Origin: a virus
IMG/VR virus record: IMGVR_UViG_3300045988_138996
Span: 160,001 to 224,000 of that record
Length of the DNA stretch: 64,000 nt
Strand: one strand, 5' to 3'
Both the position numbers and the translations under genes were made by a program. A model generated the notes under the pieces. It ran no database searches. It had not been told where the DNA came from and was given only the letters and a program-made list of their open reading frames with translations. Shown here in pieces: positions 1 to 64,000 of this stretch (position 1 is its first letter; each line of letters opens with the position of its first letter).

Positions 1-11
1 TGGAGTTAATT

Positions 12-1028
12 ATGAGTATAAATTTTTATGAACTATCACGTTCGACATATGAAGAATATGAAATCGAAACGGAAAAGGAAGAAGAAGAAGGTTATGATAC
101 GTCTAACTTTAGCATCTTTAACGATAAGCTTAGCGGTCTAACAAAAGGATTTTATATCTTTGCCGGTGAATCTAATGGTGGTAAAACAGCTATTATGTCT
201 AATCTATTAAAAGATTATGGTACGACGGCTAAGAATAATTTATTCGCTATTTACTACACACTAGACGATACTGTCGGCGAAGTTATTCCAAGAATTATAG
301 CTATGGATCAGAATATTCCGATAGCTGTAGCAGCTAAGCCAAAACGTTATGAGAAGTTTGCAGCGATTACTCCGAGAACACCTGACGAAGAATTTAATAT
401 CGAACAAATTCGAGAACAATTACGACGTCGTAAAGAGGGTATTCAATTATTAAAGGAGCAGAGCCATCAATTTATGATGACCGACGGCACTAAATTGCAT
501 ACGTACGAAGATATCGTCGAACATGCAAAACAGGCTCAGGAGTTTGTCAAATCGCTCGACGACAAAAATAATATTATAATCGGTATCGACTCTATATCAG
601 ATATCCGTTACGCAAATAAAGATTTTAAAGACGTTAAGAATAAATATGAATGTCTATCTGAAGACCTTAAAAAGTTAGCTAACACTGATTTACAAATTCC
701 AGTATTCGGTACAGCTCATTTGCGTAAATTAAATCATGGTGGTCGTCCTAGCCTAGACGACTTAAAAGATTCAGTACGATTACAATATGATGCCAGCGTT
801 ACGTTCTTAGTCCATAACGACGTAAGTAAAAATAGCAATAGTGCTAAAGTATTTTATAATCGAGAAGGTAAAGAAGAAATTCAACCTATTATCGAAGTCC
901 ATTGGGCTAAGAATAAACGCAGTGAATTTAAAGGTCGTACATTCTATTATTTTATTCCAGAATATTCCAAAGTAACAGAATGTACGTTACAAGATAGTGA
1001 ACGTTTTAATAATATTATAAGAGGTTAA
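12..1028 (+). CDS. DnaB-like replicative helicase / RecA-fold ATPase (C-terminal-domain type)
   Basis: 338-aa ORF with GGAG upstream. Walker A GESNGGKT and Walker B-like IIIGIDSISD. Heads a replication cluster. Confidence 0.6.
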   Translation: MSINFYELSRSTYEEYEIETEKEEEEGYDTSNFSIFNDKLSGLTKGFYIFAGESNGGKTAIMSNLLKDYGTTAKNNLFAIYYTLDDTVGEVIPRIIAMDQNIPIAVAAKPKRYEKFAAITPRTPDEEFNIEQIREQLRRRKEGIQLLKEQSHQFMMTDGTKLHTYEDIVEHAKQAQEFVKSLDDKNNIIIGIDSISDIRYANKDFKDVKNKYECLSEDLKKLANTDLQIPVFGTAHLRKLNHGGRPSLDDLKDSVRLQYDASVTFLVHNDVSKNSNSAKVFYNREGKEEIQPIIEVHWAKNKRSEFKGRTFYYFIPEYSKVTECTLQDSERFNNIIRG

Positions 1029-1029
1029 A

Positions 1030-1500
1030 ATGTCTGAGACAGTATTAAGTCCATATCAAGTTTTCTATGACTATATGATGGAAAAAGTTAGTCATGTTCC
1101 GACAACTGTCGAACGAGAAAACTTTGTCGGTATTTGGATACCGGTATTAAAAACATTATGTGATGCTCGATTCGGTACACAGCCTGTCGTATTCGATATA
1201 TTAAAATTATCTCTAATGTATGCCGTTCGTCGTATCTTATTAGACGATATGACAATCGACAGCTATAAAGATTTGTTTAATGTACGTGATTATTTTAAAG
1301 ATTGTTTCGATACGTCAGATCTTCCTGAAGGAACAGATATGATATTCGAAGATTTTTGTATTAAAATCACTCAGTCATGCGAATCGTTATTAGGTCAAGA
1401 AACAGATGTCCCTTTATTACGTCCTAATTTAAGTAGTCCCGATCAATTATTTTATGAGTCATATAAAGTAGCATTGATGATTTATGAAAATAACAAGTAA
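1030..1500 (+). CDS. hypothetical protein
   Basis: 156-aa ORF starting 2 nt after the upstream stop. No recognisable motif. Confidence 0.5.
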   Translation: MSETVLSPYQVFYDYMMEKVSHVPTTVERENFVGIWIPVLKTLCDARFGTQPVVFDILKLSLMYAVRRILLDDMTIDSYKDLFNVRDYFKDCFDTSDLPEGTDMIFEDFCIKITQSCESLLGQETDVPLLRPNLSSPDQLFYESYKVALMIYENNK

Positions 1501-2182
1501 TCAATTTTTAGATTATCTTGATAGTCCTTGGTTCTATAATATAAAATATAATACACCCATTCCGATAGACGAGCGTACCATACGCTCGTCTTTGTTAAAG
1601 ATTGCGTATGTATTTTTAGGTAGTATTTATTCTAAAAATATTATCGGTATGCCTGAAATGTCTCAGCTCTTGGATAAAGAATTAGAAAATGCACCGCATC
1701 GTATTAAACCAAAAGATGTTATTAGTGGACTAGCAAGATTAGATAAATTATATAATTATTGTTCTTCTCAGGAAATTAATATTATTAGTATAGGCCATAT
1801 GCATACATTAACATTCGATGAAGGCGAGATCGAAGTCGATATCGGACCGATCGCTTATAAGAATGGTAAATATTTTTTATTCTATCCAGTATTCGATCAA
1901 ACATTTAATCAAGATAAATGTGATAGCGATATCAAATGTAGCCTAGACTGGAAAGCTGCATATGACGCCTTCGATTTTCAGTTAAGTGGTGTTATGTTTT
2001 ATTATCCTAAGACTAATAATACATTTATAGCATATCGTGATATTAGTTCAATCGAACGTCTTAATTTTATTGCTAATAATGTATTGAAAGGTATTGCTAA
2101 TAATATATACTTTCCAGTTCGAGAAGAATCGAGTAAGTGTCGATTTATCCCAGAGATATCTCGTACGTTTACCGGAAAGTAA
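1484..2182 (+). CDS. hypothetical protein
   Basis: 232-aa ORF overlapping the upstream gene by 17 nt, within the replication cluster. No motif recognised. Confidence 0.5.
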   Translation: MKITSNQFLDYLDSPWFYNIKYNTPIPIDERTIRSSLLKIAYVFLGSIYSKNIIGMPEMSQLLDKELENAPHRIKPKDVISGLARLDKLYNYCSSQEINIISIGHMHTLTFDEGEIEVDIGPIAYKNGKYFLFYPVFDQTFNQDKCDSDIKCSLDWKAAYDAFDFQLSGVMFYYPKTNNTFIAYRDISSIERLNFIANNVLKGIANNIYFPVREESSKCRFIPEISRTFTGK

Positions 2183-2187
2183 TATAC

Positions 2188-2721
2188 ATGCCTTATGAAA
2201 TAGACGGATGTAAATATAAAACAAAAGCTCTTCGTGATACACATATTCTTTGGAACGAATATAAAAAGAAAAAATTAATCAAGAGCTTTGAACTTCCACA
2301 AGTTAAAGATAAGATTAAGAAAAGCCGATACTTTTCATATAAGCCGTATGTCGATGATATTAAATTCGACAGCTTGATGGAAGCAAGTTATTATATTTAC
2401 TTAAAAGAAAAACTCAAGAAAAAAGAAATTCTTGGATTTGAACGGCAAGTAACGTATGAACTACAACCTGGTTTTAGAAAAAATGGTAAGAAAATTTTAC
2501 CAATTAATTATATAGCCGATTTCGTAATTACGAATCTTGATAAAAGTATTCGTGTTATCGATATTAAGGGTAAGGTTACTGTCGATTTCAATCTAAAGAA
2601 AAAATTATTTGAATATAAATATGAAGAGTTGAAACTCGAATGTTTACAATTTCACGATGGACAATGGATGTCTCTCGACGAAATTAAAAAATTAAAAAGA
2701 AAGACTAAAAAGAAAAAATAA
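2188..2721 (+). CDS. DUF1064-family PD-(D/E)XK-like endonuclease
   Basis: FDSLMEASYYIYLKEK...ELQPGF...ILPINYIADFVI...VIDIKG matches the DUF1064 layout. Start moved to ATG 2188 (MPYEIDG), just after the upstream stop. Confidence 0.7.
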   Translation: MPYEIDGCKYKTKALRDTHILWNEYKKKKLIKSFELPQVKDKIKKSRYFSYKPYVDDIKFDSLMEASYYIYLKEKLKKKEILGFERQVTYELQPGFRKNGKKILPINYIADFVITNLDKSIRVIDIKGKVTVDFNLKKKLFEYKYEELKLECLQFHDGQWMSLDEIKKLKRKTKKKK

Positions 2722-3554
2722 TGTCCGAACGTAAAATATTAGACGGACAAAGAGAAGCTTGGGAAGAAGTCGATTCATTAGTATTAGAATGCCAAAGTCA
2801 TAATACTGATCCTCGACGTCGAGATGAATTATTACAAGAACTATTAATTCGATTTGAACCATTCTTAAATATGTTCCGTGATCTATTATTAGAAGATAAA
2901 ATTTATCTTAATAATAAAGTATCGCGAGAATTTATCGGATTATATATTGCTAATAAATATTTACGATCTAAAGTATTTAAAAATTGGCATCTTAATAAAG
3001 ATGAATATGCCGAAGTAAATCGTAGCTTAAGTTTGATTCGTGACAACTATGCTAAACAATGCGATGTCGAACAAGATTTAAAAACATTGTTTTCGACTAT
3101 GGTTATGAAGTATAAAAAAACGAATCGTAGCTTTAATGCATATTTAACATATGTATTCCGCTACGAACTGTTTAGATTTATTCAAGCCCATCTTAAAGAT
3201 CGTATCAATAATTCATACGATCGTTCCGATATGAACGATATTGGCGTGAGTAATTTGTCTTCATTAACGATGCATAAAGCTGATCTTCTCGATCAAATTG
3301 TTGTTGACGATGACGGGAACTTTAGCGAATTATGGATTAACGGTGAAGTATGTAATGATTTGTTTTCACATCTTACCCCAACAGAACGTTTAATATTAGC
3401 TATGGTATATGCAGAAAATGCTAAGCCAGTCGAAATAGCTAATAAGATCGGAGTCGATATTCAGACGTATCGTAAGATTCGTCGTGGCGCTTTAAATAAG
3501 CTGGAAAAGCTTACGGGTAAAGATATCAATCGACGCAAAAAAAGAAACGAGTAG
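2721..3554 (+). CDS. sigma-70-family-like transcription factor
   Basis: C-terminal region-4-like HTH: TERLILAMVYAENAKPVEIANKIGVDIQTYRKIRRGALNKLEKL. Region-2-like FNAYLTYVFRYELFRFIQ. Confidence 0.6.
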   Translation: MSERKILDGQREAWEEVDSLVLECQSHNTDPRRRDELLQELLIRFEPFLNMFRDLLLEDKIYLNNKVSREFIGLYIANKYLRSKVFKNWHLNKDEYAEVNRSLSLIRDNYAKQCDVEQDLKTLFSTMVMKYKKTNRSFNAYLTYVFRYELFRFIQAHLKDRINNSYDRSDMNDIGVSNLSSLTMHKADLLDQIVVDDDGNFSELWINGEVCNDLFSHLTPTERLILAMVYAENAKPVEIANKIGVDIQTYRKIRRGALNKLEKLTGKDINRRKKRNE

Positions 3555-3575
3555 CGAAAGCTACTCGCTTTTTTT
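3548..3575 (+). terminator. rho-independent terminator
   Basis: CGAGTAGC-GAAA-GCTACTCG stem-loop followed by CTTTTTTT, overlapping the sigma-like gene stop. Confidence 0.7.
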
Positions 3576-3614
3576 ATGTCTATATGTTATAATAATAAAG
3601 AAAGGTGGTTACTT

Positions 3615-5282
3615 ATGATAGGTAAAGATAAGTACAGATCTCGCTTAAAAGTTGATGATTTAGTCGCCCAAATTTTGGAATTAAAACAAATTCCGTTAGA
3701 CGACGCATATAATATCTTATATGATCAAGATAAAATCATTAACATCGATGAAACTAACGAGATTATTAATATTAACGAAGCTGCGTCCTTATTCGTTGAT
3801 TATTTAAAACAAGGACGCGATATTTTTGTTTATGCCGACTATGATGTCGACGGCATGACAAGTGGCACTATAATGAAACGCTTTTTAGCACAATTTAAAA
3901 ATTATAGTGAAGTATACTTTCCAGAACGTAGTGATGGTTATGGCTTAAGTATTGACTTTATTGAAAAGATTAACGAACGATATAAATGTCAATTAAAGCC
4001 ATTAGTTATTACGGTTGATAATGGTATTACTAAAGTCGAAGAAACTGAACTTTGTAAAAAATACAATATACCAATTATTATTACTGATCATCACTTACCG
4101 CAAGAAGTGTTACCCGATACAATAATTGTCGATCAACATATTACCGAAAGTGATCATTGGGCAAAAGCTTTATGTGGTGCTGAAGTAGCTTTATATTTCT
4201 GCCGAGCTATCGAACGAGCATTAGGCTATAATTATTATCATACGAATAAATTGATTTATTTGGCAGCTATCGGAGCCATTGCCGACGTAATGCCTATGGC
4301 AAGTATCATAAATCAAGCAATCGTGCAAAAAGGTTTTAAACAAATTAATGAAGGCAATGTACCGAATACACTAAGACAATTCGTTAAGAATATGGGTTCG
4401 CCTCGAATGAATAGTGAATTCGTATCTTGGGATTTAGCTCCTCGTCTTAATAGCTGTGCTCGATTATTCGATATTAAATCTTCGATTGAATTATTAGATA
4501 TTAGTGAAGATGCAGAAGACGTATGTAATAATGTCGAAGCATACAATAATCAACGTAAAGAGCTAACTAAAGAATATACCGATATTATTAAGAAAGCTTA
4601 TAACGAAAGTTATGATGAAAACTGTAATATTGCACTAGTTGCTTTAGACTATGCTCCATTAGGCATACTTGGTATATTAGCCGGTAAGTTAGAAGACTAT
4701 AGCGGACTGCCTTCGTTTGTCGGTATCGATGATCAAGAGCAATTAATTCATGGTTCCGCACGAAGTAATTCATATCCACTAAATGTATTATTAGCTAACG
4801 ATGAAAATGTATATTCATTTGGTGGACATGCGGCCGCTTGTGGCTTTGCTATTTATAATGATAAAGTCGAAGAATTTAAACAATCGTTAACTGATAAAAT
4901 TAATGAATTAAATAAACATGCTGTTGTCGAATCAGTTCGTAGCAAACCAGAAGAACTTATTTATTTTACGTTATCTGATTTAACGAAAGAAGCATATAAT
5001 TCGTTTTATTTATTTGCTTATGATAACGTATCGTTTGAAAAACCTAAAATCTGTATTAAAGATTTAACGATTACGTCAATAAGCATAAGTAAGAATAACG
5101 ATAAGAATATTAAGTATACGTTATTCGACGGTAAGAAACAAATTGATTTCTGGCATTGGGGCACTGGAGATCTTGGCTTTAGACAAGGAGACAGGGTTCG
5201 TATTATTGGTGATATAACTAAGAATTTCATGAAGCCTAAGTTATATACGTTACGAATCGATAAGATTATTAAGGAGGAATAA
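3615..5282 (+). CDS. recJ: RecJ-like ssDNA exonuclease (DHH/DHHA1)
   Basis: DHH-family motifs in order: ADYDVDGMTSG, ITVDNG, IIITDHH, GGHAAACGF. Start set at ATG 3615 after AAAGGTGG. Confidence 0.85.
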   Translation: MIGKDKYRSRLKVDDLVAQILELKQIPLDDAYNILYDQDKIINIDETNEIININEAASLFVDYLKQGRDIFVYADYDVDGMTSGTIMKRFLAQFKNYSEVYFPERSDGYGLSIDFIEKINERYKCQLKPLVITVDNGITKVEETELCKKYNIPIIITDHHLPQEVLPDTIIVDQHITESDHWAKALCGAEVALYFCRAIERALGYNYYHTNKLIYLAAIGAIADVMPMASIINQAIVQKGFKQINEGNVPNTLRQFVKNMGSPRMNSEFVSWDLAPRLNSCARLFDIKSSIELLDISEDAEDVCNNVEAYNNQRKELTKEYTDIIKKAYNESYDENCNIALVALDYAPLGILGILAGKLEDYSGLPSFVGIDDQEQLIHGSARSNSYPLNVLLANDENVYSFGGHAAACGFAIYNDKVEEFKQSLTDKINELNKHAVVESVRSKPEELIYFTLSDLTKEAYNSFYLFAYDNVSFEKPKICIKDLTITSISISKNNDKNIKYTLFDGKKQIDFWHWGTGDLGFRQGDRVRIIGDITKNFMKPKLYTLRIDKIIKEE

Positions 5283-5284
5283 TC

Positions 5285-8200
5285 ATGTTTACACATTTAC
5301 ATGTGCATACAGCATATAGCTTTTTAGATGGCTATTGTCATATACCTAAATTAGTATCGAGAGCAAAAGAATTAGGTATGACAAGTTTAGCTATTACCGA
5401 CCATAATCATATGGGCGGCATTTATGAATTTCAAAAAGAATGTAAAAAACAAGGTATTAAACCAATTCTAGGATTCGAAGGTTATCAAACTTGGAATGCT
5501 GAAGAATTAGCTAAGGATGTTGATAGTCGTTGGGCCGATGCAGCTATCGATGCTTTCCGAAAAGGCGTCGTTACCGAAGAAGAAGCACAAGCTGTTATCA
5601 CGAAGAAAAAAGGCTTTAAAGGTATTAAAGAAGTTAAAGAACGCATTAAATCCTTTATGTATGATACTCGCCAATATCATTTAATTTTATTAGCAATGAA
5701 CCAAACCGGTTTAAATAATCTAATAAAATTACAAAGTGAAGCGGCTAAAGTTTGTACATATAACGGACGGTTCTTATTCGATATGAGAATGCTTCGTAAA
5801 TATAGCGAAGGTGTTATTTGTACGACGGCATGTGTTGCTAATATCGTAGCTAAAACTTTTAATAAGGGCGATCGACAATTGGCCGAAACTTTATTAAAAG
5901 AATATAAAGATATTTTTAAAGATCGATTTTATTTAGAAGTACAACCTAATAATTTTAACGATCAAGTTAATGTTAATAATTTTTATATGGAAATGCATGA
6001 CAAATATGATATTCCTTTAATAGCTACTAGCGATGTACATTATGTGCTAAAAACAGATAATAAAGATCATGACGTATTAGTATCTATCGGTACTGGTACT
6101 GATATATATAATCCTAATCGAATGAAATATGATCATAACTATTGGCTTAAAAGTGAAGAAGAAATGCAAGCTGGTTTTAAAGATATACTTAATAAAACCG
6201 AAACCGATCGTGAAACAGCTTTAAAAAAATATGCTTTATATCTTGAAGCTATGAACAATACACAAGTTATTGCTAACATGATTGAAGACGTGACGTTAGG
6301 TAGTTCGACTCCGTTAATGCCAAAGCTTCCTAATTCTAATAATACTAAAAAAGAATTGCGTGAACTTGCTTATAAAGGGTTATATGAATTAGCTAAACGT
6401 TATAAATATATTGCTGATGATATTGTTAATTATGAAAAACGATTGGCTTATGAATTAAATATTATTAACTATAAAGATTTCGCTGATTATATGTTAATCG
6501 TTCGTGAGTATATTAACTGGGCCGATAATAATGGTGTAATGACTGGGCCTGGTCGTGGATCGGCCTGTGGAAGCCTTGTTTTATGGTGTATTGGAATAAC
6601 AAAAAATATCGACCCTATCAAGTATGATTTATTATTTGGTCGTTTTTTAACTATTGATAGAACGGGACTTCCTGACGTAGACGCAGATTTTAGCTATTTT
6701 GGTCGTGATAAAGTTATTGAACATATTAAAGATTTATACGGCTTTGAGAATGTAGCACATATTGGTACATATACACAACAAGGTGTTAAATCTGGTTTGA
6801 AAGATGTTGGACGTGCTTTAAAAATTCCGTTTGAAAAAATGAATTTATTAAGTAAACAAATTGATGATTTTGAAGATGTCGTACCACCACAACCTAAGTT
6901 TAAAGATTACGATTCCTTAAAAGATGGCAACGAAAGTGAAAAATCTTTATATAAAAAATGGCAAAAATTAGAATCTGAAAATAAAGAATTATTCAGATTA
7001 GCTCGTAATTTTGAAGGTCTTAAACGTAACTTTGGTGTTCATGCTTCTGGTGTACTAGCTATGCCTTGTCGTGTCGACGATTATTTCCCGACACGTACTG
7101 ATGAAAATGGTGTTATGATTACATTATTTACCGGCGTTGAATGTGAAGAATTAGGTACGGCGAAACTCGATATTCTTGGATTAAAAACATTATCGATTAT
7201 CGAAAAAACACTCGACCATCTTCATAAAGATGTTGATTGGCTATATGATAATTTTGATATTGAAGATAAAAAATTATATCAAATGTTAGCTTGTGCTAAA
7301 TCAGATTGTATATTTCAATTGGAATCTGATATGTTTAAAGATTATCTTCAAGAAATGAAGCCAACATGTTTCGATGATATAGCAGCTACAACAGCGTTGC
7401 TCCGACCGGGGCCTTTGTCTGCAGGCATGCATCATCAATATGCAAAACGTAAACAAGGTTTAGAAAAAAATGAATTACCGTTGCGAGGTATTGAAAATAT
7501 TTTAGATAAAACATATGGTGTAATTCCTTATCAAGAAAACGTAATGCAAATATCTAAACAGGTTTCTGGATTCGATGATAACCAAGCTGATTCAATTGTG
7601 CGCAAGACGGTAGCTAAAAAGAAAGTAAGTATGTTCCCAATGATGATTCGTTGTCATATTTATGGCAAGAAAAATTGTGAAGGCCCTGAAGGTTGGGAAA
7701 ATAATAATGAATTACCGTGGTATGATCCTAAAGGTAAATATGGACCTGAAATTAAAGGTGCTATTGCTAATGGATATACAGCTAAAGAAATGAATGACTA
7801 TTTTGATGCCATTATGGGGTTTGTGGCATACGCTTTCAACAAGAGTCATGCCGTAGCTTATTCATTTACTAGCATGTTAACAACATGGTTAAAATTATAT
7901 TATCCGGTAGAATTCTATTCAGCATTCTTATCGATGCAAGCTACCGAAGATTTATTACGTTACATTCCGATGATTAGAAAGGAAGGTATCGATGTCAAAG
8001 TTCCGGACATCAATATATCTAATCGGGATTTTACTCCTGATGGAAATAATATCCTATTTGGTCTTGGGTCCATCAAAGGTGTTGGTGAAGCTTCTATCCC
8101 AGCTATTGTAGATAATAGACCATATACTTCATTAGAAGATGTATTAGACAAAATAGGTAAAAAAGCTTTTAATAAACGTGTTGGTGAAGCATTGATTATG

Positions 8201-8632
8201 TCGGGTGCTTTTAATAATTATAAGACTAACCGTAATGAGCTGTTAAATGAATTTCATGAAATACGTAAAGATAAAAAAATCGAGATATTAGATGTCGACA
8301 ATTTTAACGAAGACGTAATTATGGATTATGAAATGCAATCATTAAGTTGCCCGGTAACATGCACTCCAGAATGGTTTGATTATGAAGACGGTTACGATGT
8401 ATTTAAAGTACCGATTAAGATTATGAAGATCGATGAACGCAAAGACCGTAAAGGCAATCTTATGGCATTCTGTGAAGGCGATGTCGGTGGCGGTGTTACG
8501 ATCGAACTTATTATTTTTAGTTCGATATATACAGCCAACCTCGGAATTATTCGAGCAGGACATACTGCTTTATTTGATGGCGAGAAACAATCGAACGCTA
8601 AATTAAAAGTTAAAAAAGTAAGCTTGTCTTAA
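5285..8632 (+). CDS. dnaE: DNA polymerase III alpha subunit (DnaE type)
   Basis: 1115 aa. N-terminal PHP domain HLHVHTAYSFLDG...ITDHNHM. GPGRGSACGSLV, KLDILGLKTL, FQLES and YAFNKSHAVAYS signatures. Confidence 0.9.
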   Translation: MFTHLHVHTAYSFLDGYCHIPKLVSRAKELGMTSLAITDHNHMGGIYEFQKECKKQGIKPILGFEGYQTWNAEELAKDVDSRWADAAIDAFRKGVVTEEEAQAVITKKKGFKGIKEVKERIKSFMYDTRQYHLILLAMNQTGLNNLIKLQSEAAKVCTYNGRFLFDMRMLRKYSEGVICTTACVANIVAKTFNKGDRQLAETLLKEYKDIFKDRFYLEVQPNNFNDQVNVNNFYMEMHDKYDIPLIATSDVHYVLKTDNKDHDVLVSIGTGTDIYNPNRMKYDHNYWLKSEEEMQAGFKDILNKTETDRETALKKYALYLEAMNNTQVIANMIEDVTLGSSTPLMPKLPNSNNTKKELRELAYKGLYELAKRYKYIADDIVNYEKRLAYELNIINYKDFADYMLIVREYINWADNNGVMTGPGRGSACGSLVLWCIGITKNIDPIKYDLLFGRFLTIDRTGLPDVDADFSYFGRDKVIEHIKDLYGFENVAHIGTYTQQGVKSGLKDVGRALKIPFEKMNLLSKQIDDFEDVVPPQPKFKDYDSLKDGNESEKSLYKKWQKLESENKELFRLARNFEGLKRNFGVHASGVLAMPCRVDDYFPTRTDENGVMITLFTGVECEELGTAKLDILGLKTLSIIEKTLDHLHKDVDWLYDNFDIEDKKLYQMLACAKSDCIFQLESDMFKDYLQEMKPTCFDDIAATTALLRPGPLSAGMHHQYAKRKQGLEKNELPLRGIENILDKTYGVIPYQENVMQISKQVSGFDDNQADSIVRKTVAKKKVSMFPMMIRCHIYGKKNCEGPEGWENNNELPWYDPKGKYGPEIKGAIANGYTAKEMNDYFDAIMGFVAYAFNKSHAVAYSFTSMLTTWLKLYYPVEFYSAFLSMQATEDLLRYIPMIRKEGIDVKVPDINISNRDFTPDGNNILFGLGSIKGVGEASIPAIVDNRPYTSLEDVLDKIGKKAFNKRVGEALIMSGAFNNYKTNRNELLNEFHEIRKDKKIEILDVDNFNEDVIMDYEMQSLSCPVTCTPEWFDYEDGYDVFKVPIKIMKIDERKDRKGNLMAFCEGDVGGGVTIELIIFSSIYTANLGIIRAGHTALFDGEKQSNAKLKVKKVSLS

Positions 8633-8650
8633 TGACAAGCTCTTTTTTTT
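8621..8650 (+). terminator. rho-independent terminator
   Basis: AGCTTGTC-TTAAT-GACAAGCT followed by a run of 9 T. Confidence 0.7.
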
Positions 8651-8653
8651 GTT

Positions 8654-8664
8654 TGTAATATAAT
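8654..8664 (+). promoter_or_regulatory. possible late-operon promoter element TGTAATATAAT
   Basis: Lies just after the terminator and contains a perfect TATAAT. The same 9-mer TGTAATATA recurs at 28535 before the other fibre operon. Both leaders share CGAAA(A)GGACAT at the RBS. Confidence 0.35.
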
Positions 8665-8714
8665 TTTGTAAATTAGATATTTTTTTGTAAAATTAACGAA
8701 AAGGACATTTAATT

Positions 8715-9458
8715 ATGGCTGATATAAAAGGTAAAGTTCTTGTCGAGAATGGTACTGGCGGTAAGGATTTATTTAATCCGAGTACGACAGCCGATCAAGT
8801 CGTATTTAGCGACGGTGAAACTCTCGAACAGAAATTTAAAAAATGGATCCCAAAGCATGCGATTCTTTCCGATCGTTCCGGTAATTCTGACCGAAGCGAT
8901 TTGAGTGAAGATACTCGTAAGTTTATGGGTCATCCTGTCGAAGATTTTTTATTGCGTGATGAATTGTTGACGACATTAACGAAAGCTGCCGATACAAATT
9001 GTTGGAAGCAAAGTGTTAATAGTGTTGCCGATTTATTCACGACATATCCTGATGCAGTATTAGGTGATATTGCTGCAGTTAACGGTGGCGATACAGCCGG
9101 TTCTATTTATCGTTTTAATGGTACTGACTGGGAGATTTTAGTTAGAAATGGAAAAAGTATTTTACCTAATGCTGTTGTTGATAAAATTAATCAAAGCATT
9201 GTTCTTCAGAAAATAGAATTTGGCTCTAATAAATGGGTTAAGAATGGTACCGATGATTATCAACTTATATTAGAACTGCCAAATGCTGAAGTTGTTAAAG
9301 TCGTAATCTACGACGGACAAATTAAAAAAGCTTCGACAATTACTTCTGAAGTTACAGATTCTCAAGTATTGTTACGAAGCGTATATCCTGAACGTGGATA
9401 TGTTTTATATTATAATACTCAAACAAGTAATGTTATTGAACATGGTGATACTGTATGA
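8715..9458 (+). CDS. putative virion structural protein
   Basis: 247-aa ORF heading the fibre gene block. No specific motif. Confidence 0.5.
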   Translation: MADIKGKVLVENGTGGKDLFNPSTTADQVVFSDGETLEQKFKKWIPKHAILSDRSGNSDRSDLSEDTRKFMGHPVEDFLLRDELLTTLTKAADTNCWKQSVNSVADLFTTYPDAVLGDIAAVNGGDTAGSIYRFNGTDWEILVRNGKSILPNAVVDKINQSIVLQKIEFGSNKWVKNGTDDYQLILELPNAEVVKVVIYDGQIKKASTITSEVTDSQVLLRSVYPERGYVLYYNTQTSNVIEHGDTV

Positions 9459-10252
9459 TTCAAAAATTAATTCAGCAAATTGGCTTACAAAAAATAAATG
9501 CCAAGATTAATGAATTCGATGCTGAAATTAATAGACTTAAAGAAGTATTTGCTAATAAACCGACTCGAGAAAACATTGGTAGTTATATTGAAAATGCTAT
9601 ACGAGATATTCGTAATGCTATTAAGAATGCTAAAGATAATTTAGCGGCTGCCATCGAATTAATAAAAAATAAAATTAAATTATATTATACGAAAGATGAA
9701 AGCGATGCTTTATTCGACCGGATACAAGACTTAAATAATTTTTTATTAAAAGATCAAAATATTACATTACGTAAAAATTTAAATATCGGTAAATCTATTG
9801 AATTAAATAATACCTCTGGTCCAGTTATTACATTTCCAGACGGTTCTTTAGAAATTCGTCCCGGTGTTTTAAAAGTAACGAATAATGGTAATAACGTATT
9901 TGAAATACGTGATAATGTTGTATATAATAATGGACAAGAAGTCGTTACAGGTATTTCTAGAATTAGTCCAGGTAACTGGATTGAACTACCTAATAGTCGT
10001 AATTTAGGCGTCGGACAATCTGTATATTATGGCGATGCTGTTAATGACGATGCTAATCAATTATTAATTCTTATGAAATATACAGATAGAATTGATAATG
10101 ATCATATGTATATTGATCATGTATTAATAGAATTGTCGTTAGGTGTTCAACGATATGCTCCAGCATATTGTACTATTAATTTAGCAAATAATTATATTAA
10201 ATTAGAATCGGCCAAATGGAACGGTACAATTCATAAAGTATTTTATCGATAA
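9455..10252 (+). CDS. fibre-like protein, paralog 1 of 6
   Basis: N-terminal helical KINEFDAEINRLKEVF. Ends ...KVFYR. Shares this architecture with the next five ORFs. Confidence 0.55.
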   Translation: MIQKLIQQIGLQKINAKINEFDAEINRLKEVFANKPTRENIGSYIENAIRDIRNAIKNAKDNLAAAIELIKNKIKLYYTKDESDALFDRIQDLNNFLLKDQNITLRKNLNIGKSIELNNTSGPVITFPDGSLEIRPGVLKVTNNGNNVFEIRDNVVYNNGQEVVTGISRISPGNWIELPNSRNLGVGQSVYYGDAVNDDANQLLILMKYTDRIDNDHMYIDHVLIELSLGVQRYAPAYCTINLANNYIKLESAKWNGTIHKVFYR

Positions 10253-10264
10253 GGAGATATATTC

Positions 10265-11131
10265 ATGGAACGAATGAAAGAACGATCTACGTCGGTAAAA
10301 GCTACACAAGAAATTAATAAAATTATCGACGAATATAACGTATTAGAACAAGAAAATAATACGAATAATATTACGCCTAATGAATTTATTGATAAGTTTA
10401 ATACTATTAATAGAGAATATAATGCGGCTCGTAAAGAAATTAATACATCGTTAGCCGATGAAAAAGCAAGTTGGCTAAACAGAATAAAGAATTATTTTAC
10501 GAAATCAGAAGACGATGGTCGATATTTAAATAGCTCTAATAAAGACAATTTTATATCGAAAGCTACCGATTGGATTTTAAACCATACGTTAACAATGGAT
10601 AATGCTGTTATTAATGCTCGTAAGAGCGATAATATTTTAATGACGATTAATGGCGTTAAACTTATTATGGATGGTGATTGGCTTAAAATGATCAATCCAG
10701 ATGGTTCAGAATTATTTGCTAAAAATATTAATGACGGAACAGAACGCGTATTAAATCGTGATCTATTTAAATTAATAGAGCGTAAATATATTCCGGCAAC
10801 TTGGAATATTATTGAAAATAGTCATGTTGAAAATGTAGGTGGTACTGTAGCGTTACCATCTGGTTGGAATGATTTAATTGTTATCGTCGATAATACGACA
10901 TCTGATTTTACGTATTATGATAAACAAAATGATCATAAAGTGGCTCCATCATACGTATATATGTGTAGTGCAGAAGTTCCGATTAAATTCTTTACGCCAT
11001 ATGCTACAGCCGGTTTAGAAGTTACTAAGACTTACGTTATGCTAACAGCAAAAACAGGCTGGGTAGGCGAAGATTATGATGGTAACAAGAGTCGTGATTT
11101 CGGAAAGATTTTGAAGGTGTTATGGCGATGA
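10265..11131 (+). CDS. fibre-like protein, paralog 2 of 6
   Basis: N-terminal INKIIDEYNVLEQEN. Ends ...KVLWR. Confidence 0.55.
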   Translation: MERMKERSTSVKATQEINKIIDEYNVLEQENNTNNITPNEFIDKFNTINREYNAARKEINTSLADEKASWLNRIKNYFTKSEDDGRYLNSSNKDNFISKATDWILNHTLTMDNAVINARKSDNILMTINGVKLIMDGDWLKMINPDGSELFAKNINDGTERVLNRDLFKLIERKYIPATWNIIENSHVENVGGTVALPSGWNDLIVIVDNTTSDFTYYDKQNDHKVAPSYVYMCSAEVPIKFFTPYATAGLEVTKTYVMLTAKTGWVGEDYDGNKSRDFGKILKVLWR

Positions 11132-12015
11132 TCGAACATTTAAAAAACAAAGTAACGACTTTTTTACAAGTTAAAAAAATAAACGAGATCATCGACTCTT
11201 TAACTCGATTTGATAATATTATTTCAGGTAGTGCTATTCAAGATTTAATTAATCAGTATAATTCTCGTCTCGAAAACATGAAACATTATCTTAACGATAA
11301 AGTTACTGAAAGTATCGATGATCTTAAAAATTTAGTTAATTCAACATTAGCTAATTATTATACTAAAGATGAATGTAATAATCGATTTGTTAAGTTAAGC
11401 GAAGTTGATGATTTTATTCGCTATAATAATCCAGAAACTAATGGTAAATTAGTTATTAATTCTAATAACAGTCCTTGTATTAATTTTACACAAGGATCGA
11501 TTAATACTTTATTTAATATCGATGAGTATTCTATCGAAGCATTTCCATTTGCTATTAAACGTGGTAATAAAACATTATTAGAATTTAATGCATATGGTTT
11601 AGTGACCAATAAAACTATTATTACGACAAATAACTATCGTAATTATGTTAAACTTCCACAATGGCGTAGTAATCAAGAAATGAATAAAGATAACTATGAT
11701 AAATGGAATGAAGCTTATGCTTATAAATATAATGGCGATAATTATCAACCAATATTTATTTTAGTGCGTAATGCATTCTTACGTGGCTACAAACCATGGA
11801 ACGATCCTAACGATGGTCCAGAAACAAATATGTCTGTATCATTCTTAAATTATTATGCTTGGGATAAAAACCATACAATTATTCAACGTTTAGAACTTAA
11901 TCCATATGATTATAAATTCTATACGAATGAAATTTGGCGTCAACGTCGTAAACATCATAGTAGCTATAATCATCATTGGGATGCATTAGGAGGTTATAAT
12001 ATACAATGGCGTTAG
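11122..12015 (+). CDS. fibre-like protein, paralog 3 of 6
   Basis: N-terminal VKKINEIIDSLTRFDN. Ends ...NIQWR. Confidence 0.55.
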   Translation: MAMIEHLKNKVTTFLQVKKINEIIDSLTRFDNIISGSAIQDLINQYNSRLENMKHYLNDKVTESIDDLKNLVNSTLANYYTKDECNNRFVKLSEVDDFIRYNNPETNGKLVINSNNSPCINFTQGSINTLFNIDEYSIEAFPFAIKRGNKTLLEFNAYGLVTNKTIITTNNYRNYVKLPQWRSNQEMNKDNYDKWNEAYAYKYNGDNYQPIFILVRNAFLRGYKPWNDPNDGPETNMSVSFLNYYAWDKNHTIIQRLELNPYDYKFYTNEIWRQRRKHHSSYNHHWDALGGYNIQWR

Positions 12016-12521
12016 ATCTTAATACATTAAAAAATAACCTCAACGACTTAATTAATAGAATTAATAATTTAGAATCTTCGGCTATTCATATCGATGGATA
12101 TTTAACATCACTTGACATTAATCAAACGGCATATTCTATTAACGAGACTATTAAAGATTTAGATGTCGATACGATTATTATCGATGGCAATATATATATC
12201 GGTGATAATAGTATTAATAATACATCTATTAAAATTGATAAACATGATTTAGTATTTAATGATAGATTAGTATATGACAATAAAATATTAAAGTACGACA
12301 GTGATATGTTATTGCCTAAGTTTAAAGAATATACTGGCGACTTGGTTAAAGGCGAATATTATATCGTTATTCAAGGTATTGTTAATAAGCCATATCTTAT
12401 TAATTATTGCGGCAAAGATTTTATTTGCGATGATTTTAAAATCGAAAACAATAAAATTATATGTGACAAATCGTATACAATAAGAAAGCGAGGTAACGCT
12501 AATGATTCAAACATTAAATAA
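12006..12521 (+). CDS. fibre-like protein, paralog 4 of 6
   Basis: N-terminal LNDLINRINNLESS. Shorter, 171 aa. Confidence 0.5.
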   Translation: MALDLNTLKNNLNDLINRINNLESSAIHIDGYLTSLDINQTAYSINETIKDLDVDTIIIDGNIYIGDNSINNTSIKIDKHDLVFNDRLVYDNKILKYDSDMLLPKFKEYTGDLVKGEYYIVIQGIVNKPYLINYCGKDFICDDFKIENNKIICDKSYTIRKRGNANDSNIK

Positions 12522-13029
12522 AGATAACGTTACCTTAACTGATATTCAAAATAAAATATCTGAAATCCAAGATTATCTTACTGAATCTAAAAATACTATT
12601 ATTAATGAAGTCGTCGATTTTTCATTAATGAATTATAAGTTTCAAGATAATTATTATAAGAAGAATGTATCGTCTGATTATAACATTGATACAGTATCTG
12701 TTAAGAATATTAATGGCAATATGGTTATTGACGATAATAAACTTATGATAGGCGGCAATATTCTTTCTGGCAATTCTTATAATAATAAAGAATTAATGAT
12801 AGCTGGCGGCAATTCTTATCGTTGGAATACATTAATATATAATGATTCGGCTATTAATTTAAATGGCGCTATCGAATTATTATTAGTATTAAAACAAGGA
12901 ACGGATATAATTACGTATTTTGTATTAAATGAAGATGGTCGATATTCTGTAAATGGAATCGACTTCGAAATTCTTGACGATATGCTGTTTATCAATCATT
13001 CTAATTTAGTTGCTATCTATTATCGTTAG
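12502..13029 (+). CDS. fibre-like protein, paralog 5 of 6
   Basis: N-terminal IQNKISEIQDYLTES. Ends ...AIYYR. Confidence 0.5.
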   Translation: MIQTLNKDNVTLTDIQNKISEIQDYLTESKNTIINEVVDFSLMNYKFQDNYYKKNVSSDYNIDTVSVKNINGNMVIDDNKLMIGGNILSGNSYNNKELMIAGGNSYRWNTLIYNDSAINLNGAIELLLVLKQGTDIITYFVLNEDGRYSVNGIDFEILDDMLFINHSNLVAIYYR

Positions 13030-13042
13030 AGGTATATAATCT

Positions 13043-13603
13043 GTGGAAAATTTATCATTAGATGCGTTAAACGAAACGATTATGAATTTGTCTCATGATG
13101 TTAATAACATTATGGCGAAATCAGAAGAAAAAGTTTCGGAATATCTAAGAACTAACGGCGTTACGAGTGGTAATATAACATCAGAGTACATCCTTAAAAA
13201 TAATAAGATCGATACATTAAATGTTAAAAATTTATTTGTAAAAGATTTGCAAATAGGCGGTAAATCTTTTATTCAAAACAATGTTATTACTTATGGTAAT
13301 AATACGTTGGAATTAAGTAACATTTTATTATCAAATAATAAGCAGGTGCTGTTTTCTGACGACACCTGCTTTACTTCTTGTTACGATGGAATTTACTCTG
13401 TATATTTATTGGAAGGTAAGACTGAAATTATCGTATCGGCTATGTATGATAATAAAAATATAGGCGATATTATCATACCGGTATCGTTATTAAAAGAAGG
13501 CGAAAATGCTTTTAAAGGCATTACTATTATTAAAAATAATGACGAATGCTCTATTACTCCGAACGAAAATAAGCTTACTTTTACTAATGTTATTATGAGG
13601 TAA
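13043..13603 (+). CDS. fibre-like protein, paralog 6 of 6 (GTG start)
   Basis: GTG start after AGAGG. N-terminal LNETIMNLSHDVNNIM. Ends ...NVIMR. Confidence 0.5.
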   Translation: MENLSLDALNETIMNLSHDVNNIMAKSEEKVSEYLRTNGVTSGNITSEYILKNNKIDTLNVKNLFVKDLQIGGKSFIQNNVITYGNNTLELSNILLSNNKQVLFSDDTCFTSCYDGIYSVYLLEGKTEIIVSAMYDNKNIGDIIIPVSLLKEGENAFKGITIIKNNDECSITPNENKLTFTNVIMR

Positions 13604-13608
13604 CGCTA

Positions 13609-14028
13609 ATGAAGCAATTTATCGAACAAGCTTCATTAAACGAAACAAGTATTAAGTATCTTGTTTACAAATTAAACGAAGTAATTCGTGTCGTTAATAA
13701 TAAACCCGATATTCATGATTTAGAATATTGGACCGATACGATTAAACAATTTGAACAAGACGGTACGATTAATACTTATACCGATCTTCTTGAAGCTTTA
13801 AAAAAGAAACCAGATTTTAATCAGGTTAGAGATACGGTACGAGATGAGTTAATTAAATATGTCGATCAAGTTAATCAACGTATTTATCAACCGACTCTCG
13901 ATCAACTGTTACGAGTAATCGGCGATGGTTTGCAAGAATATATCAAACAAAACGTCGACGGTTATTTAAATAAAGCAACGAACGATTTGCGTAATCGTTT
14001 GTCTACCGAAATTATTCATTGGAATTAA
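13609..14028 (+). CDS. hypothetical protein
   Basis: 139-aa ORF between the fibre genes. Confidence 0.5.
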   Translation: MKQFIEQASLNETSIKYLVYKLNEVIRVVNNKPDIHDLEYWTDTIKQFEQDGTINTYTDLLEALKKKPDFNQVRDTVRDELIKYVDQVNQRIYQPTLDQLLRVIGDGLQEYIKQNVDGYLNKATNDLRNRLSTEIIHWN

Positions 14029-14040
14029 GGAGATTTTTGA

Positions 14041-17000
14041 ATGTCTAAAAAAATTGTTACTCGTGCATACTTCGGTCTTTATAATCCAGCTCGCAAAGGT
14101 TTGACTATTGATACAGATAATAATAATACTGGTAGTCAACCAGCTGTCTATAATAAAGCTGTCGAAAACGTAACAAAACAAGCAGCAGAAAACAAAGCAA
14201 CATCTGCTGCCAACAAAGCGTTAGCCGAAGCTAACCAAGCTGCTGTAGCTAAAGTAGCTGCCGATCTTGCTGCTAAACAAGCACAAGACGTTATTACATT
14301 CTTGAGCAAAGTCGAAGCTGCTGCTCAATATCAACCTAAAGGTGAATATATCACCGATGCTAAAGTAGCTGAAAAAATTACTGAAGCTCAAGGTAAAGCC
14401 GACGAAGCTGCTGCTGCTAAATTTGCGACTAAAGCAGAACTCGAAACAGCTACAGGTGGCGTATCTGCTCAAGATCTTAAAACATTAAAAGACGCGATCG
14501 ATCTTTTAAAAGATAACCCAGATAGCATTGCTGAAATTGCTAAGAAAGCTGATAAAGATAAAGTATACGATAAAGATGCTATCGATAAGTTAATTAAAAA
14601 ACTTAACGATAAAGATACTGATCTTGAAAAAGCTATTGCTAAAGCAGCTACTGCCGATGACGTAGTCAAAGCAGCTGAACTTACTGAAAAAGTTAAAGCT
14701 ATTGTCGATTTAACTCCGTTTGCTAAAGCTACTGAAGTTGAAGCTACATATGCTAAAAAATCTGATTTGGCCGATAAAGCCGATAAAGCTGTTATCGAAA
14801 CTGAACTTGCTAAAAAAGCTAATGCTAGCGATTTGACTCCGCTTGCTACAAAAGAAGAAGTGGCGGCGAAAGCCGATGTTACAGCTCTTGCTACAAAAGC
14901 TGATCAAACAGCACTTGATAATCTTAAAGCTGAAGCTGATGCAAATAAAGCTGCTGTTACTGCTGAAGTTGCTGCTCGTAAATCTGCCGATACACTAAAC
15001 GATGCTAAAGTACAAGGTATTGCTGACGATGTATCTAAAATTAAAATTGATGCGGCTCAAGCTAAAGTAGAAAATGAAAAAGCATTAAGCCGCAAGGCGG
15101 ATCAAGAAGCAGTTAATACAGCATTAGCAGAAAAAGCGACAAAAGCAGAAGCTGCTGAAGCTAAACAAGCTGCTGTTGATGCTGCAAAAGAAGCTGCTAA
15201 AGCTAATACTGCATTAGAAGGCAAAGCTGATGCAACAGCTCTTGAACCATTGGCAACTAAAGAAGCTTTGAAAGCTGCTAAAGATGAATTAATTCAAGCT
15301 GTCGAAGCTGCTAAGACTGTTGCTGAAGAAGCTAAAGCCGAAGCTAAAACCGGTGAAGCTGTGACTGAAGCTAAAGAAAAAGCTACTGCTGCCGATGCTA
15401 AAGCTAAAGAAGTTGAAGCTGCTCTTGTTAATTATGTAACTAAAGCAGTTGCCGATGAAACATATCAACCTAAAGGTGAATATGCAACTAAAGCTGAAGT
15501 ACAAGCTATCGGTTCTTTAGATCCTACTACGTTGCAATCTCTTAAAGATTTAGCTCAACAATTAGCTGGTCAAGCTGATTTGACTACTGTACTTGATAAG
15601 TTAAATAAAGTATTCACTAAAGACGAAGTTAACGAAAAACTTGCGGCAAAAGCCGATGTAACTGCTCTTGAAGAATACGCAGAGAAAAACGACGTTATAT
15701 CTAAACTTAAAGACAAAGCTGATAAAGTACAAGTAGCCGAAGATATCGAAGCTGCTAAAGCTGTTGCCGATGCTGCTGTTCGTGAAGTAAATACAACTGC
15801 TCAACAAGCTAAAGCTAAAGCTACTGAAAATGCTACAGGTCTTGAAGAAGCAAAAACTAAAGTCGAAAAAGCAATTGAAGATCTTGGTAAATTAACGACT
15901 AAAGTTAATGACCTTGCTCTTAACGGTGGTGCTGGCGGCAGTCTTGACGCACAAGCTGTAGCCGATAAAGTTAAAGAAGTTGTCGATGCTATCGTAGCTC
16001 AAGAAAAATATGTAGGCGAAACTAAGCTTAACGAAAAACTTGCTGACAAAGCTGACGTAAGTGCATTGACCGCAGTTCAAGTTAAAGCTGATAAAAACGC
16101 TTCTGATTTATTAGCTAAAGCCGATGTAAGTGCTCTTGCTGATAAAGCTGATAAAACTGTATTTGAAGCTAAAGCAACTGAACTCGATACAAAATTAAAT
16201 ACTCTCGAAACAGCTACTGTTCCTAATTTAATCGATACTAAACTTACAGCTAAACTTGCTGGTTATCAAGAAAAAGGCGAATATGTAACTAAAGAAGCTG
16301 CTGATCGTGATTATCAACCAAAAGGTGAATACGCTACAGCTGCTGCTTTAGAAGAAGTTAAAACTAAAGCTAATGCTAATGAAGCTTTGATTAACGGCCT
16401 CGATAAAGATACTTTGGTGCATACTACCGATCTTGATACATATGCTAAAGCTGCTAAAGTAACAGAAGATATTTCTGCTGCCGTTGCCGGTCTTGGCGAT
16501 GTATATGTAGCTAAAGCTGATGCTGATGTGTTTGCCAAGAAAGCTGATGTAACGACTGAAATCGGTGCAAAAGCTACCGAAATTAAAAAATATGCTGACG
16601 ACACATTTGCTACTAAACAACAATTAGATAATGCAACTATTGCTGCTGGTGGTTCTGGTTTGACTCAAACTCAAGTCGAAGGTATTGTCGACAATAAATT
16701 AGGCGCTCTTAAAGATGCCGTTCAAACTATCGCTAATATCCAATCTGGTGTTAACGACAATAAATCTTCTGTCGAATCTATTCTTGCTGAATTGGCTAAG
16801 AAAGCTACTAAAGACGAATTAGCTGGTAAAGTTGCAACTACTGATTTCGAAGACGCAAAACAAACTCTTAATACAGCAATCACAGCTCAAGAAAATGCAT
16901 TAGCTGCTGCTAAGACTGCATTAGAAAAAGCTATTAACGATAAGTCTGAAGAAGCTGCTGCTGCTTATCAAACTAAAGTCGATTTTGCTGCTTGGACTCG

Positions 17001-18282
17001 TGATGTATACGGTACTGAAATTGCTCGTATTAAAGACGATATGATGACAGCTCAAGAAACTGATGCTGCTATCGATGCTAAATTAGCGACTAATCTTGAA
17101 ACTCTTAAAGGCATTTTCCAAGTTAAAGGTAATTACTTAACTCGTGAAGATTTAACTAATACTCTTAAAGATGGTTACATCACTAAGAATGAATCCGATC
17201 GTTTATATCAAGGTGTAGGCAACTATGCGACTATTGAATATGTCGACGATCAAATCGGTAAAAATAAAGTTAAAATCGACGAAGTTAATACGGCTATTGC
17301 TAATAAACTTGATGTAAGTGCTGCGACTAGCCTATATCAAACTAAAGGCGATTACGTATTACATAGCGAACTCGATACATTAGCAACTACTCCGACTTTT
17401 GCAAATGCTATTAATACAGCTATTGTAGGTAAAGGTTATCTCGATAAAGAAACTGCCGATGGTTACTATGCTCCTAAAGGTCAATATGTAACGACTGAAA
17501 ATATCGAAGATGCAATCGCTACGAGTGCTGCCGTTACGGCTAAACAAGATGCTCTTACTTTCGGTAATGGTTTATCTTATGATGCCGATACAAAAACTTT
17601 GACAGCTACCGGTACTGGTGCTTCTGTTGACTTAACTCCTTATGCTAAGAAAGCTGAATCCGATGCTAAGTATGGTCCAAAAGATACTTTAACTGAAGAT
17701 CAAAAAGGTGTAGTAGAATCTATCCTTCGTGATAAGAACTATGCTACAAATGCAGATCTTGGTAGCTATAGTGCAAGCATGGATACTAACATTGGTCAAT
17801 TAAGAGCTAGTATCAATACTTTAAAAGATACTACTGTTCCAGCTATCGATACTCGTGTAACTGCATTAGAAGGCAAAGCTGCTCCTACAGATTTCACTGA
17901 AGATCAAAAGACTAAATTAAATGAAATCCTTACTGGCAAACATTATACAACTTCTGATGATATCGACAATGCTAAAGCTGAACTTAAAAATGAATTAGCT
18001 ACTCAAGATTCTGTAACTCAACTTGCTAACCAAACTCTTACAACTGCTGAAGGTAAAGTTAATGAAGCTAAAGAAGCGTTGGAAGGCAAAATCACAGAAT
18101 TGAAAAATACTGTAGATGAAATCCATGTTCCAGATTTAAGTGCTTACGAAACTCAAGCTCAAGCAGAAGCTAAATATTTAAAACTTGAAGATATCGAAAC
18201 TAAGTTAAAAGAAAAAGGCTTTATTACTCAAGCTGATTTACAACCTATTCTCGATGCAATTAAAGCATTAAAAGGTGAATAG
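14041..18282 (+). CDS. giant Ala/Lys/Glu/Thr-rich repeat fibre protein
   Basis: 1413 aa. At least 8 copies of [YF]-x-x-[KV]-G-x-Y (YQPKGEY x3, YQEKGEY, YAPKGQY, YQTKGDY, FQVKGNY, YQGVGNY). Many KADV(T/S)AL / ATKA repeats. Confidence 0.7.
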   Translation: MSKKIVTRAYFGLYNPARKGLTIDTDNNNTGSQPAVYNKAVENVTKQAAENKATSAANKALAEANQAAVAKVAADLAAKQAQDVITFLSKVEAAAQYQPKGEYITDAKVAEKITEAQGKADEAAAAKFATKAELETATGGVSAQDLKTLKDAIDLLKDNPDSIAEIAKKADKDKVYDKDAIDKLIKKLNDKDTDLEKAIAKAATADDVVKAAELTEKVKAIVDLTPFAKATEVEATYAKKSDLADKADKAVIETELAKKANASDLTPLATKEEVAAKADVTALATKADQTALDNLKAEADANKAAVTAEVAARKSADTLNDAKVQGIADDVSKIKIDAAQAKVENEKALSRKADQEAVNTALAEKATKAEAAEAKQAAVDAAKEAAKANTALEGKADATALEPLATKEALKAAKDELIQAVEAAKTVAEEAKAEAKTGEAVTEAKEKATAADAKAKEVEAALVNYVTKAVADETYQPKGEYATKAEVQAIGSLDPTTLQSLKDLAQQLAGQADLTTVLDKLNKVFTKDEVNEKLAAKADVTALEEYAEKNDVISKLKDKADKVQVAEDIEAAKAVADAAVREVNTTAQQAKAKATENATGLEEAKTKVEKAIEDLGKLTTKVNDLALNGGAGGSLDAQAVADKVKEVVDAIVAQEKYVGETKLNEKLADKADVSALTAVQVKADKNASDLLAKADVSALADKADKTVFEAKATELDTKLNTLETATVPNLIDTKLTAKLAGYQEKGEYVTKEAADRDYQPKGEYATAAALEEVKTKANANEALINGLDKDTLVHTTDLDTYAKAAKVTEDISAAVAGLGDVYVAKADADVFAKKADVTTEIGAKATEIKKYADDTFATKQQLDNATIAAGGSGLTQTQVEGIVDNKLGALKDAVQTIANIQSGVNDNKSSVESILAELAKKATKDELAGKVATTDFEDAKQTLNTAITAQENALAAAKTALEKAINDKSEEAAAAYQTKVDFAAWTRDVYGTEIARIKDDMMTAQETDAAIDAKLATNLETLKGIFQVKGNYLTREDLTNTLKDGYITKNESDRLYQGVGNYATIEYVDDQIGKNKVKIDEVNTAIANKLDVSAATSLYQTKGDYVLHSELDTLATTPTFANAINTAIVGKGYLDKETADGYYAPKGQYVTTENIEDAIATSAAVTAKQDALTFGNGLSYDADTKTLTATGTGASVDLTPYAKKAESDAKYGPKDTLTEDQKGVVESILRDKNYATNADLGSYSASMDTNIGQLRASINTLKDTTVPAIDTRVTALEGKAAPTDFTEDQKTKLNEILTGKHYTTSDDIDNAKAELKNELATQDSVTQLANQTLTTAEGKVNEAKEALEGKITELKNTVDEIHVPDLSAYETQAQAEAKYLKLEDIETKLKEKGFITQADLQPILDAIKALKGE

Positions 18283-18305
18283 TTTTTATTATATAGGGGA
18301 GAACA

Positions 18306-18833
18306 ATGAGATTAATAAATGCATTAGCATTGTTATATAATATTGCTCCTCAAGCAGTCGAAACTTTCTTAACGATGTATACGATCATATTTTTTATGCT
18401 AATAATCGATACATTGTTAAGATTGTTCGCTCTTACTTTTTCGAAAAAACCTTTATGGCATTATCGAACTATTATCGATGTATTTTGGGGAGGCTGGGGA
18501 CAGCAAAAATCAAGCCGCGTATTTTATCGCGGCTTTCTCTTCAAATTATTCGAATATAGTGTTTTAAGTATTTTCGCATTTTTATTAGATGCAATTGTAA
18601 TTCCGTCGACTATCCATATGCTATATTTTCAGGATGTATTCGATATTATTGCATGGATATGTTATGGTTATATAGTATTGACCGAGTTATTTAGTTTTAA
18701 AGAAAACATGAAATTAATTCGTTATAATAACGAAATTATTAATAGTCTTCCGAAAGACGTAATCGATCGCATTACCGATGTCGACTTAAATGTTGTAAAG
18801 TTTAAATTACATGAGAAAAAAGGTAAGAAATAA
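18306..18833 (+). CDS. holin-like membrane protein (phage_holin_4-like)
   Basis: 175 aa with about 4 TM segments. Motif ...LTELFSFKENMKLI resembles the holin_4 (E)xxSIxEN signature. Confidence 0.5.
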   Translation: MRLINALALLYNIAPQAVETFLTMYTIIFFMLIIDTLLRLFALTFSKKPLWHYRTIIDVFWGGWGQQKSSRVFYRGFLFKLFEYSVLSIFAFLLDAIVIPSTIHMLYFQDVFDIIAWICYGYIVLTELFSFKENMKLIRYNNEIINSLPKDVIDRITDVDLNVVKFKLHEKKGKK

Positions 18834-18834
18834 A

Positions 18835-19092
18835 ATGAGTAAAATATTTAAAATGATGCTATTTGAAAACGAAGGACTTAGTTACACACGCGTCATTTCT
18901 TTTACGTTATTATTGTTATTGGTCGGTGTTACGTTATACTTAGTAATTACAGGACATAATTGGCAACACTACGATACGTTAGCTAATTTAACTGGTGGCG
19001 GTTCTGCTGCGACACAAATTGCTAATAAATTTATAAATAGTAAATATAATAGTGAAATCGGAACATATAAGGAAAAGAATGATGCCGAGTAA
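18835..19092 (+). CDS. small single-TM membrane protein
   Basis: Start at ATG 18835 (MSKIFKMM). TM segment VISFTLLLLLVGVTLYLVITG. Adjacent to the holin-like gene. Confidence 0.5.
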   Translation: MSKIFKMMLFENEGLSYTRVISFTLLLLLVGVTLYLVITGHNWQHYDTLANLTGGGSAATQIANKFINSKYNSEIGTYKEKNDAE

Positions 19093-19702
19093 ATATTATA
19101 TTAAATGGTTAGTACTATGCGGAGCTAATATGCTCTGCATGGTACTATGCTATTTAACAAATTGGTTCGTCGTATTATTTGCTGATAAATATGGTAATTT
19201 GCCTAAAATATTTAAGCTATGGCAAACCTATGACAATTGTCTTGATATTGCTTGGATGATATATGAAGGCAATGTACCAAAGTTTGCGCGTTATGATTTT
19301 AATAAACATTATTTATATCATTACGAGAATAAAGGCGATGGATATATAATACCTGGATATGTCGATCTTATCGACGAGGATTTTACGTTAAAAGAAAAAT
19401 TCCAACGATATATATGTCGATGTGCTTGGTTATATCGTAATTGCGGATACGGATTTGCTTATTATATTTTCGGTAAATATGTACGTTATAACAACGTAAA
19501 GATAATCGTCGATCAAAAAGATTTTTTCTTTGCGATCGATGTTAAAAATAATATATTCTGTCTTAAAGACGATCGACAATGGTGTCGATACTTTAAGAAA
19601 AGTATATATTTAGGATATAAATTTGCAGGTATAAAAAATCGTAAATATCCGTTGCGATCTATGCTTGCTAATCGAATTAATCTATTTAGACTTGTTAAGT
19701 AA
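19079..19702 (+). CDS. membrane-anchored hypothetical protein
   Basis: Start after AAGGAAAAG. N-terminal TM segment WLVLCGANMLCMVLCYLTNWFVVLF. Confidence 0.5.
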   Translation: MMPSKYYIKWLVLCGANMLCMVLCYLTNWFVVLFADKYGNLPKIFKLWQTYDNCLDIAWMIYEGNVPKFARYDFNKHYLYHYENKGDGYIIPGYVDLIDEDFTLKEKFQRYICRCAWLYRNCGYGFAYYIFGKYVRYNNVKIIVDQKDFFFAIDVKNNIFCLKDDRQWCRYFKKSIYLGYKFAGIKNRKYPLRSMLANRINLFRLVK

Positions 19703-19725
19703 TTAACAAGGGAAGGATTAATCAA

Positions 19726-20913
19726 GTGAATAAATTAAAAGTTGAATCTTTAAAGGTTAACGTATTAAAAGCGTTACAATTAAAAAAGGCAAAAGCCGAT
19801 AATAAATATAAAGATGATCAGGTATATATTCAAGAACCTGACGAAATGATTCAGAATTTTGAAGATATTCAAAATTTAAAAGAATCGAAACAAGATAAAT
19901 TAAAAGCTGGTAATTCGATTACGATTAGCAGCGATAACGAAATTAATGCCGATATCGATTTAACTCCATATTATACGAAGACACAAACGGCTAAATTATT
20001 TATGGGTCGTGACGAAACGTATACTAAAGAGGAGATCGATGAAAGAACAGGTATTAACGGGCTTCTTGCTGGCAATAATATTTCTATATTTGCTGAGGGC
20101 GGTCGCACAAAAATCGCTACGACAATTGCGTACAAGCTCAGAGATAAAGCAATGTCTATCGGTAATTCTATTTTGGGCCGTGGCACTTCCGTTGGCGTTA
20201 ATGCTTCGGCAACTGGTAGCAACAGTGTTGCATTAGGCGCAGATTCGGTTGCTACGCAAGCCAATCAAGTATCTGTCGGCAACGATACGACTAAACGTAT
20301 TATTAGTAATGTCGCAGACGGTATTGAAGCTAATGATGTGGTAACAGTAGGACAGTTAAATAAAAAATTAAGTTCAGCGCTCGATCAACTTAATCGATTA
20401 GCTAGTCAATTATATCCTGTTGGCTCTATTTATATGAACGTTAATAATGTCGATCCGGCAGCTATTTTTGGTGGCAGTTGGGAACGTATGCCTTCTGGCC
20501 GTATGCTAGTTAATAGTGGTAACGGTTTTAATCTTAACGAAGTTGGCGGCGAAAAAGAACATCGCTTAACGGAAGATGAACTAGCTTCTCATAGTCATAA
20601 TGTTAATAATATTAATGGTAATACTACAAGTACAGCAAAATTAGTTGGCAAATTTTCTTCATCTATTAGACCAAATGGAGACATAACAGATGTTTCATAT
20701 AGAGATGGTTTTGGAATAGTTTCAAAAGAAAGTGAATATGGAATTCATGCTAAGGATGGTGGAATTTCTTCACCAGGACGAAATTATGTTATTGATGCTT
20801 CTCATAATCATACTATCAATTTAAATATAAATATGTTACCATCCGGTAAAAACCAACCTCATAATAATATGCCCCCGTATATCGTTGTTAATATGTGGAA
20901 ACGTATAAGTTAA
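19726..20913 (+). CDS. tail fibre with YadA-like head/neck repeats and C-terminal phage tail-collar domain
   Basis: GTG start after GGGAAGGA. SIGNSILGRGTSVGVNASATGSNSVALGADSVATQANQVSVGN...KRIISNVADGIEANDVVTVGQLN is YadA-like. YPVGSIYM...GGSWERM...GGEKEHRLTEDELASHSH...NNMPPYIVVNMW is collar-like. Confidence 0.75.
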   Translation: MNKLKVESLKVNVLKALQLKKAKADNKYKDDQVYIQEPDEMIQNFEDIQNLKESKQDKLKAGNSITISSDNEINADIDLTPYYTKTQTAKLFMGRDETYTKEEIDERTGINGLLAGNNISIFAEGGRTKIATTIAYKLRDKAMSIGNSILGRGTSVGVNASATGSNSVALGADSVATQANQVSVGNDTTKRIISNVADGIEANDVVTVGQLNKKLSSALDQLNRLASQLYPVGSIYMNVNNVDPAAIFGGSWERMPSGRMLVNSGNGFNLNEVGGEKEHRLTEDELASHSHNVNNINGNTTSTAKLVGKFSSSIRPNGDITDVSYRDGFGIVSKESEYGIHAKDGGISSPGRNYVIDASHNHTINLNINMLPSGKNQPHNNMPPYIVVNMWKRIS

Positions 20914-20923
20914 GGAGATATAC

Positions 20924-22048
20924 ATGCCTGATCAAATACAAAATATTTCGAATGAAATTTTAGAATATAAAGATAAAATTTTCTTTAAGATGTTTAGCGA
21001 TATCTTAAAAGAAAAGAAAGCGCCTTTTCCTGAAAATATTGCGCATTATCTAAATTTGTTGATTTCGACTGTAGGAATAAGACCTGAAAGAATTATATTA
21101 GAATCTGTTAAAAAAGAAAATAATCAATATATCGTATCATTAAGAGGTCCATTCGATAGCTATATCGAAATTAACGGTATTCCGACTCATTTTGATAATG
21201 AAGGTAATATAACTGATTTTAGCGTACCGATTTTGATTAAAGCAGACGATATTCTTAATTTCTATATTTCGGTCGTTAATTTTCCTTATAAAAAAGAAAA
21301 ACCTGCTAGCTACACTAACAATAAAACAGTTCAAGATATGATTAATACTATCGAAATTTCCGATTTATTAGAAACATATAATAAAATCGAAGAACCTGCT
21401 ATCGGCGTATTAAAATATCTTAACAATATTGAAGCTACTTACGATGTAATACCTCATTGGATAAGTAAATTAGACGCTCAAAATACTACAGGTAAGGGAT
21501 TTATTAATTTTACAAATGGTTCAAATGTACCAATAAAAATAGTATTTAACAATCAGGAACATATTCTTTTAGAAAATAATTCTATCGATGTTCCATTTGA
21601 TTTAGATGAATTTTTAGAAGTTTATAAAAATCCTGAATATAATCAAGTTCATATAAATAACTCAGAAGGAACAAACGTATCGAATGTTCAAATCATGGAT
21701 CTTTTAACTCAAGAAGAGTTAAATAATGTTCGATTAACTGTAAATACTGCTATCAATAGAACTAACGATCAAGAGTTCCCGGCAAGAATTAAACCAATTC
21801 TTGCTAATACTAAGTTTTTCGGCGAAGCCGGATACTATGTTAATTTCATGGGCTCCGTTATAAAAGTACCGTCTCAAACTGAAGCCAACGGTGGTATTCC
21901 AGTATCCAAGGCTGAAGTTTTAGCTATGGATGAAAATAATAAAAAACTATTTATTTGTGATAAAGATGGGAATATGATTGGTAAATCAATTACTCCGACA
22001 ACCTTTGTTACTAATAATGTAAAAACAATAAAAGCATTGATTAAATAA
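20924..22048 (+). CDS. receptor-binding/tail-spike-like protein, shared-N-terminus paralog 1
   Basis: N-terminus MPDQIQNISNEILEYK...KKAPFPENIAHYLNLLISTVGI is shared with the next two ORFs. C-terminus is divergent. Confidence 0.55.
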   Translation: MPDQIQNISNEILEYKDKIFFKMFSDILKEKKAPFPENIAHYLNLLISTVGIRPERIILESVKKENNQYIVSLRGPFDSYIEINGIPTHFDNEGNITDFSVPILIKADDILNFYISVVNFPYKKEKPASYTNNKTVQDMINTIEISDLLETYNKIEEPAIGVLKYLNNIEATYDVIPHWISKLDAQNTTGKGFINFTNGSNVPIKIVFNNQEHILLENNSIDVPFDLDEFLEVYKNPEYNQVHINNSEGTNVSNVQIMDLLTQEELNNVRLTVNTAINRTNDQEFPARIKPILANTKFFGEAGYYVNFMGSVIKVPSQTEANGGIPVSKAEVLAMDENNKKLFICDKDGNMIGKSITPTTFVTNNVKTIKALIK

Positions 22049-22061
22049 ATAAGGAGTATAC

Positions 22062-23642
22062 ATGCCTGATAATAAAATACAAGATATAGCTAACGAGATT
22101 ACGGCTTACAAGCCGTATACATTATTTTCTTTGATGGAAAAATCTTTAAAAGAAAATAACGCTCCATTTCCAGAAGAAATTGAATATTATTTAAAGAAAA
22201 TGATTAAATCAATTGGTATTGGCATCAACAGTCTTTTTATTAGCAATGTCGTTAAAAATGATAATAAATATACGTTTACTATTAGTACTCAACCATTTAG
22301 TTATTTAGAAATAAACGACGTTTCTCAAAATATTAAAGAAAATACTAGTATTACTGTTGAAGCCAACATCGACGAAGAAAATCCATTTCCGTATGTTAAA
22401 TTTTTATGGGCTCCTAAGAATAAAAAATTACCTGAAGGATATCAAAAACCTGAAGATAGTGAATACTTAAAAAATTGTACTAATAATTTTTCTTTAAATA
22501 AAGACGATGTTCATATTAACGACGTTGAAGTTGGTTATTTGTTATCTAGAAGTATATTCTCTACTTTTTTCCCGACAAATAAACCATATGTATCTATTCC
22601 TAATGAAGATATAAGTAAAATAAAAATTAATAATCTTGCTCCGAATAAAAAATATAACATAAAAGGATTTAAATTTACAGCCGATGAAAATGGCGAAGCA
22701 GTAATTAATGAAGCAACAAGCGTTGCCGAGAAGTTTAATGAACTTGTGACAAACGTTCCTGTTTCTTTTGACTATGACGGTAAATTTAAAGATTATATCG
22801 ATATTGCAACATATGCCGATATACCTATTACAATGGACCATTCAAAAGATAGTCTTCCATCGGTCTTTTATCGAGATTTCTTTCTTTATAATGGACTATT
22901 TGGCGATAGTGACAATTATTTACATCATATTGTAAATAATTATCATGAGCCATTAGAAATAGAATATCTAGGGGAAACAAAAATTATTCCTGTCGGACAA
23001 AATTCTGAAGAATTTAGTTCTAAAATTACTGCCGATCTTTTGTCAAAAATAAAACCAGATACAACTGAAATAAAGTTAAAAATTAAAAATAATTTTAATT
23101 ATCCTTGGACAAAAGAAATTGAGCATCCTAATCAATATAATATTTTAGGCCAAAATTGTATTCGTAACCTTACTAGTCAATCTTATTTTTATTATGATTA
23201 TTCTTTTGAAGAACTTAAAGCATTCAATTTTAATGGTAAATCTTGTAGTTTAGCAAAAAACGAATATGGATATCGCACAGATCTTGAAAGACAATTCTAT
23301 ACTGTCGATAATGTGTATAAAACTATTTCTGATACAGAAGCATCTGGAGCTGTCGATCTTCTTCCACCAGGGAACTTACCAAGTCACACAGATAATTTAA
23401 CTTTTGTTTTATGTGGAGATAAAACTTCTAGAACATCTAGAACATTTAATTTCTCCCAAGGGATAAAAACTATTAACTCGATTAAAGCTTATAAAAAAGA
23501 TGGGAATTGTCATATTCTTTTAAATTATAATACGAATACACAAAATAATATAGAAGAAGATTTAGGTTTAGAGCGATTTTTGTTTACAGAATCTGAAGCG
23601 CTTCAAGCATCTGGTATTTTAATTGCGACAGAAGAATTTTGA
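22062..23642 (+). CDS. receptor-binding/tail-spike-like protein, shared-N-terminus paralog 2
   Basis: N-terminus MPDNKIQDIANEITAYK...NNAPFPEEIEYYLKKMIKSIGI. 526 aa. Confidence 0.55.
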   Translation: MPDNKIQDIANEITAYKPYTLFSLMEKSLKENNAPFPEEIEYYLKKMIKSIGIGINSLFISNVVKNDNKYTFTISTQPFSYLEINDVSQNIKENTSITVEANIDEENPFPYVKFLWAPKNKKLPEGYQKPEDSEYLKNCTNNFSLNKDDVHINDVEVGYLLSRSIFSTFFPTNKPYVSIPNEDISKIKINNLAPNKKYNIKGFKFTADENGEAVINEATSVAEKFNELVTNVPVSFDYDGKFKDYIDIATYADIPITMDHSKDSLPSVFYRDFFLYNGLFGDSDNYLHHIVNNYHEPLEIEYLGETKIIPVGQNSEEFSSKITADLLSKIKPDTTEIKLKIKNNFNYPWTKEIEHPNQYNILGQNCIRNLTSQSYFYYDYSFEELKAFNFNGKSCSLAKNEYGYRTDLERQFYTVDNVYKTISDTEASGAVDLLPPGNLPSHTDNLTFVLCGDKTSRTSRTFNFSQGIKTINSIKAYKKDGNCHILLNYNTNTQNNIEEDLGLERFLFTESEALQASGILIATEEF

Positions 23643-23676
23643 CCATTTATAATATAAAATAAAAGGATAATTTAAT

Positions 23677-24768
23677 ATGTCTGAAAACAATCAAATTCAA
23701 GAAATTTCTAAATTAATAGCTTCATTATTTTCTCAAGGTTTTAAGCCAGAATTCGAGAAATTTTTAGCCGACAAAAACATTCCGTTTGCAAACCAAACAG
23801 ATTTATATATACAACGATTATTTAATAGCGTATTAAATATCCCGAACGTTGAAATTATTTCTTACGACTTTAATGGCTCTGATATTACAGTAAAATTATC
23901 TGGGCCTTTTAAATCTTATGCTAATATCAATGGTAAAGATGTTAATTTTGATAATAATGGAATTGCGACTACTGTTGTTAAAAATGCAAAAGTTTCCTCT
24001 CAAAATGAAATCTTTTTAAATTTATTAATTCAGTCTGCACCATTTAGAACAGAAAAAGATTCTTCTTTTGTTATTGATTCTTTTTCTGCAGAAGAAGATA
24101 TTGAGAGCAAAACTTTTGATCTTGCTTATGAAGAAGAAGATAGATTATATAAATTTTTAATTTCTAAAAAAATATATAACGATAGTTTATCAAATATTCT
24201 TAGAGCCGAATTTTTAAATAATAAAATTATTGTTAAAAATACAGCGCCATTCGATATTTATGTTAACAATCAAAAGATTAAGAAAAATTCTAAAATAGAA
24301 ATTCCACTTACTATTAAAAATTTATTAGATAGTAATAATACTTATTCTGGAACTATTTATGATTGGAACAATAAACAGCTAATGGGCGATTACGGATCAA
24401 TTATCTCGACACAAGCTTTTAGCGCAGATATAGAGCAAAAATTTAATGAATTATTTGACCGAACAAAAGATTATAATCAAGATGGATTATATTTTGACAA
24501 AGATTCTGCTCTTAGAGATTATAATAGTTCTAAAATTAATTTTAAAAAGACTATTGAATTCAAAAATAATAATCCTATAAAATATCATATAATCGATCAT
24601 TATGGAATAAAATCTGGTCAAGTAACTCCAGCAGATCTTAAAGATATTGTTGCTTATCAATGTCCATCTTCATTAGAAACATATTTTTATGATTCTACCG
24701 GTAAACAGAAATATATTGGAAATTTTGGCATCAATGATGGCTTTATTATTTTTGATGTAGGTGAATAA
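23677..24768 (+). CDS. receptor-binding/tail-spike-like protein, shared-N-terminus paralog 3
   Basis: N-terminus MSENNQIQEISKLIA...KNIPFANQTDLYIQRLFNSVLNI. 363 aa. Confidence 0.5.
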   Translation: MSENNQIQEISKLIASLFSQGFKPEFEKFLADKNIPFANQTDLYIQRLFNSVLNIPNVEIISYDFNGSDITVKLSGPFKSYANINGKDVNFDNNGIATTVVKNAKVSSQNEIFLNLLIQSAPFRTEKDSSFVIDSFSAEEDIESKTFDLAYEEEDRLYKFLISKKIYNDSLSNILRAEFLNNKIIVKNTAPFDIYVNNQKIKKNSKIEIPLTIKNLLDSNNTYSGTIYDWNNKQLMGDYGSIISTQAFSADIEQKFNELFDRTKDYNQDGLYFDKDSALRDYNSSKINFKKTIEFKNNNPIKYHIIDHYGIKSGQVTPADLKDIVAYQCPSSLETYFYDSTGKQKYIGNFGINDGFIIFDVGE

Positions 24769-24773
24769 TTTAT

Positions 24774-25367
24774 ATGACATACGAAGAACAATTAAAACAA
24801 GTTCGTGATAACGTTATTAAAAACGTATATCCGACTATTCAACAACAAGGTTCTTCGAACACCATGATTACTTTGCATTGGACAGCTGGTCATTACGACC
24901 AGTTGTTCGATGATTATCATATGTGTATCGATGGATCTGGTAATGTACATATAATGCAAGATTTAGATAATCGTGCTAGTCACTGTTATCGTGAAAACAC
25001 AAATAACTTTGGTATTTCGGCGTGCTCTAATTATGGTTCCGAATTAAATGGCGACGGCTTTACAGGTTATTCCACATACATACCAGGTTCTGAGCCTGTT
25101 AATGCATTACAACTCGAAGCAATGGCGACTGTTATATATTTATGTTGCGTATCTTGGTGTTTACCGTTAAGCCAAGTATTCACTCACGGTGAACGCTGTT
25201 TGGCACGTCAAGACTTATACGATTATCCGGCAGAACGTTGGGATCTTGATATACTCGTTCCAGAATGTCATACTCGTACTGAAGACGGTTTACATACTGC
25301 AGGCGGTAATTGGATTCGTAACCGTGCTCGTGAAATCGCTAAGATGAACGGAATTAATTATTTATAA
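24774..25367 (+). CDS. N-acetylmuramoyl-L-alanine amidase (Amidase_2/PGRP-like), probable endolysin or virion lysin
   Basis: ITLHWTAGHYD, YHMCIDGSGNVH, NNFGISACS and FTHGE follow the T7-lysozyme-type amidase layout. No cell-wall-binding domain seen. Confidence 0.6.
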   Translation: MTYEEQLKQVRDNVIKNVYPTIQQQGSSNTMITLHWTAGHYDQLFDDYHMCIDGSGNVHIMQDLDNRASHCYRENTNNFGISACSNYGSELNGDGFTGYSTYIPGSEPVNALQLEAMATVIYLCCVSWCLPLSQVFTHGERCLARQDLYDYPAERWDLDILVPECHTRTEDGLHTAGGNWIRNRAREIAKMNGINYL

Positions 25368-25379
25368 TAAGGAGACACT

Positions 25380-28300
25380 ATGTCTATTATTTCTGAAATT
25401 GCACAAGGTTTAAGTTCGATTCTAAGAAAGAATCAAAAGCCTGTAATGCAGTATGCTGAAAATATCGCTTTAGTTGCCGAAGTTCCTTTCGACAAAGAAA
25501 AGGTAAATCAATGCCAAGGCTTTACATATAATCCTCAAACAGAAAAATTTATCGTAGCTTGTATTAATGCTGATAGCTCTACACAAATCTTATATGAGTT
25601 AAATAAAGATTTTACTGTCGCGCGAAGTGTAGAAAATACTGGCGCCGATAAACTTGGTCACTGTAATACTTTATTTTTCGACGATAAGCTACGAGCTACT
25701 AATGGTGCTGCTAACGGTAATCGTATTTACGCGATCGATGATAATTTAAATGCAGGTGAATATAAAGACTATACCGATCGTTTCTATAACGTAGGTTATA
25801 ATCCTGTTACGGGCCAATATGCTAGCGTATTGCCTGGCGAAGATAATAGCACTCGTAAAATTAAAATCTACGCTAATAGCGATTTGACCGACGGTAAAGA
25901 ATATATCGTTACCGTGAATGAGAAAAATAACGATTCTAACGGTGCTTTGTTCGTCGGTAATAAAGTTATATTCAGTTTAATGAGACGCATCGTCGAAGTC
26001 GAAATTAGCGATAATACGGCTACTATCATTCGTGAACTTGAGTTCGAACCAAAGGCCGAAATCGAAGACTTCGCATTAGTCGATGGTGCTATTTATATGG
26101 CAGCTAATAGCCACGACTATATTCGTATCTACAAATATGATTTTGCTAGAAGCTATTTTAATAATATCAATAACGACTTTTTAAATAATGGTATCGTAGT
26201 CGGTAATCAAGTCGGCTATCACGGTCAATCTGTCGACAAAGCTACTAATTATGTTATGGCTAAAATTAATGCTAATAACAATTTAGAAGTCGGTGACAAA
26301 CGTAATTTAACGACAATCTTGGGTAAAGAATTAAAACATTATAACGGTACTAATTCTTATACGGTACTTACGACATATCATTACGATAAAGCGATTTACA
26401 ATAAAACTAAGACTGATGAGCTCTTTGTTAAAAAAGCCGATGTTCAAAGTTTAGTCGGTGGTAAAAAATCTCTTAATGTCGTTGCAGAAGGTGTCGATAA
26501 TACTGGCGCTATCGACGTAACTGAAAAGTTAAACGAAATCTTTGTTAAAGCTAATGCCGAAAAATACGAAGAAGTAATTTTCCCTGACGGTATTTATAAG
26601 ATCGAAAATGTCGTAAAGATTTTCTGCCCAGAAAAGATGAGTCGTTCTTTAATCGTTAGATCCGAGAATACTTATGGCGCCACTATTCTATGCGATCATA
26701 CCGATGCATCTCAAGGTGATATCGGATTTGTATTGACTCGTAATGCCTTAGAAGATCAAGATGAGACAGTAGCAAAAGCTTATAATACCACGATTGACGG
26801 TTTTATTTTTAAAGTTAAAGATCAAGATGCCGAAGGCAGTAGCTTTAAATTTATTGGTACTGCTAGTGACTTTAATGATTTATTATTTATTAATCTAAAA
26901 TTATTAAATCTTCGGATGACTAATACTAAAGATTGTGCTGGTAATAATATCGATTTAGCTGCTAGATGTAATAATTCAACGATCGATAACATCAAAACTA
27001 ATTATGGTATGTATGCTATATATTTAGAGCATGATGGCAGTGTAAATAATAGCATAAGTAATATTGTTTCTAATAACTGTACTTTCTGTATATCTTCGTA
27101 TACATACGCTGATTATGAAACTGTTACTTTCCATTTTGACGATACTGTCGATTTAAATAATGGTAATATGGCTAATTTCTACGCTAATAAAATATCAAAC
27201 TTTAAATTGACTGGTAGATGGGCTCTTAATCAAAATCCATTGTATATTAACGTTGGACCAAGAGCGGAGATTAGTAATGTTACGTTAGATATTACTCTTG
27301 ATGAAAATGCCGACCATGTACTTGTAGAAGAAAAACCTTCGGCATTTATTTATTTAACATCACCAGAAAGTGCCAAACTTGAAGTTAAAGTAAATGATCT
27401 TAAATTCGATAAATTCCAAGAAAACTTCGACTACTGGATACAAAAAGGTACTAAATTCTCTTGGATCAATTCTCCAGAATTATCTATCTCTCCGAATGGC
27501 GTTACTGAGTATCCTGCATTAACTTTATTTAACAATTTAGGTTCTGTCGATGAATATAGTTCTAGAGGTTTCCTTAATAGAAAATATGAAATCAAAGCGG
27601 AAGATTCAGCTAAAACAAGAATCTATTTAGGTTATGATAGAACTATTCATGAAGCAAAAATTGATAGTAAAGATGAATTAGCTGACGGTGAAGGTTCTGC
27701 TATCTTCTTCGGTGCTAATGGCGTTCCTTATAAAGACGCTAAAGATCATGATTATAGTAATTATGCTGCCGGTGTTGCTGGCGATGTGTATTTAGAATCT
27801 AAGCCAAATAACTCCGGTCATTTTGGTTATGTATCGACTTATCGTTATACGACACGAACTGAATATTTACCGACAGCTGATAAGCCTACTTCTGTTACTA
27901 ACCATGGTGATAGAACAATGACTTTTGGCTTCGATAAATTCCCAGTATGGACTAACGGCACATTAAAAGACACTCCGATTACTGTCGGTAGTGGAATGAA
28001 TGTATTGGGTAAAGGTCTCTTTAAGGTTATCGAAACTGATGTCGAAGCTAAAACTATGAAGTGTGAGATACCTGAGACTTATAAATCCGATGTTATTACT
28101 TCATTAGCTGACTTAACTATGGAAATCTATTTCACACCGGCTAAACCTGTTAATACTATGGGTATGATGACATATGAAACAATTCCGATTATTCATTCTG
28201 GTCCTACAGAAAAAAGACCGACTGAGCACTTAGTTGTCGGCCAACAGTATTTCGATACAACACTCGATATGCCGGTATTCTGGAACGGTACTAAATGGAT

Positions 28301-28496
28301 CGTTAATGCTGCCGATGTTAGCGACAGATTAAAAGATTATGTTCGCATCGACAAACTTATGGCAACCGATATGACACAAGCACCAGCGTTTGCTGGACAA
28401 ATGATAATAGATAATAATACACTTTATATCGCAGAGTCTACTGAAGGCCCTGGATCTTGGCGTATAGTTTATTTACAACCTAACGATCATTTATAA
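25380..28496 (+). CDS. tailspike/depolymerase with pectate-lyase-like beta-helix
   Basis: 1038 aa. LNVVAEGVDNTGAIDVTEKLNEIFVKA...EEVIFPDGIYKIEN resembles the N-terminal cap of pectate_lyase_3 tailspikes. Asn-rich repeats follow. Confidence 0.6.
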   Translation: MSIISEIAQGLSSILRKNQKPVMQYAENIALVAEVPFDKEKVNQCQGFTYNPQTEKFIVACINADSSTQILYELNKDFTVARSVENTGADKLGHCNTLFFDDKLRATNGAANGNRIYAIDDNLNAGEYKDYTDRFYNVGYNPVTGQYASVLPGEDNSTRKIKIYANSDLTDGKEYIVTVNEKNNDSNGALFVGNKVIFSLMRRIVEVEISDNTATIIRELEFEPKAEIEDFALVDGAIYMAANSHDYIRIYKYDFARSYFNNINNDFLNNGIVVGNQVGYHGQSVDKATNYVMAKINANNNLEVGDKRNLTTILGKELKHYNGTNSYTVLTTYHYDKAIYNKTKTDELFVKKADVQSLVGGKKSLNVVAEGVDNTGAIDVTEKLNEIFVKANAEKYEEVIFPDGIYKIENVVKIFCPEKMSRSLIVRSENTYGATILCDHTDASQGDIGFVLTRNALEDQDETVAKAYNTTIDGFIFKVKDQDAEGSSFKFIGTASDFNDLLFINLKLLNLRMTNTKDCAGNNIDLAARCNNSTIDNIKTNYGMYAIYLEHDGSVNNSISNIVSNNCTFCISSYTYADYETVTFHFDDTVDLNNGNMANFYANKISNFKLTGRWALNQNPLYINVGPRAEISNVTLDITLDENADHVLVEEKPSAFIYLTSPESAKLEVKVNDLKFDKFQENFDYWIQKGTKFSWINSPELSISPNGVTEYPALTLFNNLGSVDEYSSRGFLNRKYEIKAEDSAKTRIYLGYDRTIHEAKIDSKDELADGEGSAIFFGANGVPYKDAKDHDYSNYAAGVAGDVYLESKPNNSGHFGYVSTYRYTTRTEYLPTADKPTSVTNHGDRTMTFGFDKFPVWTNGTLKDTPITVGSGMNVLGKGLFKVIETDVEAKTMKCEIPETYKSDVITSLADLTMEIYFTPAKPVNTMGMMTYETIPIIHSGPTEKRPTEHLVVGQQYFDTTLDMPVFWNGTKWIVNAADVSDRLKDYVRIDKLMATDMTQAPAFAGQMIIDNNTLYIAESTEGPGSWRIVYLQPNDHL

Positions 28497-28505
28497 TAAA
28501 GATAT

Positions 28506-28533
28506 ATCCCCGTACTTAGTGCGGGGATTTTTT
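28506..28533 (+). terminator. rho-independent terminator
   Basis: ATCCCCG-TACTTAGTG-CGGGGAT followed by TTTTT(T). Confidence 0.8.
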
Positions 28534-28534
28534 C

Positions 28535-28545
28535 TGTAATATAGT
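28535..28545 (+). promoter_or_regulatory. possible late-operon promoter element TGTAATATAGT
   Basis: Immediately after the terminator. Same TGTAATATA core and same CGAAAGGACAT RBS context as at 8654/8696. Confidence 0.35.
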
Positions 28546-28581
28546 AGTATATATTTTAAATCTACGAAAGGACATATTCAT

Positions 28582-29772
28582 ATGCCAGAAACTAATATAT
28601 ACGATTATGAGTTCACCGTTAATGAAAGTGAACCTAAGAGGGCCGAGATGCTCAATCGGTTGAAAGACCGTGTGCAGCACGTTGATAAAAAAGAAGTTAT
28701 CTCGTCTGACGAATACATCGACGGCGAATCTAACTTTAACGAAGATAAAGCATTAAGTGCTTTTTTGTTAAATAAATTGTTTCCGTCTAAAGCTAAACTA
28801 TTAAAAGATCATTATACAAAAGATCAAGTCGACGGTTTGTTGGGCAATCTTATCGCTAAATATTATTTAAAAGATCAGATCGATTCGCTACTCGCCAACT
28901 TAAAGAATGAATTAAAATCCTCTTTAGATGCGAACGGTAGCGAAGCTGTTAAAAAGCTTAACGATCTCAAAACAGAATTATCTAAACATCGTACGCTTGA
29001 GGAGTTAAATCATCCTGATGCTAGTGTTACGACAAGAAAGTTACGTGATCATTCTGTCACAAAAGAAAAGCTTTCAGACGGTTTAACTACAGAATTAAAT
29101 AATAAGTTAAATAAAAATGGCGACACTATCACTGGTCCTCTTAAATTTGCTTATAGTAATCCGATTCTTATGGAAACAGGCCCTGGTACTGGCAAATATC
29201 ATCGTATCGGTTCTGGCTCTACGTTGGAAGAAATCGCGCAAGGCAAAGCTCATCTAGACTTAGGTGATTACGACGGTAACACTTACGAAACTAATCTATG
29301 CTGTGTTAGCCGTCCAGGTTGGTATAATTCTACGACAAAAGAAGTTAAACAATTTGCCCTTCAGGAAGAAATCGAAGCATTAAATAATAAAGTAAACAAT
29401 ATTCCTAAAGGTGGTGGCGGTAGCTCTACCTTCGCTAAGATTTCAGCTAATAAAATTTGGAGCGGTCGTGTTACTGTTAGGAATAATAGAGGATCCAGAT
29501 CTAAGCCAAAATTTAAAGTTTGCGATCTTCCGTCAGATTGGCAACAAATTATCATTTATTCCTCTATTGAGCAACGAGCATCTGATAATGATAGCGGTTG
29601 GTATAACTATATGACAGGTTGTTTCGCGATTCTAGTAAAAGGCATAGCAACTGACGTTATTGCTGGTTATCAAGGTGAACAAGAAGTAAAATCTTTCTTT
29701 GTCGAAGGTAATACTTTATATATGCGTGGTCTTACTCCGAACGGTGACGACGTAAGCGTATTTAACCTTTAA
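28582..29772 (+). CDS. tail fibre protein
   Basis: Repeats YTKDQVDGLLGNL / YLKDQIDSLLANL. GDTITGPLKF is a motif typical of tail fibres. Confidence 0.6.
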   Translation: MPETNIYDYEFTVNESEPKRAEMLNRLKDRVQHVDKKEVISSDEYIDGESNFNEDKALSAFLLNKLFPSKAKLLKDHYTKDQVDGLLGNLIAKYYLKDQIDSLLANLKNELKSSLDANGSEAVKKLNDLKTELSKHRTLEELNHPDASVTTRKLRDHSVTKEKLSDGLTTELNNKLNKNGDTITGPLKFAYSNPILMETGPGTGKYHRIGSGSTLEEIAQGKAHLDLGDYDGNTYETNLCCVSRPGWYNSTTKEVKQFALQEEIEALNNKVNNIPKGGGGSSTFAKISANKIWSGRVTVRNNRGSRSKPKFKVCDLPSDWQQIIIYSSIEQRASDNDSGWYNYMTGCFAILVKGIATDVIAGYQGEQEVKSFFVEGNTLYMRGLTPNGDDVSVFNL

Positions 29773-29776
29773 TTTT

Positions 29777-29826
29777 AATCCTTCATATAATATAATAATA
29801 TTATATTATATGAAGGATTTTTTTAT
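29777..29826 (+). terminator. strong rho-independent terminator
   Basis: Perfect 20-bp stem AATCCTTCATATAATATAAT / ATTATATTATATGAAGGATT with a 3-nt loop, followed by 7 T. Confidence 0.85.
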
Positions 29827-29841
29827 TATGGAGGAAATAGT

Positions 29842-30219
29842 ATGAAATATCCACGAGCCGCTATGGTTCATAAATTTTTATTTATGATGCTAGTTGAACT
29901 AGCTCCTTATACTCGAGGCTCTCTCGATTTTTTACATGTATCGAACGAAGCTTTTCGTCTATTAATGAATATCGTAAGAGACGAACATAATATATCGTTG
30001 TATAACGAAATGCGATCGTACTCTTTAGATTATCAAGGTCTTATCGATAGAGAACATAATAATTATAATATCTTAGGCGAGCGAATTAAAGTTCTTATTA
30101 TGATGATTGTTAATTCGTTCTATATGTTTAATAAATGTGATGAACGATATTTTAATCTTTATAAAGATAAAATAAGAGGAGTACGAAATGTTAAATTCTT
30201 TAGATATACGCAATATTGA
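29842..30219 (+). CDS. family-C paralog 1 (hypothetical)
   Basis: 125-aa ORF after GGAGGAAA. First of seven similar-sized tandem ORFs. Confidence 0.55.
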   Translation: MKYPRAAMVHKFLFMMLVELAPYTRGSLDFLHVSNEAFRLLMNIVRDEHNISLYNEMRSYSLDYQGLIDREHNNYNILGERIKVLIMMIVNSFYMFNKCDERYFNLYKDKIRGVRNVKFFRYTQY

Positions 30220-30562
30220 GAATTTTAAGCTCGATATCATTCATTATATTGCCACTATTGTGGATAAAACCTGGTGGACCTCTAAACATTTTAATCAAAG
30301 ATATTATGAAGTGGCCGATATCTATAATATATCGGTTCTTGCGCTTGCTGATTTTAAGGGTGGCGATTATTTAAAACTTGGATTCATTAGTTATACTTCT
30401 ATTTATTATTATATTATAGATTGTAGTAATAAAAAGATGCTCACCGAGTGCGAGAAGAAATATATCGAACTTAGTATTTTATATTATAATAAATATCGAC
30501 AAGATAAAGATTTAACAGGTATAATAATTAAACAAATGAGGTTAGATAATGGACTATTATGA
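30188..30562 (+). CDS. family-C paralog 2 (hypothetical)
   Basis: LDIIHYIATIVDKTWWTSKHFNQRYYEVADIYNISVLALADF aligns with paralogs 3 and 6. Confidence 0.55.
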   Translation: MLNSLDIRNIENFKLDIIHYIATIVDKTWWTSKHFNQRYYEVADIYNISVLALADFKGGDYLKLGFISYTSIYYYIIDCSNKKMLTECEKKYIELSILYYNKYRQDKDLTGIIIKQMRLDNGLL

Positions 30563-30920
30563 AACTAGAGTATCTCTAATATTTTATTTATACGAAATGG
30601 TCGATAAGGATTCTTGGCGGCTTAATAATAGTTTAAATAAATTTAGAGTTGTATCTGATTTATATAGAATATTATTGGATGTGTTATCCGAGTTCGTTAA
30701 TGTGCGTTATGGTAATCTTAGCGATGCAAATGAAGAAGACGTAAGAGAAGTTATTACCGACAGCGCCTACTGCTCCTTGTCAAAATTCAAAGACGAAAAA
30801 GCACTTCGTTATATAAAAATTACGTATCTATTATATAATAATATTCGCGATCTGCCATGGAACTTATCCGATAAAATTTGTAAAACTATACGAGAAGGAA
30901 AATATGAATGCCAAAAATAG
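30549..30920 (+). CDS. family-C paralog 3 (hypothetical)
   Basis: VSLIFYLYEMVDKDSWRLNNSLNKFRVVSDLYRILLDVLSEF. Confidence 0.55.
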   Translation: MDYYETRVSLIFYLYEMVDKDSWRLNNSLNKFRVVSDLYRILLDVLSEFVNVRYGNLSDANEEDVREVITDSAYCSLSKFKDEKALRYIKITYLLYNNIRDLPWNLSDKICKTIREGKYECQK

Positions 30921-31245
30921 AACGATAGCCGTACTTAAATATATTAATTCTATAGAATCAGCTAAATCTCGGTATATAAATAATGCTTCTGAAAATATAG
31001 TCTGTACTATTTATTATATTTATAAAGATATAATAAGAGAATTATCGCCGGGTCATCACGTATTAAAAAACGTTAGTTCTATTAGAGCTCATGTTTTAAT
31101 ACAACAAGATACAAGCTACGCTTTACCGGAAAAATATCGTAAGTTAATTACGTTAATTTCTTTTTATTATCGTCCAGGGTCATTTTTTCCTCTTGTCGAA
31201 ATGATAATAGAACGAAGTAAAAATTTGTTTGGAGGAAAGTTATAG
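30904..31245 (+). CDS. family-C paralog 4 (hypothetical)
   Basis: RTIAVLKYINSIESAKSRYINNASENIVCTIYYIYKDIIRELSP aligns with paralogs 5 and 7. Confidence 0.55.
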   Translation: MNAKNRTIAVLKYINSIESAKSRYINNASENIVCTIYYIYKDIIRELSPGHHVLKNVSSIRAHVLIQQDTSYALPEKYRKLITLISFYYRPGSFFPLVEMIIERSKNLFGGKL

Positions 31246-31596
31246 ATGGATAGACAAAAGGAACTTGTCGAATATATATATAAACTTATTAATTCTAATT
31301 TTCGATATAGAAAATATAAGATACACGATAAGACTTTCGTCGTTCATTTTGTTTATAATTTATTCTATGCTATATTTAAAGCATCTTATCCGAGAGATAG
31401 AATACAACCAATTGCGTCGAAATTTCATTTTAATCTCGTTATGTCTCATAAAGCAAAAAATGCATATTATCCGTCTAAAAAAGAAAAGAAGATAATAAAC
31501 GTTGCATTATTTAATTATAACGCAACTGAATATAATAATTCTAAGTTAAAAGATCTTGTCGATCTGGCTCAGCATTATATGGAGAAATTTAAATAA
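31246..31596 (+). CDS. family-C paralog 5 (hypothetical)
   Basis: KELVEYIYKLINSNFRYRKYKIHDKTFVVHFVYNLFYAIFKASYP. Confidence 0.55.
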   Translation: MDRQKELVEYIYKLINSNFRYRKYKIHDKTFVVHFVYNLFYAIFKASYPRDRIQPIASKFHFNLVMSHKAKNAYYPSKKEKKIINVALFNYNATEYNNSKLKDLVDLAQHYMEKFK

Positions 31597-32018
31597 TGAG
31601 TATTACTAAATATTTTAACGAAGAAGAATATGTTACACATTGTGCTAAGCTAAAAGAAGATATGATACTTTATATAAATCAGTTTCTTCACTCAAATCAT
31701 TGGAGGATGAATTATCCATCAGATCATTACGTTATGATATCTGATATATATAATATAGCACATCCTTTATTATACGATTTTAAAGATAATTGGCACGATC
31801 ATTTATCTGATACTAACTTTGTCGAAGTTAGTGAATATGCTAAATATTTTAAAAGTCGGATACCGTTAGCCGACGATGTTAAAGTTTTCATTCAGATCGT
31901 TATATTATATTATTTTAAACATTTCGAAAATTCTAATTTTATGATTATATATAATAAGATACTCGATGACATGTGTGAATTTTATGATACGTCAGTAGTA
32001 TTGAGTAAAAGGATTTAA
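31596..32018 (+). CDS. family-C paralog 6 (hypothetical)
   Basis: EDMILYINQFLHSNHWRMNYPSDHYVMISDIYNIAHPLLYDF. Confidence 0.55.
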   Translation: MSITKYFNEEEYVTHCAKLKEDMILYINQFLHSNHWRMNYPSDHYVMISDIYNIAHPLLYDFKDNWHDHLSDTNFVEVSEYAKYFKSRIPLADDVKVFIQIVILYYFKHFENSNFMIIYNKILDDMCEFYDTSVVLSKRI

Positions 32019-32021
32019 ATA

Positions 32022-32381
32022 ATGACTGTAATGAACGGCGCTCGAGAAATCAAGATAGTACTCTTTATACGCAAATTAATTAAGGAGCACAAAAAATACA
32101 TTAATTATCGCATCAGCGACGAAGGATTTATTGTTTTCATGGTGTTTAATTATTATTATGAGGTCATGAAACGGATTCATCCTAAAGCACAAGTATGGCA
32201 GCTAAAAAATACATTCGATGTATGTACCGTTATGCGACATAAGAAAATAAAATATAAACTAAGTAAAGAAGATAAACGATGTATTCTTATAGCATTTCAT
32301 CTGTTTAATCGCATAGAATATAATAAAACATTAGTCGATAATGTTATTGCTAATTTATTTAAGCTAAGAGAATATCATTAA
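32022..32381 (+). CDS. family-C paralog 7 (hypothetical)
   Basis: EIKIVLFIRKLIKEHKKYINYRISDEGFIVFMVFNYYYEVMKRIHP. Confidence 0.55.
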   Translation: MTVMNGAREIKIVLFIRKLIKEHKKYINYRISDEGFIVFMVFNYYYEVMKRIHPKAQVWQLKNTFDVCTVMRHKKIKYKLSKEDKRCILIAFHLFNRIEYNKTLVDNVIANLFKLREYH

Positions 32382-32410
32382 CCCGTAGCAACCTGTAGCT
32401 GCGGGTTTTC
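32381..32410 (+). terminator. rho-independent terminator
   Basis: ACCCGTAGC-AACCTGTA-GCTGCGGGT (one G.U pair) followed by TTTCTT. Marks the start of the G+C-richer island. Confidence 0.6.
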
Positions 32411-32807
32411 TTATATCTTATTATATCGTACATATATTCGCTATATAAGGGAAATTTTTGTGGTGTATATTTTTATAATGACGCGTTTTGTGTGATGTGT
32501 TTTTTATTTTTGTCTTTCTCTTTTTTTTGTTTTGTGTGAGGAAGGTTAGATTGTTAGGCAGTGGTTGTATTATCAATTATGCTTTGTAAATGAGAATGCT
32601 TATATAGGGCCAAATTTTGGTTTTGGATCAAAGGGGTAAGTGTTTTATATATAGGTGGCCTCGGAGCTAAAGTTCGCCCCCCCTGCTTTGATTCAGGGTG
32701 TTATTTGATGGAGAGCTTGGCCTCGAGACCGTACAGACATACATAATGATGTCTGCCATTTAATTATTAGTCTTGGGAAGACGTTAAAAGCAACCAGGAG
32801 GATTATT

Positions 32808-33086
32808 ATGAAAAAGACAGTAGCAACAGTAATGGTAGCAACAGTAGTAGGAATGACAATGTGGTTTGCAACACCAGTTGCACCAGATCACTACGAAATG
32901 CATGTTGTTAAAGGAGGTGAAACTATTACAAGCATCATAGAAGATGCTAATCGTAACACGGATGTCAACTATGACATTCGCGAAGCTGTTGCAACATCTG
33001 TTGCTAAATCAGCTAAGATGGAAGGAGGAGTGACAAGCAGATCAATCCATCCAGGAGAAAAGATTGCTGTTCCTATCTACAAGTAA
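32808..33086 (+). CDS. membrane-anchored LysM-like protein (YneA-like architecture)
   Basis: RBS AGGAGG. N-terminal TM segment VATVMVATVVGMTMWF. LysM-like HVVKGGETITSII...IHPGEKIAVPI. Confidence 0.5.
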   Translation: MKKTVATVMVATVVGMTMWFATPVAPDHYEMHVVKGGETITSIIEDANRNTDVNYDIREAVATSVAKSAKMEGGVTSRSIHPGEKIAVPIYK

Positions 33087-33172
33087 TTAGATAGGCTCAG
33101 TAACATAGTCCAGCTGTATGACTATAAACTATAGTAATGTATATCATTGTATGTCATAAGGAGGAAAAGATC

Positions 33173-33607
33173 ATGACAACAACAACTTATTTAAATTTAG
33201 AAACATTGGCAATCGAAACAAAGAATAGTGCAAGAGATTATATGGATCTCTTAGACTCTGCTCAAAAGTATTATGCCAAGAAAGGCATAAGAACTATGAA
33301 AGGAAGAATAGGAGATGTATGTTTCTTGCAAGAAAGGGAATGTAGGAATGTTCTTATGCTTGCAACAATGGATGGTCATACAAAATGTGACCTTAAAACA
33401 GTAACAGACAAGATTATGTCACTGCCTTACTATGCTGTAGCACGAGGCTATATGCCGGGTGTATTCCGCACATGGTCTCAGTGCAAAGATTCTACAGACG
33501 GTTTTACCGGCAGAAAGTACAAAAAATTTGCCGGTAGAGAAGCTGCCATCCAGTTTATGATAGATAACAATGCTCCATTAGTGAGCTATGATTATCTAAC
33601 AAAATAA
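33173..33607 (+). CDS. protein with C-terminal RNase H1 N-terminal (hybrid-binding / Cauli_VI) domain
   Basis: RBS AAGGAGGAA. YYAVARGYMPGVFRTWSQCKDSTDGFTGRKYKKFAGREAAIQFM (nt 33428-33559) fits the FYAVxxGxxxGIYxxWxxxxxxVxGxxxAxYKxFxxxxEAxxF signature. Confidence 0.65.
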   Translation: MTTTTYLNLETLAIETKNSARDYMDLLDSAQKYYAKKGIRTMKGRIGDVCFLQERECRNVLMLATMDGHTKCDLKTVTDKIMSLPYYAVARGYMPGVFRTWSQCKDSTDGFTGRKYKKFAGREAAIQFMIDNNAPLVSYDYLTK

Positions 33608-33631
33608 TTGTTTTTAGAGGAGGAATTCAAA

Positions 33632-34672
33632 ATGAAAAGTATGTTAGAATTAAAGAAAGCATTTGCAGCAACAAAAAAAGTTAATAATAGTGGTGATTGG
33701 TTGCAACATAAAGCAACTCTTCAAGAATTAAAAACAGCTAATATTAGATGTCTAATTATTAGCGAAGAATCTTGCATTCTCGATGTAGTTGGCGCAAATG
33801 TAACTGGTGCCATTACAATGGAAGATGTTAAAGAATCCGCTGTTGTAGTTAAGGGCAAAGGCGTTAATTTCGATGGAGACTATCGATTGACAGAAAAGTC
33901 GATGGCCAACGTCGAAAACATTATTGATGATCTTTTGCTTATTGTAGGGAACTTCAAAGAGAAAGAAGATGCATGTAATTCTTTTACATTTGAAGGAGAT
34001 GTATATGTACCAATCTCTTTATCGGCAAGTGCGTTAAGACAAGGAAAACGCTTTGCTGTTAAAGAAGAATTGTTAGATAAATGGTTAACCAAATTGAAAA
34101 AAGTTAACCATGGTATTGGTAGCTTTGAAGGAGAAAAGACTCTTAAGGTCGGAAAGGCGACTAAACTTTCTACATATGGCAACTTATGGTCTGCCAACGG
34201 TAAAGAATTCGTTGTCGACCTTAACGAATATTGCTTCATGATATTTGATAACATGGCAATATTCGGTACAGAAGATAACATGGATGGTCAATCATATCAT
34301 TCGCATTATGATTTTTGCGAGTTATATGGCTGTCCAAAAGATAAACCATTATATCTACAGGCTCGTGTTTCCGGATGTACTAAAACTGGTAGTTTGCCAG
34401 TTAAAAATATGTCCGGATTTTGGGCATTGGCAGCAGAGTGCAAACAATACTCTGTAATGTCTCTGTCTGAAGTAGACAGAGACTATTCTGGTGAAGAACC
34501 AGCTGTATGGATTGTCGGTAATCCATGCGGCAAATTATTATATGTAACCGATTTTAACGGCTTTAAAGCCGTCCCAGGTTACATAGATCCGAAGGAGAAC
34601 ACATTTAAAGTTCTTCAGATTATTGAATCGACGCAAGCAAAAGTGTCGAGTCAATTGATTCAACACATTTAA
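33632..34672 (+). CDS. candidate beta-like (lysine-bearing barrel) subunit of a split two-barrel RNA polymerase
   Basis: RBS AGAGGAGGAA. MDGQSYHSHYDFCELYG...LYLQARVSGCTKTGSLPV resembles the DGxGxIS...FQIRYGGYKGV signature of RdRP/YonO-type enzymes. Adjacent to the DFDTD-bearing gene. Confidence 0.45.
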   Translation: MKSMLELKKAFAATKKVNNSGDWLQHKATLQELKTANIRCLIISEESCILDVVGANVTGAITMEDVKESAVVVKGKGVNFDGDYRLTEKSMANVENIIDDLLLIVGNFKEKEDACNSFTFEGDVYVPISLSASALRQGKRFAVKEELLDKWLTKLKKVNHGIGSFEGEKTLKVGKATKLSTYGNLWSANGKEFVVDLNEYCFMIFDNMAIFGTEDNMDGQSYHSHYDFCELYGCPKDKPLYLQARVSGCTKTGSLPVKNMSGFWALAAECKQYSVMSLSEVDRDYSGEEPAVWIVGNPCGKLLYVTDFNGFKAVPGYIDPKENTFKVLQIIESTQAKVSSQLIQHI

Positions 34673-34697
34673 TTTAAATAATAAGAGGAGAATAATC

Positions 34698-35867
34698 ATG
34701 AAAAAACAATATCTAGTAGAAAAATTAACAAAAGAAACTGTTAAACAATTTGAGTCCTACACTGAGGGCTCATTTGGAGGCACTGGTATAGATGCCGCCA
34801 TTCTTGCTGATGGTAGAGTTGCATATGATAAATATGTATTCTCTGCTAAAGCAAATAGCTTAGCAAAGAACATGAGCAAAGTAATTAAGTCTTTAAAGAT
34901 GTCTGGAGATTCTGACTCCAGATATCTTAGAGGTGCAGGTGATACTGTATGGATGTTTTCTCAAGGCATTCTTGCAGATGATGAAGTATTGGTAACAAAT
35001 AAACGTTTGTTGCAACATGGCGAAGCATATGTTGTACGTTTCCCTCATAGCGCAAGAAGTGAATTTGCACACGTTCGTATGCTCGGCAAAGCTGAGTATA
35101 TCGAACGTATTGAAGAAAGCGACTTAAAGCCCGCATTTAAGATGTTGGCAATTGAAGTTGCTAAAAGCTTACCAGAAACAACTTTCTTATGTTCTGGTAG
35201 TTCTGTATTTAAAGGTTTAACTGGTGGATCTGATTTCGATACAGATGGCTTTATGTTCCTAGTTGGCGAGGATGCTCAAATCTTCGCTGACTGGAAACAA
35301 AGATCTGTCGATATTCCAGACGATATCGGTGAAGCTTCTTCTGTTACTTTTAATAATTTCTCTGAGCTAATGGAAGGCGTATTTAACGCTAACATTAGTA
35401 CAGGTAACACAGACGTTGGTGAGTTTTGTGTCGCGACAAGCACAGCAATCACAGTATTGCAAAACTTGGACAATGCAGAACTTATTAAAAAATTGCAAGA
35501 AAACATTGCTAAAGAATTTGGTAATGAATTCGATGGCAACGTAGAATATTCTCGTTATTATGTTGGTGATGAAGATATTGCAATGGAGGACGTGCGTAAT
35601 GCTAAAATTGAAAGCATTACAATGTCTTTCGTTGCGTCTGATCGCAGTGCAGAATCTATTAAAGCATATTTAGAAGATGTGCTAGAAGCTGCACCTGCAG
35701 TAATTGGCATGATTATAGATAGTGCTAAAACAGGCTTAAAGGTGTGGGATCCATTAAGCTTCTTGTTCGACGGCATCAAACAAGCACGTCGATCTGCTCC
35801 TCCTAAAATTAAGTGGAACGAAGAAGAATCTAAATTCTTCGTAGAGGAGGATAGCAGAGTTAAATAA
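34698..35867 (+). CDS. candidate catalytic (beta-prime-like DPBB, DxDxD) subunit of a split two-barrel RNA polymerase
   Basis: RBS AAGAGGAG. YVVRFPHSARSEFAHVRMLG, then FLCSGSSVFKGLTGGSDFDTDGFMFLVGED. Compare NPCLHPGDVRVL and SGSDLDGDxYFVxWD (RdRP), NRxPTLHR and NADFDGD (beta-prime). Confidence 0.55.
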   Translation: MKKQYLVEKLTKETVKQFESYTEGSFGGTGIDAAILADGRVAYDKYVFSAKANSLAKNMSKVIKSLKMSGDSDSRYLRGAGDTVWMFSQGILADDEVLVTNKRLLQHGEAYVVRFPHSARSEFAHVRMLGKAEYIERIEESDLKPAFKMLAIEVAKSLPETTFLCSGSSVFKGLTGGSDFDTDGFMFLVGEDAQIFADWKQRSVDIPDDIGEASSVTFNNFSELMEGVFNANISTGNTDVGEFCVATSTAITVLQNLDNAELIKKLQENIAKEFGNEFDGNVEYSRYYVGDEDIAMEDVRNAKIESITMSFVASDRSAESIKAYLEDVLEAAPAVIGMIIDSAKTGLKVWDPLSFLFDGIKQARRSAPPKIKWNEEESKFFVEEDSRVK

Positions 35868-35913
35868 TTAATTCATTGTGCGACCGACACGTTAATCCGG
35901 CAAGGAGTTCAAA

Positions 35914-36873
35914 ATGAAAAAACAACAAGAGGTTATTTATTTAAAAGATACAATGTACGAATTACAGTTAGAGGCTGCAGTTCGTGCAGTAGAGGAAATT
36001 AATGTTGTACTAGAAGCTAATGGTATCGCAGGTAATATTGAAAAGTTGCCAGCTAAAGGCTTCTTTGATACATACAACAAAATCTGCGCAGATTTGAGCA
36101 AGTCCGAATCTATCGATATCAAAGGCTTAGATATCGAAGGTAACTTTAGCAAAGCTAAAGAATACATTGCGAACACTATTCGCATGTATTTAGGCGATGC
36201 GGAAGACAAATATGAAGCCGCTAAAAACAGTGGCTTCAATTTTGCCAGCTCTGTATTAGAGTACGAGCTTGTAATGAACAGTATCACAAGTGGTGCTATC
36301 TGGCGCAGAAAAAATGGGGAACAAGATTTAGCAAGTTCTCCATTAATGAAAGACATCGATGTGTTCTGCATCGATCCTTCCAACAACAACATTCTTGACG
36401 GCGATCAAGTGGTGTTTGAAAACGGTCGTTCTTTAGATGGCCGTTTCTTCACATCTACTTCTGTTACTGGTGTGCAACCAGTGTTTAGAAGAGAAGATGG
36501 TGGTCTGTTCATCGTTGTTCATATTCTCGAAACATTAGAGGCGCCTACAGAAGAACCTATCTTCGCTGTTCGTAGTAGCGATAGTGAAAATGTATCCAAA
36601 AATATTTTCTTGGCGCAAGAAAAGGGTTATAAATTCTTCTTGCTTCCTAATAGTAAAGGGAAGCAAGGAGACGGTTTGTATGTAGAATCTATGAAAGAAG
36701 GCTCTGCAGGTAAACTTATTAAGATCATCTCCTGTGAAATTGTAGGAGATAAAACTTTTATTTCTCACTTCTGTGGCGAAGTAAAAGTTGACGATGTGTT
36801 ATTCAACGTAATTAAGAAAGATGGTTACGGTGAAGATATTAAGTCTGCCACATTGTTGTTACGTAAAGCATAG
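35914..36873 (+). CDS. hypothetical protein, possible third subunit or accessory of the polymerase
   Basis: 319-aa ORF with RBS AAGGAG, co-directional and adjacent. No motif recognised. Confidence 0.5.
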   Translation: MKKQQEVIYLKDTMYELQLEAAVRAVEEINVVLEANGIAGNIEKLPAKGFFDTYNKICADLSKSESIDIKGLDIEGNFSKAKEYIANTIRMYLGDAEDKYEAAKNSGFNFASSVLEYELVMNSITSGAIWRRKNGEQDLASSPLMKDIDVFCIDPSNNNILDGDQVVFENGRSLDGRFFTSTSVTGVQPVFRREDGGLFIVVHILETLEAPTEEPIFAVRSSDSENVSKNIFLAQEKGYKFFLLPNSKGKQGDGLYVESMKEGSAGKLIKIISCEIVGDKTFISHFCGEVKVDDVLFNVIKKDGYGEDIKSATLLLRKA

Positions 36874-36943
36874 TAGCAGATCCCCCTTCGGGGCCCGCTA
36901 GGGATTAAGGCAAAGAATAATAAACATCTCTCTTCAATCCTTA

Positions 36944-36971
36944 ACGGTTGTCCCGTCTTTTTTATTTTTTT
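36944..36971 (+). terminator. weak terminator-like element
   Basis: ACGG-TTGTC-CCGT followed by CTTTTTTATTTTTTT. An upstream CCC-UUCG-GGG hairpin lies at 36884-36893. Confidence 0.4.
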
Positions 36972-37004
36972 ATAGGGCGTGAACTCTGCTATCTAAGGAT
37001 AGTA

Positions 37005-37022
37005 GGGCTCCGCTCCGAAATC
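37005..37022 (+). promoter_or_regulatory. TCC-loop hairpin motif, copy a (GGGC-TCC-GCTC-CGAAATC)
   Basis: Member of the 8-copy motif family. Intergenic, 80 nt upstream of ATG 37102. Confidence 0.6.
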
Positions 37023-37101
37023 TTTTACGAGGGTATTTGGCCCTCAGTATTTTATATTCATGGCGACCGTTCCATGTAAAAATACCGGCAGAGGAGATAT
37101 C

Positions 37102-37422
37102 ATGAAATTAGTATCTAATGTTAATTACAAAAAAAATGACGTATTCAACTTATTCGTTCTTTTAAATAAAATGGACGGATTTTTCGTCGGCGAGCCAATT
37201 GAAGGCATTCAAGCCGACGTAACTCAAATTTCCTTTGAAGATAACGATAATTTGTTTATCGTTATCGAAACATATTTCAACGGTAAAAAGTTGAGAACAT
37301 TTTATTTCGATTTCAGTGGCAAAGAAATTTCCACCGAAGTACGTACAGAGGACGTGACTATAGCGTCCAAAGTATTATCTCAATTAGAAGAAGACTTCGC
37401 AGATTACTGCGAAGAATTATAG
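37102..37422 (+). CDS. hypothetical protein
   Basis: Start at ATG 37102 after GAGGAG (MKLVSNV...). 106 aa. Confidence 0.55.
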   Translation: MKLVSNVNYKKNDVFNLFVLLNKMDGFFVGEPIEGIQADVTQISFEDNDNLFIVIETYFNGKKLRTFYFDFSGKEISTEVRTEDVTIASKVLSQLEEDFADYCEEL

Positions 37423-37434
37423 GAGGAATTTACC

Positions 37435-37806
37435 ATGAAATATAAATACGATGGTAAAAAATACTGTGTTTCTAATTTTCTGGATAATGATAATTTATTG
37501 TCTCGTCAAGTTTGGCACTCTTTGAGTGCTAAGCCTGGCGAAGGCAAAAATTTAACAGTTCAAAAAGTAAAGGAGCATACAGTTGTGTGCTCTTATTTCA
37601 CTTATGACAGAGGTGCTCAAGACTTTGTTGAAGTCATGGAAGAATACCCAATGGAAGATGTTGCTCTCACTGGAGATGCGGCAGTATCGTTAGAGTTTAA
37701 TAAGATATTAAGCTCTTTAAATACTGAAACAGCAGAATTATTAGAAGACTTAGTGTCTTATAAAGAACATTCTGCTGCTATAGCAGGATATAATGGCTGT
37801 ATTTAA
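37435..37806 (+). CDS. hypothetical protein
   Basis: 123-aa ORF after AGGAGGAA. Confidence 0.55.
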   Translation: MKYKYDGKKYCVSNFLDNDNLLSRQVWHSLSAKPGEGKNLTVQKVKEHTVVCSYFTYDRGAQDFVEVMEEYPMEDVALTGDAAVSLEFNKILSSLNTETAELLEDLVSYKEHSAAIAGYNGCI

Positions 37807-37812
37807 TATATT

Positions 37813-37863
37813 AAGCTTTAGTTATGGATTATATTATATCTGTAGCTAAAGCTTTATTTTTTT
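37813..37863 (+). terminator. rho-independent terminator
   Basis: AAGCTTTAGTTA ... TAGCTAAAGCTT forms a 12-bp stem with one G.U pair, followed by TATTTTTTT. Confidence 0.65.
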
Positions 37864-37876
37864 ATAAATATTGTTC

Positions 37877-38040
37877 GGTGACAGGTGTCCGCCCTATTAT
37901 ATATTTATTAGTATAGTGTTGGATAATACTATAATACTAATAAGAGAGGGCGGCACCGTATTCGACTTCCGACGCTTGCAACGTTTCGCTATCGCTTAGG
38001 CGTTGCTGCGTCTCTGGTCGTCGAATACTCACCTGTCACC
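37877..38040 (+). ncRNA. candidate structured RNA (three-way-junction-like, about 164 nt)
   Basis: Closing stem GGTGACAGGTG (37877-87) / CACCTGTCACC (38030-40). It encloses arm 1, CCGCCCT (37889-95) / AGGGCGG (37947-53), and arm 2, GTATTCGAC (37958-66) / GTCGAATAC (38020-28). Arm 2 has inner stems GACGC/GCGTC and GCAACG/CGTTGC. Confidence 0.5.
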
Positions 38041-38147
38041 TTTGTCTTAATTTCGGCAGTGTCCCTTCGGGTCTTTACTGCGGAATATATTCTTTCTTGT
38101 GTTATTTAGCCGATCCGGCGGTAGTAGTTTACTAGTGTGTTCTGTAT

Positions 38148-38166
38148 GACGCTCCGCGTCGAAATT
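38148..38166 (+). promoter_or_regulatory. TCC-loop hairpin motif, copy b (GACGC-TCC-GCGTC-GAAATT)
   Basis: Compensatory stem relative to copy a. 58 nt upstream of ATG 38224. Followed by ATGAGGG-TATTTT-CCCTCAT plus a T-run. Confidence 0.6.
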
Positions 38167-38223
38167 ATTTATGAGGGTATTTTCCCTCATTTTTCTTTTA
38201 TTATTCATAGGAGGAGAAAAACT

Positions 38224-38628
38224 ATGAAAACCGTTAAAGTTATTAAAGTTGATATGCCTTGTCAAAAAAGAAGAAATCCTATTCTTGATGTTATTAAGGT
38301 TGAAGTTAAAAAGGTTGAAGAGCCTGTTAAGGACAAGTTCTTGAGCCATCCGTTATTTAAAGATTATTTTGTTCGTGAAGCTGGAGTATTTGCTCCAGAA
38401 ACCGAATGCTGGAGATTTTCTGTTCCTGGTCATGATGATATGGAAGTTTCTGTAATCAGAAGTTCTATGACTTATGGAGGCAGTAAGGGACTGTTTGAAC
38501 TAGCCATGTTGCGTAACGACAAGTGTTGTTATGACACACCTATTACTAATGATGTACGTGGCTGGTTAGAAGTTGAAGATGTGTTGGACATTCTAGAAGA
38601 TGTTCAACGCATTTACGAGGAGGCGTAG
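38224..38628 (+). CDS. hypothetical protein
   Basis: Start at ATG 38224 after AGGAGGAG (MKTVKVIKV...). 134 aa. Confidence 0.55.
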   Translation: MKTVKVIKVDMPCQKRRNPILDVIKVEVKKVEEPVKDKFLSHPLFKDYFVREAGVFAPETECWRFSVPGHDDMEVSVIRSSMTYGGSKGLFELAMLRNDKCCYDTPITNDVRGWLEVEDVLDILEDVQRIYEEA

Positions 38629-38629
38629 C

Positions 38630-38917
38630 ATGAAATTCATACTTTTCGGTGAGGCTATGCCGAAAACCGAATTTAATGCTGTGGACTGCTACCACGCGTT
38701 AGAATACGCTTTGGGCACCTTCTTCAAGGATTGTGTCGTTGCAGAAAATGTGACATCACTTGAAGAAGGCGTCGTAGCGGTCTGTATTCGTTCATGGGCA
38801 AATATCGGTTCTGAAGAAGAGCCGGTGTCATATGAACGGCATCCGGTGTATTTGCTAGAAGAGGCAAGATATAACAAATTATCGCCTCATACTCTAGCAA
38901 TCATAACTGGAGAATAG
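38630..38917 (+). CDS. hypothetical protein
   Basis: Start at ATG 38630 after GAGGAGG (MKFILFGE...). 95 aa. Confidence 0.55.
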   Translation: MKFILFGEAMPKTEFNAVDCYHALEYALGTFFKDCVVAENVTSLEEGVVAVCIRSWANIGSEEEPVSYERHPVYLLEEARYNKLSPHTLAIITGE

Positions 38918-38943
38918 CCCCCCGCCGGGGCTAAACCTTCTAC

Positions 38944-38995
38944 GGGGTACTATGTCGACATTTACGGCATGGTACTCCTGTTGAAGTTTTTGTTT
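38944..38995 (+). terminator. terminator-like hairpin
   Basis: GGGGTACTATG / CATGGTACTCC forms an 11-bp stem. Two G.U pairs work only for + strand RNA. Followed by a T-rich tail GTTTTTGTTT. Confidence 0.5.
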
Positions 38996-39014
38996 GCGAC
39001 TCCGTCGCGAAATT
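38996..39014 (+). promoter_or_regulatory. TCC-loop hairpin motif, copy c (GCGAC-TCC-GTCGC-GAAATT)
   Basis: Compensatory stem. 56 nt upstream of ATG 39070. Confidence 0.6.
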
Positions 39015-39069
39015 TTTCACGAGGCAATTTCGCCTCACATTCGTTATTCTACATGGAAGGAGAAAAGTT

Positions 39070-39231
39070 ATGCCAGTAGAAACAGTTTATAATTATCATT
39101 TAATAGATGTTGATAGAGAAATGTTCTCCGTTACAACATCTGATACTACTTCCGAAGTACTCAGAGAGTACCAAGGTTATGTATTAGTCGAAAGAGAAGT
39201 AATAGGCTATAGAGCAATCTTAGCCGACTAA
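39070..39231 (+). CDS. small hypothetical protein (53 aa, not in ORF track)
   Basis: GGAAGGAG RBS 6 nt upstream. MPVETVYNYHLIDVDREMFSVTTSDTTSEVLREYQGYVLVEREVIGYRAILAD. Bracketed by motif c and a hairpin. Confidence 0.55.
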   Translation: MPVETVYNYHLIDVDREMFSVTTSDTTSEVLREYQGYVLVEREVIGYRAILAD

Positions 39232-39236
39232 TAATG

Positions 39237-39275
39237 AGGTGCTGGTAAGAAATTGCCGGCACCTTGCTTTAATTT
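39237..39275 (+). terminator. terminator-like hairpin
   Basis: AGGTGCTGG / CCGGCACCT with one G.U pair, followed by TGCTTTAATTT. Confidence 0.4.
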
Positions 39276-39316
39276 AGTATTTAATATTTCATTATAAACA
39301 TGAGGAGGATATTATC

Positions 39317-39463
39317 ATGTTAAAGAAACAATTCGTACAATGGCTTAATTCTTTTTACGCGGAATACCCTGTAACATTCCGCGTGTTCTGGTTCCTAGTG
39401 GGCTGGACTGTAGGCAGTGCAGTAAAGATGGCAGTGTTGCAACATCGCCTTAACAAACGCTAG
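39317..39463 (+). CDS. small membrane protein (48 aa, not in ORF track)
   Basis: GAGGAGG RBS. MLKKQFVQWLNSFYAEYPVTFRVFWFLVGWTVGSAVKMAVLQHRLNKR has one TM segment. Confidence 0.5.
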   Translation: MLKKQFVQWLNSFYAEYPVTFRVFWFLVGWTVGSAVKMAVLQHRLNKR

Positions 39464-39503
39464 GCGATAGAAGGTTTCGCTGGAGGGTTAACTTCTGAAG
39501 TTT

Positions 39504-39521
39504 CCCCTCCGGGGCGAAATC
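39504..39521 (+). promoter_or_regulatory. TCC-loop hairpin motif, copy d (CCCC-TCC-GGGG-CGAAATC), orphan
   Basis: Fully compensated stem. No ORF follows. A terminator-like hairpin starts 6 nt downstream. Confidence 0.5.
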
Positions 39522-39526
39522 TCCTG

Positions 39527-39563
39527 TGACCCTCTATTAATAGCTAGGGTCATATTTATTTTT
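39527..39563 (+). terminator. terminator-like hairpin after motif d
   Basis: TGACCCT ... AGGGTCA followed by TATTTATTTTTATT. Confidence 0.5.
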
Positions 39564-39694
39564 ATTATAAAGCTTTATATAAGCTACCGTAGGTGCTATG
39601 TACTCATAATACCTCCCTTTAATAAGATACACAACAACCTAATGTGCATCTACGGTAGTTGATATAAGGTTTTATATACCTTACGAGATTGAGA

Positions 39695-39712
39695 GGGCTC
39701 CGCCCCGAAATC
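39695..39712 (+). promoter_or_regulatory. TCC-loop hairpin motif, copy e (GGGC-TCC-GCCC-CGAAATC)
   Basis: 205 nt upstream of ATG 39917. The intervening leader folds into several hairpins. Confidence 0.6.
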
Positions 39713-39916
39713 TTTCATGGGGCCTTCTGTGTGGAGGTCCCTTTCATACTTTTCTCCTCTTCTCCAGTAGTTAGGTCTGCTGGAGATATGAGGGCTAGAT
39801 GAGCATTGACTTATCTAGCCTTGATATCTCTTGCAAGTGTGTGTTGATGCAAGAGGAGATTTTATTTTCACTATGGCACGTGAAGCCATAGTACTTTTAA
39901 GAAGGAGGACATTACA

Positions 39917-40633
39917 ATGTCTAAGAAAACAGCTTTCGCAACAATTACTGCATTTTTATTCGGTTCCAATGCTAACGGCTGGAGCCAAATGCTATCAGCA
40001 GTAGTAGCTGGTAAAAATGGTGTGCGTGACACCAAACCAACTCACGTAACAGTAGCAGGTCAAAGCTACGTAGGTCAAGGTATTGACGCATTAGCACAGT
40101 TGTTGGAACTGTTCGCCAACAAATCTGTGAATTATGCACGTTTTACAGCAGAGGTTATTACATCCGATGCTGTAGCAATTCGTGCATACAGCATTATGAA
40201 AGGCTTGAAAGATGGTTTAACACCTGCAAAGGTTGCTGACCATGTAATGAAACAAGCCGACTCTGCGGAAGACCGCGAGTGCTTTAAACGTTTCGCAATG
40301 GCGTTGAAAGATTGCCAACAACAAAACGTGATGCTTCGTATCTCCCGCTTGTCTCAAGAGCACAGCTATGCTCTTGAAATCCCCGAAGGCGTAGAAGTAA
40401 ACGCCGGGGATATTATCAAGTTCGACCGTGGCGTGTCTGAAGATGGCGTGAAGTTGGCATATGGAGTGCAATCCAGCTACGCTTATGAATTAGCTAAGGT
40501 CAATGATGAGCTTAAAGCTCTCAGACCTAAAAACACTCCAAACAGCAAGCATCGTATGGCTTGCATTAATGGTACTCTTAATCTCATTCGTGAGATTAAG
40601 GCTGAAGAAGTGTCTGCAGAAGACCTTATCTAA
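39917..40633 (+). CDS. hypothetical protein
   Basis: 238-aa ORF after AAGGAGGA. Codon usage is G+C-richer than the rest of the window. Confidence 0.6.
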   Translation: MSKKTAFATITAFLFGSNANGWSQMLSAVVAGKNGVRDTKPTHVTVAGQSYVGQGIDALAQLLELFANKSVNYARFTAEVITSDAVAIRAYSIMKGLKDGLTPAKVADHVMKQADSAEDRECFKRFAMALKDCQQQNVMLRISRLSQEHSYALEIPEGVEVNAGDIIKFDRGVSEDGVKLAYGVQSSYAYELAKVNDELKALRPKNTPNSKHRMACINGTLNLIREIKAEEVSAEDLI

Positions 40634-40637
40634 CATT

Positions 40638-40662
40638 GGGGGCATTAGCCCCCTTTATTTTT
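40638..40662 (+). terminator. rho-independent terminator
   Basis: GGGGGC-ATTA-GCCCCC followed by TTTATTTTTATT. Confidence 0.8.
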
Positions 40663-40684
40663 ATTAATAAAGAGGAGGCCCACA

Positions 40685-41182
40685 ATGGCAACTTTTAATC
40701 TTAAACACGCAAATCCTGAAGTTATTAGTTATATGGCTGAAAAAATTCAGGTAGAATATCAAGGTACCGTTGAAGAAATCGACGGCGGTATTAAAGTAGA
40801 ATGTTCTGACGAACATTTAAAAGACATTACGGACGCTTTTTCTAGAGTGAAACGTAATACTACAGTTTCAGGCTGGACTAAAACAGCCACTAAGTTTATT
40901 GGTCGTCAGACCAATACTATTAAAGACGCTGGCATCGGTGCCGTAGGCCTAGGTGCTAAAGGTTTGTTCGGAGGCTTGAAAAAGGTATCCGAATTGGCTA
41001 TGGGTGCGACTAGTGTTATTATCAATGAAGGTAAAGAAGCTTGGAAAGAAGCTAGCGTTAGCGATGAGCTTCGTAACTTGAAGAAGAGCTTCGGCAGTAC
41101 TGGTAGCGATGAAGAAGGCATTGAAATCATTAAAGATAATGCTGAAACTACTGTAAATAAAACTGCCGGTGCAGAAGGCTAA
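40685..41182 (+). CDS. hypothetical protein (Gly/Lys-rich centre)
   Basis: 165-aa ORF after AGAGGAGG. Confidence 0.6.
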   Translation: MATFNLKHANPEVISYMAEKIQVEYQGTVEEIDGGIKVECSDEHLKDITDAFSRVKRNTTVSGWTKTATKFIGRQTNTIKDAGIGAVGLGAKGLFGGLKKVSELAMGATSVIINEGKEAWKEASVSDELRNLKKSFGSTGSDEEGIEIIKDNAETTVNKTAGAEG

Positions 41183-41199
41183 TAATTTCTGCGGACGAT

Positions 41200-41375
41200 T
41201 GCTATTAACCGTCGGTAAATATTAATAGCATATAGCCCTAGTTGTCGAGAGCGAGTGGGACGACAACCTTATTCCGACCCTTAAAAGATGTTCTTGGTCG
41301 GGCTAATAAGATATGAACATCTAAGGTTTATAAGCGGGTGATGTCTGACGCTTATAATCTAAAATGCAGACATCA
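41200..41375 (+). ncRNA. structured 3' region with two tandem pseudoknot-like modules
   Basis: Hairpins TGCTATTAA/TTAATAGCA and GTTGTCG/CGACAAC. PK1: CCGACC (41274-79), AGATGTTC (41286-93), GGTCGG (41296-301), GAACATCT (41315-22). PK2: TATAAGCG (41329-36), TGATGTCTG (41339-47), CGCTTATA (41349-56), CAGACATCA (41367-75). Confidence 0.45.
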
Positions 41376-41380
41376 TAATA

Positions 41381-41436
41381 GGGTTTAGTCTAGAGGGGCA
41401 GGATTTGCTCTCCTAGGCTAAACCTTTATTTTTTCT
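41381..41436 (+). terminator. rho-independent terminator
   Basis: GGTTTAGTCTAG... / ...CTAGGCTAAACC long stem with a G.U pair, followed by TTTATTTTTT. Confidence 0.65.
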
Positions 41437-41654
41437 TATGTTGAATATACATTTAGGTGATACTGTCGTTACAGCGTTAGCTAAATGTATATTTTTTTAT
41501 AATTCGCGAAAAGCATATCGCCTCAGTACGTATGGCGTAATTCGGGTGTTAGCTTTAGCGAAAGTCCATTTTTTTGGACACTTTTGGCAGTGGGCTAATT
41601 TTTTTAGTGACTGCTTTTTTTATCGGAACGATTACGTTTCCGATCGCCAAGAAT

Positions 41655-42215
41655 TATTAAGGAGCGAGCGTCAGCGAGCGACTGTATATTATTTTATATA
41701 TAGTAAGCCCGAGCGAAGCGAGGGCGTATATATCAAGTTCTCTGTGTACTCTCTTCTAAAGAGAGTAGTTTTGTATTTATTTAGTATAGTCTAAGGCGAG
41801 CGAAGCGAGCCGTATATTCTTTGTTTACTTTCTTTTTAAGAAAGTAATTATGTTTATTATTTATTATTAGTAGTTCTCTGCTGTCTCTCTTGTAAAGAGA
41901 GTAGTTATATTATTAGTATTTTATATGTATAGATTCTCTGTTATCTCTCTTATCAAGAGAGTAATTAGTTATTTTATATATATGTATCATAATAGTATTA
42001 ACGCAGCGAGCGAAGCGAGCGGAGTATGTATTATGTAGTATGTAGTTATTCCCGAAGAACGAGGAACGCTAGTGACGAGTGAATTGTAGTGTCCTAGCGT
42101 AAGCGACGATCATAAGAGTATATATTGTATATTATATATAGGGCGAGCGAGGGGAGCGTCAGCGACCGGAGCGAGCATAGTATTATTATATAATATATTA
42201 TAGGGAGCATAGCGA
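41655..42215. repeat. GC-box repeats (GAGCGAAGCGAG-type) each followed by GTAT(A/G)TAT
   Basis: GCCC-GAGCGAAGCGA-GGGC-GTATAT (41707), GGC-GAGCGAAGCGA-GCC-GTATAT (41795), CGC-A-GCGAGCGAAGCGA-GCG-GAGTATGTAT (42002). Degenerate copies at 41661, 42141 and 42203. Confidence 0.6.
41735..41966. repeat. four copies of a 35-nt unit with a CTCTCTT-NNN-AAGAGAG hairpin
   Basis: Hairpins at 41747-67, 41825-47 (variant ACTTTCTT-TTT-AAGAAAGT), 41885-901 and 41945-61. Flanked by TTCTCTG... upstream and TA(G/A)TT downstream. Confidence 0.65.
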
Positions 42216-43483
42216 CCGGAGTATATATATAGTCTTATAGGAGCTAGATAGGCCAATAAGGATTGGTGAATATTTAGTATATCGTGATATAGTATATCGT
42301 ATTATACTATAGTAGTATATAGTAAATATGTGAGATCCTTATTTACAGTAAAAAGAAAAATTCGGCCTTGAAAATTTACAGGTCGTAGACCGGAAAATTT
42401 TAAGTATTTTCCGCCCGGGGATATCTATATCATATATATAGTATAAGAAGGAACGTAGTGACTGGTAGATATATATTATGTTAATAATATAGTATATTTT
42501 CTGCCGTCGGTATTTTGTTAAAAGAGAGACTACTATATATAATAATTTCCGCCTAGGATATTATGGTTTATATATAATATGTTTTTAGTTAATGTTTTTC
42601 CTGTATGCATACGCATACAGATATTAAAAACTTTTAGGGTGGGATATCTTATAATAATATTGAACGTCAGTGAAATGTTATTATAGATTTAAATCTATAT
42701 TAGATATAATTTTAATGAGAGCTATTAATGTGAAGAATAGGGAGCGCCGCGAATCTATTCAGCTATTAAAATTCTTAGTCGACACGATAGTATAGTATGG
42801 TAGAGATCGTGTCGATAGGTTACGAGTGCTAACGAGTTATATGTAGAATTCGTTGAGATGAAGGATGTTATCGATGAGCCCGCGAAGAGAAACATCGTTC
42901 TTTAGAATTCGTAACAATATATCTAATGCGTTTGTGTATTATCAATATATATCAAGAAAATATATACTGATGTGTTTGAGTGAAGCTTGCGAAAAGAAAA
43001 ACGCAATCAATTTTTATATATCGTAACGAAGCCCGTAAGGGTTCGTATTAGTATTATATATAGCTTATGAATATAAGCGTATGTATATAACTATTAATAC
43101 GAATTATACCAAAGTATTAGAAGTTAGTAAGCGTCTAATAAGTAGGTGGTTTTTGTTTGGGATCCGCCGTTATCTTAGTATTTCATTTACTAGCTAAGGT
43201 ATTTAAAAGTCCCTTGCGTTTATTTTAGTCGAGTTATTTTATATATAATATTATATATAATAATAACGAAGAGCCATTACTGTTAAGAATGGATAGTAGA
43301 CGAAATTGGGAACGGGCCCCAATAATAGTTATTATATTCTCTTAGAGAATATATAACGTCAATGGTTCGTCGTGTACGATCCTTTTCGAGTTTCGCAGAA
43401 AATTACGTAAGTAAGAGTTTGTAGCATTTGTAAAATGGGACAACATTTTGTTAGTATTCTCGCTATGTTACACATAGCGACAC

Positions 43484-43513
43484 AAAAAAAGACCCCGAAT
43501 TAATTTCGAGGTC
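43484..43513 (-). terminator. minus-strand rho-independent terminator
   Basis: On the - strand, GACCTCGAA-ATTAA-TTCGGGGTC pairs perfectly with one G.U, followed by 7 T. On the + strand there is a C.A mismatch and no T-run. Confidence 0.6.
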
Positions 43514-43608
43514 GTTATATATTGTTTACTAAAAGCGATGAACTACGTTCATCGGTATATTACTCATGTTTAAGTATAAGTTATTAATAATTTAAAAAAA
43601 TAATTCAG

Positions 43609-43633
43609 AAAATAAAAAAGACCCCGAAGGGCC
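43609..43633 (-). terminator. minus-strand rho-independent terminator
   Basis: On the - strand, GGCCC-TTCG-GGGTC (UUCG loop, one G.U pair) followed by TTTTTTATTTT. Confidence 0.55.
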
Positions 43634-43811
43634 ATTTTTATATAAGTATTTTTTTAATATTCAAAGCGGTGCGAAGCGAAGCGTAGCAAACCGTGGAGCG
43701 TAGCGGAACGGTGAACTGCGTTCACCGGTATATTACTCTGTTTAGATACGTCGTTAATCAAAAATAAAAAAATATTTTTTATTTAATTCTATTATATATA
43801 TAACAAGCAAT

Positions 43812-43853
43812 AAAAAAAACAGCCTCAGATTTTTATGACCTGGACTGTTTTGT
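43812..43853. terminator. bidirectional terminator-like hairpin
   Basis: An A8 run, an imperfect ACAGCC...GGACTGT stem, then TTTTGTGTG. Confidence 0.35.
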
Positions 43854-44007
43854 GTGTGTAAAAACGGAAGCGGTGTAACGTAGTTACACCGGTATATTAC
43901 TCAAGTTAGGTATATCATTAATCAATTTTGTAAAAATAATTAAATATTCATTATTAATGCATAAAGTAAGACAGGGGTATTTTTAAGTTAAAAAAATAGA
44001 AAAAATT

Positions 44008-44035
44008 AAAGTCAGATAATATCTGGCTTTTTTTA
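44008..44035 (+). terminator. plus-strand rho-independent terminator
   Basis: AAAGTCAGAT-AAT-ATCTGGCTTT, where the G.U pair works only on the + strand, followed by TTTTT. Confidence 0.55.
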
Positions 44036-44470
44036 ATTTTAATGTCTGGTTTAGTATATATAGGAAACAATAAAACATAATATACAGAATATGTATATTT
44101 ATGAATACGAGCTTTTTTCAAAAGCGTTCGCCTACCATAGCTTACTCCGAAAAGTTTAAATGAAACGTCGTAAGCGTACTAGTGACGCGGGTTTTTAATA
44201 ATTTTATATTTTAAAATTATGTAGGGTTAGGAACGAGGTATATAAAAATTGCTCCCTTAATAGTTCTTATTTATCTCTTATATATACTATATATATAATA
44301 TAAAAGGATTATTTTTTTATATAGTCCGCCGTCTCCTCACGAGCGCCAACCTGAGTTATATTTAGCTATATATATAGGTATTGCTATAGCTTTATTTAGC
44401 TCTGTATATACGGCTAGACCTATTTAAAACATCTTACCTGTATAGGTAGCTCCCTTGGGGGGTGGGGGGA

Positions 44471-44759
44471 GTCCGCAACACTCTCAAGTTTGTTATTTTT
44501 AAGTAAAAACTAGTAAAAATTGTTTATGGCTATTAAAACGATTAAGAGTTGGTAACACTCTGTATTTGCTGTTAATTAACTAAAAATGGCTGTTTTTATA
44601 TATACAGCTATTAAAATCATTTTAAGTCCGCAACACTCATAATGTCTCCCTTTTTACACAAAAACAGCTTATTTTGCAATAACTAAGTTTCGTATTTTTG
44701 CAGTATTTTATAATATTTTAGTTTATGACTATTAATATCTATTAAGTCCACAACATTCA
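44471..44759 (+). repeat. four iteron-like direct repeats (GTCCGCAACACTC core)
   Basis: GTCCGCAACACTC at 44471 and 44627, GTTGGTAACACTC at 44548, GTCCACAACATTC at 44747. Three of them are preceded by (G)CTATTAA(A/T)A..ATT(TT)AAG. Spacing is 77, 79 and 120 nt. Confidence 0.6.
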
Positions 44760-44803
44760 TAAAAACGTCTTAAATAGTTAAAAACAATATATTTTCATAT
44801 TAA

Positions 44804-44831
44804 ATGTATTTGGTCATATGTATTTGGTCAT
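44804..44831 (+). repeat. perfect tandem duplication ATGTATTTGGTCAT x2
   Basis: Read directly from the sequence. Followed by several hundred nt of TA-rich low-complexity DNA. Confidence 0.8.
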
Positions 44832-45264
44832 ATAATATATTTAATTAATATAGTGTATTGCTATATATATCATTAATCTGTTATAGCAACTTTATTAGTA
44901 TTTAATAGCTATATATAGTCATATATATAGTTTATTGTTATATTATATATATGGTTTAATATATATTGTCATATATATGTATATAGTTAACGTATTATAT
45001 TATAGTTTATCATTAGTATAGTATTAACAGTTATATTAGTATTTAGTATTATGTTATTAGTAGTATTAGTGTTATTATATATATAGTAAGAGTAATAATA
45101 AAGAGAAACTATTAAATGAAAAGATGCGGGCGATTTTGTATATTGTTTTTTATATCAATCTAATGAATTGCCGCATTTGATTTTTATATGTATGATATAT
45201 TTATCAGCATATGATTAATAACTGTATATGGTTTTATATATATAAGGCTAATGTCATTAAGTAC

Positions 45265-45282
45265 GTGCTCCGCACCGAAATC
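45265..45282 (+). promoter_or_regulatory. TCC-loop hairpin motif, copy f (GTGC-TCC-GCAC-CGAAATC)
   Basis: Compensated stem. 46 nt upstream of ATG 45328, the first gene of the small-gene array. Confidence 0.6.
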
Positions 45283-45327
45283 TCCCGTAGTCCTTTTTTA
45301 TTATATAGGAATTAATGAGCGTAGAGA

Positions 45328-45528
45328 ATGAATCAATATTTAGTCGATGCTATTGTCGATCATGATGATTGGATACGGTATATTAGACCAAGGAAGATGT
45401 GTTATTCTGACGATATAAGCGAGAAATATAACCTAGATAATATAATCGTAGCATATAGCAGGAATTATTATAAATATAGTGCCGAATTATATTTACAGTA
45501 TTTAATGTATTTAATGGTAATAGAATGA
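45328..45528 (+). CDS. YY-tail small protein family member
   Basis: 66 aa. C-terminus ...YKYSAELYLQYLMYLMVIE. Confidence 0.55.
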   Translation: MNQYLVDAIVDHDDWIRYIRPRKMCYSDDISEKYNLDNIIVAYSRNYYKYSAELYLQYLMYLMVIE

Positions 45529-45529
45529 T

Positions 45530-45742
45530 ATGAATAAATTAAAGCTTTTTGAAAAAATAATGTATAGCTTTTTTAATATAATTAATAAAGACAATAAATA
45601 TGAAAAATATTATAGCATTAATAATAATAATGGTTATGATATTCTTAAAAAACATTTTATTTATGTCTATGAAAATGAAAAATATAATGCCAACGTATAC
45701 TATTATTACTATATATGGTTAATTATATTGGTAAAAATATGA
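45530..45742 (+). CDS. YY-tail small protein family member
   Basis: 70 aa. C-terminus ...YNANVYYYYYIWLIILVKI. Confidence 0.55.
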   Translation: MNKLKLFEKIMYSFFNIINKDNKYEKYYSINNNNGYDILKKHFIYVYENEKYNANVYYYYYIWLIILVKI

Positions 45743-45939
45743 ATAAGAATGAATTAATCGATAATATTATCGACGCAGCCTGGATAATAAAAACAAAATA
45801 TCCAAAATATATGCCGTCTAGAAATTTTCATATAGTCGACGTTGTTACAAGAATTACTGTATATAGTAATGGTAGTCAAGAAATTAACGGCATGATATAT
45901 TATAGTTATTGGTTAGTGTTAGGGTGTTTATATGAATAG
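45739..45939 (+). CDS. YY-tail small protein family member
   Basis: Start at ATG 45739 (MNKNELIDNI). C-terminus ...INGMIYYSYWLVLGCLYE. Confidence 0.55.
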   Translation: MNKNELIDNIIDAAWIIKTKYPKYMPSRNFHIVDVVTRITVYSNGSQEINGMIYYSYWLVLGCLYE

Positions 45940-46141
45940 TGATGTACCATTTATTATTACTGTTAAAGCATCTAATATATATGATGATAATGATAGATAT
46001 AGTCTTATTAATAATCTTAAAGATAAAGAGCTAATAAATTATATAACAAAGCCAATAGTATTTATAAATAGTCTTGGCGGCGCATATACTGCTAGGTTAT
46101 ATTATAATTACTATATATATCTATGTGTATTTAGGATATAA
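45932..46141 (+). CDS. YY-tail small protein family member
   Basis: 69 aa. C-terminus ...YTARLYYNYYIYLCVFRI. Confidence 0.55.
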   Translation: MNSDVPFIITVKASNIYDDNDRYSLINNLKDKELINYITKPIVFINSLGGAYTARLYYNYYIYLCVFRI

Positions 46142-46143
46142 AT

Positions 46144-46311
46144 ATGAATCAAGAATTGTATCACGCAATAGAAAGATATATACATAATATAGAATGGTAT
46201 AGTGTTTTCGATATATATTTAATACATTTAAATCTTAATATCGATATATATCGTTATGGAACGAATGTACTTTTATATAAATATTATTTGTATATAATGA
46301 TCGAGATCTAA
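46144..46311 (+). CDS. YY-tail small protein family member (55 aa, not in ORF track)
   Basis: My own translation: MNQELYHAIERYIHNIEWYSVFDIYLIHLNLNIDIYRYGTNVLLYKYYLYIMIEI. It fills an otherwise empty gap. Confidence 0.5.
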   Translation: MNQELYHAIERYIHNIEWYSVFDIYLIHLNLNIDIYRYGTNVLLYKYYLYIMIEI

Positions 46312-46323
46312 TAAGGATAATAT

Positions 46324-46518
46324 ATGGGTATAAAATTGATCTTAGAAGATATTCAAGATAATATGTCGTGCGGTTATTGTTATCCTAGAAAAATTATAAG
46401 TCATTATTATATTCATAATAATCTTATGATTACCGTAGGCGATAATATATTTTATTATGCCGGCGATTATAAATATTATTATTTTTATATATGGTTAATG
46501 ACATATGGGGTCTTATAA
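46324..46518 (+). CDS. YY-tail small protein family member
   Basis: 64 aa. C-terminus ...GDYKYYYFYIWLMTYGVL. Confidence 0.55.
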   Translation: MGIKLILEDIQDNMSCGYCYPRKIISHYYIHNNLMITVGDNIFYYAGDYKYYYFYIWLMTYGVL

Positions 46519-46730
46519 TGAAACATAAAATAACATTTTCTAAATTTAAAGGATTTAATCGCATCGTCGAACTAGAAAACTTACAAGATGCTATCAATGA
46601 CTTTATTAGACAAAATAAAGGTCTTAAAGTATGTAATGTTTGTTATAAAGACGATGCATTAATCGGACATATTAAAGATTTAGACGATTTTGACTACGGT
46701 ATGATCATTATTAAAGAAGTAGTATCATGA
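46518..46730 (+). CDS. hypothetical protein
   Basis: Start at ATG 46518, a TAATG overlap with the upstream stop. 70 aa with no YY tail. Confidence 0.5.
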   Translation: MKHKITFSKFKGFNRIVELENLQDAINDFIRQNKGLKVCNVCYKDDALIGHIKDLDDFDYGMIIIKEVVS

Positions 46731-46912
46731 TTAAAATAACAAATGAAAAATTATCTGACGCTATTTTTAAATATGATTATTATGATCCTGATGATCTTAT
46801 TCAATATTTAACGTGTGAAAATTTCGAAGAAAAATATCATACATATATGTATACTAAAGGCGAATGTTATTACTATTATTATCTATCATTAGGATTAATT
46901 TGTAATCTATAA
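46727..46912 (+). CDS. YY-tail small protein family member
   Basis: 61 aa. C-terminus ...KGECYYYYYLSLGLICNL. Confidence 0.55.
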   Translation: MIKITNEKLSDAIFKYDYYDPDDLIQYLTCENFEEKYHTYMYTKGECYYYYYLSLGLICNL

Positions 46913-46934
46913 AAGCGAACATATATCCGCTTTT
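46911..46934 (+). terminator. weak (possibly bidirectional) terminator
   Basis: AAAAGCG-AACATATATC-CGCTTTT. Confidence 0.4.
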
Positions 46935-46971
46935 AAGAATTTATGCATTTTAATAATAATAATGGAATTTT

Positions 46972-47000
46972 TTGTAAAAAAAAGTATTTTATGGTATAAT
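46972..47000 (+). promoter_or_regulatory. sigma-70/sigma-A-type promoter with extended -10
   Basis: -35 TTGTAA (46972-77), 17-nt spacer ending in TG, -10 TATAAT (46995-47000). 13 nt upstream of ATG 47014. Confidence 0.6.
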
Positions 47001-47013
47001 AAAAGGTTATAAT

Positions 47014-47331
47014 ATGTTATATATACAATTGAATAAAGACGGAGCTGTCTTAGATATACTTAGGCAATTAAAAAGAAATTATGGAAAAATTTGTTTAAGC
47101 GGTGCTATTATCGATCACGTCGGTAATATCCCAGATCATTATAATAATTTTAATGTCGTTAAAATAATGCTTACTTGTAGTTTATTAAAAGTATTAGGTA
47201 AAAAATATAGTGAATATCAAATGGTATTATATGAATATACTTTTAATATTAAAGATAATCGTATCAGTTATGATAACGATACAGCCGGGAGTATTATTAA
47301 AGCATTAGTCGATATGATGATCGACGACTAA
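47014..47331 (+). CDS. hypothetical protein
   Basis: 105-aa ORF downstream of the sigma-70-like promoter. Confidence 0.55.
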   Translation: MLYIQLNKDGAVLDILRQLKRNYGKICLSGAIIDHVGNIPDHYNNFNVVKIMLTCSLLKVLGKKYSEYQMVLYEYTFNIKDNRISYDNDTAGSIIKALVDMMIDD

Positions 47332-47344
47332 TAAGGAGAATAAT

Positions 47345-47575
47345 ATGACTGAAAAAGAAGCAATTATTATCGAAGAAATTTACTTAATAGAAAATTCATT
47401 AAAAGAAAAAACATTAAATTATTTTCTAGACAAATATTATAATGGTAAAGCCTTAGAAAAATTACAACCATTCCAACGAGAAAAAATTTTAAAATGGATG
47501 CAATCGCGTGTTGAGGACGAAGAAATGAATGATGATCGTATTAGCAGCTGGGCTTTAGAACATGGATACTTCTAA
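47345..47575 (+). CDS. hypothetical protein
   Basis: 76-aa ORF after AAGGAG. Confidence 0.55.
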   Translation: MTEKEAIIIEEIYLIENSLKEKTLNYFLDKYYNGKALEKLQPFQREKILKWMQSRVEDEEMNDDRISSWALEHGYF

Positions 47576-47810
47576 TCGCAACAAAAAGCTATTAGCAACT
47601 ATATTAAATAAAACTTTAGATTTATATAGTATTCGTAAAAACCACAAATATTTTACTCAATCAAATTTTATTATTGAAGATGTTCTTAGTAAGCATATAA
47701 TATTTTTTGACGGCACAAATAAGTACAGTGGTCTTATATATTATCATTATTATATTTGTTTAAGTATAATGCCAGATTTAACAGAAGTTCCTGACTTGTT
47801 AGAAGAATAA
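47562..47810 (+). CDS. YY-tail small protein family member
   Basis: 82 aa. ...KYSGLIYYHYYICLSIM plus an acidic tail. Confidence 0.55.
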   Translation: MDTSNRNKKLLATILNKTLDLYSIRKNHKYFTQSNFIIEDVLSKHIIFFDGTNKYSGLIYYHYYICLSIMPDLTEVPDLLEE

Positions 47811-47811
47811 T

Positions 47812-48030
47812 ATGGTAACTAATAAATTATTAGATAAAGTATTTCTCCCGTTACAAATAAGGATTAGCATCGACATATTTAATGAAGATCTTGAGCGTTT
47901 TTTGATGGAAGAAAATGCTAAAAAATTATTTCGTGTATATACTTTGACTAATAAGAATCAAAAATATGATGATTATTATGGATATTATCTATATTTAATA
48001 CTTTGTTCTGAAATAGAAAGAATATATTAA
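47812..48030 (+). CDS. YY-tail small protein family member
   Basis: 72 aa. ...YDDYYGYYLYLILCSEIERIY. Confidence 0.55.
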   Translation: MVTNKLLDKVFLPLQIRISIDIFNEDLERFLMEENAKKLFRVYTLTNKNQKYDDYYGYYLYLILCSEIERIY

Positions 48031-48239
48031 TGAATAATAATTATTTAGATAGACTTATCGAATATATGACAATTCAAGCTCAAAGACGTTTTAATGTTAG
48101 AAATGTTAACTATGGATCATTATATAATTTAACGAATCCAAAAGTTGTGTTTGCATATAAAGTCTATCAAAATAAAGAAGGAGTGTCATATAGTGCCAAC
48201 ATATATTATTGGTATTATCTATGTTTAACAGTATTATGA
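48030..48239 (+). CDS. YY-tail small protein family member
   Basis: 69 aa. ...SYSANIYYWYYLCLTVL. Confidence 0.55.
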   Translation: MNNNYLDRLIEYMTIQAQRRFNVRNVNYGSLYNLTNPKVVFAYKVYQNKEGVSYSANIYYWYYLCLTVL

Positions 48240-48520
48240 GTAAGAATTATGCTATCATATATTATATATACGAAGAAGAATTTAGATATGGTGTTATTCT
48301 TATCGATGATAATTATAACAATGCACTATATCGAGCATATTATGAACTATTAAATTCTTTTAAATCATACTATATATCAGTAATAGAATCCAACGATCTA
48401 AATTATTTAGAAAATATGGAAATTGCATATGACGATCCTAGTTATTATGCTGGTGAGACTCAAAAAGCTATTGAAGAATGTAATATTACACAAATAATTA
48501 AGGATCTGAAATATGAGTAA
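48236..48520 (+). CDS. long-form YY-family protein
   Basis: ATGA overlap start at 48236. ...NNALYRAYYELLNSFKSYY plus a C-terminal extension. Confidence 0.5.
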   Translation: MSKNYAIIYYIYEEEFRYGVILIDDNYNNALYRAYYELLNSFKSYYISVIESNDLNYLENMEIAYDDPSYYAGETQKAIEECNITQIIKDLKYE

Positions 48521-48713
48521 CAGTTTATTACAATATAAGCTTATAGTATTTAATAAAATTAAAATAAGAGGTAATTCTACATATATATATTTAGATCCTA
48601 CTATTAATATTTCAAGAATATATAGTTTTTATATGAAAAATAGTCAGTATTATAAATTACATTATATATATTTATATTGGATTAATTTAAATTTGGTTGA
48701 TAAATATGACTGA
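48513..48713 (+). CDS. YY-tail small protein family member
   Basis: 66 aa. ...YYKLHYIYLYWINLNLVDKYD. Confidence 0.55.
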   Translation: MSNSLLQYKLIVFNKIKIRGNSTYIYLDPTINISRIYSFYMKNSQYYKLHYIYLYWINLNLVDKYD

Positions 48714-48891
48714 TAAAATAACAAAAGAATTAAATAAATTTGTTGATTCCGTATGCCAGAATAGATATAAAATTGAATATTTATATTTTAAATTGTCATC
48801 TATTCCATCATTTATGTTGCATAACCGAGGCAAGTATAAATATATATATTGGTATTACGTATATAAGTTAATGTTAATAACTAAGATATAA
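48706..48891 (+). CDS. YY-tail small protein family member
   Basis: Start at ATG 48706 (MTDKITKEL). ...KYKYIYWYYVYKLMLITKI. Confidence 0.55.
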   Translation: MTDKITKELNKFVDSVCQNRYKIEYLYFKLSSIPSFMLHNRGKYKYIYWYYVYKLMLITKI

Positions 48892-48893
48892 TT

Positions 48894-49106
48894 ATGATAA
48901 ATAAAAAAGTAGAAAAAATTTTACATATTTTTACAGAAGATATGTGTCATCGCGACGAAATAGAACCACACAGCGAACCATATTTAATGTTATATAATAC
49001 AGACGTTATATTTGATTCACCTGATTGTCCACATTCACATTATTATTACTATAGTTATTATATTTATGTGTTAATGGTTAAAGAAAGAGTGTTATATGAA
49101 ATATAA
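48894..49106 (+). CDS. YY-tail small protein family member
   Basis: 70 aa. ...HSHYYYYSYYIYVLMVKE. Confidence 0.55.
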   Translation: MINKKVEKILHIFTEDMCHRDEIEPHSEPYLMLYNTDVIFDSPDCPHSHYYYYSYYIYVLMVKERVLYEI

Positions 49107-49139
49107 AATACTATCATTAAAAATTTGTGGAAAAATAAA

Positions 49140-49475
49140 ATGATCGATCAACGAATAGTAAAAGAATATTTTAATAGTAACGACTATGTCGTCGTAGAAT
49201 ATCATTTCGAAGGAGATAGGATACGTTGTAATATTGAAAAACGTTCTGGCGACACATATCTCAACAAACTATATTGGGCTTATTATAATTTATTATCGTT
49301 AAGCCATATCAATCGTTATCGTTATTCTATTAATAGTATAGCTAATCTTAGATATTTACAAGTACGATTAAAATATGATGATGATACAACCGACGCTAAA
49401 GAAGAACTTAAAGAAGAAATTGTAGGCGAAGATATTATTAACGTACTACGTGAAGTACGTCGTGGTGAATTATGA
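49140..49475 (+). CDS. long-form YY-family protein
   Basis: Start at ATG 49140 (MIDQRIV). ...NKLYWAYYNLLSLSHINRY plus a C-terminal extension. Confidence 0.5.
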   Translation: MIDQRIVKEYFNSNDYVVVEYHFEGDRIRCNIEKRSGDTYLNKLYWAYYNLLSLSHINRYRYSINSIANLRYLQVRLKYDDDTTDAKEELKEEIVGEDIINVLREVRRGEL

Positions 49476-49693
49476 TTAGTAAACAAAAAAGAGCTGTGTC
49501 GATAACAGATCGAGGCTCTCGTATATATGATCGCTTTGCAAAATATGATATTATATATAATCTTAAAATAATTACTAGATTATCAGCAAAGTGCGCATAT
49601 AAAGACGATGAATATAAGTTTAGTGCTTGTATATATTATAGTTATTATGTAATTTTGCACTTGCTTGATGAAAGATATAAGAGGAGAGGATAA
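49472..49693 (+). CDS. YY-tail small protein family member
   Basis: 73 aa. ...KFSACIYYSYYVILHLLDERYKRRG. Confidence 0.55.
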   Translation: MISKQKRAVSITDRGSRIYDRFAKYDIIYNLKIITRLSAKCAYKDDEYKFSACIYYSYYVILHLLDERYKRRG

Positions 49694-49953
49694 TGGCTTT
49701 TAATATTATTAAATATAATAAAACCAGAGATGACGTATATGTATATATACAAAAGATGCCGGGCATCTATAATAAAAAATTAAGTTTGTATTTTGCATAT
49801 ATGTATAGTATCTTCGACTTTAGATTTCGATATAGTATTTTTAGAAGTATCGATGTTCAGGATTATACTAATTTTAGAGCATTAGACAAAGATGCTAATC
49901 CTAAAGATACTGATATTTTAAATATATTAAAAAGTAAAAATTATGAAATATAA
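49693..49953 (+). CDS. long-form YY-family protein
   Basis: 86 aa. ...LSLYFAYMYSIFDFRFRY plus an extension. Confidence 0.5.
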   Translation: MAFNIIKYNKTRDDVYVYIQKMPGIYNKKLSLYFAYMYSIFDFRFRYSIFRSIDVQDYTNFRALDKDANPKDTDILNILKSKNYEI

Positions 49954-50215
49954 AATCTTATTAAGAGAAACGCCAGTCGAAGAATATGCTCATGAATTAT
50001 TCTACGATACTTTTAATAGTAATTTTAATAGCTCTTTATATGTAACATATTGGCTATTTATTTTATATCCAAAAAGTAGTGTATACTTAATTAGCATTCC
50101 TAAAATAAAATGGTTAACAGAACAAACGTTACCACATTATATATTCATGGAAGAGCTAGAAAAACATAATGTATTAAGTATTATAGAAAGGAATAAAGAT
50201 GAATCTGTTAAGTGA
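49943..50215 (+). CDS. long-form YY-family protein
   Basis: 90 aa. ...SSLYVTYWLFILYP plus an extension. Confidence 0.5.
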   Translation: MKYKILLRETPVEEYAHELFYDTFNSNFNSSLYVTYWLFILYPKSSVYLISIPKIKWLTEQTLPHYIFMEELEKHNVLSIIERNKDESVK

Positions 50216-50570
50216 AACAGAACAAAAGCTTAAAGAACTTAATCTGACATTAGATGATATTCAGTTTGTTATGTGTACCGAATCTGAATACGGCAGCGAT
50301 TATATATTTATGAACAAAGATACATTTGTTAAAAATGCTCGATCTGTTATCTATGACAATGGATACGGCTCTCAAGAAATCAAAAATAATCTTACAGTTT
50401 ATACAAGAGATTATATTATTTACCGATTTGAATATGACGGCGCAGAATGCTGGAAATATGTTCCGACAATTACTGGTTTAGATCCATTTTTACAAGACGA
50501 AAAACGTTGGAAAGAATTTAAATTTGAATCGAAGGATTATTATAATAATGAAGAACAAATTCCGTTTTAA
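50199..50570 (+). CDS. hypothetical protein
   Basis: 123-aa ORF in the same-strand array. Confidence 0.55.
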   Translation: MNLLSETEQKLKELNLTLDDIQFVMCTESEYGSDYIFMNKDTFVKNARSVIYDNGYGSQEIKNNLTVYTRDYIIYRFEYDGAECWKYVPTITGLDPFLQDEKRWKEFKFESKDYYNNEEQIPF

Positions 50571-50715
50571 AATTAATAAATGGGTCAAACTTTCGATTCC
50601 GCCAGTATTAATTCCATATTATAAATGGGCAGTATTTGAAAAGCAGAACAAAATTGGTAAAAAGAATTTTAGATTATACCACATTTATTTCTTTTCCTTA
50701 GAAAAATATTTATAA
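50548..50715 (+). CDS. possible small protein
   Basis: 55 aa from ATG 50548, overlapping the upstream gene by 23 nt. Ends ...LYHIYFFSLEKYL. Weak support. Confidence 0.3.
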   Translation: MKNKFRFKINKWVKLSIPPVLIPYYKWAVFEKQNKIGKKNFRLYHIYFFSLEKYL

Positions 50716-50762
50716 TTATAATTAAGAGAAGAAATAATTGTGGATTTTTTTGTAGGAAAAAT

Positions 50763-51065
50763 ATGAGTGGTACGTATTTTATTACATCGTATGTAGTAAA
50801 TAATCGAGGTAAGCTATCTCAATTTAAGACATATGAAATAAACAAAATGTTTTCTCATGCATTTTATTTAGCCTATTATGGTTATATTAATTACATTTGT
50901 GAAAGATATAATATTTGTATGTATCCAGAAAAAGTAATAGGTCAACGTTATGATCTAACGTTTGAACAGATAGCTTCGATGTACGATGTTGTTCATTGTA
51001 TTAAAAATAAAGAATATAGTAAAAAAATGAATTCTAAAAAACATAAGTGGTTGAAAATATTTTAG
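50763..51065 (+). CDS. long-form YY-family protein
   Basis: 100 aa. ...SHAFYLAYYGYINYICERY plus an extension. Confidence 0.5.
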   Translation: MSGTYFITSYVVNNRGKLSQFKTYEINKMFSHAFYLAYYGYINYICERYNICMYPEKVIGQRYDLTFEQIASMYDVVHCIKNKEYSKKMNSKKHKWLKIF

Positions 51066-51075
51066 GAGGTATATT

Positions 51076-51378
51076 ATGGGTCATACATTAAAACACAACA
51101 TCGAAGAAACTGGCCGCATCATTAACAGTATCGATATTAATCAATTTAATATTGATCGTCGTAACTATTATATCGAACAAGTAGAATTTACTGATCAAGG
51201 TATATTTCCGATGATTCATTTTGTTATTAGAAATGGTAAAACTAACGCAGTTGATCATCGGTGTGGTACTTTACGAAAGATACCAAATGCCAATAAATAT
51301 GAATATCATGACGGTACTGTTAAAATGTATGATGGATTAATCTGGGAATTTTTAGAAAAAGCAGGAATTATCATATGA
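51076..51378 (+). CDS. hypothetical protein
   Basis: 100-aa ORF after AGGAGG. Confidence 0.55.
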   Translation: MGHTLKHNIEETGRIINSIDINQFNIDRRNYYIEQVEFTDQGIFPMIHFVIRNGKTNAVDHRCGTLRKIPNANKYEYHDGTVKMYDGLIWEFLEKAGIII

Positions 51379-51593
51379 ATTATGAAGAATACTATAATAT
51401 TTGTAATTTTGCTCAAAAATTTTATGAAAACGATCCTGAGTTTTTACCGACAAATAATATTCTTGACATATGGAGAGCTCAGATAAAAAGACATAATGTT
51501 ATCAGCGATGATTTTAATGCTTTATTCTATTATGAGTATATAATGTATTTAACAGGAATTCGTTCAGAATGTTTCAAACACAAAAAGAATTAA
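51375..51593 (+). CDS. YY-tail small protein family member
   Basis: 72 aa. ...FNALFYYEYIMYLTGIRSE. Confidence 0.5.
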   Translation: MNYEEYYNICNFAQKFYENDPEFLPTNNILDIWRAQIKRHNVISDDFNALFYYEYIMYLTGIRSECFKHKKN

Positions 51594-52018
51594 TTGCTAA
51601 TTTATACTATAAAGGTTATAACCCCAATGTAGTGCTTTGTAATTTAAAACAAGATCGTATTATCCGATGTTGTTCTCGAAACGATCAAATTGCAAGTCCT
51701 AAAAATGGTATATATGTAATTAATTTTACGCTAGAAGATCGTCGTATACTTACTAAAAGAAAATATAGCATATTTAATTCTAAACAAATGGTTGTCAAAT
51801 TCATTATTGATTGTAAAAATAAGAAAATTAATGAAATAGAATTCCGATATCGAACAGTAAATAATTCTGGTTATATGAAGAATTTTTCAAGTATCGATAA
51901 TATAAATTATTTATTAGATCAGAATATATTAGTATATCGTAATTATATTATTGGTTTTTTGTTTACGAACTATATCAAACAATCAATCGAAGACTTTAGT
52001 AAAAGATTTGAGGTGTAA
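51569..52018 (+). CDS. hypothetical protein
   Basis: 149-aa ORF in the array. Confidence 0.5.
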   Translation: MFQTQKELIANLYYKGYNPNVVLCNLKQDRIIRCCSRNDQIASPKNGIYVINFTLEDRRILTKRKYSIFNSKQMVVKFIIDCKNKKINEIEFRYRTVNNSGYMKNFSSIDNINYLLDQNILVYRNYIIGFLFTNYIKQSIEDFSKRFEV

Positions 52019-52084
52019 TTATGTTTAAAAAATTTGTCGATGAATTGCGTTGGTATATCGAACAATTATTAAAGGAAATTTAAT

Positions 52085-52303
52085 ATGAAGTATAAATTAA
52101 TATTCAATAAGTTGAAGTTAGAATATATATGCGACTGTAATGATTTAACAAAAACTATCGATAGTATAATTATGAATCATCATGGAACTGTTAAGAATTG
52201 TCATATGCTTAATTATCAAATATATGGCAATGGCCATGGTAGTAATATCGAAGTATATTTTAATGGGACGTTACTCGAAATTATCGAGGTATCGAAAGTA
52301 TGA
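52085..52303 (+). CDS. hypothetical protein
   Basis: 72-aa ORF in the array. Confidence 0.5.
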   Translation: MKYKLIFNKLKLEYICDCNDLTKTIDSIIMNHHGTVKNCHMLNYQIYGNGHGSNIEVYFNGTLLEIIEVSKV

Positions 52304-52695
52304 TCAATTGGTTTAATTGGTTGTATTCGATTCAACATTATAGTCCAATGGTTCGTCAAAAATCAGTCGTTAAAGATTATTCGACAATCTATTCTTTATT
52401 AAAAATAGAAGATACACCATTATTGATTACATTCTTTAGAGACTCTAATAGCGTTGATTTACAAATTATATTTTTTACATATGATCTTAATAGAAGAATT
52501 CGTGATTATTCTATTACATTATCAGCTTTTCCAAAAAGCAATAAATTATATTTAGTATATGCTATCGATAATCATTTATTACATAATATATTTAATAAAA
52601 TTATGTGTGAGCATTTAATCTATTATATGTACTTAGAGACAGATAAAGCGCGACAGTTAATTAACGAAGTACTAGAGGACTATAGAGATGAGTAA
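52300..52695 (+). CDS. hypothetical protein
   Basis: 131-aa ORF, 4-nt overlap with the upstream gene. Confidence 0.5.
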   Translation: MINWFNWLYSIQHYSPMVRQKSVVKDYSTIYSLLKIEDTPLLITFFRDSNSVDLQIIFFTYDLNRRIRDYSITLSAFPKSNKLYLVYAIDNHLLHNIFNKIMCEHLIYYMYLETDKARQLINEVLEDYRDE

Positions 52696-52924
52696 TTACG
52701 ATAAAAGACCTTCGGCATTTTTTATGTATGCTAAAGATCATGATTTTCGTGAAATATTATCGAAATATATTTTATATGATAATGATATCGAAAATAAAAA
52801 TCCGACTGATCTTGTTATGGATTTGTATAACATGAGAGAGGAGCTAGATGTTTTAGAAGATGAACGAATAATTCGTGAATATCTAAAATTAGCAAAACTA
52901 TTAAGGAAACTAGGACAATTATGA
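52688..52924 (+). CDS. hypothetical protein
   Basis: 78-aa ORF in the array. Confidence 0.5.
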   Translation: MSNYDKRPSAFFMYAKDHDFREILSKYILYDNDIENKNPTDLVMDLYNMREELDVLEDERIIREYLKLAKLLRKLGQL

Positions 52925-53307
52925 ATTGGAGTACATTTGTCGAAGATTATAATGAATTAACTGCTTTGTCATTTGATCATTTATATCATTTTGGTAAAGA
53001 AGATGAAGATTTAGAAATATTTTTATTTCAGCATCCATATAGAATAAATTGGATTAAATATTATTATACATACGATATAGATCATAATTACATTAATTTT
53101 CAGATCGATATAAAAACATCTGGGAAATATATTCGTTCTATTAATGTATATTTGTCAGAAGATGATAAATTAGAGTATTTATTAAGAGAAGATGATTTTT
53201 TTAATCGTAAAACATTATCTAATATAAATATTCATAAGACTATATTTTTATGGATATATTTTTTAATGCTTATAAATGGTTTTAATCATAAATTTGTGAG
53301 GTTATAA
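52921..53307 (+). CDS. hypothetical protein
   Basis: 128-aa ORF, 4-nt overlap with the upstream gene. Confidence 0.5.
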   Translation: MNWSTFVEDYNELTALSFDHLYHFGKEDEDLEIFLFQHPYRINWIKYYYTYDIDHNYINFQIDIKTSGKYIRSINVYLSEDDKLEYLLREDDFFNRKTLSNINIHKTIFLWIYFLMLINGFNHKFVRL

Positions 53308-53678
53308 TGAATTTATTTGATAAATCAAATAGTATTGCTTCTATTTTAGAACGCCATAAAGCTATTAATATTTTAGATGATATTACTGATATGGAAGTAT
53401 ATAATCATGATTTTAAAATTTATTTTTTAGTTGCTAAAACTATGTTATTGTTAAATAATACATTACCTGAAGTATTATGTTTTAGCATTGAAGATGGTGA
53501 CGATGTTATATATTTTGATCTATTCGTCGAAAAAGATGACGACGAAGATTATGATCCGGTATTTATTACGACTGAAACCGAAGATAATATTATGAATTAT
53601 AATGATTCTTTAGAAATATTGTTCCCAGCTTTAATAGAATTAGCTTATTATAAACTAAAGGAACGAATGTTTAACTAA
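53307..53678 (+). CDS. hypothetical acidic protein
   Basis: 123-aa ORF with the acidic stretch EKDDDEDYD. Confidence 0.5.
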   Translation: MNLFDKSNSIASILERHKAINILDDITDMEVYNHDFKIYFLVAKTMLLLNNTLPEVLCFSIEDGDDVIYFDLFVEKDDDEDYDPVFITTETEDNIMNYNDSLEILFPALIELAYYKLKERMFN

Positions 53679-53727
53679 TAAGTTAAATTAGGGTTGTCAT
53701 TAATTTACCACCATTTACTTCACGGTC

Positions 53728-53745
53728 GGGCTCCGCCCCGAAATC
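53728..53745 (+). promoter_or_regulatory. TCC-loop hairpin motif, copy g (GGGC-TCC-GCCC-CGAAATC)
   Basis: Identical to copies e and h. 50 nt upstream of ATG 53795. Followed by a CCACA...TGTGG hairpin. Confidence 0.6.
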
Positions 53746-53794
53746 TTCTCCACACTTTTCTAATGTGGTTTAGTCAAACGAAAGGAATATAATC

Positions 53795-54151
53795 ATGCAA
53801 CAAGTAACATTCGAATCTAAAGAACAAGCTAAAGAATTTTTTAGTACATTAGGTGAAAATCTTAAAGCTAGCCAAAATAAGATTTTTGAATTTAGCGGTC
53901 AACAATGGAATTTTAATAGCACTCCAGAAGTGACACCTAAATTAATTAATGCTGTATTAGTATCTGAAAATAATGTATTATATGTAACAGCTAATCTAAG
54001 TAACGATACAGTATATGCTGATATTGATTTAGAAGATAATATTTCTGGTTTTGGTTATAGCGAATTAGAAAAATCTGTATTATTATCTAATTTAGTATAT
54101 CGTATATTAGAAGATTATACTAAATTTATGTTCTGTAAAAATGAACGATAA
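53795..54151 (+). CDS. hypothetical protein
   Basis: 118-aa ORF after AAAGGAAT. Confidence 0.55.
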   Translation: MQQVTFESKEQAKEFFSTLGENLKASQNKIFEFSGQQWNFNSTPEVTPKLINAVLVSENNVLYVTANLSNDTVYADIDLEDNISGFGYSELEKSVLLSNLVYRILEDYTKFMFCKNER

Positions 54152-54524
54152 AACTAGCTTTGGTTTACTTAGTACGATGTTTTTTAATATAAACTTTTTT
54201 CAGGCAAATATACCAAAACTATTAATTGGTGGACGATCTTTTGTATTCGATTTTGGTTATGATAATGAATCAAATCTTATTATTAAAACTTGCGACGACT
54301 ATATAAATAAACAAGTCATATATTTTAATATTAACGTGATGCGCGTCGATTCAATGACTCAGTATTCAGAAAAAGAATCGGATATATGTCTTTCAAATTT
54401 TATGTATCGTACAGTAATTCCGAGAAAAGTCCGTTCTGATTTTGATACATGCAAAATGTTTAATCAATTTAATTTATATGTACATTATATTATGTTTTCA
54501 TTTAATTATATGTATTGGAGGTGA
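54141..54524 (+). CDS. hypothetical protein
   Basis: 127-aa ORF in the array. Confidence 0.5.
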   Translation: MNDKTSFGLLSTMFFNINFFQANIPKLLIGGRSFVFDFGYDNESNLIIKTCDDYINKQVIYFNINVMRVDSMTQYSEKESDICLSNFMYRTVIPRKVRSDFDTCKMFNQFNLYVHYIMFSFNYMYWR

Positions 54525-54528
54525 ATGT

Positions 54529-54813
54529 ATGATTAAACTAGGATTTGGATCTGATAAAGAGACACAAAACGTATATAATAGTTTAAAAAAATTTGCTGAA
54601 AAGGATATGTTTTCAGAATATTCTATTACAGACTTTGAAGAGAATAAGGCTCGTAATTCTTTTAGATTTACGATTGTGTATGATGAAGATTATGTATATT
54701 CATATATGGTTTGGTACGAAGCTGGTATTTTAAATATCGAACCAGAAAAAGAAGATTACGTAGCAGAGGATATAGCATTTGTTCTATATCCGATTGCCGA
54801 AATGTTATTATAG
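54529..54813 (+). CDS. hypothetical protein
   Basis: Start at ATG 54529 after GGAGGTG (MIKLGFGSDKE). 94 aa. Confidence 0.55.
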   Translation: MIKLGFGSDKETQNVYNSLKKFAEKDMFSEYSITDFEENKARNSFRFTIVYDEDYVYSYMVWYEAGILNIEPEKEDYVAEDIAFVLYPIAEMLL

Positions 54814-54827
54814 AAAGGATAGTACAT

Positions 54828-54920
54828 ATGTTAGCTATATTATTTGTAATTTTTATGATGATTTATTTAGCTCTAGCCATTGGTGGTACATTAGCTGGCT
54901 GGGACAAGAAAGATAAATAA
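54828..54920 (+). CDS. 30-aa membrane peptide
   Basis: ATG 54828 after GAAAGGA. MLAILFVIFMMIYLALAIGGTLAGWDKKDK. The longer 54711 reading overlaps the previous gene. Confidence 0.4.
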   Translation: MLAILFVIFMMIYLALAIGGTLAGWDKKDK

Positions 54921-54921
54921 T

Positions 54922-55155
54922 ATGGATCAGTTTTACTTAGATAGCATAGCTTTAATCGGATTCATGATAATATGGTTTATATTTGCAATAATTGTATATC
55001 TTTTACATACTGTATATAGAATATATAAAACAAAAAAAATATCAGATTCATTCGAATATGTATTTAAAATGCATGCACGAATGTTTTGTAAATTTTATAT
55101 CACAACAATGTTATTTTTTATATTTTGTGCTTTTCTTAAAAGTATAGTCGAATAG
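54922..55155 (+). CDS. small membrane protein (2 TM)
   Basis: 77 aa. IALIGFMIIWFIFAIIVYLL and ITTMLFFIFCAFL. Confidence 0.5.
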   Translation: MDQFYLDSIALIGFMIIWFIFAIIVYLLHTVYRIYKTKKISDSFEYVFKMHARMFCKFYITTMLFFIFCAFLKSIVE

Positions 55156-55156
55156 T

Positions 55157-55489
55157 ATGACATTACAAGATCTATTAAAAAATATAAGGAATTATACGCT
55201 GCTAGAAAAAGAAGCTTATTGCTTATTTAAATGTCAAGATTTCTATATACATATGTTTCGTTTTGTTACTGATAACAACTTAAGATTTTTAATAACTAAA
55301 AAAGACGATTTAGCTATAAATACACTAGAAATAATAGCAAAAAATAACGGTAATTTTTTTCATTGGCAAGGCGAAACAAGTTGGCTATACTATTATTATG
55401 AGCAATTACCTAACGTATGTACGTATCTAGCATATTTGTATTTATTTAGTTGTATAATAAAAATAAATGAAAGTAAAAATAGAAGATAA
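55157..55489 (+). CDS. hypothetical protein
   Basis: 110-aa ORF. Tyr-rich ...WLYYYYEQL near the C-terminus. Confidence 0.5.
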   Translation: MTLQDLLKNIRNYTLLEKEAYCLFKCQDFYIHMFRFVTDNNLRFLITKKDDLAINTLEIIAKNNGNFFHWQGETSWLYYYYEQLPNVCTYLAYLYLFSCIIKINESKNRR

Positions 55490-56111
55490 AACATTTCTTA
55501 AACGATTCGAGGTTTTTCGAGAAGCTAATAATAATCGATTTACTATGAAGCGAAAAAAGTATCGAATCCGTCAATATTACACTGACGAAGGATCTAGATA
55601 CGAAGTATTTAGTCGAGGTAAACAGTATTTCGGATCTTTTAGAATTACTGAAAGTAGTCAGTATATGCATTCTAACGATATTAGCGAAGAAAATATGCTG
55701 CTAATTATTAAAGGAATAAGCGATACAATATGCTCGTATCGCGTTCCTTTAAAATACGATGGTTATTCTTGTGCATCGTATGTCGAAAAAGCGATGGACC
55801 GATTGCGTTTTAGCGATACTAATATTCATATCGGATATCATGATGTGCAATTTGAAGTTACTAGACTTAATAATGTTGTCGGATATATTAAAACCGAAGC
55901 TAGAACAAATGCTATCGATGTATATAATATGCAGATGACATTACAGTATCAGTATTATGATGATGGTATGTATATTTTCTATCATCAGTTATTAGAAAAA
56001 GGCAAAGATCATGCCATAAAAATATATTATAAATTTTTAATAGCAATATGTAATTTAATTGAATATCAATATATTATTTGTTTAACAAGCGTAGAAAGAA
56101 TACCGTTTTAA
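55467..56111 (+). CDS. hypothetical protein
   Basis: 214-aa ORF in the array. Confidence 0.5.
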   Translation: MKVKIEDKTFLKRFEVFREANNNRFTMKRKKYRIRQYYTDEGSRYEVFSRGKQYFGSFRITESSQYMHSNDISEENMLLIIKGISDTICSYRVPLKYDGYSCASYVEKAMDRLRFSDTNIHIGYHDVQFEVTRLNNVVGYIKTEARTNAIDVYNMQMTLQYQYYDDGMYIFYHQLLEKGKDHAIKIYYKFLIAICNLIEYQYIICLTSVERIPF

Positions 56112-56120
56112 GAGGTGACT

Positions 56121-56420
56121 ATGGAAGAATATATTAGAATTACAGATTGGATGTTATGCCAACATTTTGAGATGTTGATTAATACGCATCGAATAACTGG
56201 TAAATTTAATATTTTAGATTTAGATAATGTAACGTGTGAAATTACATATGATAATGCATATCGTAGACTAAACCTATTAATTGACGAAGATAATTATTTT
56301 GTCAATGCTATTTACGATACCAATGTAAAAACATTGTACTGGTGTATCGGAAATAATATTTCGTTTAACGACTTTGAAAAAGTATTACAAGAGGCTAAAT
56401 ATGTTCGACCTGTCGTTTGA
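56121..56420 (+). CDS. hypothetical protein
   Basis: ATG 56121 after AAGAGG. A GTG at 56115 is also possible. Confidence 0.5.
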   Translation: MEEYIRITDWMLCQHFEMLINTHRITGKFNILDLDNVTCEITYDNAYRRLNLLIDEDNYFVNAIYDTNVKTLYWCIGNNISFNDFEKVLQEAKYVRPVV

Positions 56421-56622
56421 GACTCTTGAGTTTTTAAAAATTATTCTTGATATTATTTTAGGATGCATATTAGGATTTTTAATACATACCGTATTAACTA
56501 AATTTGTCGATAAAGTATTTGATGTATATAATAAAGACGGCGAAATTCATTTATTGTTTATGATATTGCCGTCTTGTTTTATTGTATTATTACTGTGGGG
56601 TATCGTTACATGGATGAGATGA
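56401..56622 (+). CDS. small membrane protein (2 TM)
   Basis: ATG 56401 after AAGAGG. ILDIILGCILGFLIHTVL and LLFMILPSCFIVLLLWGIV. Confidence 0.5.
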   Translation: MFDLSFETLEFLKIILDIILGCILGFLIHTVLTKFVDKVFDVYNKDGEIHLLFMILPSCFIVLLLWGIVTWMR

Positions 56623-56876
56623 AACTTCAATTAGAAGTACTATATAAAATCTTAATGCTAGATTTTCATAAATTCTATCGTCGAGAAAAAGGATCGTATA
56701 ACCTAACTATTAAAAAAGTAGGCGATGCCGTTATGGTTACTGTCGATTGGAACGAAAATAAAAACTTCGTAAAATTTCAAATATATTGGGATTCTGAAGA
56801 GAAACATACAAGCTTTAGCTTTAATTTTGATACCGATAAAATTGACGCATTGTATATCGTAAAGGATTTATTATAA
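56619..56876 (+). CDS. hypothetical protein
   Basis: ATGA overlap start at 56619. An alternative ATG lies at 56610. Confidence 0.5.
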   Translation: MKLQLEVLYKILMLDFHKFYRREKGSYNLTIKKVGDAVMVTVDWNENKNFVKFQIYWDSEEKHTSFSFNFDTDKIDALYIVKDLL

Positions 56877-56892
56877 GAAGGGAGATTTTTAT

Positions 56893-57177
56893 ATGGGAAT
56901 GGTAAATGAAATCACAAATAAGTTAATTGGCATTAAAGGCCGTATCGCTTTTGAACATAAAGACTGTATTATCTATATCGACAATTCTCGTAAAAAAGAA
57001 GTCGATAGCGGCGATATTCAGATCTTCAAGGATCGTAAACAAGTATATGACTTTTCTATTGCATATCCTTCTAAGGAATGCAAATCTAAGGGTATTTACA
57101 ATAATACAAAAGATAAATTTATTAATAATATCGATTTAGAAAAATTACATGAGATTATTATGACGACAGACCTATGA
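56893..57177 (+). CDS. hypothetical protein
   Basis: 94-aa ORF after AGGGAG. Confidence 0.5.
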   Translation: MGMVNEITNKLIGIKGRIAFEHKDCIIYIDNSRKKEVDSGDIQIFKDRKQVYDFSIAYPSKECKSKGIYNNTKDKFINNIDLEKLHEIIMTTDL

Positions 57178-57821
57178 TTTTCTTAAAAGATAAATATCGA
57201 ATTGTCTTAGATAAAAGAAACGTTACAACAATTCTTATTACAATATTAACAATAGCATTCTTTTTATTTTGTGATATGAATTATGCTACTGATAATGGAA
57301 AACTGGCATTATATCAAACGCCAATATTAATTATCGTCGTAAGTATAATCACGATCGACATATTACCTAATAAGGTTAATCCGTTTCATATCGATTGTCT
57401 AATGACAGCTAAAGTTGACGAAAAACAAACTGAAGTAGTATTTAATATCTTTAAAAATATAATAAATCTTGTTCTTTGTGAAATTTTACATTATCCTAAT
57501 ATTCTTGAATTACGAATTAAAGATATTAATATCGGTCAATTAAAAAACGTAACATTAATGATCAGAGCTATTGGTTCTGTTGAATTCGGTAAAAGATCTG
57601 TCGACTTATTAATTTCAGTATATAATAATGATGTGGCTATTCCATTAGTATCATTTTCAATAATAATAACATCTGATATTCAGGATATATTAGATAGTAT
57701 AACAGTAACGAAAAATTTAAATCAATGGAAAGATATTATCGTATTAGCTAAGACAGTAGAATATTATTTGATAAATCATCAATATAAAGGGGCTATTAAA
57801 AATGAAGAAAGAGGATTTTAA
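57174..57821 (+). CDS. membrane protein
   Basis: 215 aa. Two N-terminal TM segments, TTILITILTIAFFLFC and PILIIVVSIITIDIL. Confidence 0.5.
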   Translation: MIFLKDKYRIVLDKRNVTTILITILTIAFFLFCDMNYATDNGKLALYQTPILIIVVSIITIDILPNKVNPFHIDCLMTAKVDEKQTEVVFNIFKNIINLVLCEILHYPNILELRIKDINIGQLKNVTLMIRAIGSVEFGKRSVDLLISVYNNDVAIPLVSFSIIITSDIQDILDSITVTKNLNQWKDIIVLAKTVEYYLINHQYKGAIKNEERGF

Positions 57822-58206
57822 ACAGCTATGCTGGTTATTTCGATTATTTTTAATAGCTATTAATACTGAATGTTATCAGTCAAATGATTTTAAAATTGGC
57901 GAATTTAAATATGCTGTTAGATTAATAGCTGTTGAACATATCCTTCATGTCGAATTGTTAAAGAAAAATAATCCGGTCGTTGCTTCAATATCTGGTGTCG
58001 AATATTTACCACAGGAATCATTAAGTTATAACTTTAGAACAAACGATATATTAAACGATTATTTTGAATTATTCTTTAACGGCAGTAAGATTATTGAAGA
58101 AAATCTTAATATACTGTATAATATATCATATAATATATGTAATCCTGTAGAAATCATGAAAGGACTAGTTAATAACAATGGTCGGAAGAATAAAATTTAC
58201 TGGTAA
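57802..58206 (+). CDS. hypothetical protein
   Basis: 134-aa ORF in the array. Confidence 0.5.
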   Translation: MKKEDFKQLCWLFRLFLIAINTECYQSNDFKIGEFKYAVRLIAVEHILHVELLKKNNPVVASISGVEYLPQESLSYNFRTNDILNDYFELFFNGSKIIEENLNILYNISYNICNPVEIMKGLVNNNGRKNKIYW

Positions 58207-58501
58207 GCTAAGTACTATTAATAGAATTAATAATGAATTATTTTATACTGATATGTTCGCGGGCAATTGTATCGTCAAAGAAAAAATTCGTTGTGACAAT
58301 ATTTTAATGTTAACAATCGAAACTAATTACGATATTAATTCAGCATATTTAGTTTCCTTAAGCGACAAATACCATGTTAATATCGAATATAGTATTAGCG
58401 ATCATAAAAATCATATTAAACATAATGGTATTGTCGTATTTGAAAATAATAAAGCCGAAATAATCGAAGAGAAAAAATTTAACTATGAATCAAAAGCTTA
58501 G
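58178..58501 (+). CDS. hypothetical protein
   Basis: 107-aa ORF in the array. Confidence 0.5.
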   Translation: MVGRIKFTGKLSTINRINNELFYTDMFAGNCIVKEKIRCDNILMLTIETNYDINSAYLVSLSDKYHVNIEYSISDHKNHIKHNGIVVFENNKAEIIEEKKFNYESKA

Positions 58502-58949
58502 TCGACGTGTCTTTGCAGCAGTAAAAGATAATGTCTTAATAACATCTGAATGCCGATATTATGAATTTAATAGACTCGATATTTCGGCAGCTAAAACAAA
58601 TGTTAGGCTTACGTCTAAAGATACCGAAGAATCTAAAATGTTTAATAGTATAAAAACATTAATAGCACTTGTTAATAAATACGATGAATTTAAACAAGCC
58701 GGTATGATTATATGGTTATTAGGATACTATAGTTTTATCTTAAATAAAGATTTAGACATAAAAAAACATTTTAAATTATTTAAAGAAATTCAGACTATAT
58801 ATGCTCAACAACTTAATTTTGGTCCTAATGAAGTTCAGACTCAACGACTTAGAGAATCGTTAGAACAGGTAGCTAGTCGACTTAATGAACAAATTAATTT
58901 CTGGACCGATATTTATAGAAATCTTAACGAGAGGAATGGTGATCGATGA
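58485..58949 (+). CDS. hypothetical protein
   Basis: 154-aa ORF in the array. Confidence 0.5.
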   Translation: MNQKLSRRVFAAVKDNVLITSECRYYEFNRLDISAAKTNVRLTSKDTEESKMFNSIKTLIALVNKYDEFKQAGMIIWLLGYYSFILNKDLDIKKHFKLFKEIQTIYAQQLNFGPNEVQTQRLRESLEQVASRLNEQINFWTDIYRNLNERNGDR

Positions 58950-59623
58950 ACGGAAGTTTACGTAACTTATTTAAACGTCATCGCCATAGTTTTAATCCAG
59001 AAAGCTTACTGCGTGACTTAAAAAAGAATAAAGAAAAAAAGAATTTATTTGACAAAGTTAAAGAAATGGAGGAGGCTAGAAAAGCAGAAGTGTTGGAACC
59101 AGAGCGTAACAACTATCCACAGTGTAAAGTTGATTTAGTCGCACAAATACAGCAAGAAATCGAAGAAGAAAATACTCCGAATGAACCGGCGGACGATATT
59201 CAAGAAGTTTCTGTACACGCTGATTGTCCTACAATCGAAATTGATGATTGGACGACAGAAGATTTAGTACGTACTATTCAGAAAAGTAAAGAAGCTATTA
59301 AACATATAATGCAAAATTACGAGTTCTGGAATAGCATGGTGAAGGAATGCGATCAAGCACTTGGCGATCTTCGACATTTCGCTGAATTTTACGACGACGC
59401 TACACAAGAAGAAATTAATAAAGTTTATGAATTAATGACTGAATATAGTCGTAAGCGTCGTGTGTATAAAGATCGCGTCGAAATTTTTAAAGATTTGTTC
59501 GCCGGCAAGGCTAAGATGGAAAACACTTACGCTCCAATTAATCAAATGTTTAATAAATTTAACAAGATGAATATCGAGCGTCAATATTCTCCACGCGTCC
59601 TTAAGGACTTGTTCGAGCGTTAG
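58946..59623 (+). CDS. hypothetical protein
   Basis: 225-aa ORF, 4-nt overlap with the upstream gene. Followed by a GC hairpin. Confidence 0.55.
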   Translation: MNGSLRNLFKRHRHSFNPESLLRDLKKNKEKKNLFDKVKEMEEARKAEVLEPERNNYPQCKVDLVAQIQQEIEEENTPNEPADDIQEVSVHADCPTIEIDDWTTEDLVRTIQKSKEAIKHIMQNYEFWNSMVKECDQALGDLRHFAEFYDDATQEEINKVYELMTEYSRKRRVYKDRVEIFKDLFAGKAKMENTYAPINQMFNKFNKMNIERQYSPRVLKDLFER

Positions 59624-59643
59624 TCACATTCTACATTATCTTT

Positions 59644-59660
59644 CGGGGACTTCGTCCCCG
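59644..59660 (+). terminator. terminator-like GC hairpin
   Basis: CGGGGAC-TTC-GTCCCCG followed by TTCTCATT. The T-tract is weak. Confidence 0.45.
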
Positions 59661-59669
59661 TTCTCATTC

Positions 59670-59687
59670 GGGCTCCGCCCCGAAATC
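59670..59687 (+). promoter_or_regulatory. TCC-loop hairpin motif, copy h (GGGC-TCC-GCCC-CGAAATC)
   Basis: 53 nt upstream of ATG 59740. Followed by a strong hairpin plus T8. Confidence 0.6.
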
Positions 59688-59704
59688 ACTTCTGTGTCCT
59701 TTAT

Positions 59705-59736
59705 AAGAAGCTATTATTAGATAGCTTCTTTTTTTT
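59705..59736 (+). terminator. leader terminator/attenuator-like hairpin
   Basis: AAGAAGCTAT-TATTAG-ATAGCTTCTT followed by a T-run, ending 3 nt before ATG 59740. Confidence 0.55.
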
Positions 59737-59739
59737 ATT

Positions 59740-60066
59740 ATGAAAAATAATTATACAAATATTATAAGAAGAATCTGTAGGGATGGTTTGCCTGAAAATT
59801 TTTATCATAATGCTCATGATAAAACTAGAATAAGATTATTTATGCGTGAATGGAGAATACATAAAGTATTTGCAAATACATTCGTAATATCTAACTTTAG
59901 TGTATATAATAACATGAACGATTATATAGAATTCGATTTTAAAAAATTTCAAATTTATAGACATTCAAAACTTTTTGATACGAGAAAAAATATCACTGAT
60001 GATAATTCTTATCAGGCAGAATTATTACTTTTATGGTTAGTATATTTTTATTACGGGAGGTATTAA
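59740..60066 (+). CDS. hypothetical protein
   Basis: 108-aa ORF. No RBS: it starts immediately after the terminator-like hairpin, so the start or its reality is uncertain. Confidence 0.4.
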   Translation: MKNNYTNIIRRICRDGLPENFYHNAHDKTRIRLFMREWRIHKVFANTFVISNFSVYNNMNDYIEFDFKKFQIYRHSKLFDTRKNITDDNSYQAELLLLWLVYFYYGRY

Positions 60067-60068
60067 AA

Positions 60069-60437
60069 ATGAAATATTATCTTGAAATCGAGAGTGATAT
60101 ACATCACCCGACAGCAAAAGAAATTGCCGAGATTATCGGTATATATAATATAAGTAATCAGCCTCACGCTATGTTTGTACGAGCATACTTAGGACGTAGT
60201 ACATTACAGTACTTAGGACGTAACGGTATGGTTCAAGTATTTAATAATTATTCAGCCATGCTGGCTCTAGCTAACGATATGTATGAATATTGTAAGCGTG
60301 AAGGTATTAACGAAGTATATTATAGTTTAGATGACGGACGTGGATATAATTTAAAATTATTCAAAGGCCGTATTCGTACAGCTATTAATCGATTAGAAAA
60401 TATGTGCAAAGGAATGATAGAAAATGAAACAAAATAA
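60069..60437 (+). CDS. hypothetical protein
   Basis: ATG 60069 after GGGAGG (MKYYLEIESD). 122 aa. Confidence 0.55.
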   Translation: MKYYLEIESDIHHPTAKEIAEIIGIYNISNQPHAMFVRAYLGRSTLQYLGRNGMVQVFNNYSAMLALANDMYEYCKREGINEVYYSLDDGRGYNLKLFKGRIRTAINRLENMCKGMIENETK

Positions 60438-60702
60438 TCAAGCAGAAATTTGTCGTAAAATTGGGATTATTATTGGTAGTTTATTAAATATCTGTGTAAC
60501 ATTAGTATTAGCATTGGTTAAAGCTGTATCTTCTGAAGCTAAAAACGTATCGAAGGGTTTCGACGAAGCAGAAGACGTTAAATCTGTCGAAGAAATTAAG
60601 CCTGTCGAAGAAATTAAAGAAAACGACGAAGTCGATATCGATGCTGAAATCGAACGTCTTATGGCTTTAAAACAAGCTAAAAAAACTAATAAAGAAGACT
60701 AA
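60424..60702 (+). CDS. single-TM protein with acidic repeat tail
   Basis: TM segment IGIIIGSLLNICVTLVLALV. Tandem VKSVEEIKPVEEIKENDE. Confidence 0.5.
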   Translation: MKQNNQAEICRKIGIIIGSLLNICVTLVLALVKAVSSEAKNVSKGFDEAEDVKSVEEIKPVEEIKENDEVDIDAEIERLMALKQAKKTNKED

Positions 60703-60704
60703 TT

Positions 60705-61418
60705 ATGGGCTCGATATTACTTGCCGAAGAAGAAACAATTGTCCTTTCGACAATATATGATTATGTTGCACAAAACCCAACATTAAAATATAACAATATT
60801 TATTATCCTGATTCTAAGTATTCCAATATTCAAGTTAATAGAATTTATACATTAGATAATTCTATTATTGTTAATATAGAATATACAATTATAAATAATA
60901 AAAAAATAAGAGCATTCAGATTAGATCAGGATACTAATACTATTAATTTTGATGATAATATCGATCCTAAATTTATTAAAGATATTATGTTTTTACCAGG
61001 TGTCGTAAATTTTAAATTTATCGAAACATATAAAAGTAAAATTATATCAGAATTCGCTTTTCTAGTGCGAGATTGTTATCTTTTTAGAATAAATAGTGGC
61101 TATGATTTTTACTATAAATTTTTGTATATATATGCTGATAAATTTAGCGATATAAATAACGGTCCGATGTTTGGCAGTGATGTTATGTATTCGTCAGAAG
61201 AATTAGCTATTCGATTTTTAAAAAACGGATCGATATGTATTGTAGAAAATAGTAATAATTGTAAATATAATGAAAATGTAGGATTAGTACCATTATATAT
61301 AATGGAGTATTTAATGCAAGGGTATTATTTAGATGTATTACAAATTCAAAGCGATGTCAAAGAATTTAGACGACAATCAGAAGAAAACGCTAATAATTGG
61401 ATCGCTGTTAATAGATAA
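60705..61418 (+). CDS. hypothetical protein
   Basis: 237-aa ORF in the array. Confidence 0.5.
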   Translation: MGSILLAEEETIVLSTIYDYVAQNPTLKYNNIYYPDSKYSNIQVNRIYTLDNSIIVNIEYTIINNKKIRAFRLDQDTNTINFDDNIDPKFIKDIMFLPGVVNFKFIETYKSKIISEFAFLVRDCYLFRINSGYDFYYKFLYIYADKFSDINNGPMFGSDVMYSSEELAIRFLKNGSICIVENSNNCKYNENVGLVPLYIMEYLMQGYYLDVLQIQSDVKEFRRQSEENANNWIAVNR

Positions 61419-61719
61419 TAATGAATATTTCATTAATAGTATTCCTGTCGATAAAAAGACTATAGGTCAATCAACTGGATTAAAAGATAAACATGGTCAA
61501 GAAATATTTATTAACGATATTATTCATTTTAAAGCAAATTATGGTGATTTTATATTAGAATTAGCTACAGCTACTGTCGGATTCGATGAATTAAATGGAC
61601 GCCTTGCTGTTAAGATGAATGACAACATATTGGCATTATGCGACATGAATTATAGTAATGTCGAATACGAAGTATTGGGAAATATATGGGAAGGAAAGAT
61701 ACATGAACAGAAACTTTAA
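61354..61719 (+). CDS. YopX-family protein
   Basis: GQSTGLKDKHGQEIFINDIIHF ... YEVLGNIWE fits the YopX signature. Start is uncertain: 61333 or 61354, both overlapping the upstream ORF by 65-86 nt. Confidence 0.65.
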   Translation: MSKNLDDNQKKTLIIGSLLIDNNEYFINSIPVDKKTIGQSTGLKDKHGQEIFINDIIHFKANYGDFILELATATVGFDELNGRLAVKMNDNILALCDMNYSNVEYEVLGNIWEGKIHEQKL

Positions 61720-62086
61720 AGCCCGTTGTTTAAAAGATAGATCTTGGAAAACTGGTTTTTATTTGATTAAAAAGAAAGAACCATGTATTAAAGATATTAA
61801 AAATGTATGGCCGGTACATGAACAAACGATTTGTCAAAGTACTGGTTATATCGATTGTAATAAAAAAGAAATTTTTTTAGACGATTTAATTAATTTTGAA
61901 GCAACAATTAATGGCATTGAATTTAAATTAGAAAATTTGCAAGTATTATTCGATATTCCCAAAGGTAAATTAGTCTTATTCTCTGGAGACAAAACAATTG
62001 ATTTTGTAAGTCCAGATTATGAAAATCCACATTACGAAGTTGTCGGAAATATCTGGGATAACATTGCGTTACCAAAAAAGAAGTAA
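61703..62086 (+). CDS. YopX-family protein
   Basis: ATG 61703 after GGAAGGAAAG. CQSTGYIDCNKKEIFLDDLINF ... YEVVGNIWDN. Confidence 0.7.
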   Translation: MNRNFKARCLKDRSWKTGFYLIKKKEPCIKDIKNVWPVHEQTICQSTGYIDCNKKEIFLDDLINFEATINGIEFKLENLQVLFDIPKGKLVLFSGDKTIDFVSPDYENPHYEVVGNIWDNIALPKKK

Positions 62087-62133
62087 TATAATAGGTATAT
62101 AAGCTTATAATTTTTTAATAAGAAGGTATACCT

Positions 62134-62484
62134 ATGAATTACAAAAAACTTTTAGAAGACTGTGATTTTATTAAAGTAAAGCAAACAGTCGAAATTCGTC
62201 CTCACGACGGAAACGAAGGCTTTTTTGAATATGTAAACCATATTTTTAAAAGCGTAAATAACGGTCATCGTTATGGCCCAGCAGTTAAAACTAACGTGTT
62301 AACTATGTATAATCGCGGCAACTATATTGCTTGCGAAATGGGCGATCAACGTATCGACATCCGTCGAAACAAAATCGTTATTTATGTTCCTGGTTTAAAA
62401 GCTAGTAACGAAGAAACATATAGAAAATATGCTGTATGTAATATCGGTGTATTAAACTATATATATAATTGTAAAAAGTACTAG
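62134..62484 (+). CDS. hypothetical protein
   Basis: 116-aa ORF after AGAAGG. Confidence 0.55.
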   Translation: MNYKKLLEDCDFIKVKQTVEIRPHDGNEGFFEYVNHIFKSVNNGHRYGPAVKTNVLTMYNRGNYIACEMGDQRIDIRRNKIVIYVPGLKASNEETYRKYAVCNIGVLNYIYNCKKY

Positions 62485-62606
62485 CTTTTAAATAAAGAAT
62501 CCTAATATAATATATTAGGCCTAAGACGTAGGATGCAAGGTGTGAGATAACCTAGACATAGCGTTGATCTTAGGAGAGCCGTCAGCGAAATGTTGCCGGA
62601 CATTAA

Positions 62607-62647
62607 GAGCGGTCATCAGTAGCTAAGATGGTCGCTCTTTTTTATTT
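62607..62647 (+). terminator. rho-independent terminator
   Basis: GAGCGGTCATC / GATGGTCGCTC forms an 11-bp stem. Two G.U pairs work only on the + strand. Followed by TTTTTTATTTT. Confidence 0.7.
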
Positions 62648-62664
62648 TAACGAAAGGAAATTTC

Positions 62665-62943
62665 ATGCGTAATAAAATTATAGTATTTACATTTTTACAA
62701 TTACTAGCTTTATTTACAATTTCACATGCTTGCGCATGGGATAATCCTAATAAACCAGAAATTAATACAGGTGTATATGCATTAAAAACAGCTATGATTG
62801 GTGCATATATGAATGGGTTTAATGATGGTAAGAATGGTTTAAGTAAAGATGAAGAATATACTAACGGTGATTATAAAGACTTTTTAAATTTTTATGATGA
62901 AGGCTATTACAAAGGCCGAGTATTCGAATATCAACACAGATAA
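62665..62943 (+). CDS. secreted/lipoprotein-like small protein
   Basis: Signal-like MRNKIIVFTFLQLLALFTISHAC. NGFNDGKNG...GYYKG is shared with the 63515 ORF. Confidence 0.5.
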   Translation: MRNKIIVFTFLQLLALFTISHACAWDNPNKPEINTGVYALKTAMIGAYMNGFNDGKNGLSKDEEYTNGDYKDFLNFYDEGYYKGRVFEYQHR

Positions 62944-62945
62944 TT

Positions 62946-63518
62946 ATGTCTAATACTATTAAATGGTTAATGATTGTTAGCCAGGCTATTTCTAATCTTA
63001 TATTTGGGTTTACGACACCAGTCGTCCATGTTTATTTTATGAGTTTGGTCGGTCCGAATATATATAGCTTAGCTAATTTTATCGAAGCAGGATTGGCTGC
63101 TATCGTAAATAGTTTGTTAAGCAATCAAAAGTATCGTCATTACTTTAAACAATTTGCTTTATATTTTTTAGCTTTAGATAGCATATTATATATAATTATA
63201 ATATTTTTAGGTATAGAGTATATTAATGTTCGATTTATCGGACTAGCAATTATTAATAGCTTGTTAAATAATATTTGGTTTATTATGTTAAGCGATGTAT
63301 TAAATAAGAATATTAGTGGCGATGAATTAACAAATTTTAAAGTTCTTCAACGAAGCTGGATGCTTTGGGGTAGTTTAATAGGATCTGGAATCGGTGTTTG
63401 GATTAATAATTCTATATCGATAGAATTTGCTTTGGTTTTGCAAGCTTTATCGACAGTAATGATTGCTATTTGTGATGGCTATTCATTTAAAAAGTTAGAA
63501 AGGTCGGTTGATAAATGA
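62946..63518 (+). CDS. polytopic membrane protein
   Basis: 190 aa with about 5-6 hydrophobic segments. Confidence 0.55.
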   Translation: MSNTIKWLMIVSQAISNLIFGFTTPVVHVYFMSLVGPNIYSLANFIEAGLAAIVNSLLSNQKYRHYFKQFALYFLALDSILYIIIIFLGIEYINVRFIGLAIINSLLNNIWFIMLSDVLNKNISGDELTNFKVLQRSWMLWGSLIGSGIGVWINNSISIEFALVLQALSTVMIAICDGYSFKKLERSVDK

Positions 63519-63742
63519 GGCTATTAATTTTAATTACTTGTTTTGTTTCGTTATTTAGTATGTGCGAAGCACGAAGTATTACTAGCTATAATTGTACATA
63601 TGAAGAACAACAAGAAGCATTGGCCGAATATCATAGTTTTGTAAGTGGCTTTGACGATGGCTTATATAATTATACTAATATTTATTATTCTGACGATAAC
63701 TATAAAATGGGTTATCGGTTAGGAAGTGCTCATCGGAGGTGA
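63515..63742 (+). CDS. secreted/lipoprotein-like small protein (paralog of 62665)
   Basis: Signal-like MRLLILITCFVSLFSMC. SGFDDGLYNY...MGYRLG. Confidence 0.5.
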   Translation: MRLLILITCFVSLFSMCEARSITSYNCTYEEQQEALAEYHSFVSGFDDGLYNYTNIYYSDDNYKMGYRLGSAHRR

Positions 63743-63746
63743 TTAA

Positions 63747-63950
63747 ATGAGTTATGAAGTTTTAGTTACTATCGGTGTTATTGCTGTTGCATTTTTTGCG
63801 ACAATATGTTTTGTCGTGCATCAAGTATTCGAAACACGACGTATGCGTATCCAATATGAAGGTGGATATACAGAAGCTGAAATTAAAGAAATTTTACATG
63901 CAGAAATTGATCCGTTGTTAGAAACTGCAAATAAGAAAGGTTCTAAATGA
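63747..63950 (+). CDS. single-TM small protein
   Basis: 67 aa. TM segment VLVTIGVIAVAFFATICFVV. Confidence 0.5.
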   Translation: MSYEVLVTIGVIAVAFFATICFVVHQVFETRRMRIQYEGGYTEAEIKEILHAEIDPLLETANKKGSK

Positions 63951-64000
63951 AATATTGTATCGAAGACGATTATAATGATTTATTAAATTTATTATTTCAA
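63947..64000 (+). CDS. hypothetical protein (5' fragment, runs off window)
   Basis: ATGA overlap start at 63947. Open to the window end (MKYCIEDDYNDLLNLLFQ). Confidence 0.35.
   Translation, partial: MKYCIEDDYNDLLNLLFQ

Follow-up and report, generated by a model that had tools for sequence, protein, structure and literature searches.

The small-gene array at 45.3-51.6 kb of the window (the whole stretch of 64,000 nucleotides that was analysed) in an uncultured, AT-rich phage of ~230 kb encodes small soluble alpha/beta proteins of 55-82 aa, which form one multigene family with 8 certain and 4-7 divergent members. Our best reading, to which we give a probability of about one half, is that of a lineage-specific multigene family combining a fixed scaffold with a variable surface, which would act on host proteins. 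Sequence comparisons put the related proteins of the array at about 12-15, rather than the ~20 of the original prediction.

The genes of the array are tandem, co-oriented and tightly packed in DNA of ~25% GC. All 15 short and all 5 long open reading frames that had been reported were recovered on the + strand at their positions, with the C-terminal tyrosine motif placed as described. The overlapping starts and stops were likewise found, 15 of the 25 gene junctions overlapping or being separated by at most 2 nt. Of the 26 array starts, 13 are preceded by Shine-Dalgarno-like motifs, whereas control ATGs have them in 9% of cases (p = 3.5e-6).

Tyrosine motif and family membership

The tyrosine motif exceeds what composition would give and is not a product of it. 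At least 3 Tyr within a window of 6 residues, at most 20 residues from the C-terminus, were observed in 14 of the 18 array proteins of at most 85 aa, versus 2.86 +/- 1.46 in shuffles of the same proteins (maximum 8 in 2000) and 2 of 11 among the small-protein neighbours of similar GC at 51.6-64 kb. Tyr content amounts to 12.3% in array proteins and 6.6% in these neighbours. Over 259 distinct sequences, the consensus helix motif [ILVM]-Y-Y-x-Y-[YWL]-[ILVM]-x-L is near-invariant, as are Y24, N29 and V41 (Y54 is found in 259 sequences, Y57 in 258, L61 in 253, N29 in 251, Y55 in 249 and Y24 in 235).

Core homology was defined by composition-corrected BLAST, by iterative HMM searches scoring above shuffled and reversed decoys, and by hhalign links of 60-98% between core groups, compared with mostly less than 10% for unrelated small proteins from the same loci. 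Eight genes are robust paralogs on this basis (Table 1, where genes are designated by their first coordinate). The gene 47562 is the node with most links in both BLAST and hhalign; it matches 45739 (BLAST E = 5e-8) and 45530 (E = 5e-7, hhalign 95.7%), the latter being included in alignments A1 and A2. Gene 49472 matches 45739 over its full length (E = 2e-5) and reaches 93.9% with hhalign, 45932 is linked to 48030 at 94.7% and to 49472 at 91.7%, and 48030, which has 26 orthologues in the database matches, is linked to 47562 at 87%. Two members were recruited by the iterative HMM: 45328, via its orthologues and above all decoys (linked by hhalign to 45932 at 85% and to 45739 at 75%), and the more divergent 51375, also above decoys (64% to 45739 over 52 columns), which was recovered independently as P0138 and P0141 in the representative-protein search. 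The canonical YRYSAEIYLSYYIYL is retained in L008_4485, an orthologue of 45328. The protein 45739 is 98% identical to BFVD entry A0A8S5V244 (Myoviridae sp. ctJ2i1), and P0004, an orthologue of 47562, lies on contigs of up to 230 kb.

Table 1. Members of the small-protein family and upstream promoter-like motif, in window coordinates.
Feature	Coordinates	Strand	Length	Sequence	Remark
Robust member	45328..45528	+	66 aa	...YKYSAELYLQYLMYLMVIE	
Robust member	45530..45742	+	70 aa	VYYYYYIWLIILVKI	
Robust member	45739..45939	+	66 aa		Structure predicted; alternative ATG at 45715
Robust member	45932..46141	+	69 aa	LYYNYYIYLCVFRI	
Possible divergent member	46144..46311	+	55 aa	LYKYYLYIMIEI	
Probable member	46324..46518	+	64 aa	YYYFYIWLMTYGVL	
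Possible divergent member	46727..46912	+	61 aa	CYYYYYLSLGLICNL	
Robust member	47562..47810	+	82 aa	IYYHYYICLSIM	Followed by acidic tail
Probable member	47812..48030	+	72 aa	YYGYYLYLILCSEIERIY	
Robust member	48030..48239	+	69 aa	IYYWYYLCLTVL	
Probable member	48513..48713	+	66 aa	HYIYLYWINLNLVDKYD	
Possible divergent member	48706..48891	+	61 aa	YIYWYYVYKLMLITKI	Alternative TTG at 48697
Probable member	48894..49106	+	70 aa	YYYYSYYIYVLMVKERVLYEI	
Robust member	49472..49693	+	73 aa	IYYSYYVILHLLDERYKRRG	
Robust but divergent member	51375..51593	+	72 aa	FYYEYIMYLTGI	Followed by basic tail
Promoter-like motif	45072..45088	+		TTATTATATATATAGTA	Last of six copies; ~240 nt upstream of first family gene

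Four further genes are probable members; their hhalign links are 44-72%, across 36-58 columns. The profile of 46324 is linked at 71.7% to the 45530 group (36 columns) and at 60% to L001_7210 (58 columns), its own HMM giving no score above decoys. Gene 47812 reaches 71% against the pooled family profile and 63.6% against 48894 (55 columns), and is matched by the L001_7640 HMM with 18.4 bits (decoy 11.4). For 48894 the pooled profile gives 54%, and reciprocal HMM matches with the L001_7210 group score ~20.6 bits versus 13.7-15.7 for decoys. The fourth, 48513, is linked at 44% to 45932 (36 columns) and at 18% to the pooled profile (64 columns), and its HMM scores just marginally above decoys.

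Three more genes are possible members, aligned over the motif region only (hhalign 13-29%); their membership relies mainly on the tyrosine motif, which was also the criterion of their selection. Against the pooled profile, 46144 gives 34% (53 columns) and 46727 gives 29% in the motif region only. The HMM of 46144 matches the motif-bearing L009_11381 (19.0 bits, best decoy 10.2) and that of 46727 matches 45739 orthologues (14.7 bits, best decoy 8.8); orthologue dN/dS is 0.39 for the former and 0.35 for the latter (22 orthologues). The weakest candidate is 48706, with 6% to the pooled profile, 17% to L001_7640 and an HMM match to one member of the 48513 group (14.6 bits, decoy 10.7). All 7 probable and possible members outrank all control groups.

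The paralogy that had been proposed is supported for the 8 core members and is likely for 4-7 more, and the extension of the family to ~20 was not borne out: the five longer open reading frames showed no detectable relationship to it, with hhalign values not exceeding ~4% against single core groups or ~2% against the pooled profile. Two of them, 48236 and 49140, form a separate paralog pair (92.9% over 85 columns). As a side observation, gene 50199 shows a weak excisionase-like match (E = 0.003), the sole hint of a helix-turn-helix.

Selection, predicted fold and alternative explanations

dN/dS was below 1 in every orthologue group (0.19-0.64) and the orthologues evolve under purifying selection. 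Together with the Shine-Dalgarno sites and the tight or overlapping packing, these values indirectly support the translation and the translational coupling originally put forward. The family mean is 0.39, versus 0.23 for neighbouring genes (p = 0.001). The tyrosine helix is nearly frozen (pN 0.00-0.08, pS 0.25-0.7), and the segment covering residues ~28-48 has a pN/pS of ~1-1.3, i.e. about the neutral rate or faster, a ratio near 1 fitting relaxed constraint equally with positive selection. For instance, among the 15 orthologues of 49472, pN is 0.03-0.06 in the tyrosine helix and pN/pS is 0.39/0.29 at residues ~31-39. Paralogs range from pI 4.5 to 9.6, with net charges of -6 to about +8 (+7.6). 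Complete arrays comprise 7-11 core and 5-11 peripheral copies each; in related phages, gene order is kept from 47345 onward and gene content varies upstream of it. The family may be called diversifying, as had been suggested, in this limited sense of a dN/dS above the neighbours, a fast central segment and a varying gene content. Duplication, deletion and recombination would drive the evolution of the array, with most activity at the upstream end.

The AlphaFold2 model of 45739 (pLDDT 87.3, pTM 0.71) comprises helices at residues 3-20, 26-29, 33-37 and 52-64 and strands at 40-43 and 48-50. The predicted fold is compact, the N-terminal helix being followed by two short ones, then by a beta-hairpin and finally by the C-terminal tyrosine helix; the anticipated succession of N-terminal helix, central strands and C-terminal aromatic helix is therefore seen in the model. 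Conserved positions span ~2/3 of the circumference of the tyrosine helix, and the helix thus most likely belongs to the hydrophobic core and is probably not a functional surface, scaffold and surface being assigned from helical periodicity and conservation rather than from model coordinates. The tyrosine helix would then be a scaffold built of amino acids with AT-rich codons, and the freely varying residues ~28-48, with the overall charge, would confer specificity.

As judged from sequence profiles and the model, the family matches no known family or fold. When 26 members were scanned, no match was found below E = 0.03 in Pfam-A and none in PADLOC-DB; PHROGs v4 returned scattered single matches only, the best with E = 9e-4 in 1 of the 26. 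The PDB profile search gave 0 matches at E <= 1, and the best Foldseek match of the pLDDT-87 model in the PDB had E = 1.4 and a TM of ~0.3. No similarity to characterised anti-defence proteins or folds was found by PADLOC, PDB sequence-profile or Foldseek searches. Only 24 matches were retrieved among 1.84 billion representative proteins, and homologue-bearing contigs reach 200-235 kb; in this search the family is confined to this phage lineage. The scan of phage DNA polymerase against the genome contigs gave no match.

Four other explanations were weighed. It is extremely improbable that the TAT, ATT and TTA codons of DNA with 25% GC merely generated Tyr/Ile/Leu-rich stretches in unrelated or non-coding open reading frames. 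The weakest candidates are alignable over the motif alone, and a six-member HMM left the remaining candidates no higher than shuffled decoys. Against such an artefact stand the fixed position of the tyrosine cluster (14 of 18, versus 2.9 +/- 1.5 in shuffles), a Tyr content twice that of neighbours of equal GC, the conservation of Y24, N29 and V41 beyond the motif, the confident AlphaFold2 model, and dN/dS values below 1 in every group with normal synonymous change in the motif. It was ruled out for the 8 core genes. We also consider it very unlikely that selection acts on the DNA, TAT-rich 3' ends being kept for the promoters or ribosome-binding signals that they hold for the following gene, with the protein motif as a by-product. 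The repeat families D1, D5 and D6 do coincide with motif-coding ends, codons 58-66 of 47562 show very low pN and pS (0.03/0.04), and promoter-like hexamers overlap 47741-47770. However, in the other orthologue groups the motif combines a pN near zero with a normal or high pS (0.25-0.7), which indicates constraint at the protein level; moreover, the motif residues are kept through differing codons across paralogs, and further conserved residues lie far from the 3' end.

The hydrophobic aromatic C-terminus could alternatively serve as a tail anchor, or as a helix at the membrane interface, in miniproteins that act at the membrane in superinfection exclusion, control of lysis timing, or interference with transport or division. 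Tyr and Trp prefer membrane interfaces, the motif carries no charge and lies at the extreme C-terminus or close to it, and inspection of the sequences revealed no N-terminal signal peptide. This remains unlikely in view of the longest uncharged hydrophobic runs of the family, which at 8-15 residues are too short for a membrane span (~18 or more), of the charged tails behind the helix in 47562, 49472 and 51375, and of the model, where the helix is packed in a compact globule (pLDDT ~92 at residues 51-60). It is unlikely, too, that the helix is a functional surface serving oligomerisation, or stacking its tyrosines to sequester, in the manner of a sponge, a small ligand that is aromatic or a nucleotide, for instance an immune signalling nucleotide. 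Sponges that bind nucleotides typically have aromatic cages, the 4-5 conserved tyrosines on one helix of a 66-residue protein may not all be buried, and the model, a monomer prediction, is compatible with oligomers. Yet Foldseek shows no resemblance to the PDB, where solved sponge structures such as Acb2, Tad1 and Tad2 are present, and a single ligand is hard to reconcile with at least 12 divergent paralogs of charges -6 to +8.

Proposed expression and role

The promoter-like motif gave 15 matches at <=2 mismatches versus 2.7 expected, corresponding to eight loci since several are one near-palindromic site read on both strands. Six sites of the motif, TTATTWTATATATARTA, fall at 41.7-45.1 kb, a stretch devoid of genes, and two weak ones inside the array, at 45465 and 46404; the motif is also present in 11 of 23 related loci. 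The copy at 45072 is a candidate promoter for the array. A generic sigma-70 promoter scan (116 matches versus 98.6 expected) was uninformative in such AT-rich DNA. The array is probably transcribed polycistronically, with its promoters in the RNA-rich, gene-free stretch immediately upstream, and its genes would be translationally coupled. What suggests early expression is the position of the array and the analogy with other large phages.

Under the scaffold-and-surface reading, the array would supply small proteins that bind or inhibit different host proteins, or variants of host proteins, for host takeover or counter-defence. This is the most likely function, although putative, as is any anti-defence role; nothing points specifically to the decoy mechanism that had been envisaged.

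Comparison with known systems

In having a hypervariable segment localised on a conserved scaffold, the array family is reminiscent of the variable proteins of diversity-generating retroelements. However, no template/variable repeat pair was detected in 41-52 kb, where repeats are at most 55 nt long, 61-84% identical and correspond to the motif-coding ends of the paralogs, and no reverse transcriptase was found among the ~20 large window proteins scanned. The variation of the array lies between paralogs and orthologues and is not adenine-specific, and its predicted fold is neither C-type lectin nor Ig.

Small phage anti-defence proteins comprise anti-CRISPRs, the sponges Acb2, Tad1 and Tad2, and Ocr-type DNA mimics. 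Like the array proteins, they are small orphans with fast turnover, clustered in accessory regions, but the array family has no PDB fold or sequence match, and hence shares no fold with the sponges. Unlike Ocr-type mimics, the paralogs are not uniformly acidic, and no Aca-like regulator was identified among the neighbours of the array.

Host-takeover modules of large Firmicutes phages include genes 37-60 of SPO1 (Bacillus) and the small genes in the terminal repeats of Herelleviridae, for instance those of phages K and A511. SPO1-type modules consist mostly of unrelated genes, whereas 12-15 array genes would be paralogs of one fold, and they share no sequence or structural similarity with the array proteins. 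Both are dense, co-oriented clusters of dozens of small genes of no assigned function, adjoining a region rich in promoters (in the array, putative ones) and separate from the modules for replication and structure, with overlapping starts and stops and Firmicutes-type Shine-Dalgarno sites.

Finally, MGF110, MGF360 and MGF505 of African swine fever virus are multigene families of a large eukaryotic DNA virus. They belong to another virus realm and differ in folds and protein sizes, so the likeness is one of genome architecture and not of homology: in both cases tandem paralogs, whose copy number varies by isolate and which evolve faster than core genes, occupy variable genome regions and probably modulate host responses.

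Membership of the Tyr-helix family

Between 45328 and 51593 the window carries 25 credible genes on the + strand, each designated below by its start coordinate, besides a weaker TTG-start ORF at 50524. The genes are tightly packed, bearing out the start/stop overlaps on which the original prediction had relied: from 45328 through 51569 they overlap or are separated by at most 2 nt at 15 of the 25 junctions. Shine-Dalgarno-like motifs are found at 13 of the 26 starts, compared with 9% of the other ATGs in the region (p = 3.5e-6). Stop-codon recoding, which would make these ORFs fragments of longer genes, was rejected because all three stops are used, with TAA dominant as in the large genes. It is also contradicted by the overlaps of adjacent array ORFs in different frames.

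Each of the 15 short ORFs originally listed possesses a Tyr cluster near its C-terminus. Defining a cluster as at least 3 Tyr in a 6-residue window located at most 20 residues from the C-terminus, 14 of the 18 array proteins of at most 85 aa contain one. Shuffling these 18 gives 2.86 +/- 1.46, and an equally AT-rich neighbouring region has a cluster in 2 of 11 proteins. The Tyr content is 12.3% in the array proteins and 6.6% in the neighbouring region. From these comparisons we conclude that the motif and its fixed position are real and go beyond composition.

Composition-corrected BLAST joined 45530, 45739, 45932, 47562, 48030 and 49472, in several cases along the entire protein. With the HMM built from these six members, the other candidates scored no higher than shuffled decoys. 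Therefore, 23 related loci were collected, their small proteins were grouped into orthologue sets and the profiles were compared; such orthologue-enriched profiles were required to bring in the remaining candidates. The family alignment has no conserved stretch of 7-10 residues. An iterative HMM search, whose threshold was set by reversed and shuffled decoys, converged on 73 proteins, 45328 and 51375 among them, thus defining eight robust members in the window. The core groups were mutually linked by hhalign at 60-98%, where unrelated small proteins of the same loci seldom exceed 10%.

The family sequences, 259 distinct ones, were then pooled into one profile and compared with the other groups. 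The ten best were the seven remaining short candidates and three motif-bearing groups that only relatives have (6-82%); none of about 45 control groups scored above 2%. Using pairwise profiles and reciprocal HMMs, 46324, 47812, 48513 and 48894 were tied to the network by links of 44-72% over 36-58 columns and are probable members on these profile links, while 46144, 46727 and 48706 showed weak links in the motif region only and are possible members. This ranking is partly circular since the candidates were picked by their motif, hence the grades. The proposed paralogy consequently stands for eight short ORFs, and extends probably to four and possibly to three.

The five longer ORFs of 86-111 aa (48236, 49140, 49693, 49943 and 50763), previously assigned to the same family, were among the control groups and do not join it by profile comparison. 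Two of them, 48236 and 49140, are by their profiles mutual paralogs (hhalign 92.9% over 85 columns; HMM 34.5 bits versus 14.9 for decoys), forming a second, smaller family inside the array; they have in common an ...LY.AYY.L... motif and an acidic C-terminal half. The AlphaFold2 model of 49140 with 13 homologues had a pLDDT of 41, too low to be used. No second expansion was found among the 100-130-aa proteins at 52-57 kb, save one weak pair in relatives. Further downstream, two adjacent ORFs end by eye in ...YEVLGNIWEGK (61333) and ...YEVVGNIWDN (61658), and from these alike C-termini they look like tandem paralogs.

Fold, distribution and selection

The structure of 45739 was predicted by AlphaFold2 from a 26-sequence alignment with a pLDDT of 87.3 and a pTM of 0.71. 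The model agrees with the anticipated succession of an N-terminal helix, central strands and a C-terminal aromatic helix. Using Foldseek, no match to this model was found in the PDB (best E = 1.4), and the matches in BFVD were limited to paralogs from the same phage; one protein of that library, from 'Myoviridae sp. ctJ2i1', is 98% identical to a family member. Similarly, no profile match was retrieved in PDB sequences, Pfam, PHROGs or PADLOC. Judged by these profiles and by the predicted structure, the Tyr-helix family falls outside all known protein families and has no counterpart among known folds. An exhaustive search of 1.84 billion representative proteins yielded 24 matches and a word-indexed search 370 proteins, the 120 listed among these 370 all being orthologues of six window genes with 65-100% identity. 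Together with the empty family and PDB searches, this indicates that the family is confined to this phage lineage. In the literature, nothing relevant was found on tyrosine-rich phage families or on paralogous small early proteins in jumbo phages.

The invariant residues over the 259 sequences are Y54 and Y57; at least 96% keep Y55, L61 and N29, 91% keep Y24, and 95% have V or I at position 41. Plotted on a helical wheel, positions 53, 54, 55, 57, 58, 59, 61 and 64 form a conserved arc of about 240 degrees, the only variable ones being 56, 60 and 63, which suggests that the Tyr helix forms the domain's buried core.

All orthologue groups have a dN/dS below 1 (0.19-0.64), as expected of expressed proteins under selection, and the family mean of 0.39 is higher than the 0.23 of the non-family neighbours (p = 0.001). 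Within orthologue groups, the Tyr helix has a pN of 0.00-0.08 at a pS of 0.25-0.7. The pN/pS is about 1-1.3 in a stretch of some 10-20 codons, usually covering residues 28-48, a value that fits either relaxed constraint or positive selection. The pI of the paralogs ranges from 4.5 to 9.6 and their charge differs widely. In gene 47562, pN and pS are both very low over codons 58-66 (about 0.03/0.04), unlike the motif in the other paralogs, and promoter-like hexamers overlap these codons; such low divergence may reflect a DNA or RNA signal that overlaps the coding sequence, or else a recent gene conversion.

Features of the window and of related loci. Positions are window coordinates unless a residue range or another locus is named.
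Feature	Position	Strand	Remarks
Large-gene region	first 41 kb		DnaB-like helicase, RecJ-like exonuclease, DnaE-type polymerase, tail proteins, many large proteins without a matching family
Motif TTATTWTATATATARTA, gene-free region	41689, 42427, 43234, 43789, 44284, 45072		six sites, 500-800 nt apart
Gene-free stretch	41700-45330		about 3.5 kb without a credible ORF, upstream of the array
Direct repeats	41736-41975		4 x 44 nt, internal CTCTCTT..AAGAGAG hairpin
OTKONC RNA, Rfam RF03053	43293-43458	+	full-length match, 160.2 bits (gathering score 141.4)
Direct repeats	43550-43941		3 x 55 nt
Direct repeats	44470-44785		4 x 41 nt (AGTCCGCAACACTC)
Motif TTATTWTATATATARTA, array	45465, 46404		two weak matches
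Elements of the 45739 model	residues 3-20; 26-29 and 33-37; 40-43 and 48-50; 52-64		helix; short helices; hairpin; helix
Gene 47345	47345-47575	+	76 aa, highly conserved, non-family
Low-divergence codons of 47562	47733-47760	+	codons 58-66
Promoter-like hexamers	47741-47770		
Gene 48236	48236-48520	+	94 aa, second family
Gene 49140	49140-49475	+	111 aa, second family
Gene 50199	50199-50570	+	PHROG 3972 match
Adjacent ORFs	61333-61719; 61658-62086		128 aa; 142 aa
Paralogs of 47345 in relatives	L001 7422; L007 5946; L008 5337		66 aa, variable upstream part of the array
Insertions in relative L006 (IMGVR_UViG_3300006320_000011)	10887-11210; 15169-16940		IS607/IS605-type-looking elements, by eye

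Genomic setting and turnover of the array

Contigs recorded with homologues of the family reach 215-235 kb, which indicates a jumbo phage. Among INPHARED phages, megablast gave no match for 45-52 kb or 30-44 kb, so that a close relative is absent there. By tblastn, the DnaE-type polymerase is at best 31-35% identical to those of Moorella phage MTATph1 and of the Bacillus pumilus phages Taylor and Eoghan, implying that a cultured relative is absent. A scan of genome contigs with the polymerase for a host or prophage gave no match. All ORFs of at least 100 aa in the window lying outside longer + strand ORFs are themselves on the + strand. The window is AT-rich, its GC content falling from 28-41% over 1-44 kb to 24-27% over 44-58 kb.

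The gene-free stretch preceding the array also exists in two relatives (L001 and L002). Over 41-53 kb, 12 terminator-like hairpins were counted on both strands where 2.9 were expected. Most lie in this stretch, which has the appearance of a small non-coding RNA cluster. Nothing relevant on OTKONC was found in the literature. On the two strands together, the motif TTATTWTATATATARTA matches 15 times where 2.7 matches are expected, and it is present in 11 of the 23 related loci. One copy (43234-43250) lies about 45 nt upstream of the OTKONC match and the last one 240 nt upstream of the first family gene. This motif is a candidate phage-specific promoter, and its placement suggests that the array starts a transcription unit under a phage-specific promoter class. 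Transcription is probably polycistronic and, as the original prediction had supposed, possibly early.

Relatives keep the gene order from 47345 to 51375, and the content between the gene-free region and 46727 varies from genome to genome. A complete array contains 7-11 core and 5-11 peripheral copies. By inspection, two database proteins are apparent in-frame chimeras: P0126 joins the N-terminus of 45530 to the C-terminus of 45932, and P0129 the first residues of 47014 to 48030. They point to deletion between paralogs and recombination inside the array.

Other observations concern the neighbouring genes. The elements breaking the array of L006 combine, by eye, a serine-recombinase-like ORF with downstream TnpB-like ORFs that contain zinc-finger motifs, and P0135 looks like a fusion of a 49472-like N-terminus with a TnpB-like C-terminus. 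The paralog of 47345 (...YYGGARLEDL...WALEIK..) indicates that duplication within the array is not limited to the Tyr-helix family. Finally, 50199 is the sole array gene with a significant library match (unknown function, E = 8e-15); it also has a weak excisionase-like helix-turn-helix match (E = 0.003) and the lowest dN/dS of the region, 0.07.

Possible role of the array

The best-supported reading is a multigene family combining a fixed scaffold, which the Tyr helix would provide, with a variable surface. Its products would bind different partners, most plausibly host proteins, in takeover or counter-defence. A compositional artefact, by which the AT-rich codons alone would produce the tyrosines, is largely excluded by the excess of Tyr clusters over shuffles and by the conserved Y24, N29 and V41. 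Constraint acting on the DNA is likewise largely excluded, as synonymous sites of the Tyr helix diverge while its protein sequence hardly does. The helix might be taken for the anchor of a membrane miniprotein, but the longest hydrophobic runs, of 8-15 residues, fall short of what a transmembrane segment requires. A further rival to the scaffold with a variable surface is an oligomer or ligand sponge using the tyrosines.

A more specific form of the scaffold reading is tentative, and we give it roughly one chance in four: the array would serve as a germline-encoded binder repertoire, in which one tyrosine-core scaffold, duplicated 12-20 times per genome and diversified by an arms race in its variable segment and its surface charge, lets each copy neutralise a different host defence or takeover target. 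If the paralogs do bind different host targets, they would offer both a designable miniprotein scaffold and a natural library for new anti-defence or host-shutoff mechanisms. Otherwise, the array still shows an extremely AT-rich genome building a protein core largely from tyrosine.

The array is real, and neither its sequences nor its predicted fold has a precedent. It joins a near-frozen core with a segment that varies freely and with copy numbers that differ between close relatives, on a 66-residue scaffold predicted to be compact, confidently modelled and without structural precedent. Large phages commonly have accessory regions of small genes, usually sets of unrelated orphans; for a phage it is unusual that a single fold has expanded into at least a dozen tandem copies, and it is by this size that the array stands out. 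In genome architecture it resembles the host-takeover modules of SPO1-type and Herelleviridae phages. As a tandem paralog expansion it is similar to the multigene families of large eukaryotic DNA viruses, of which it would be the phage counterpart, on a previously unseen fold, if its products do form a binder repertoire.
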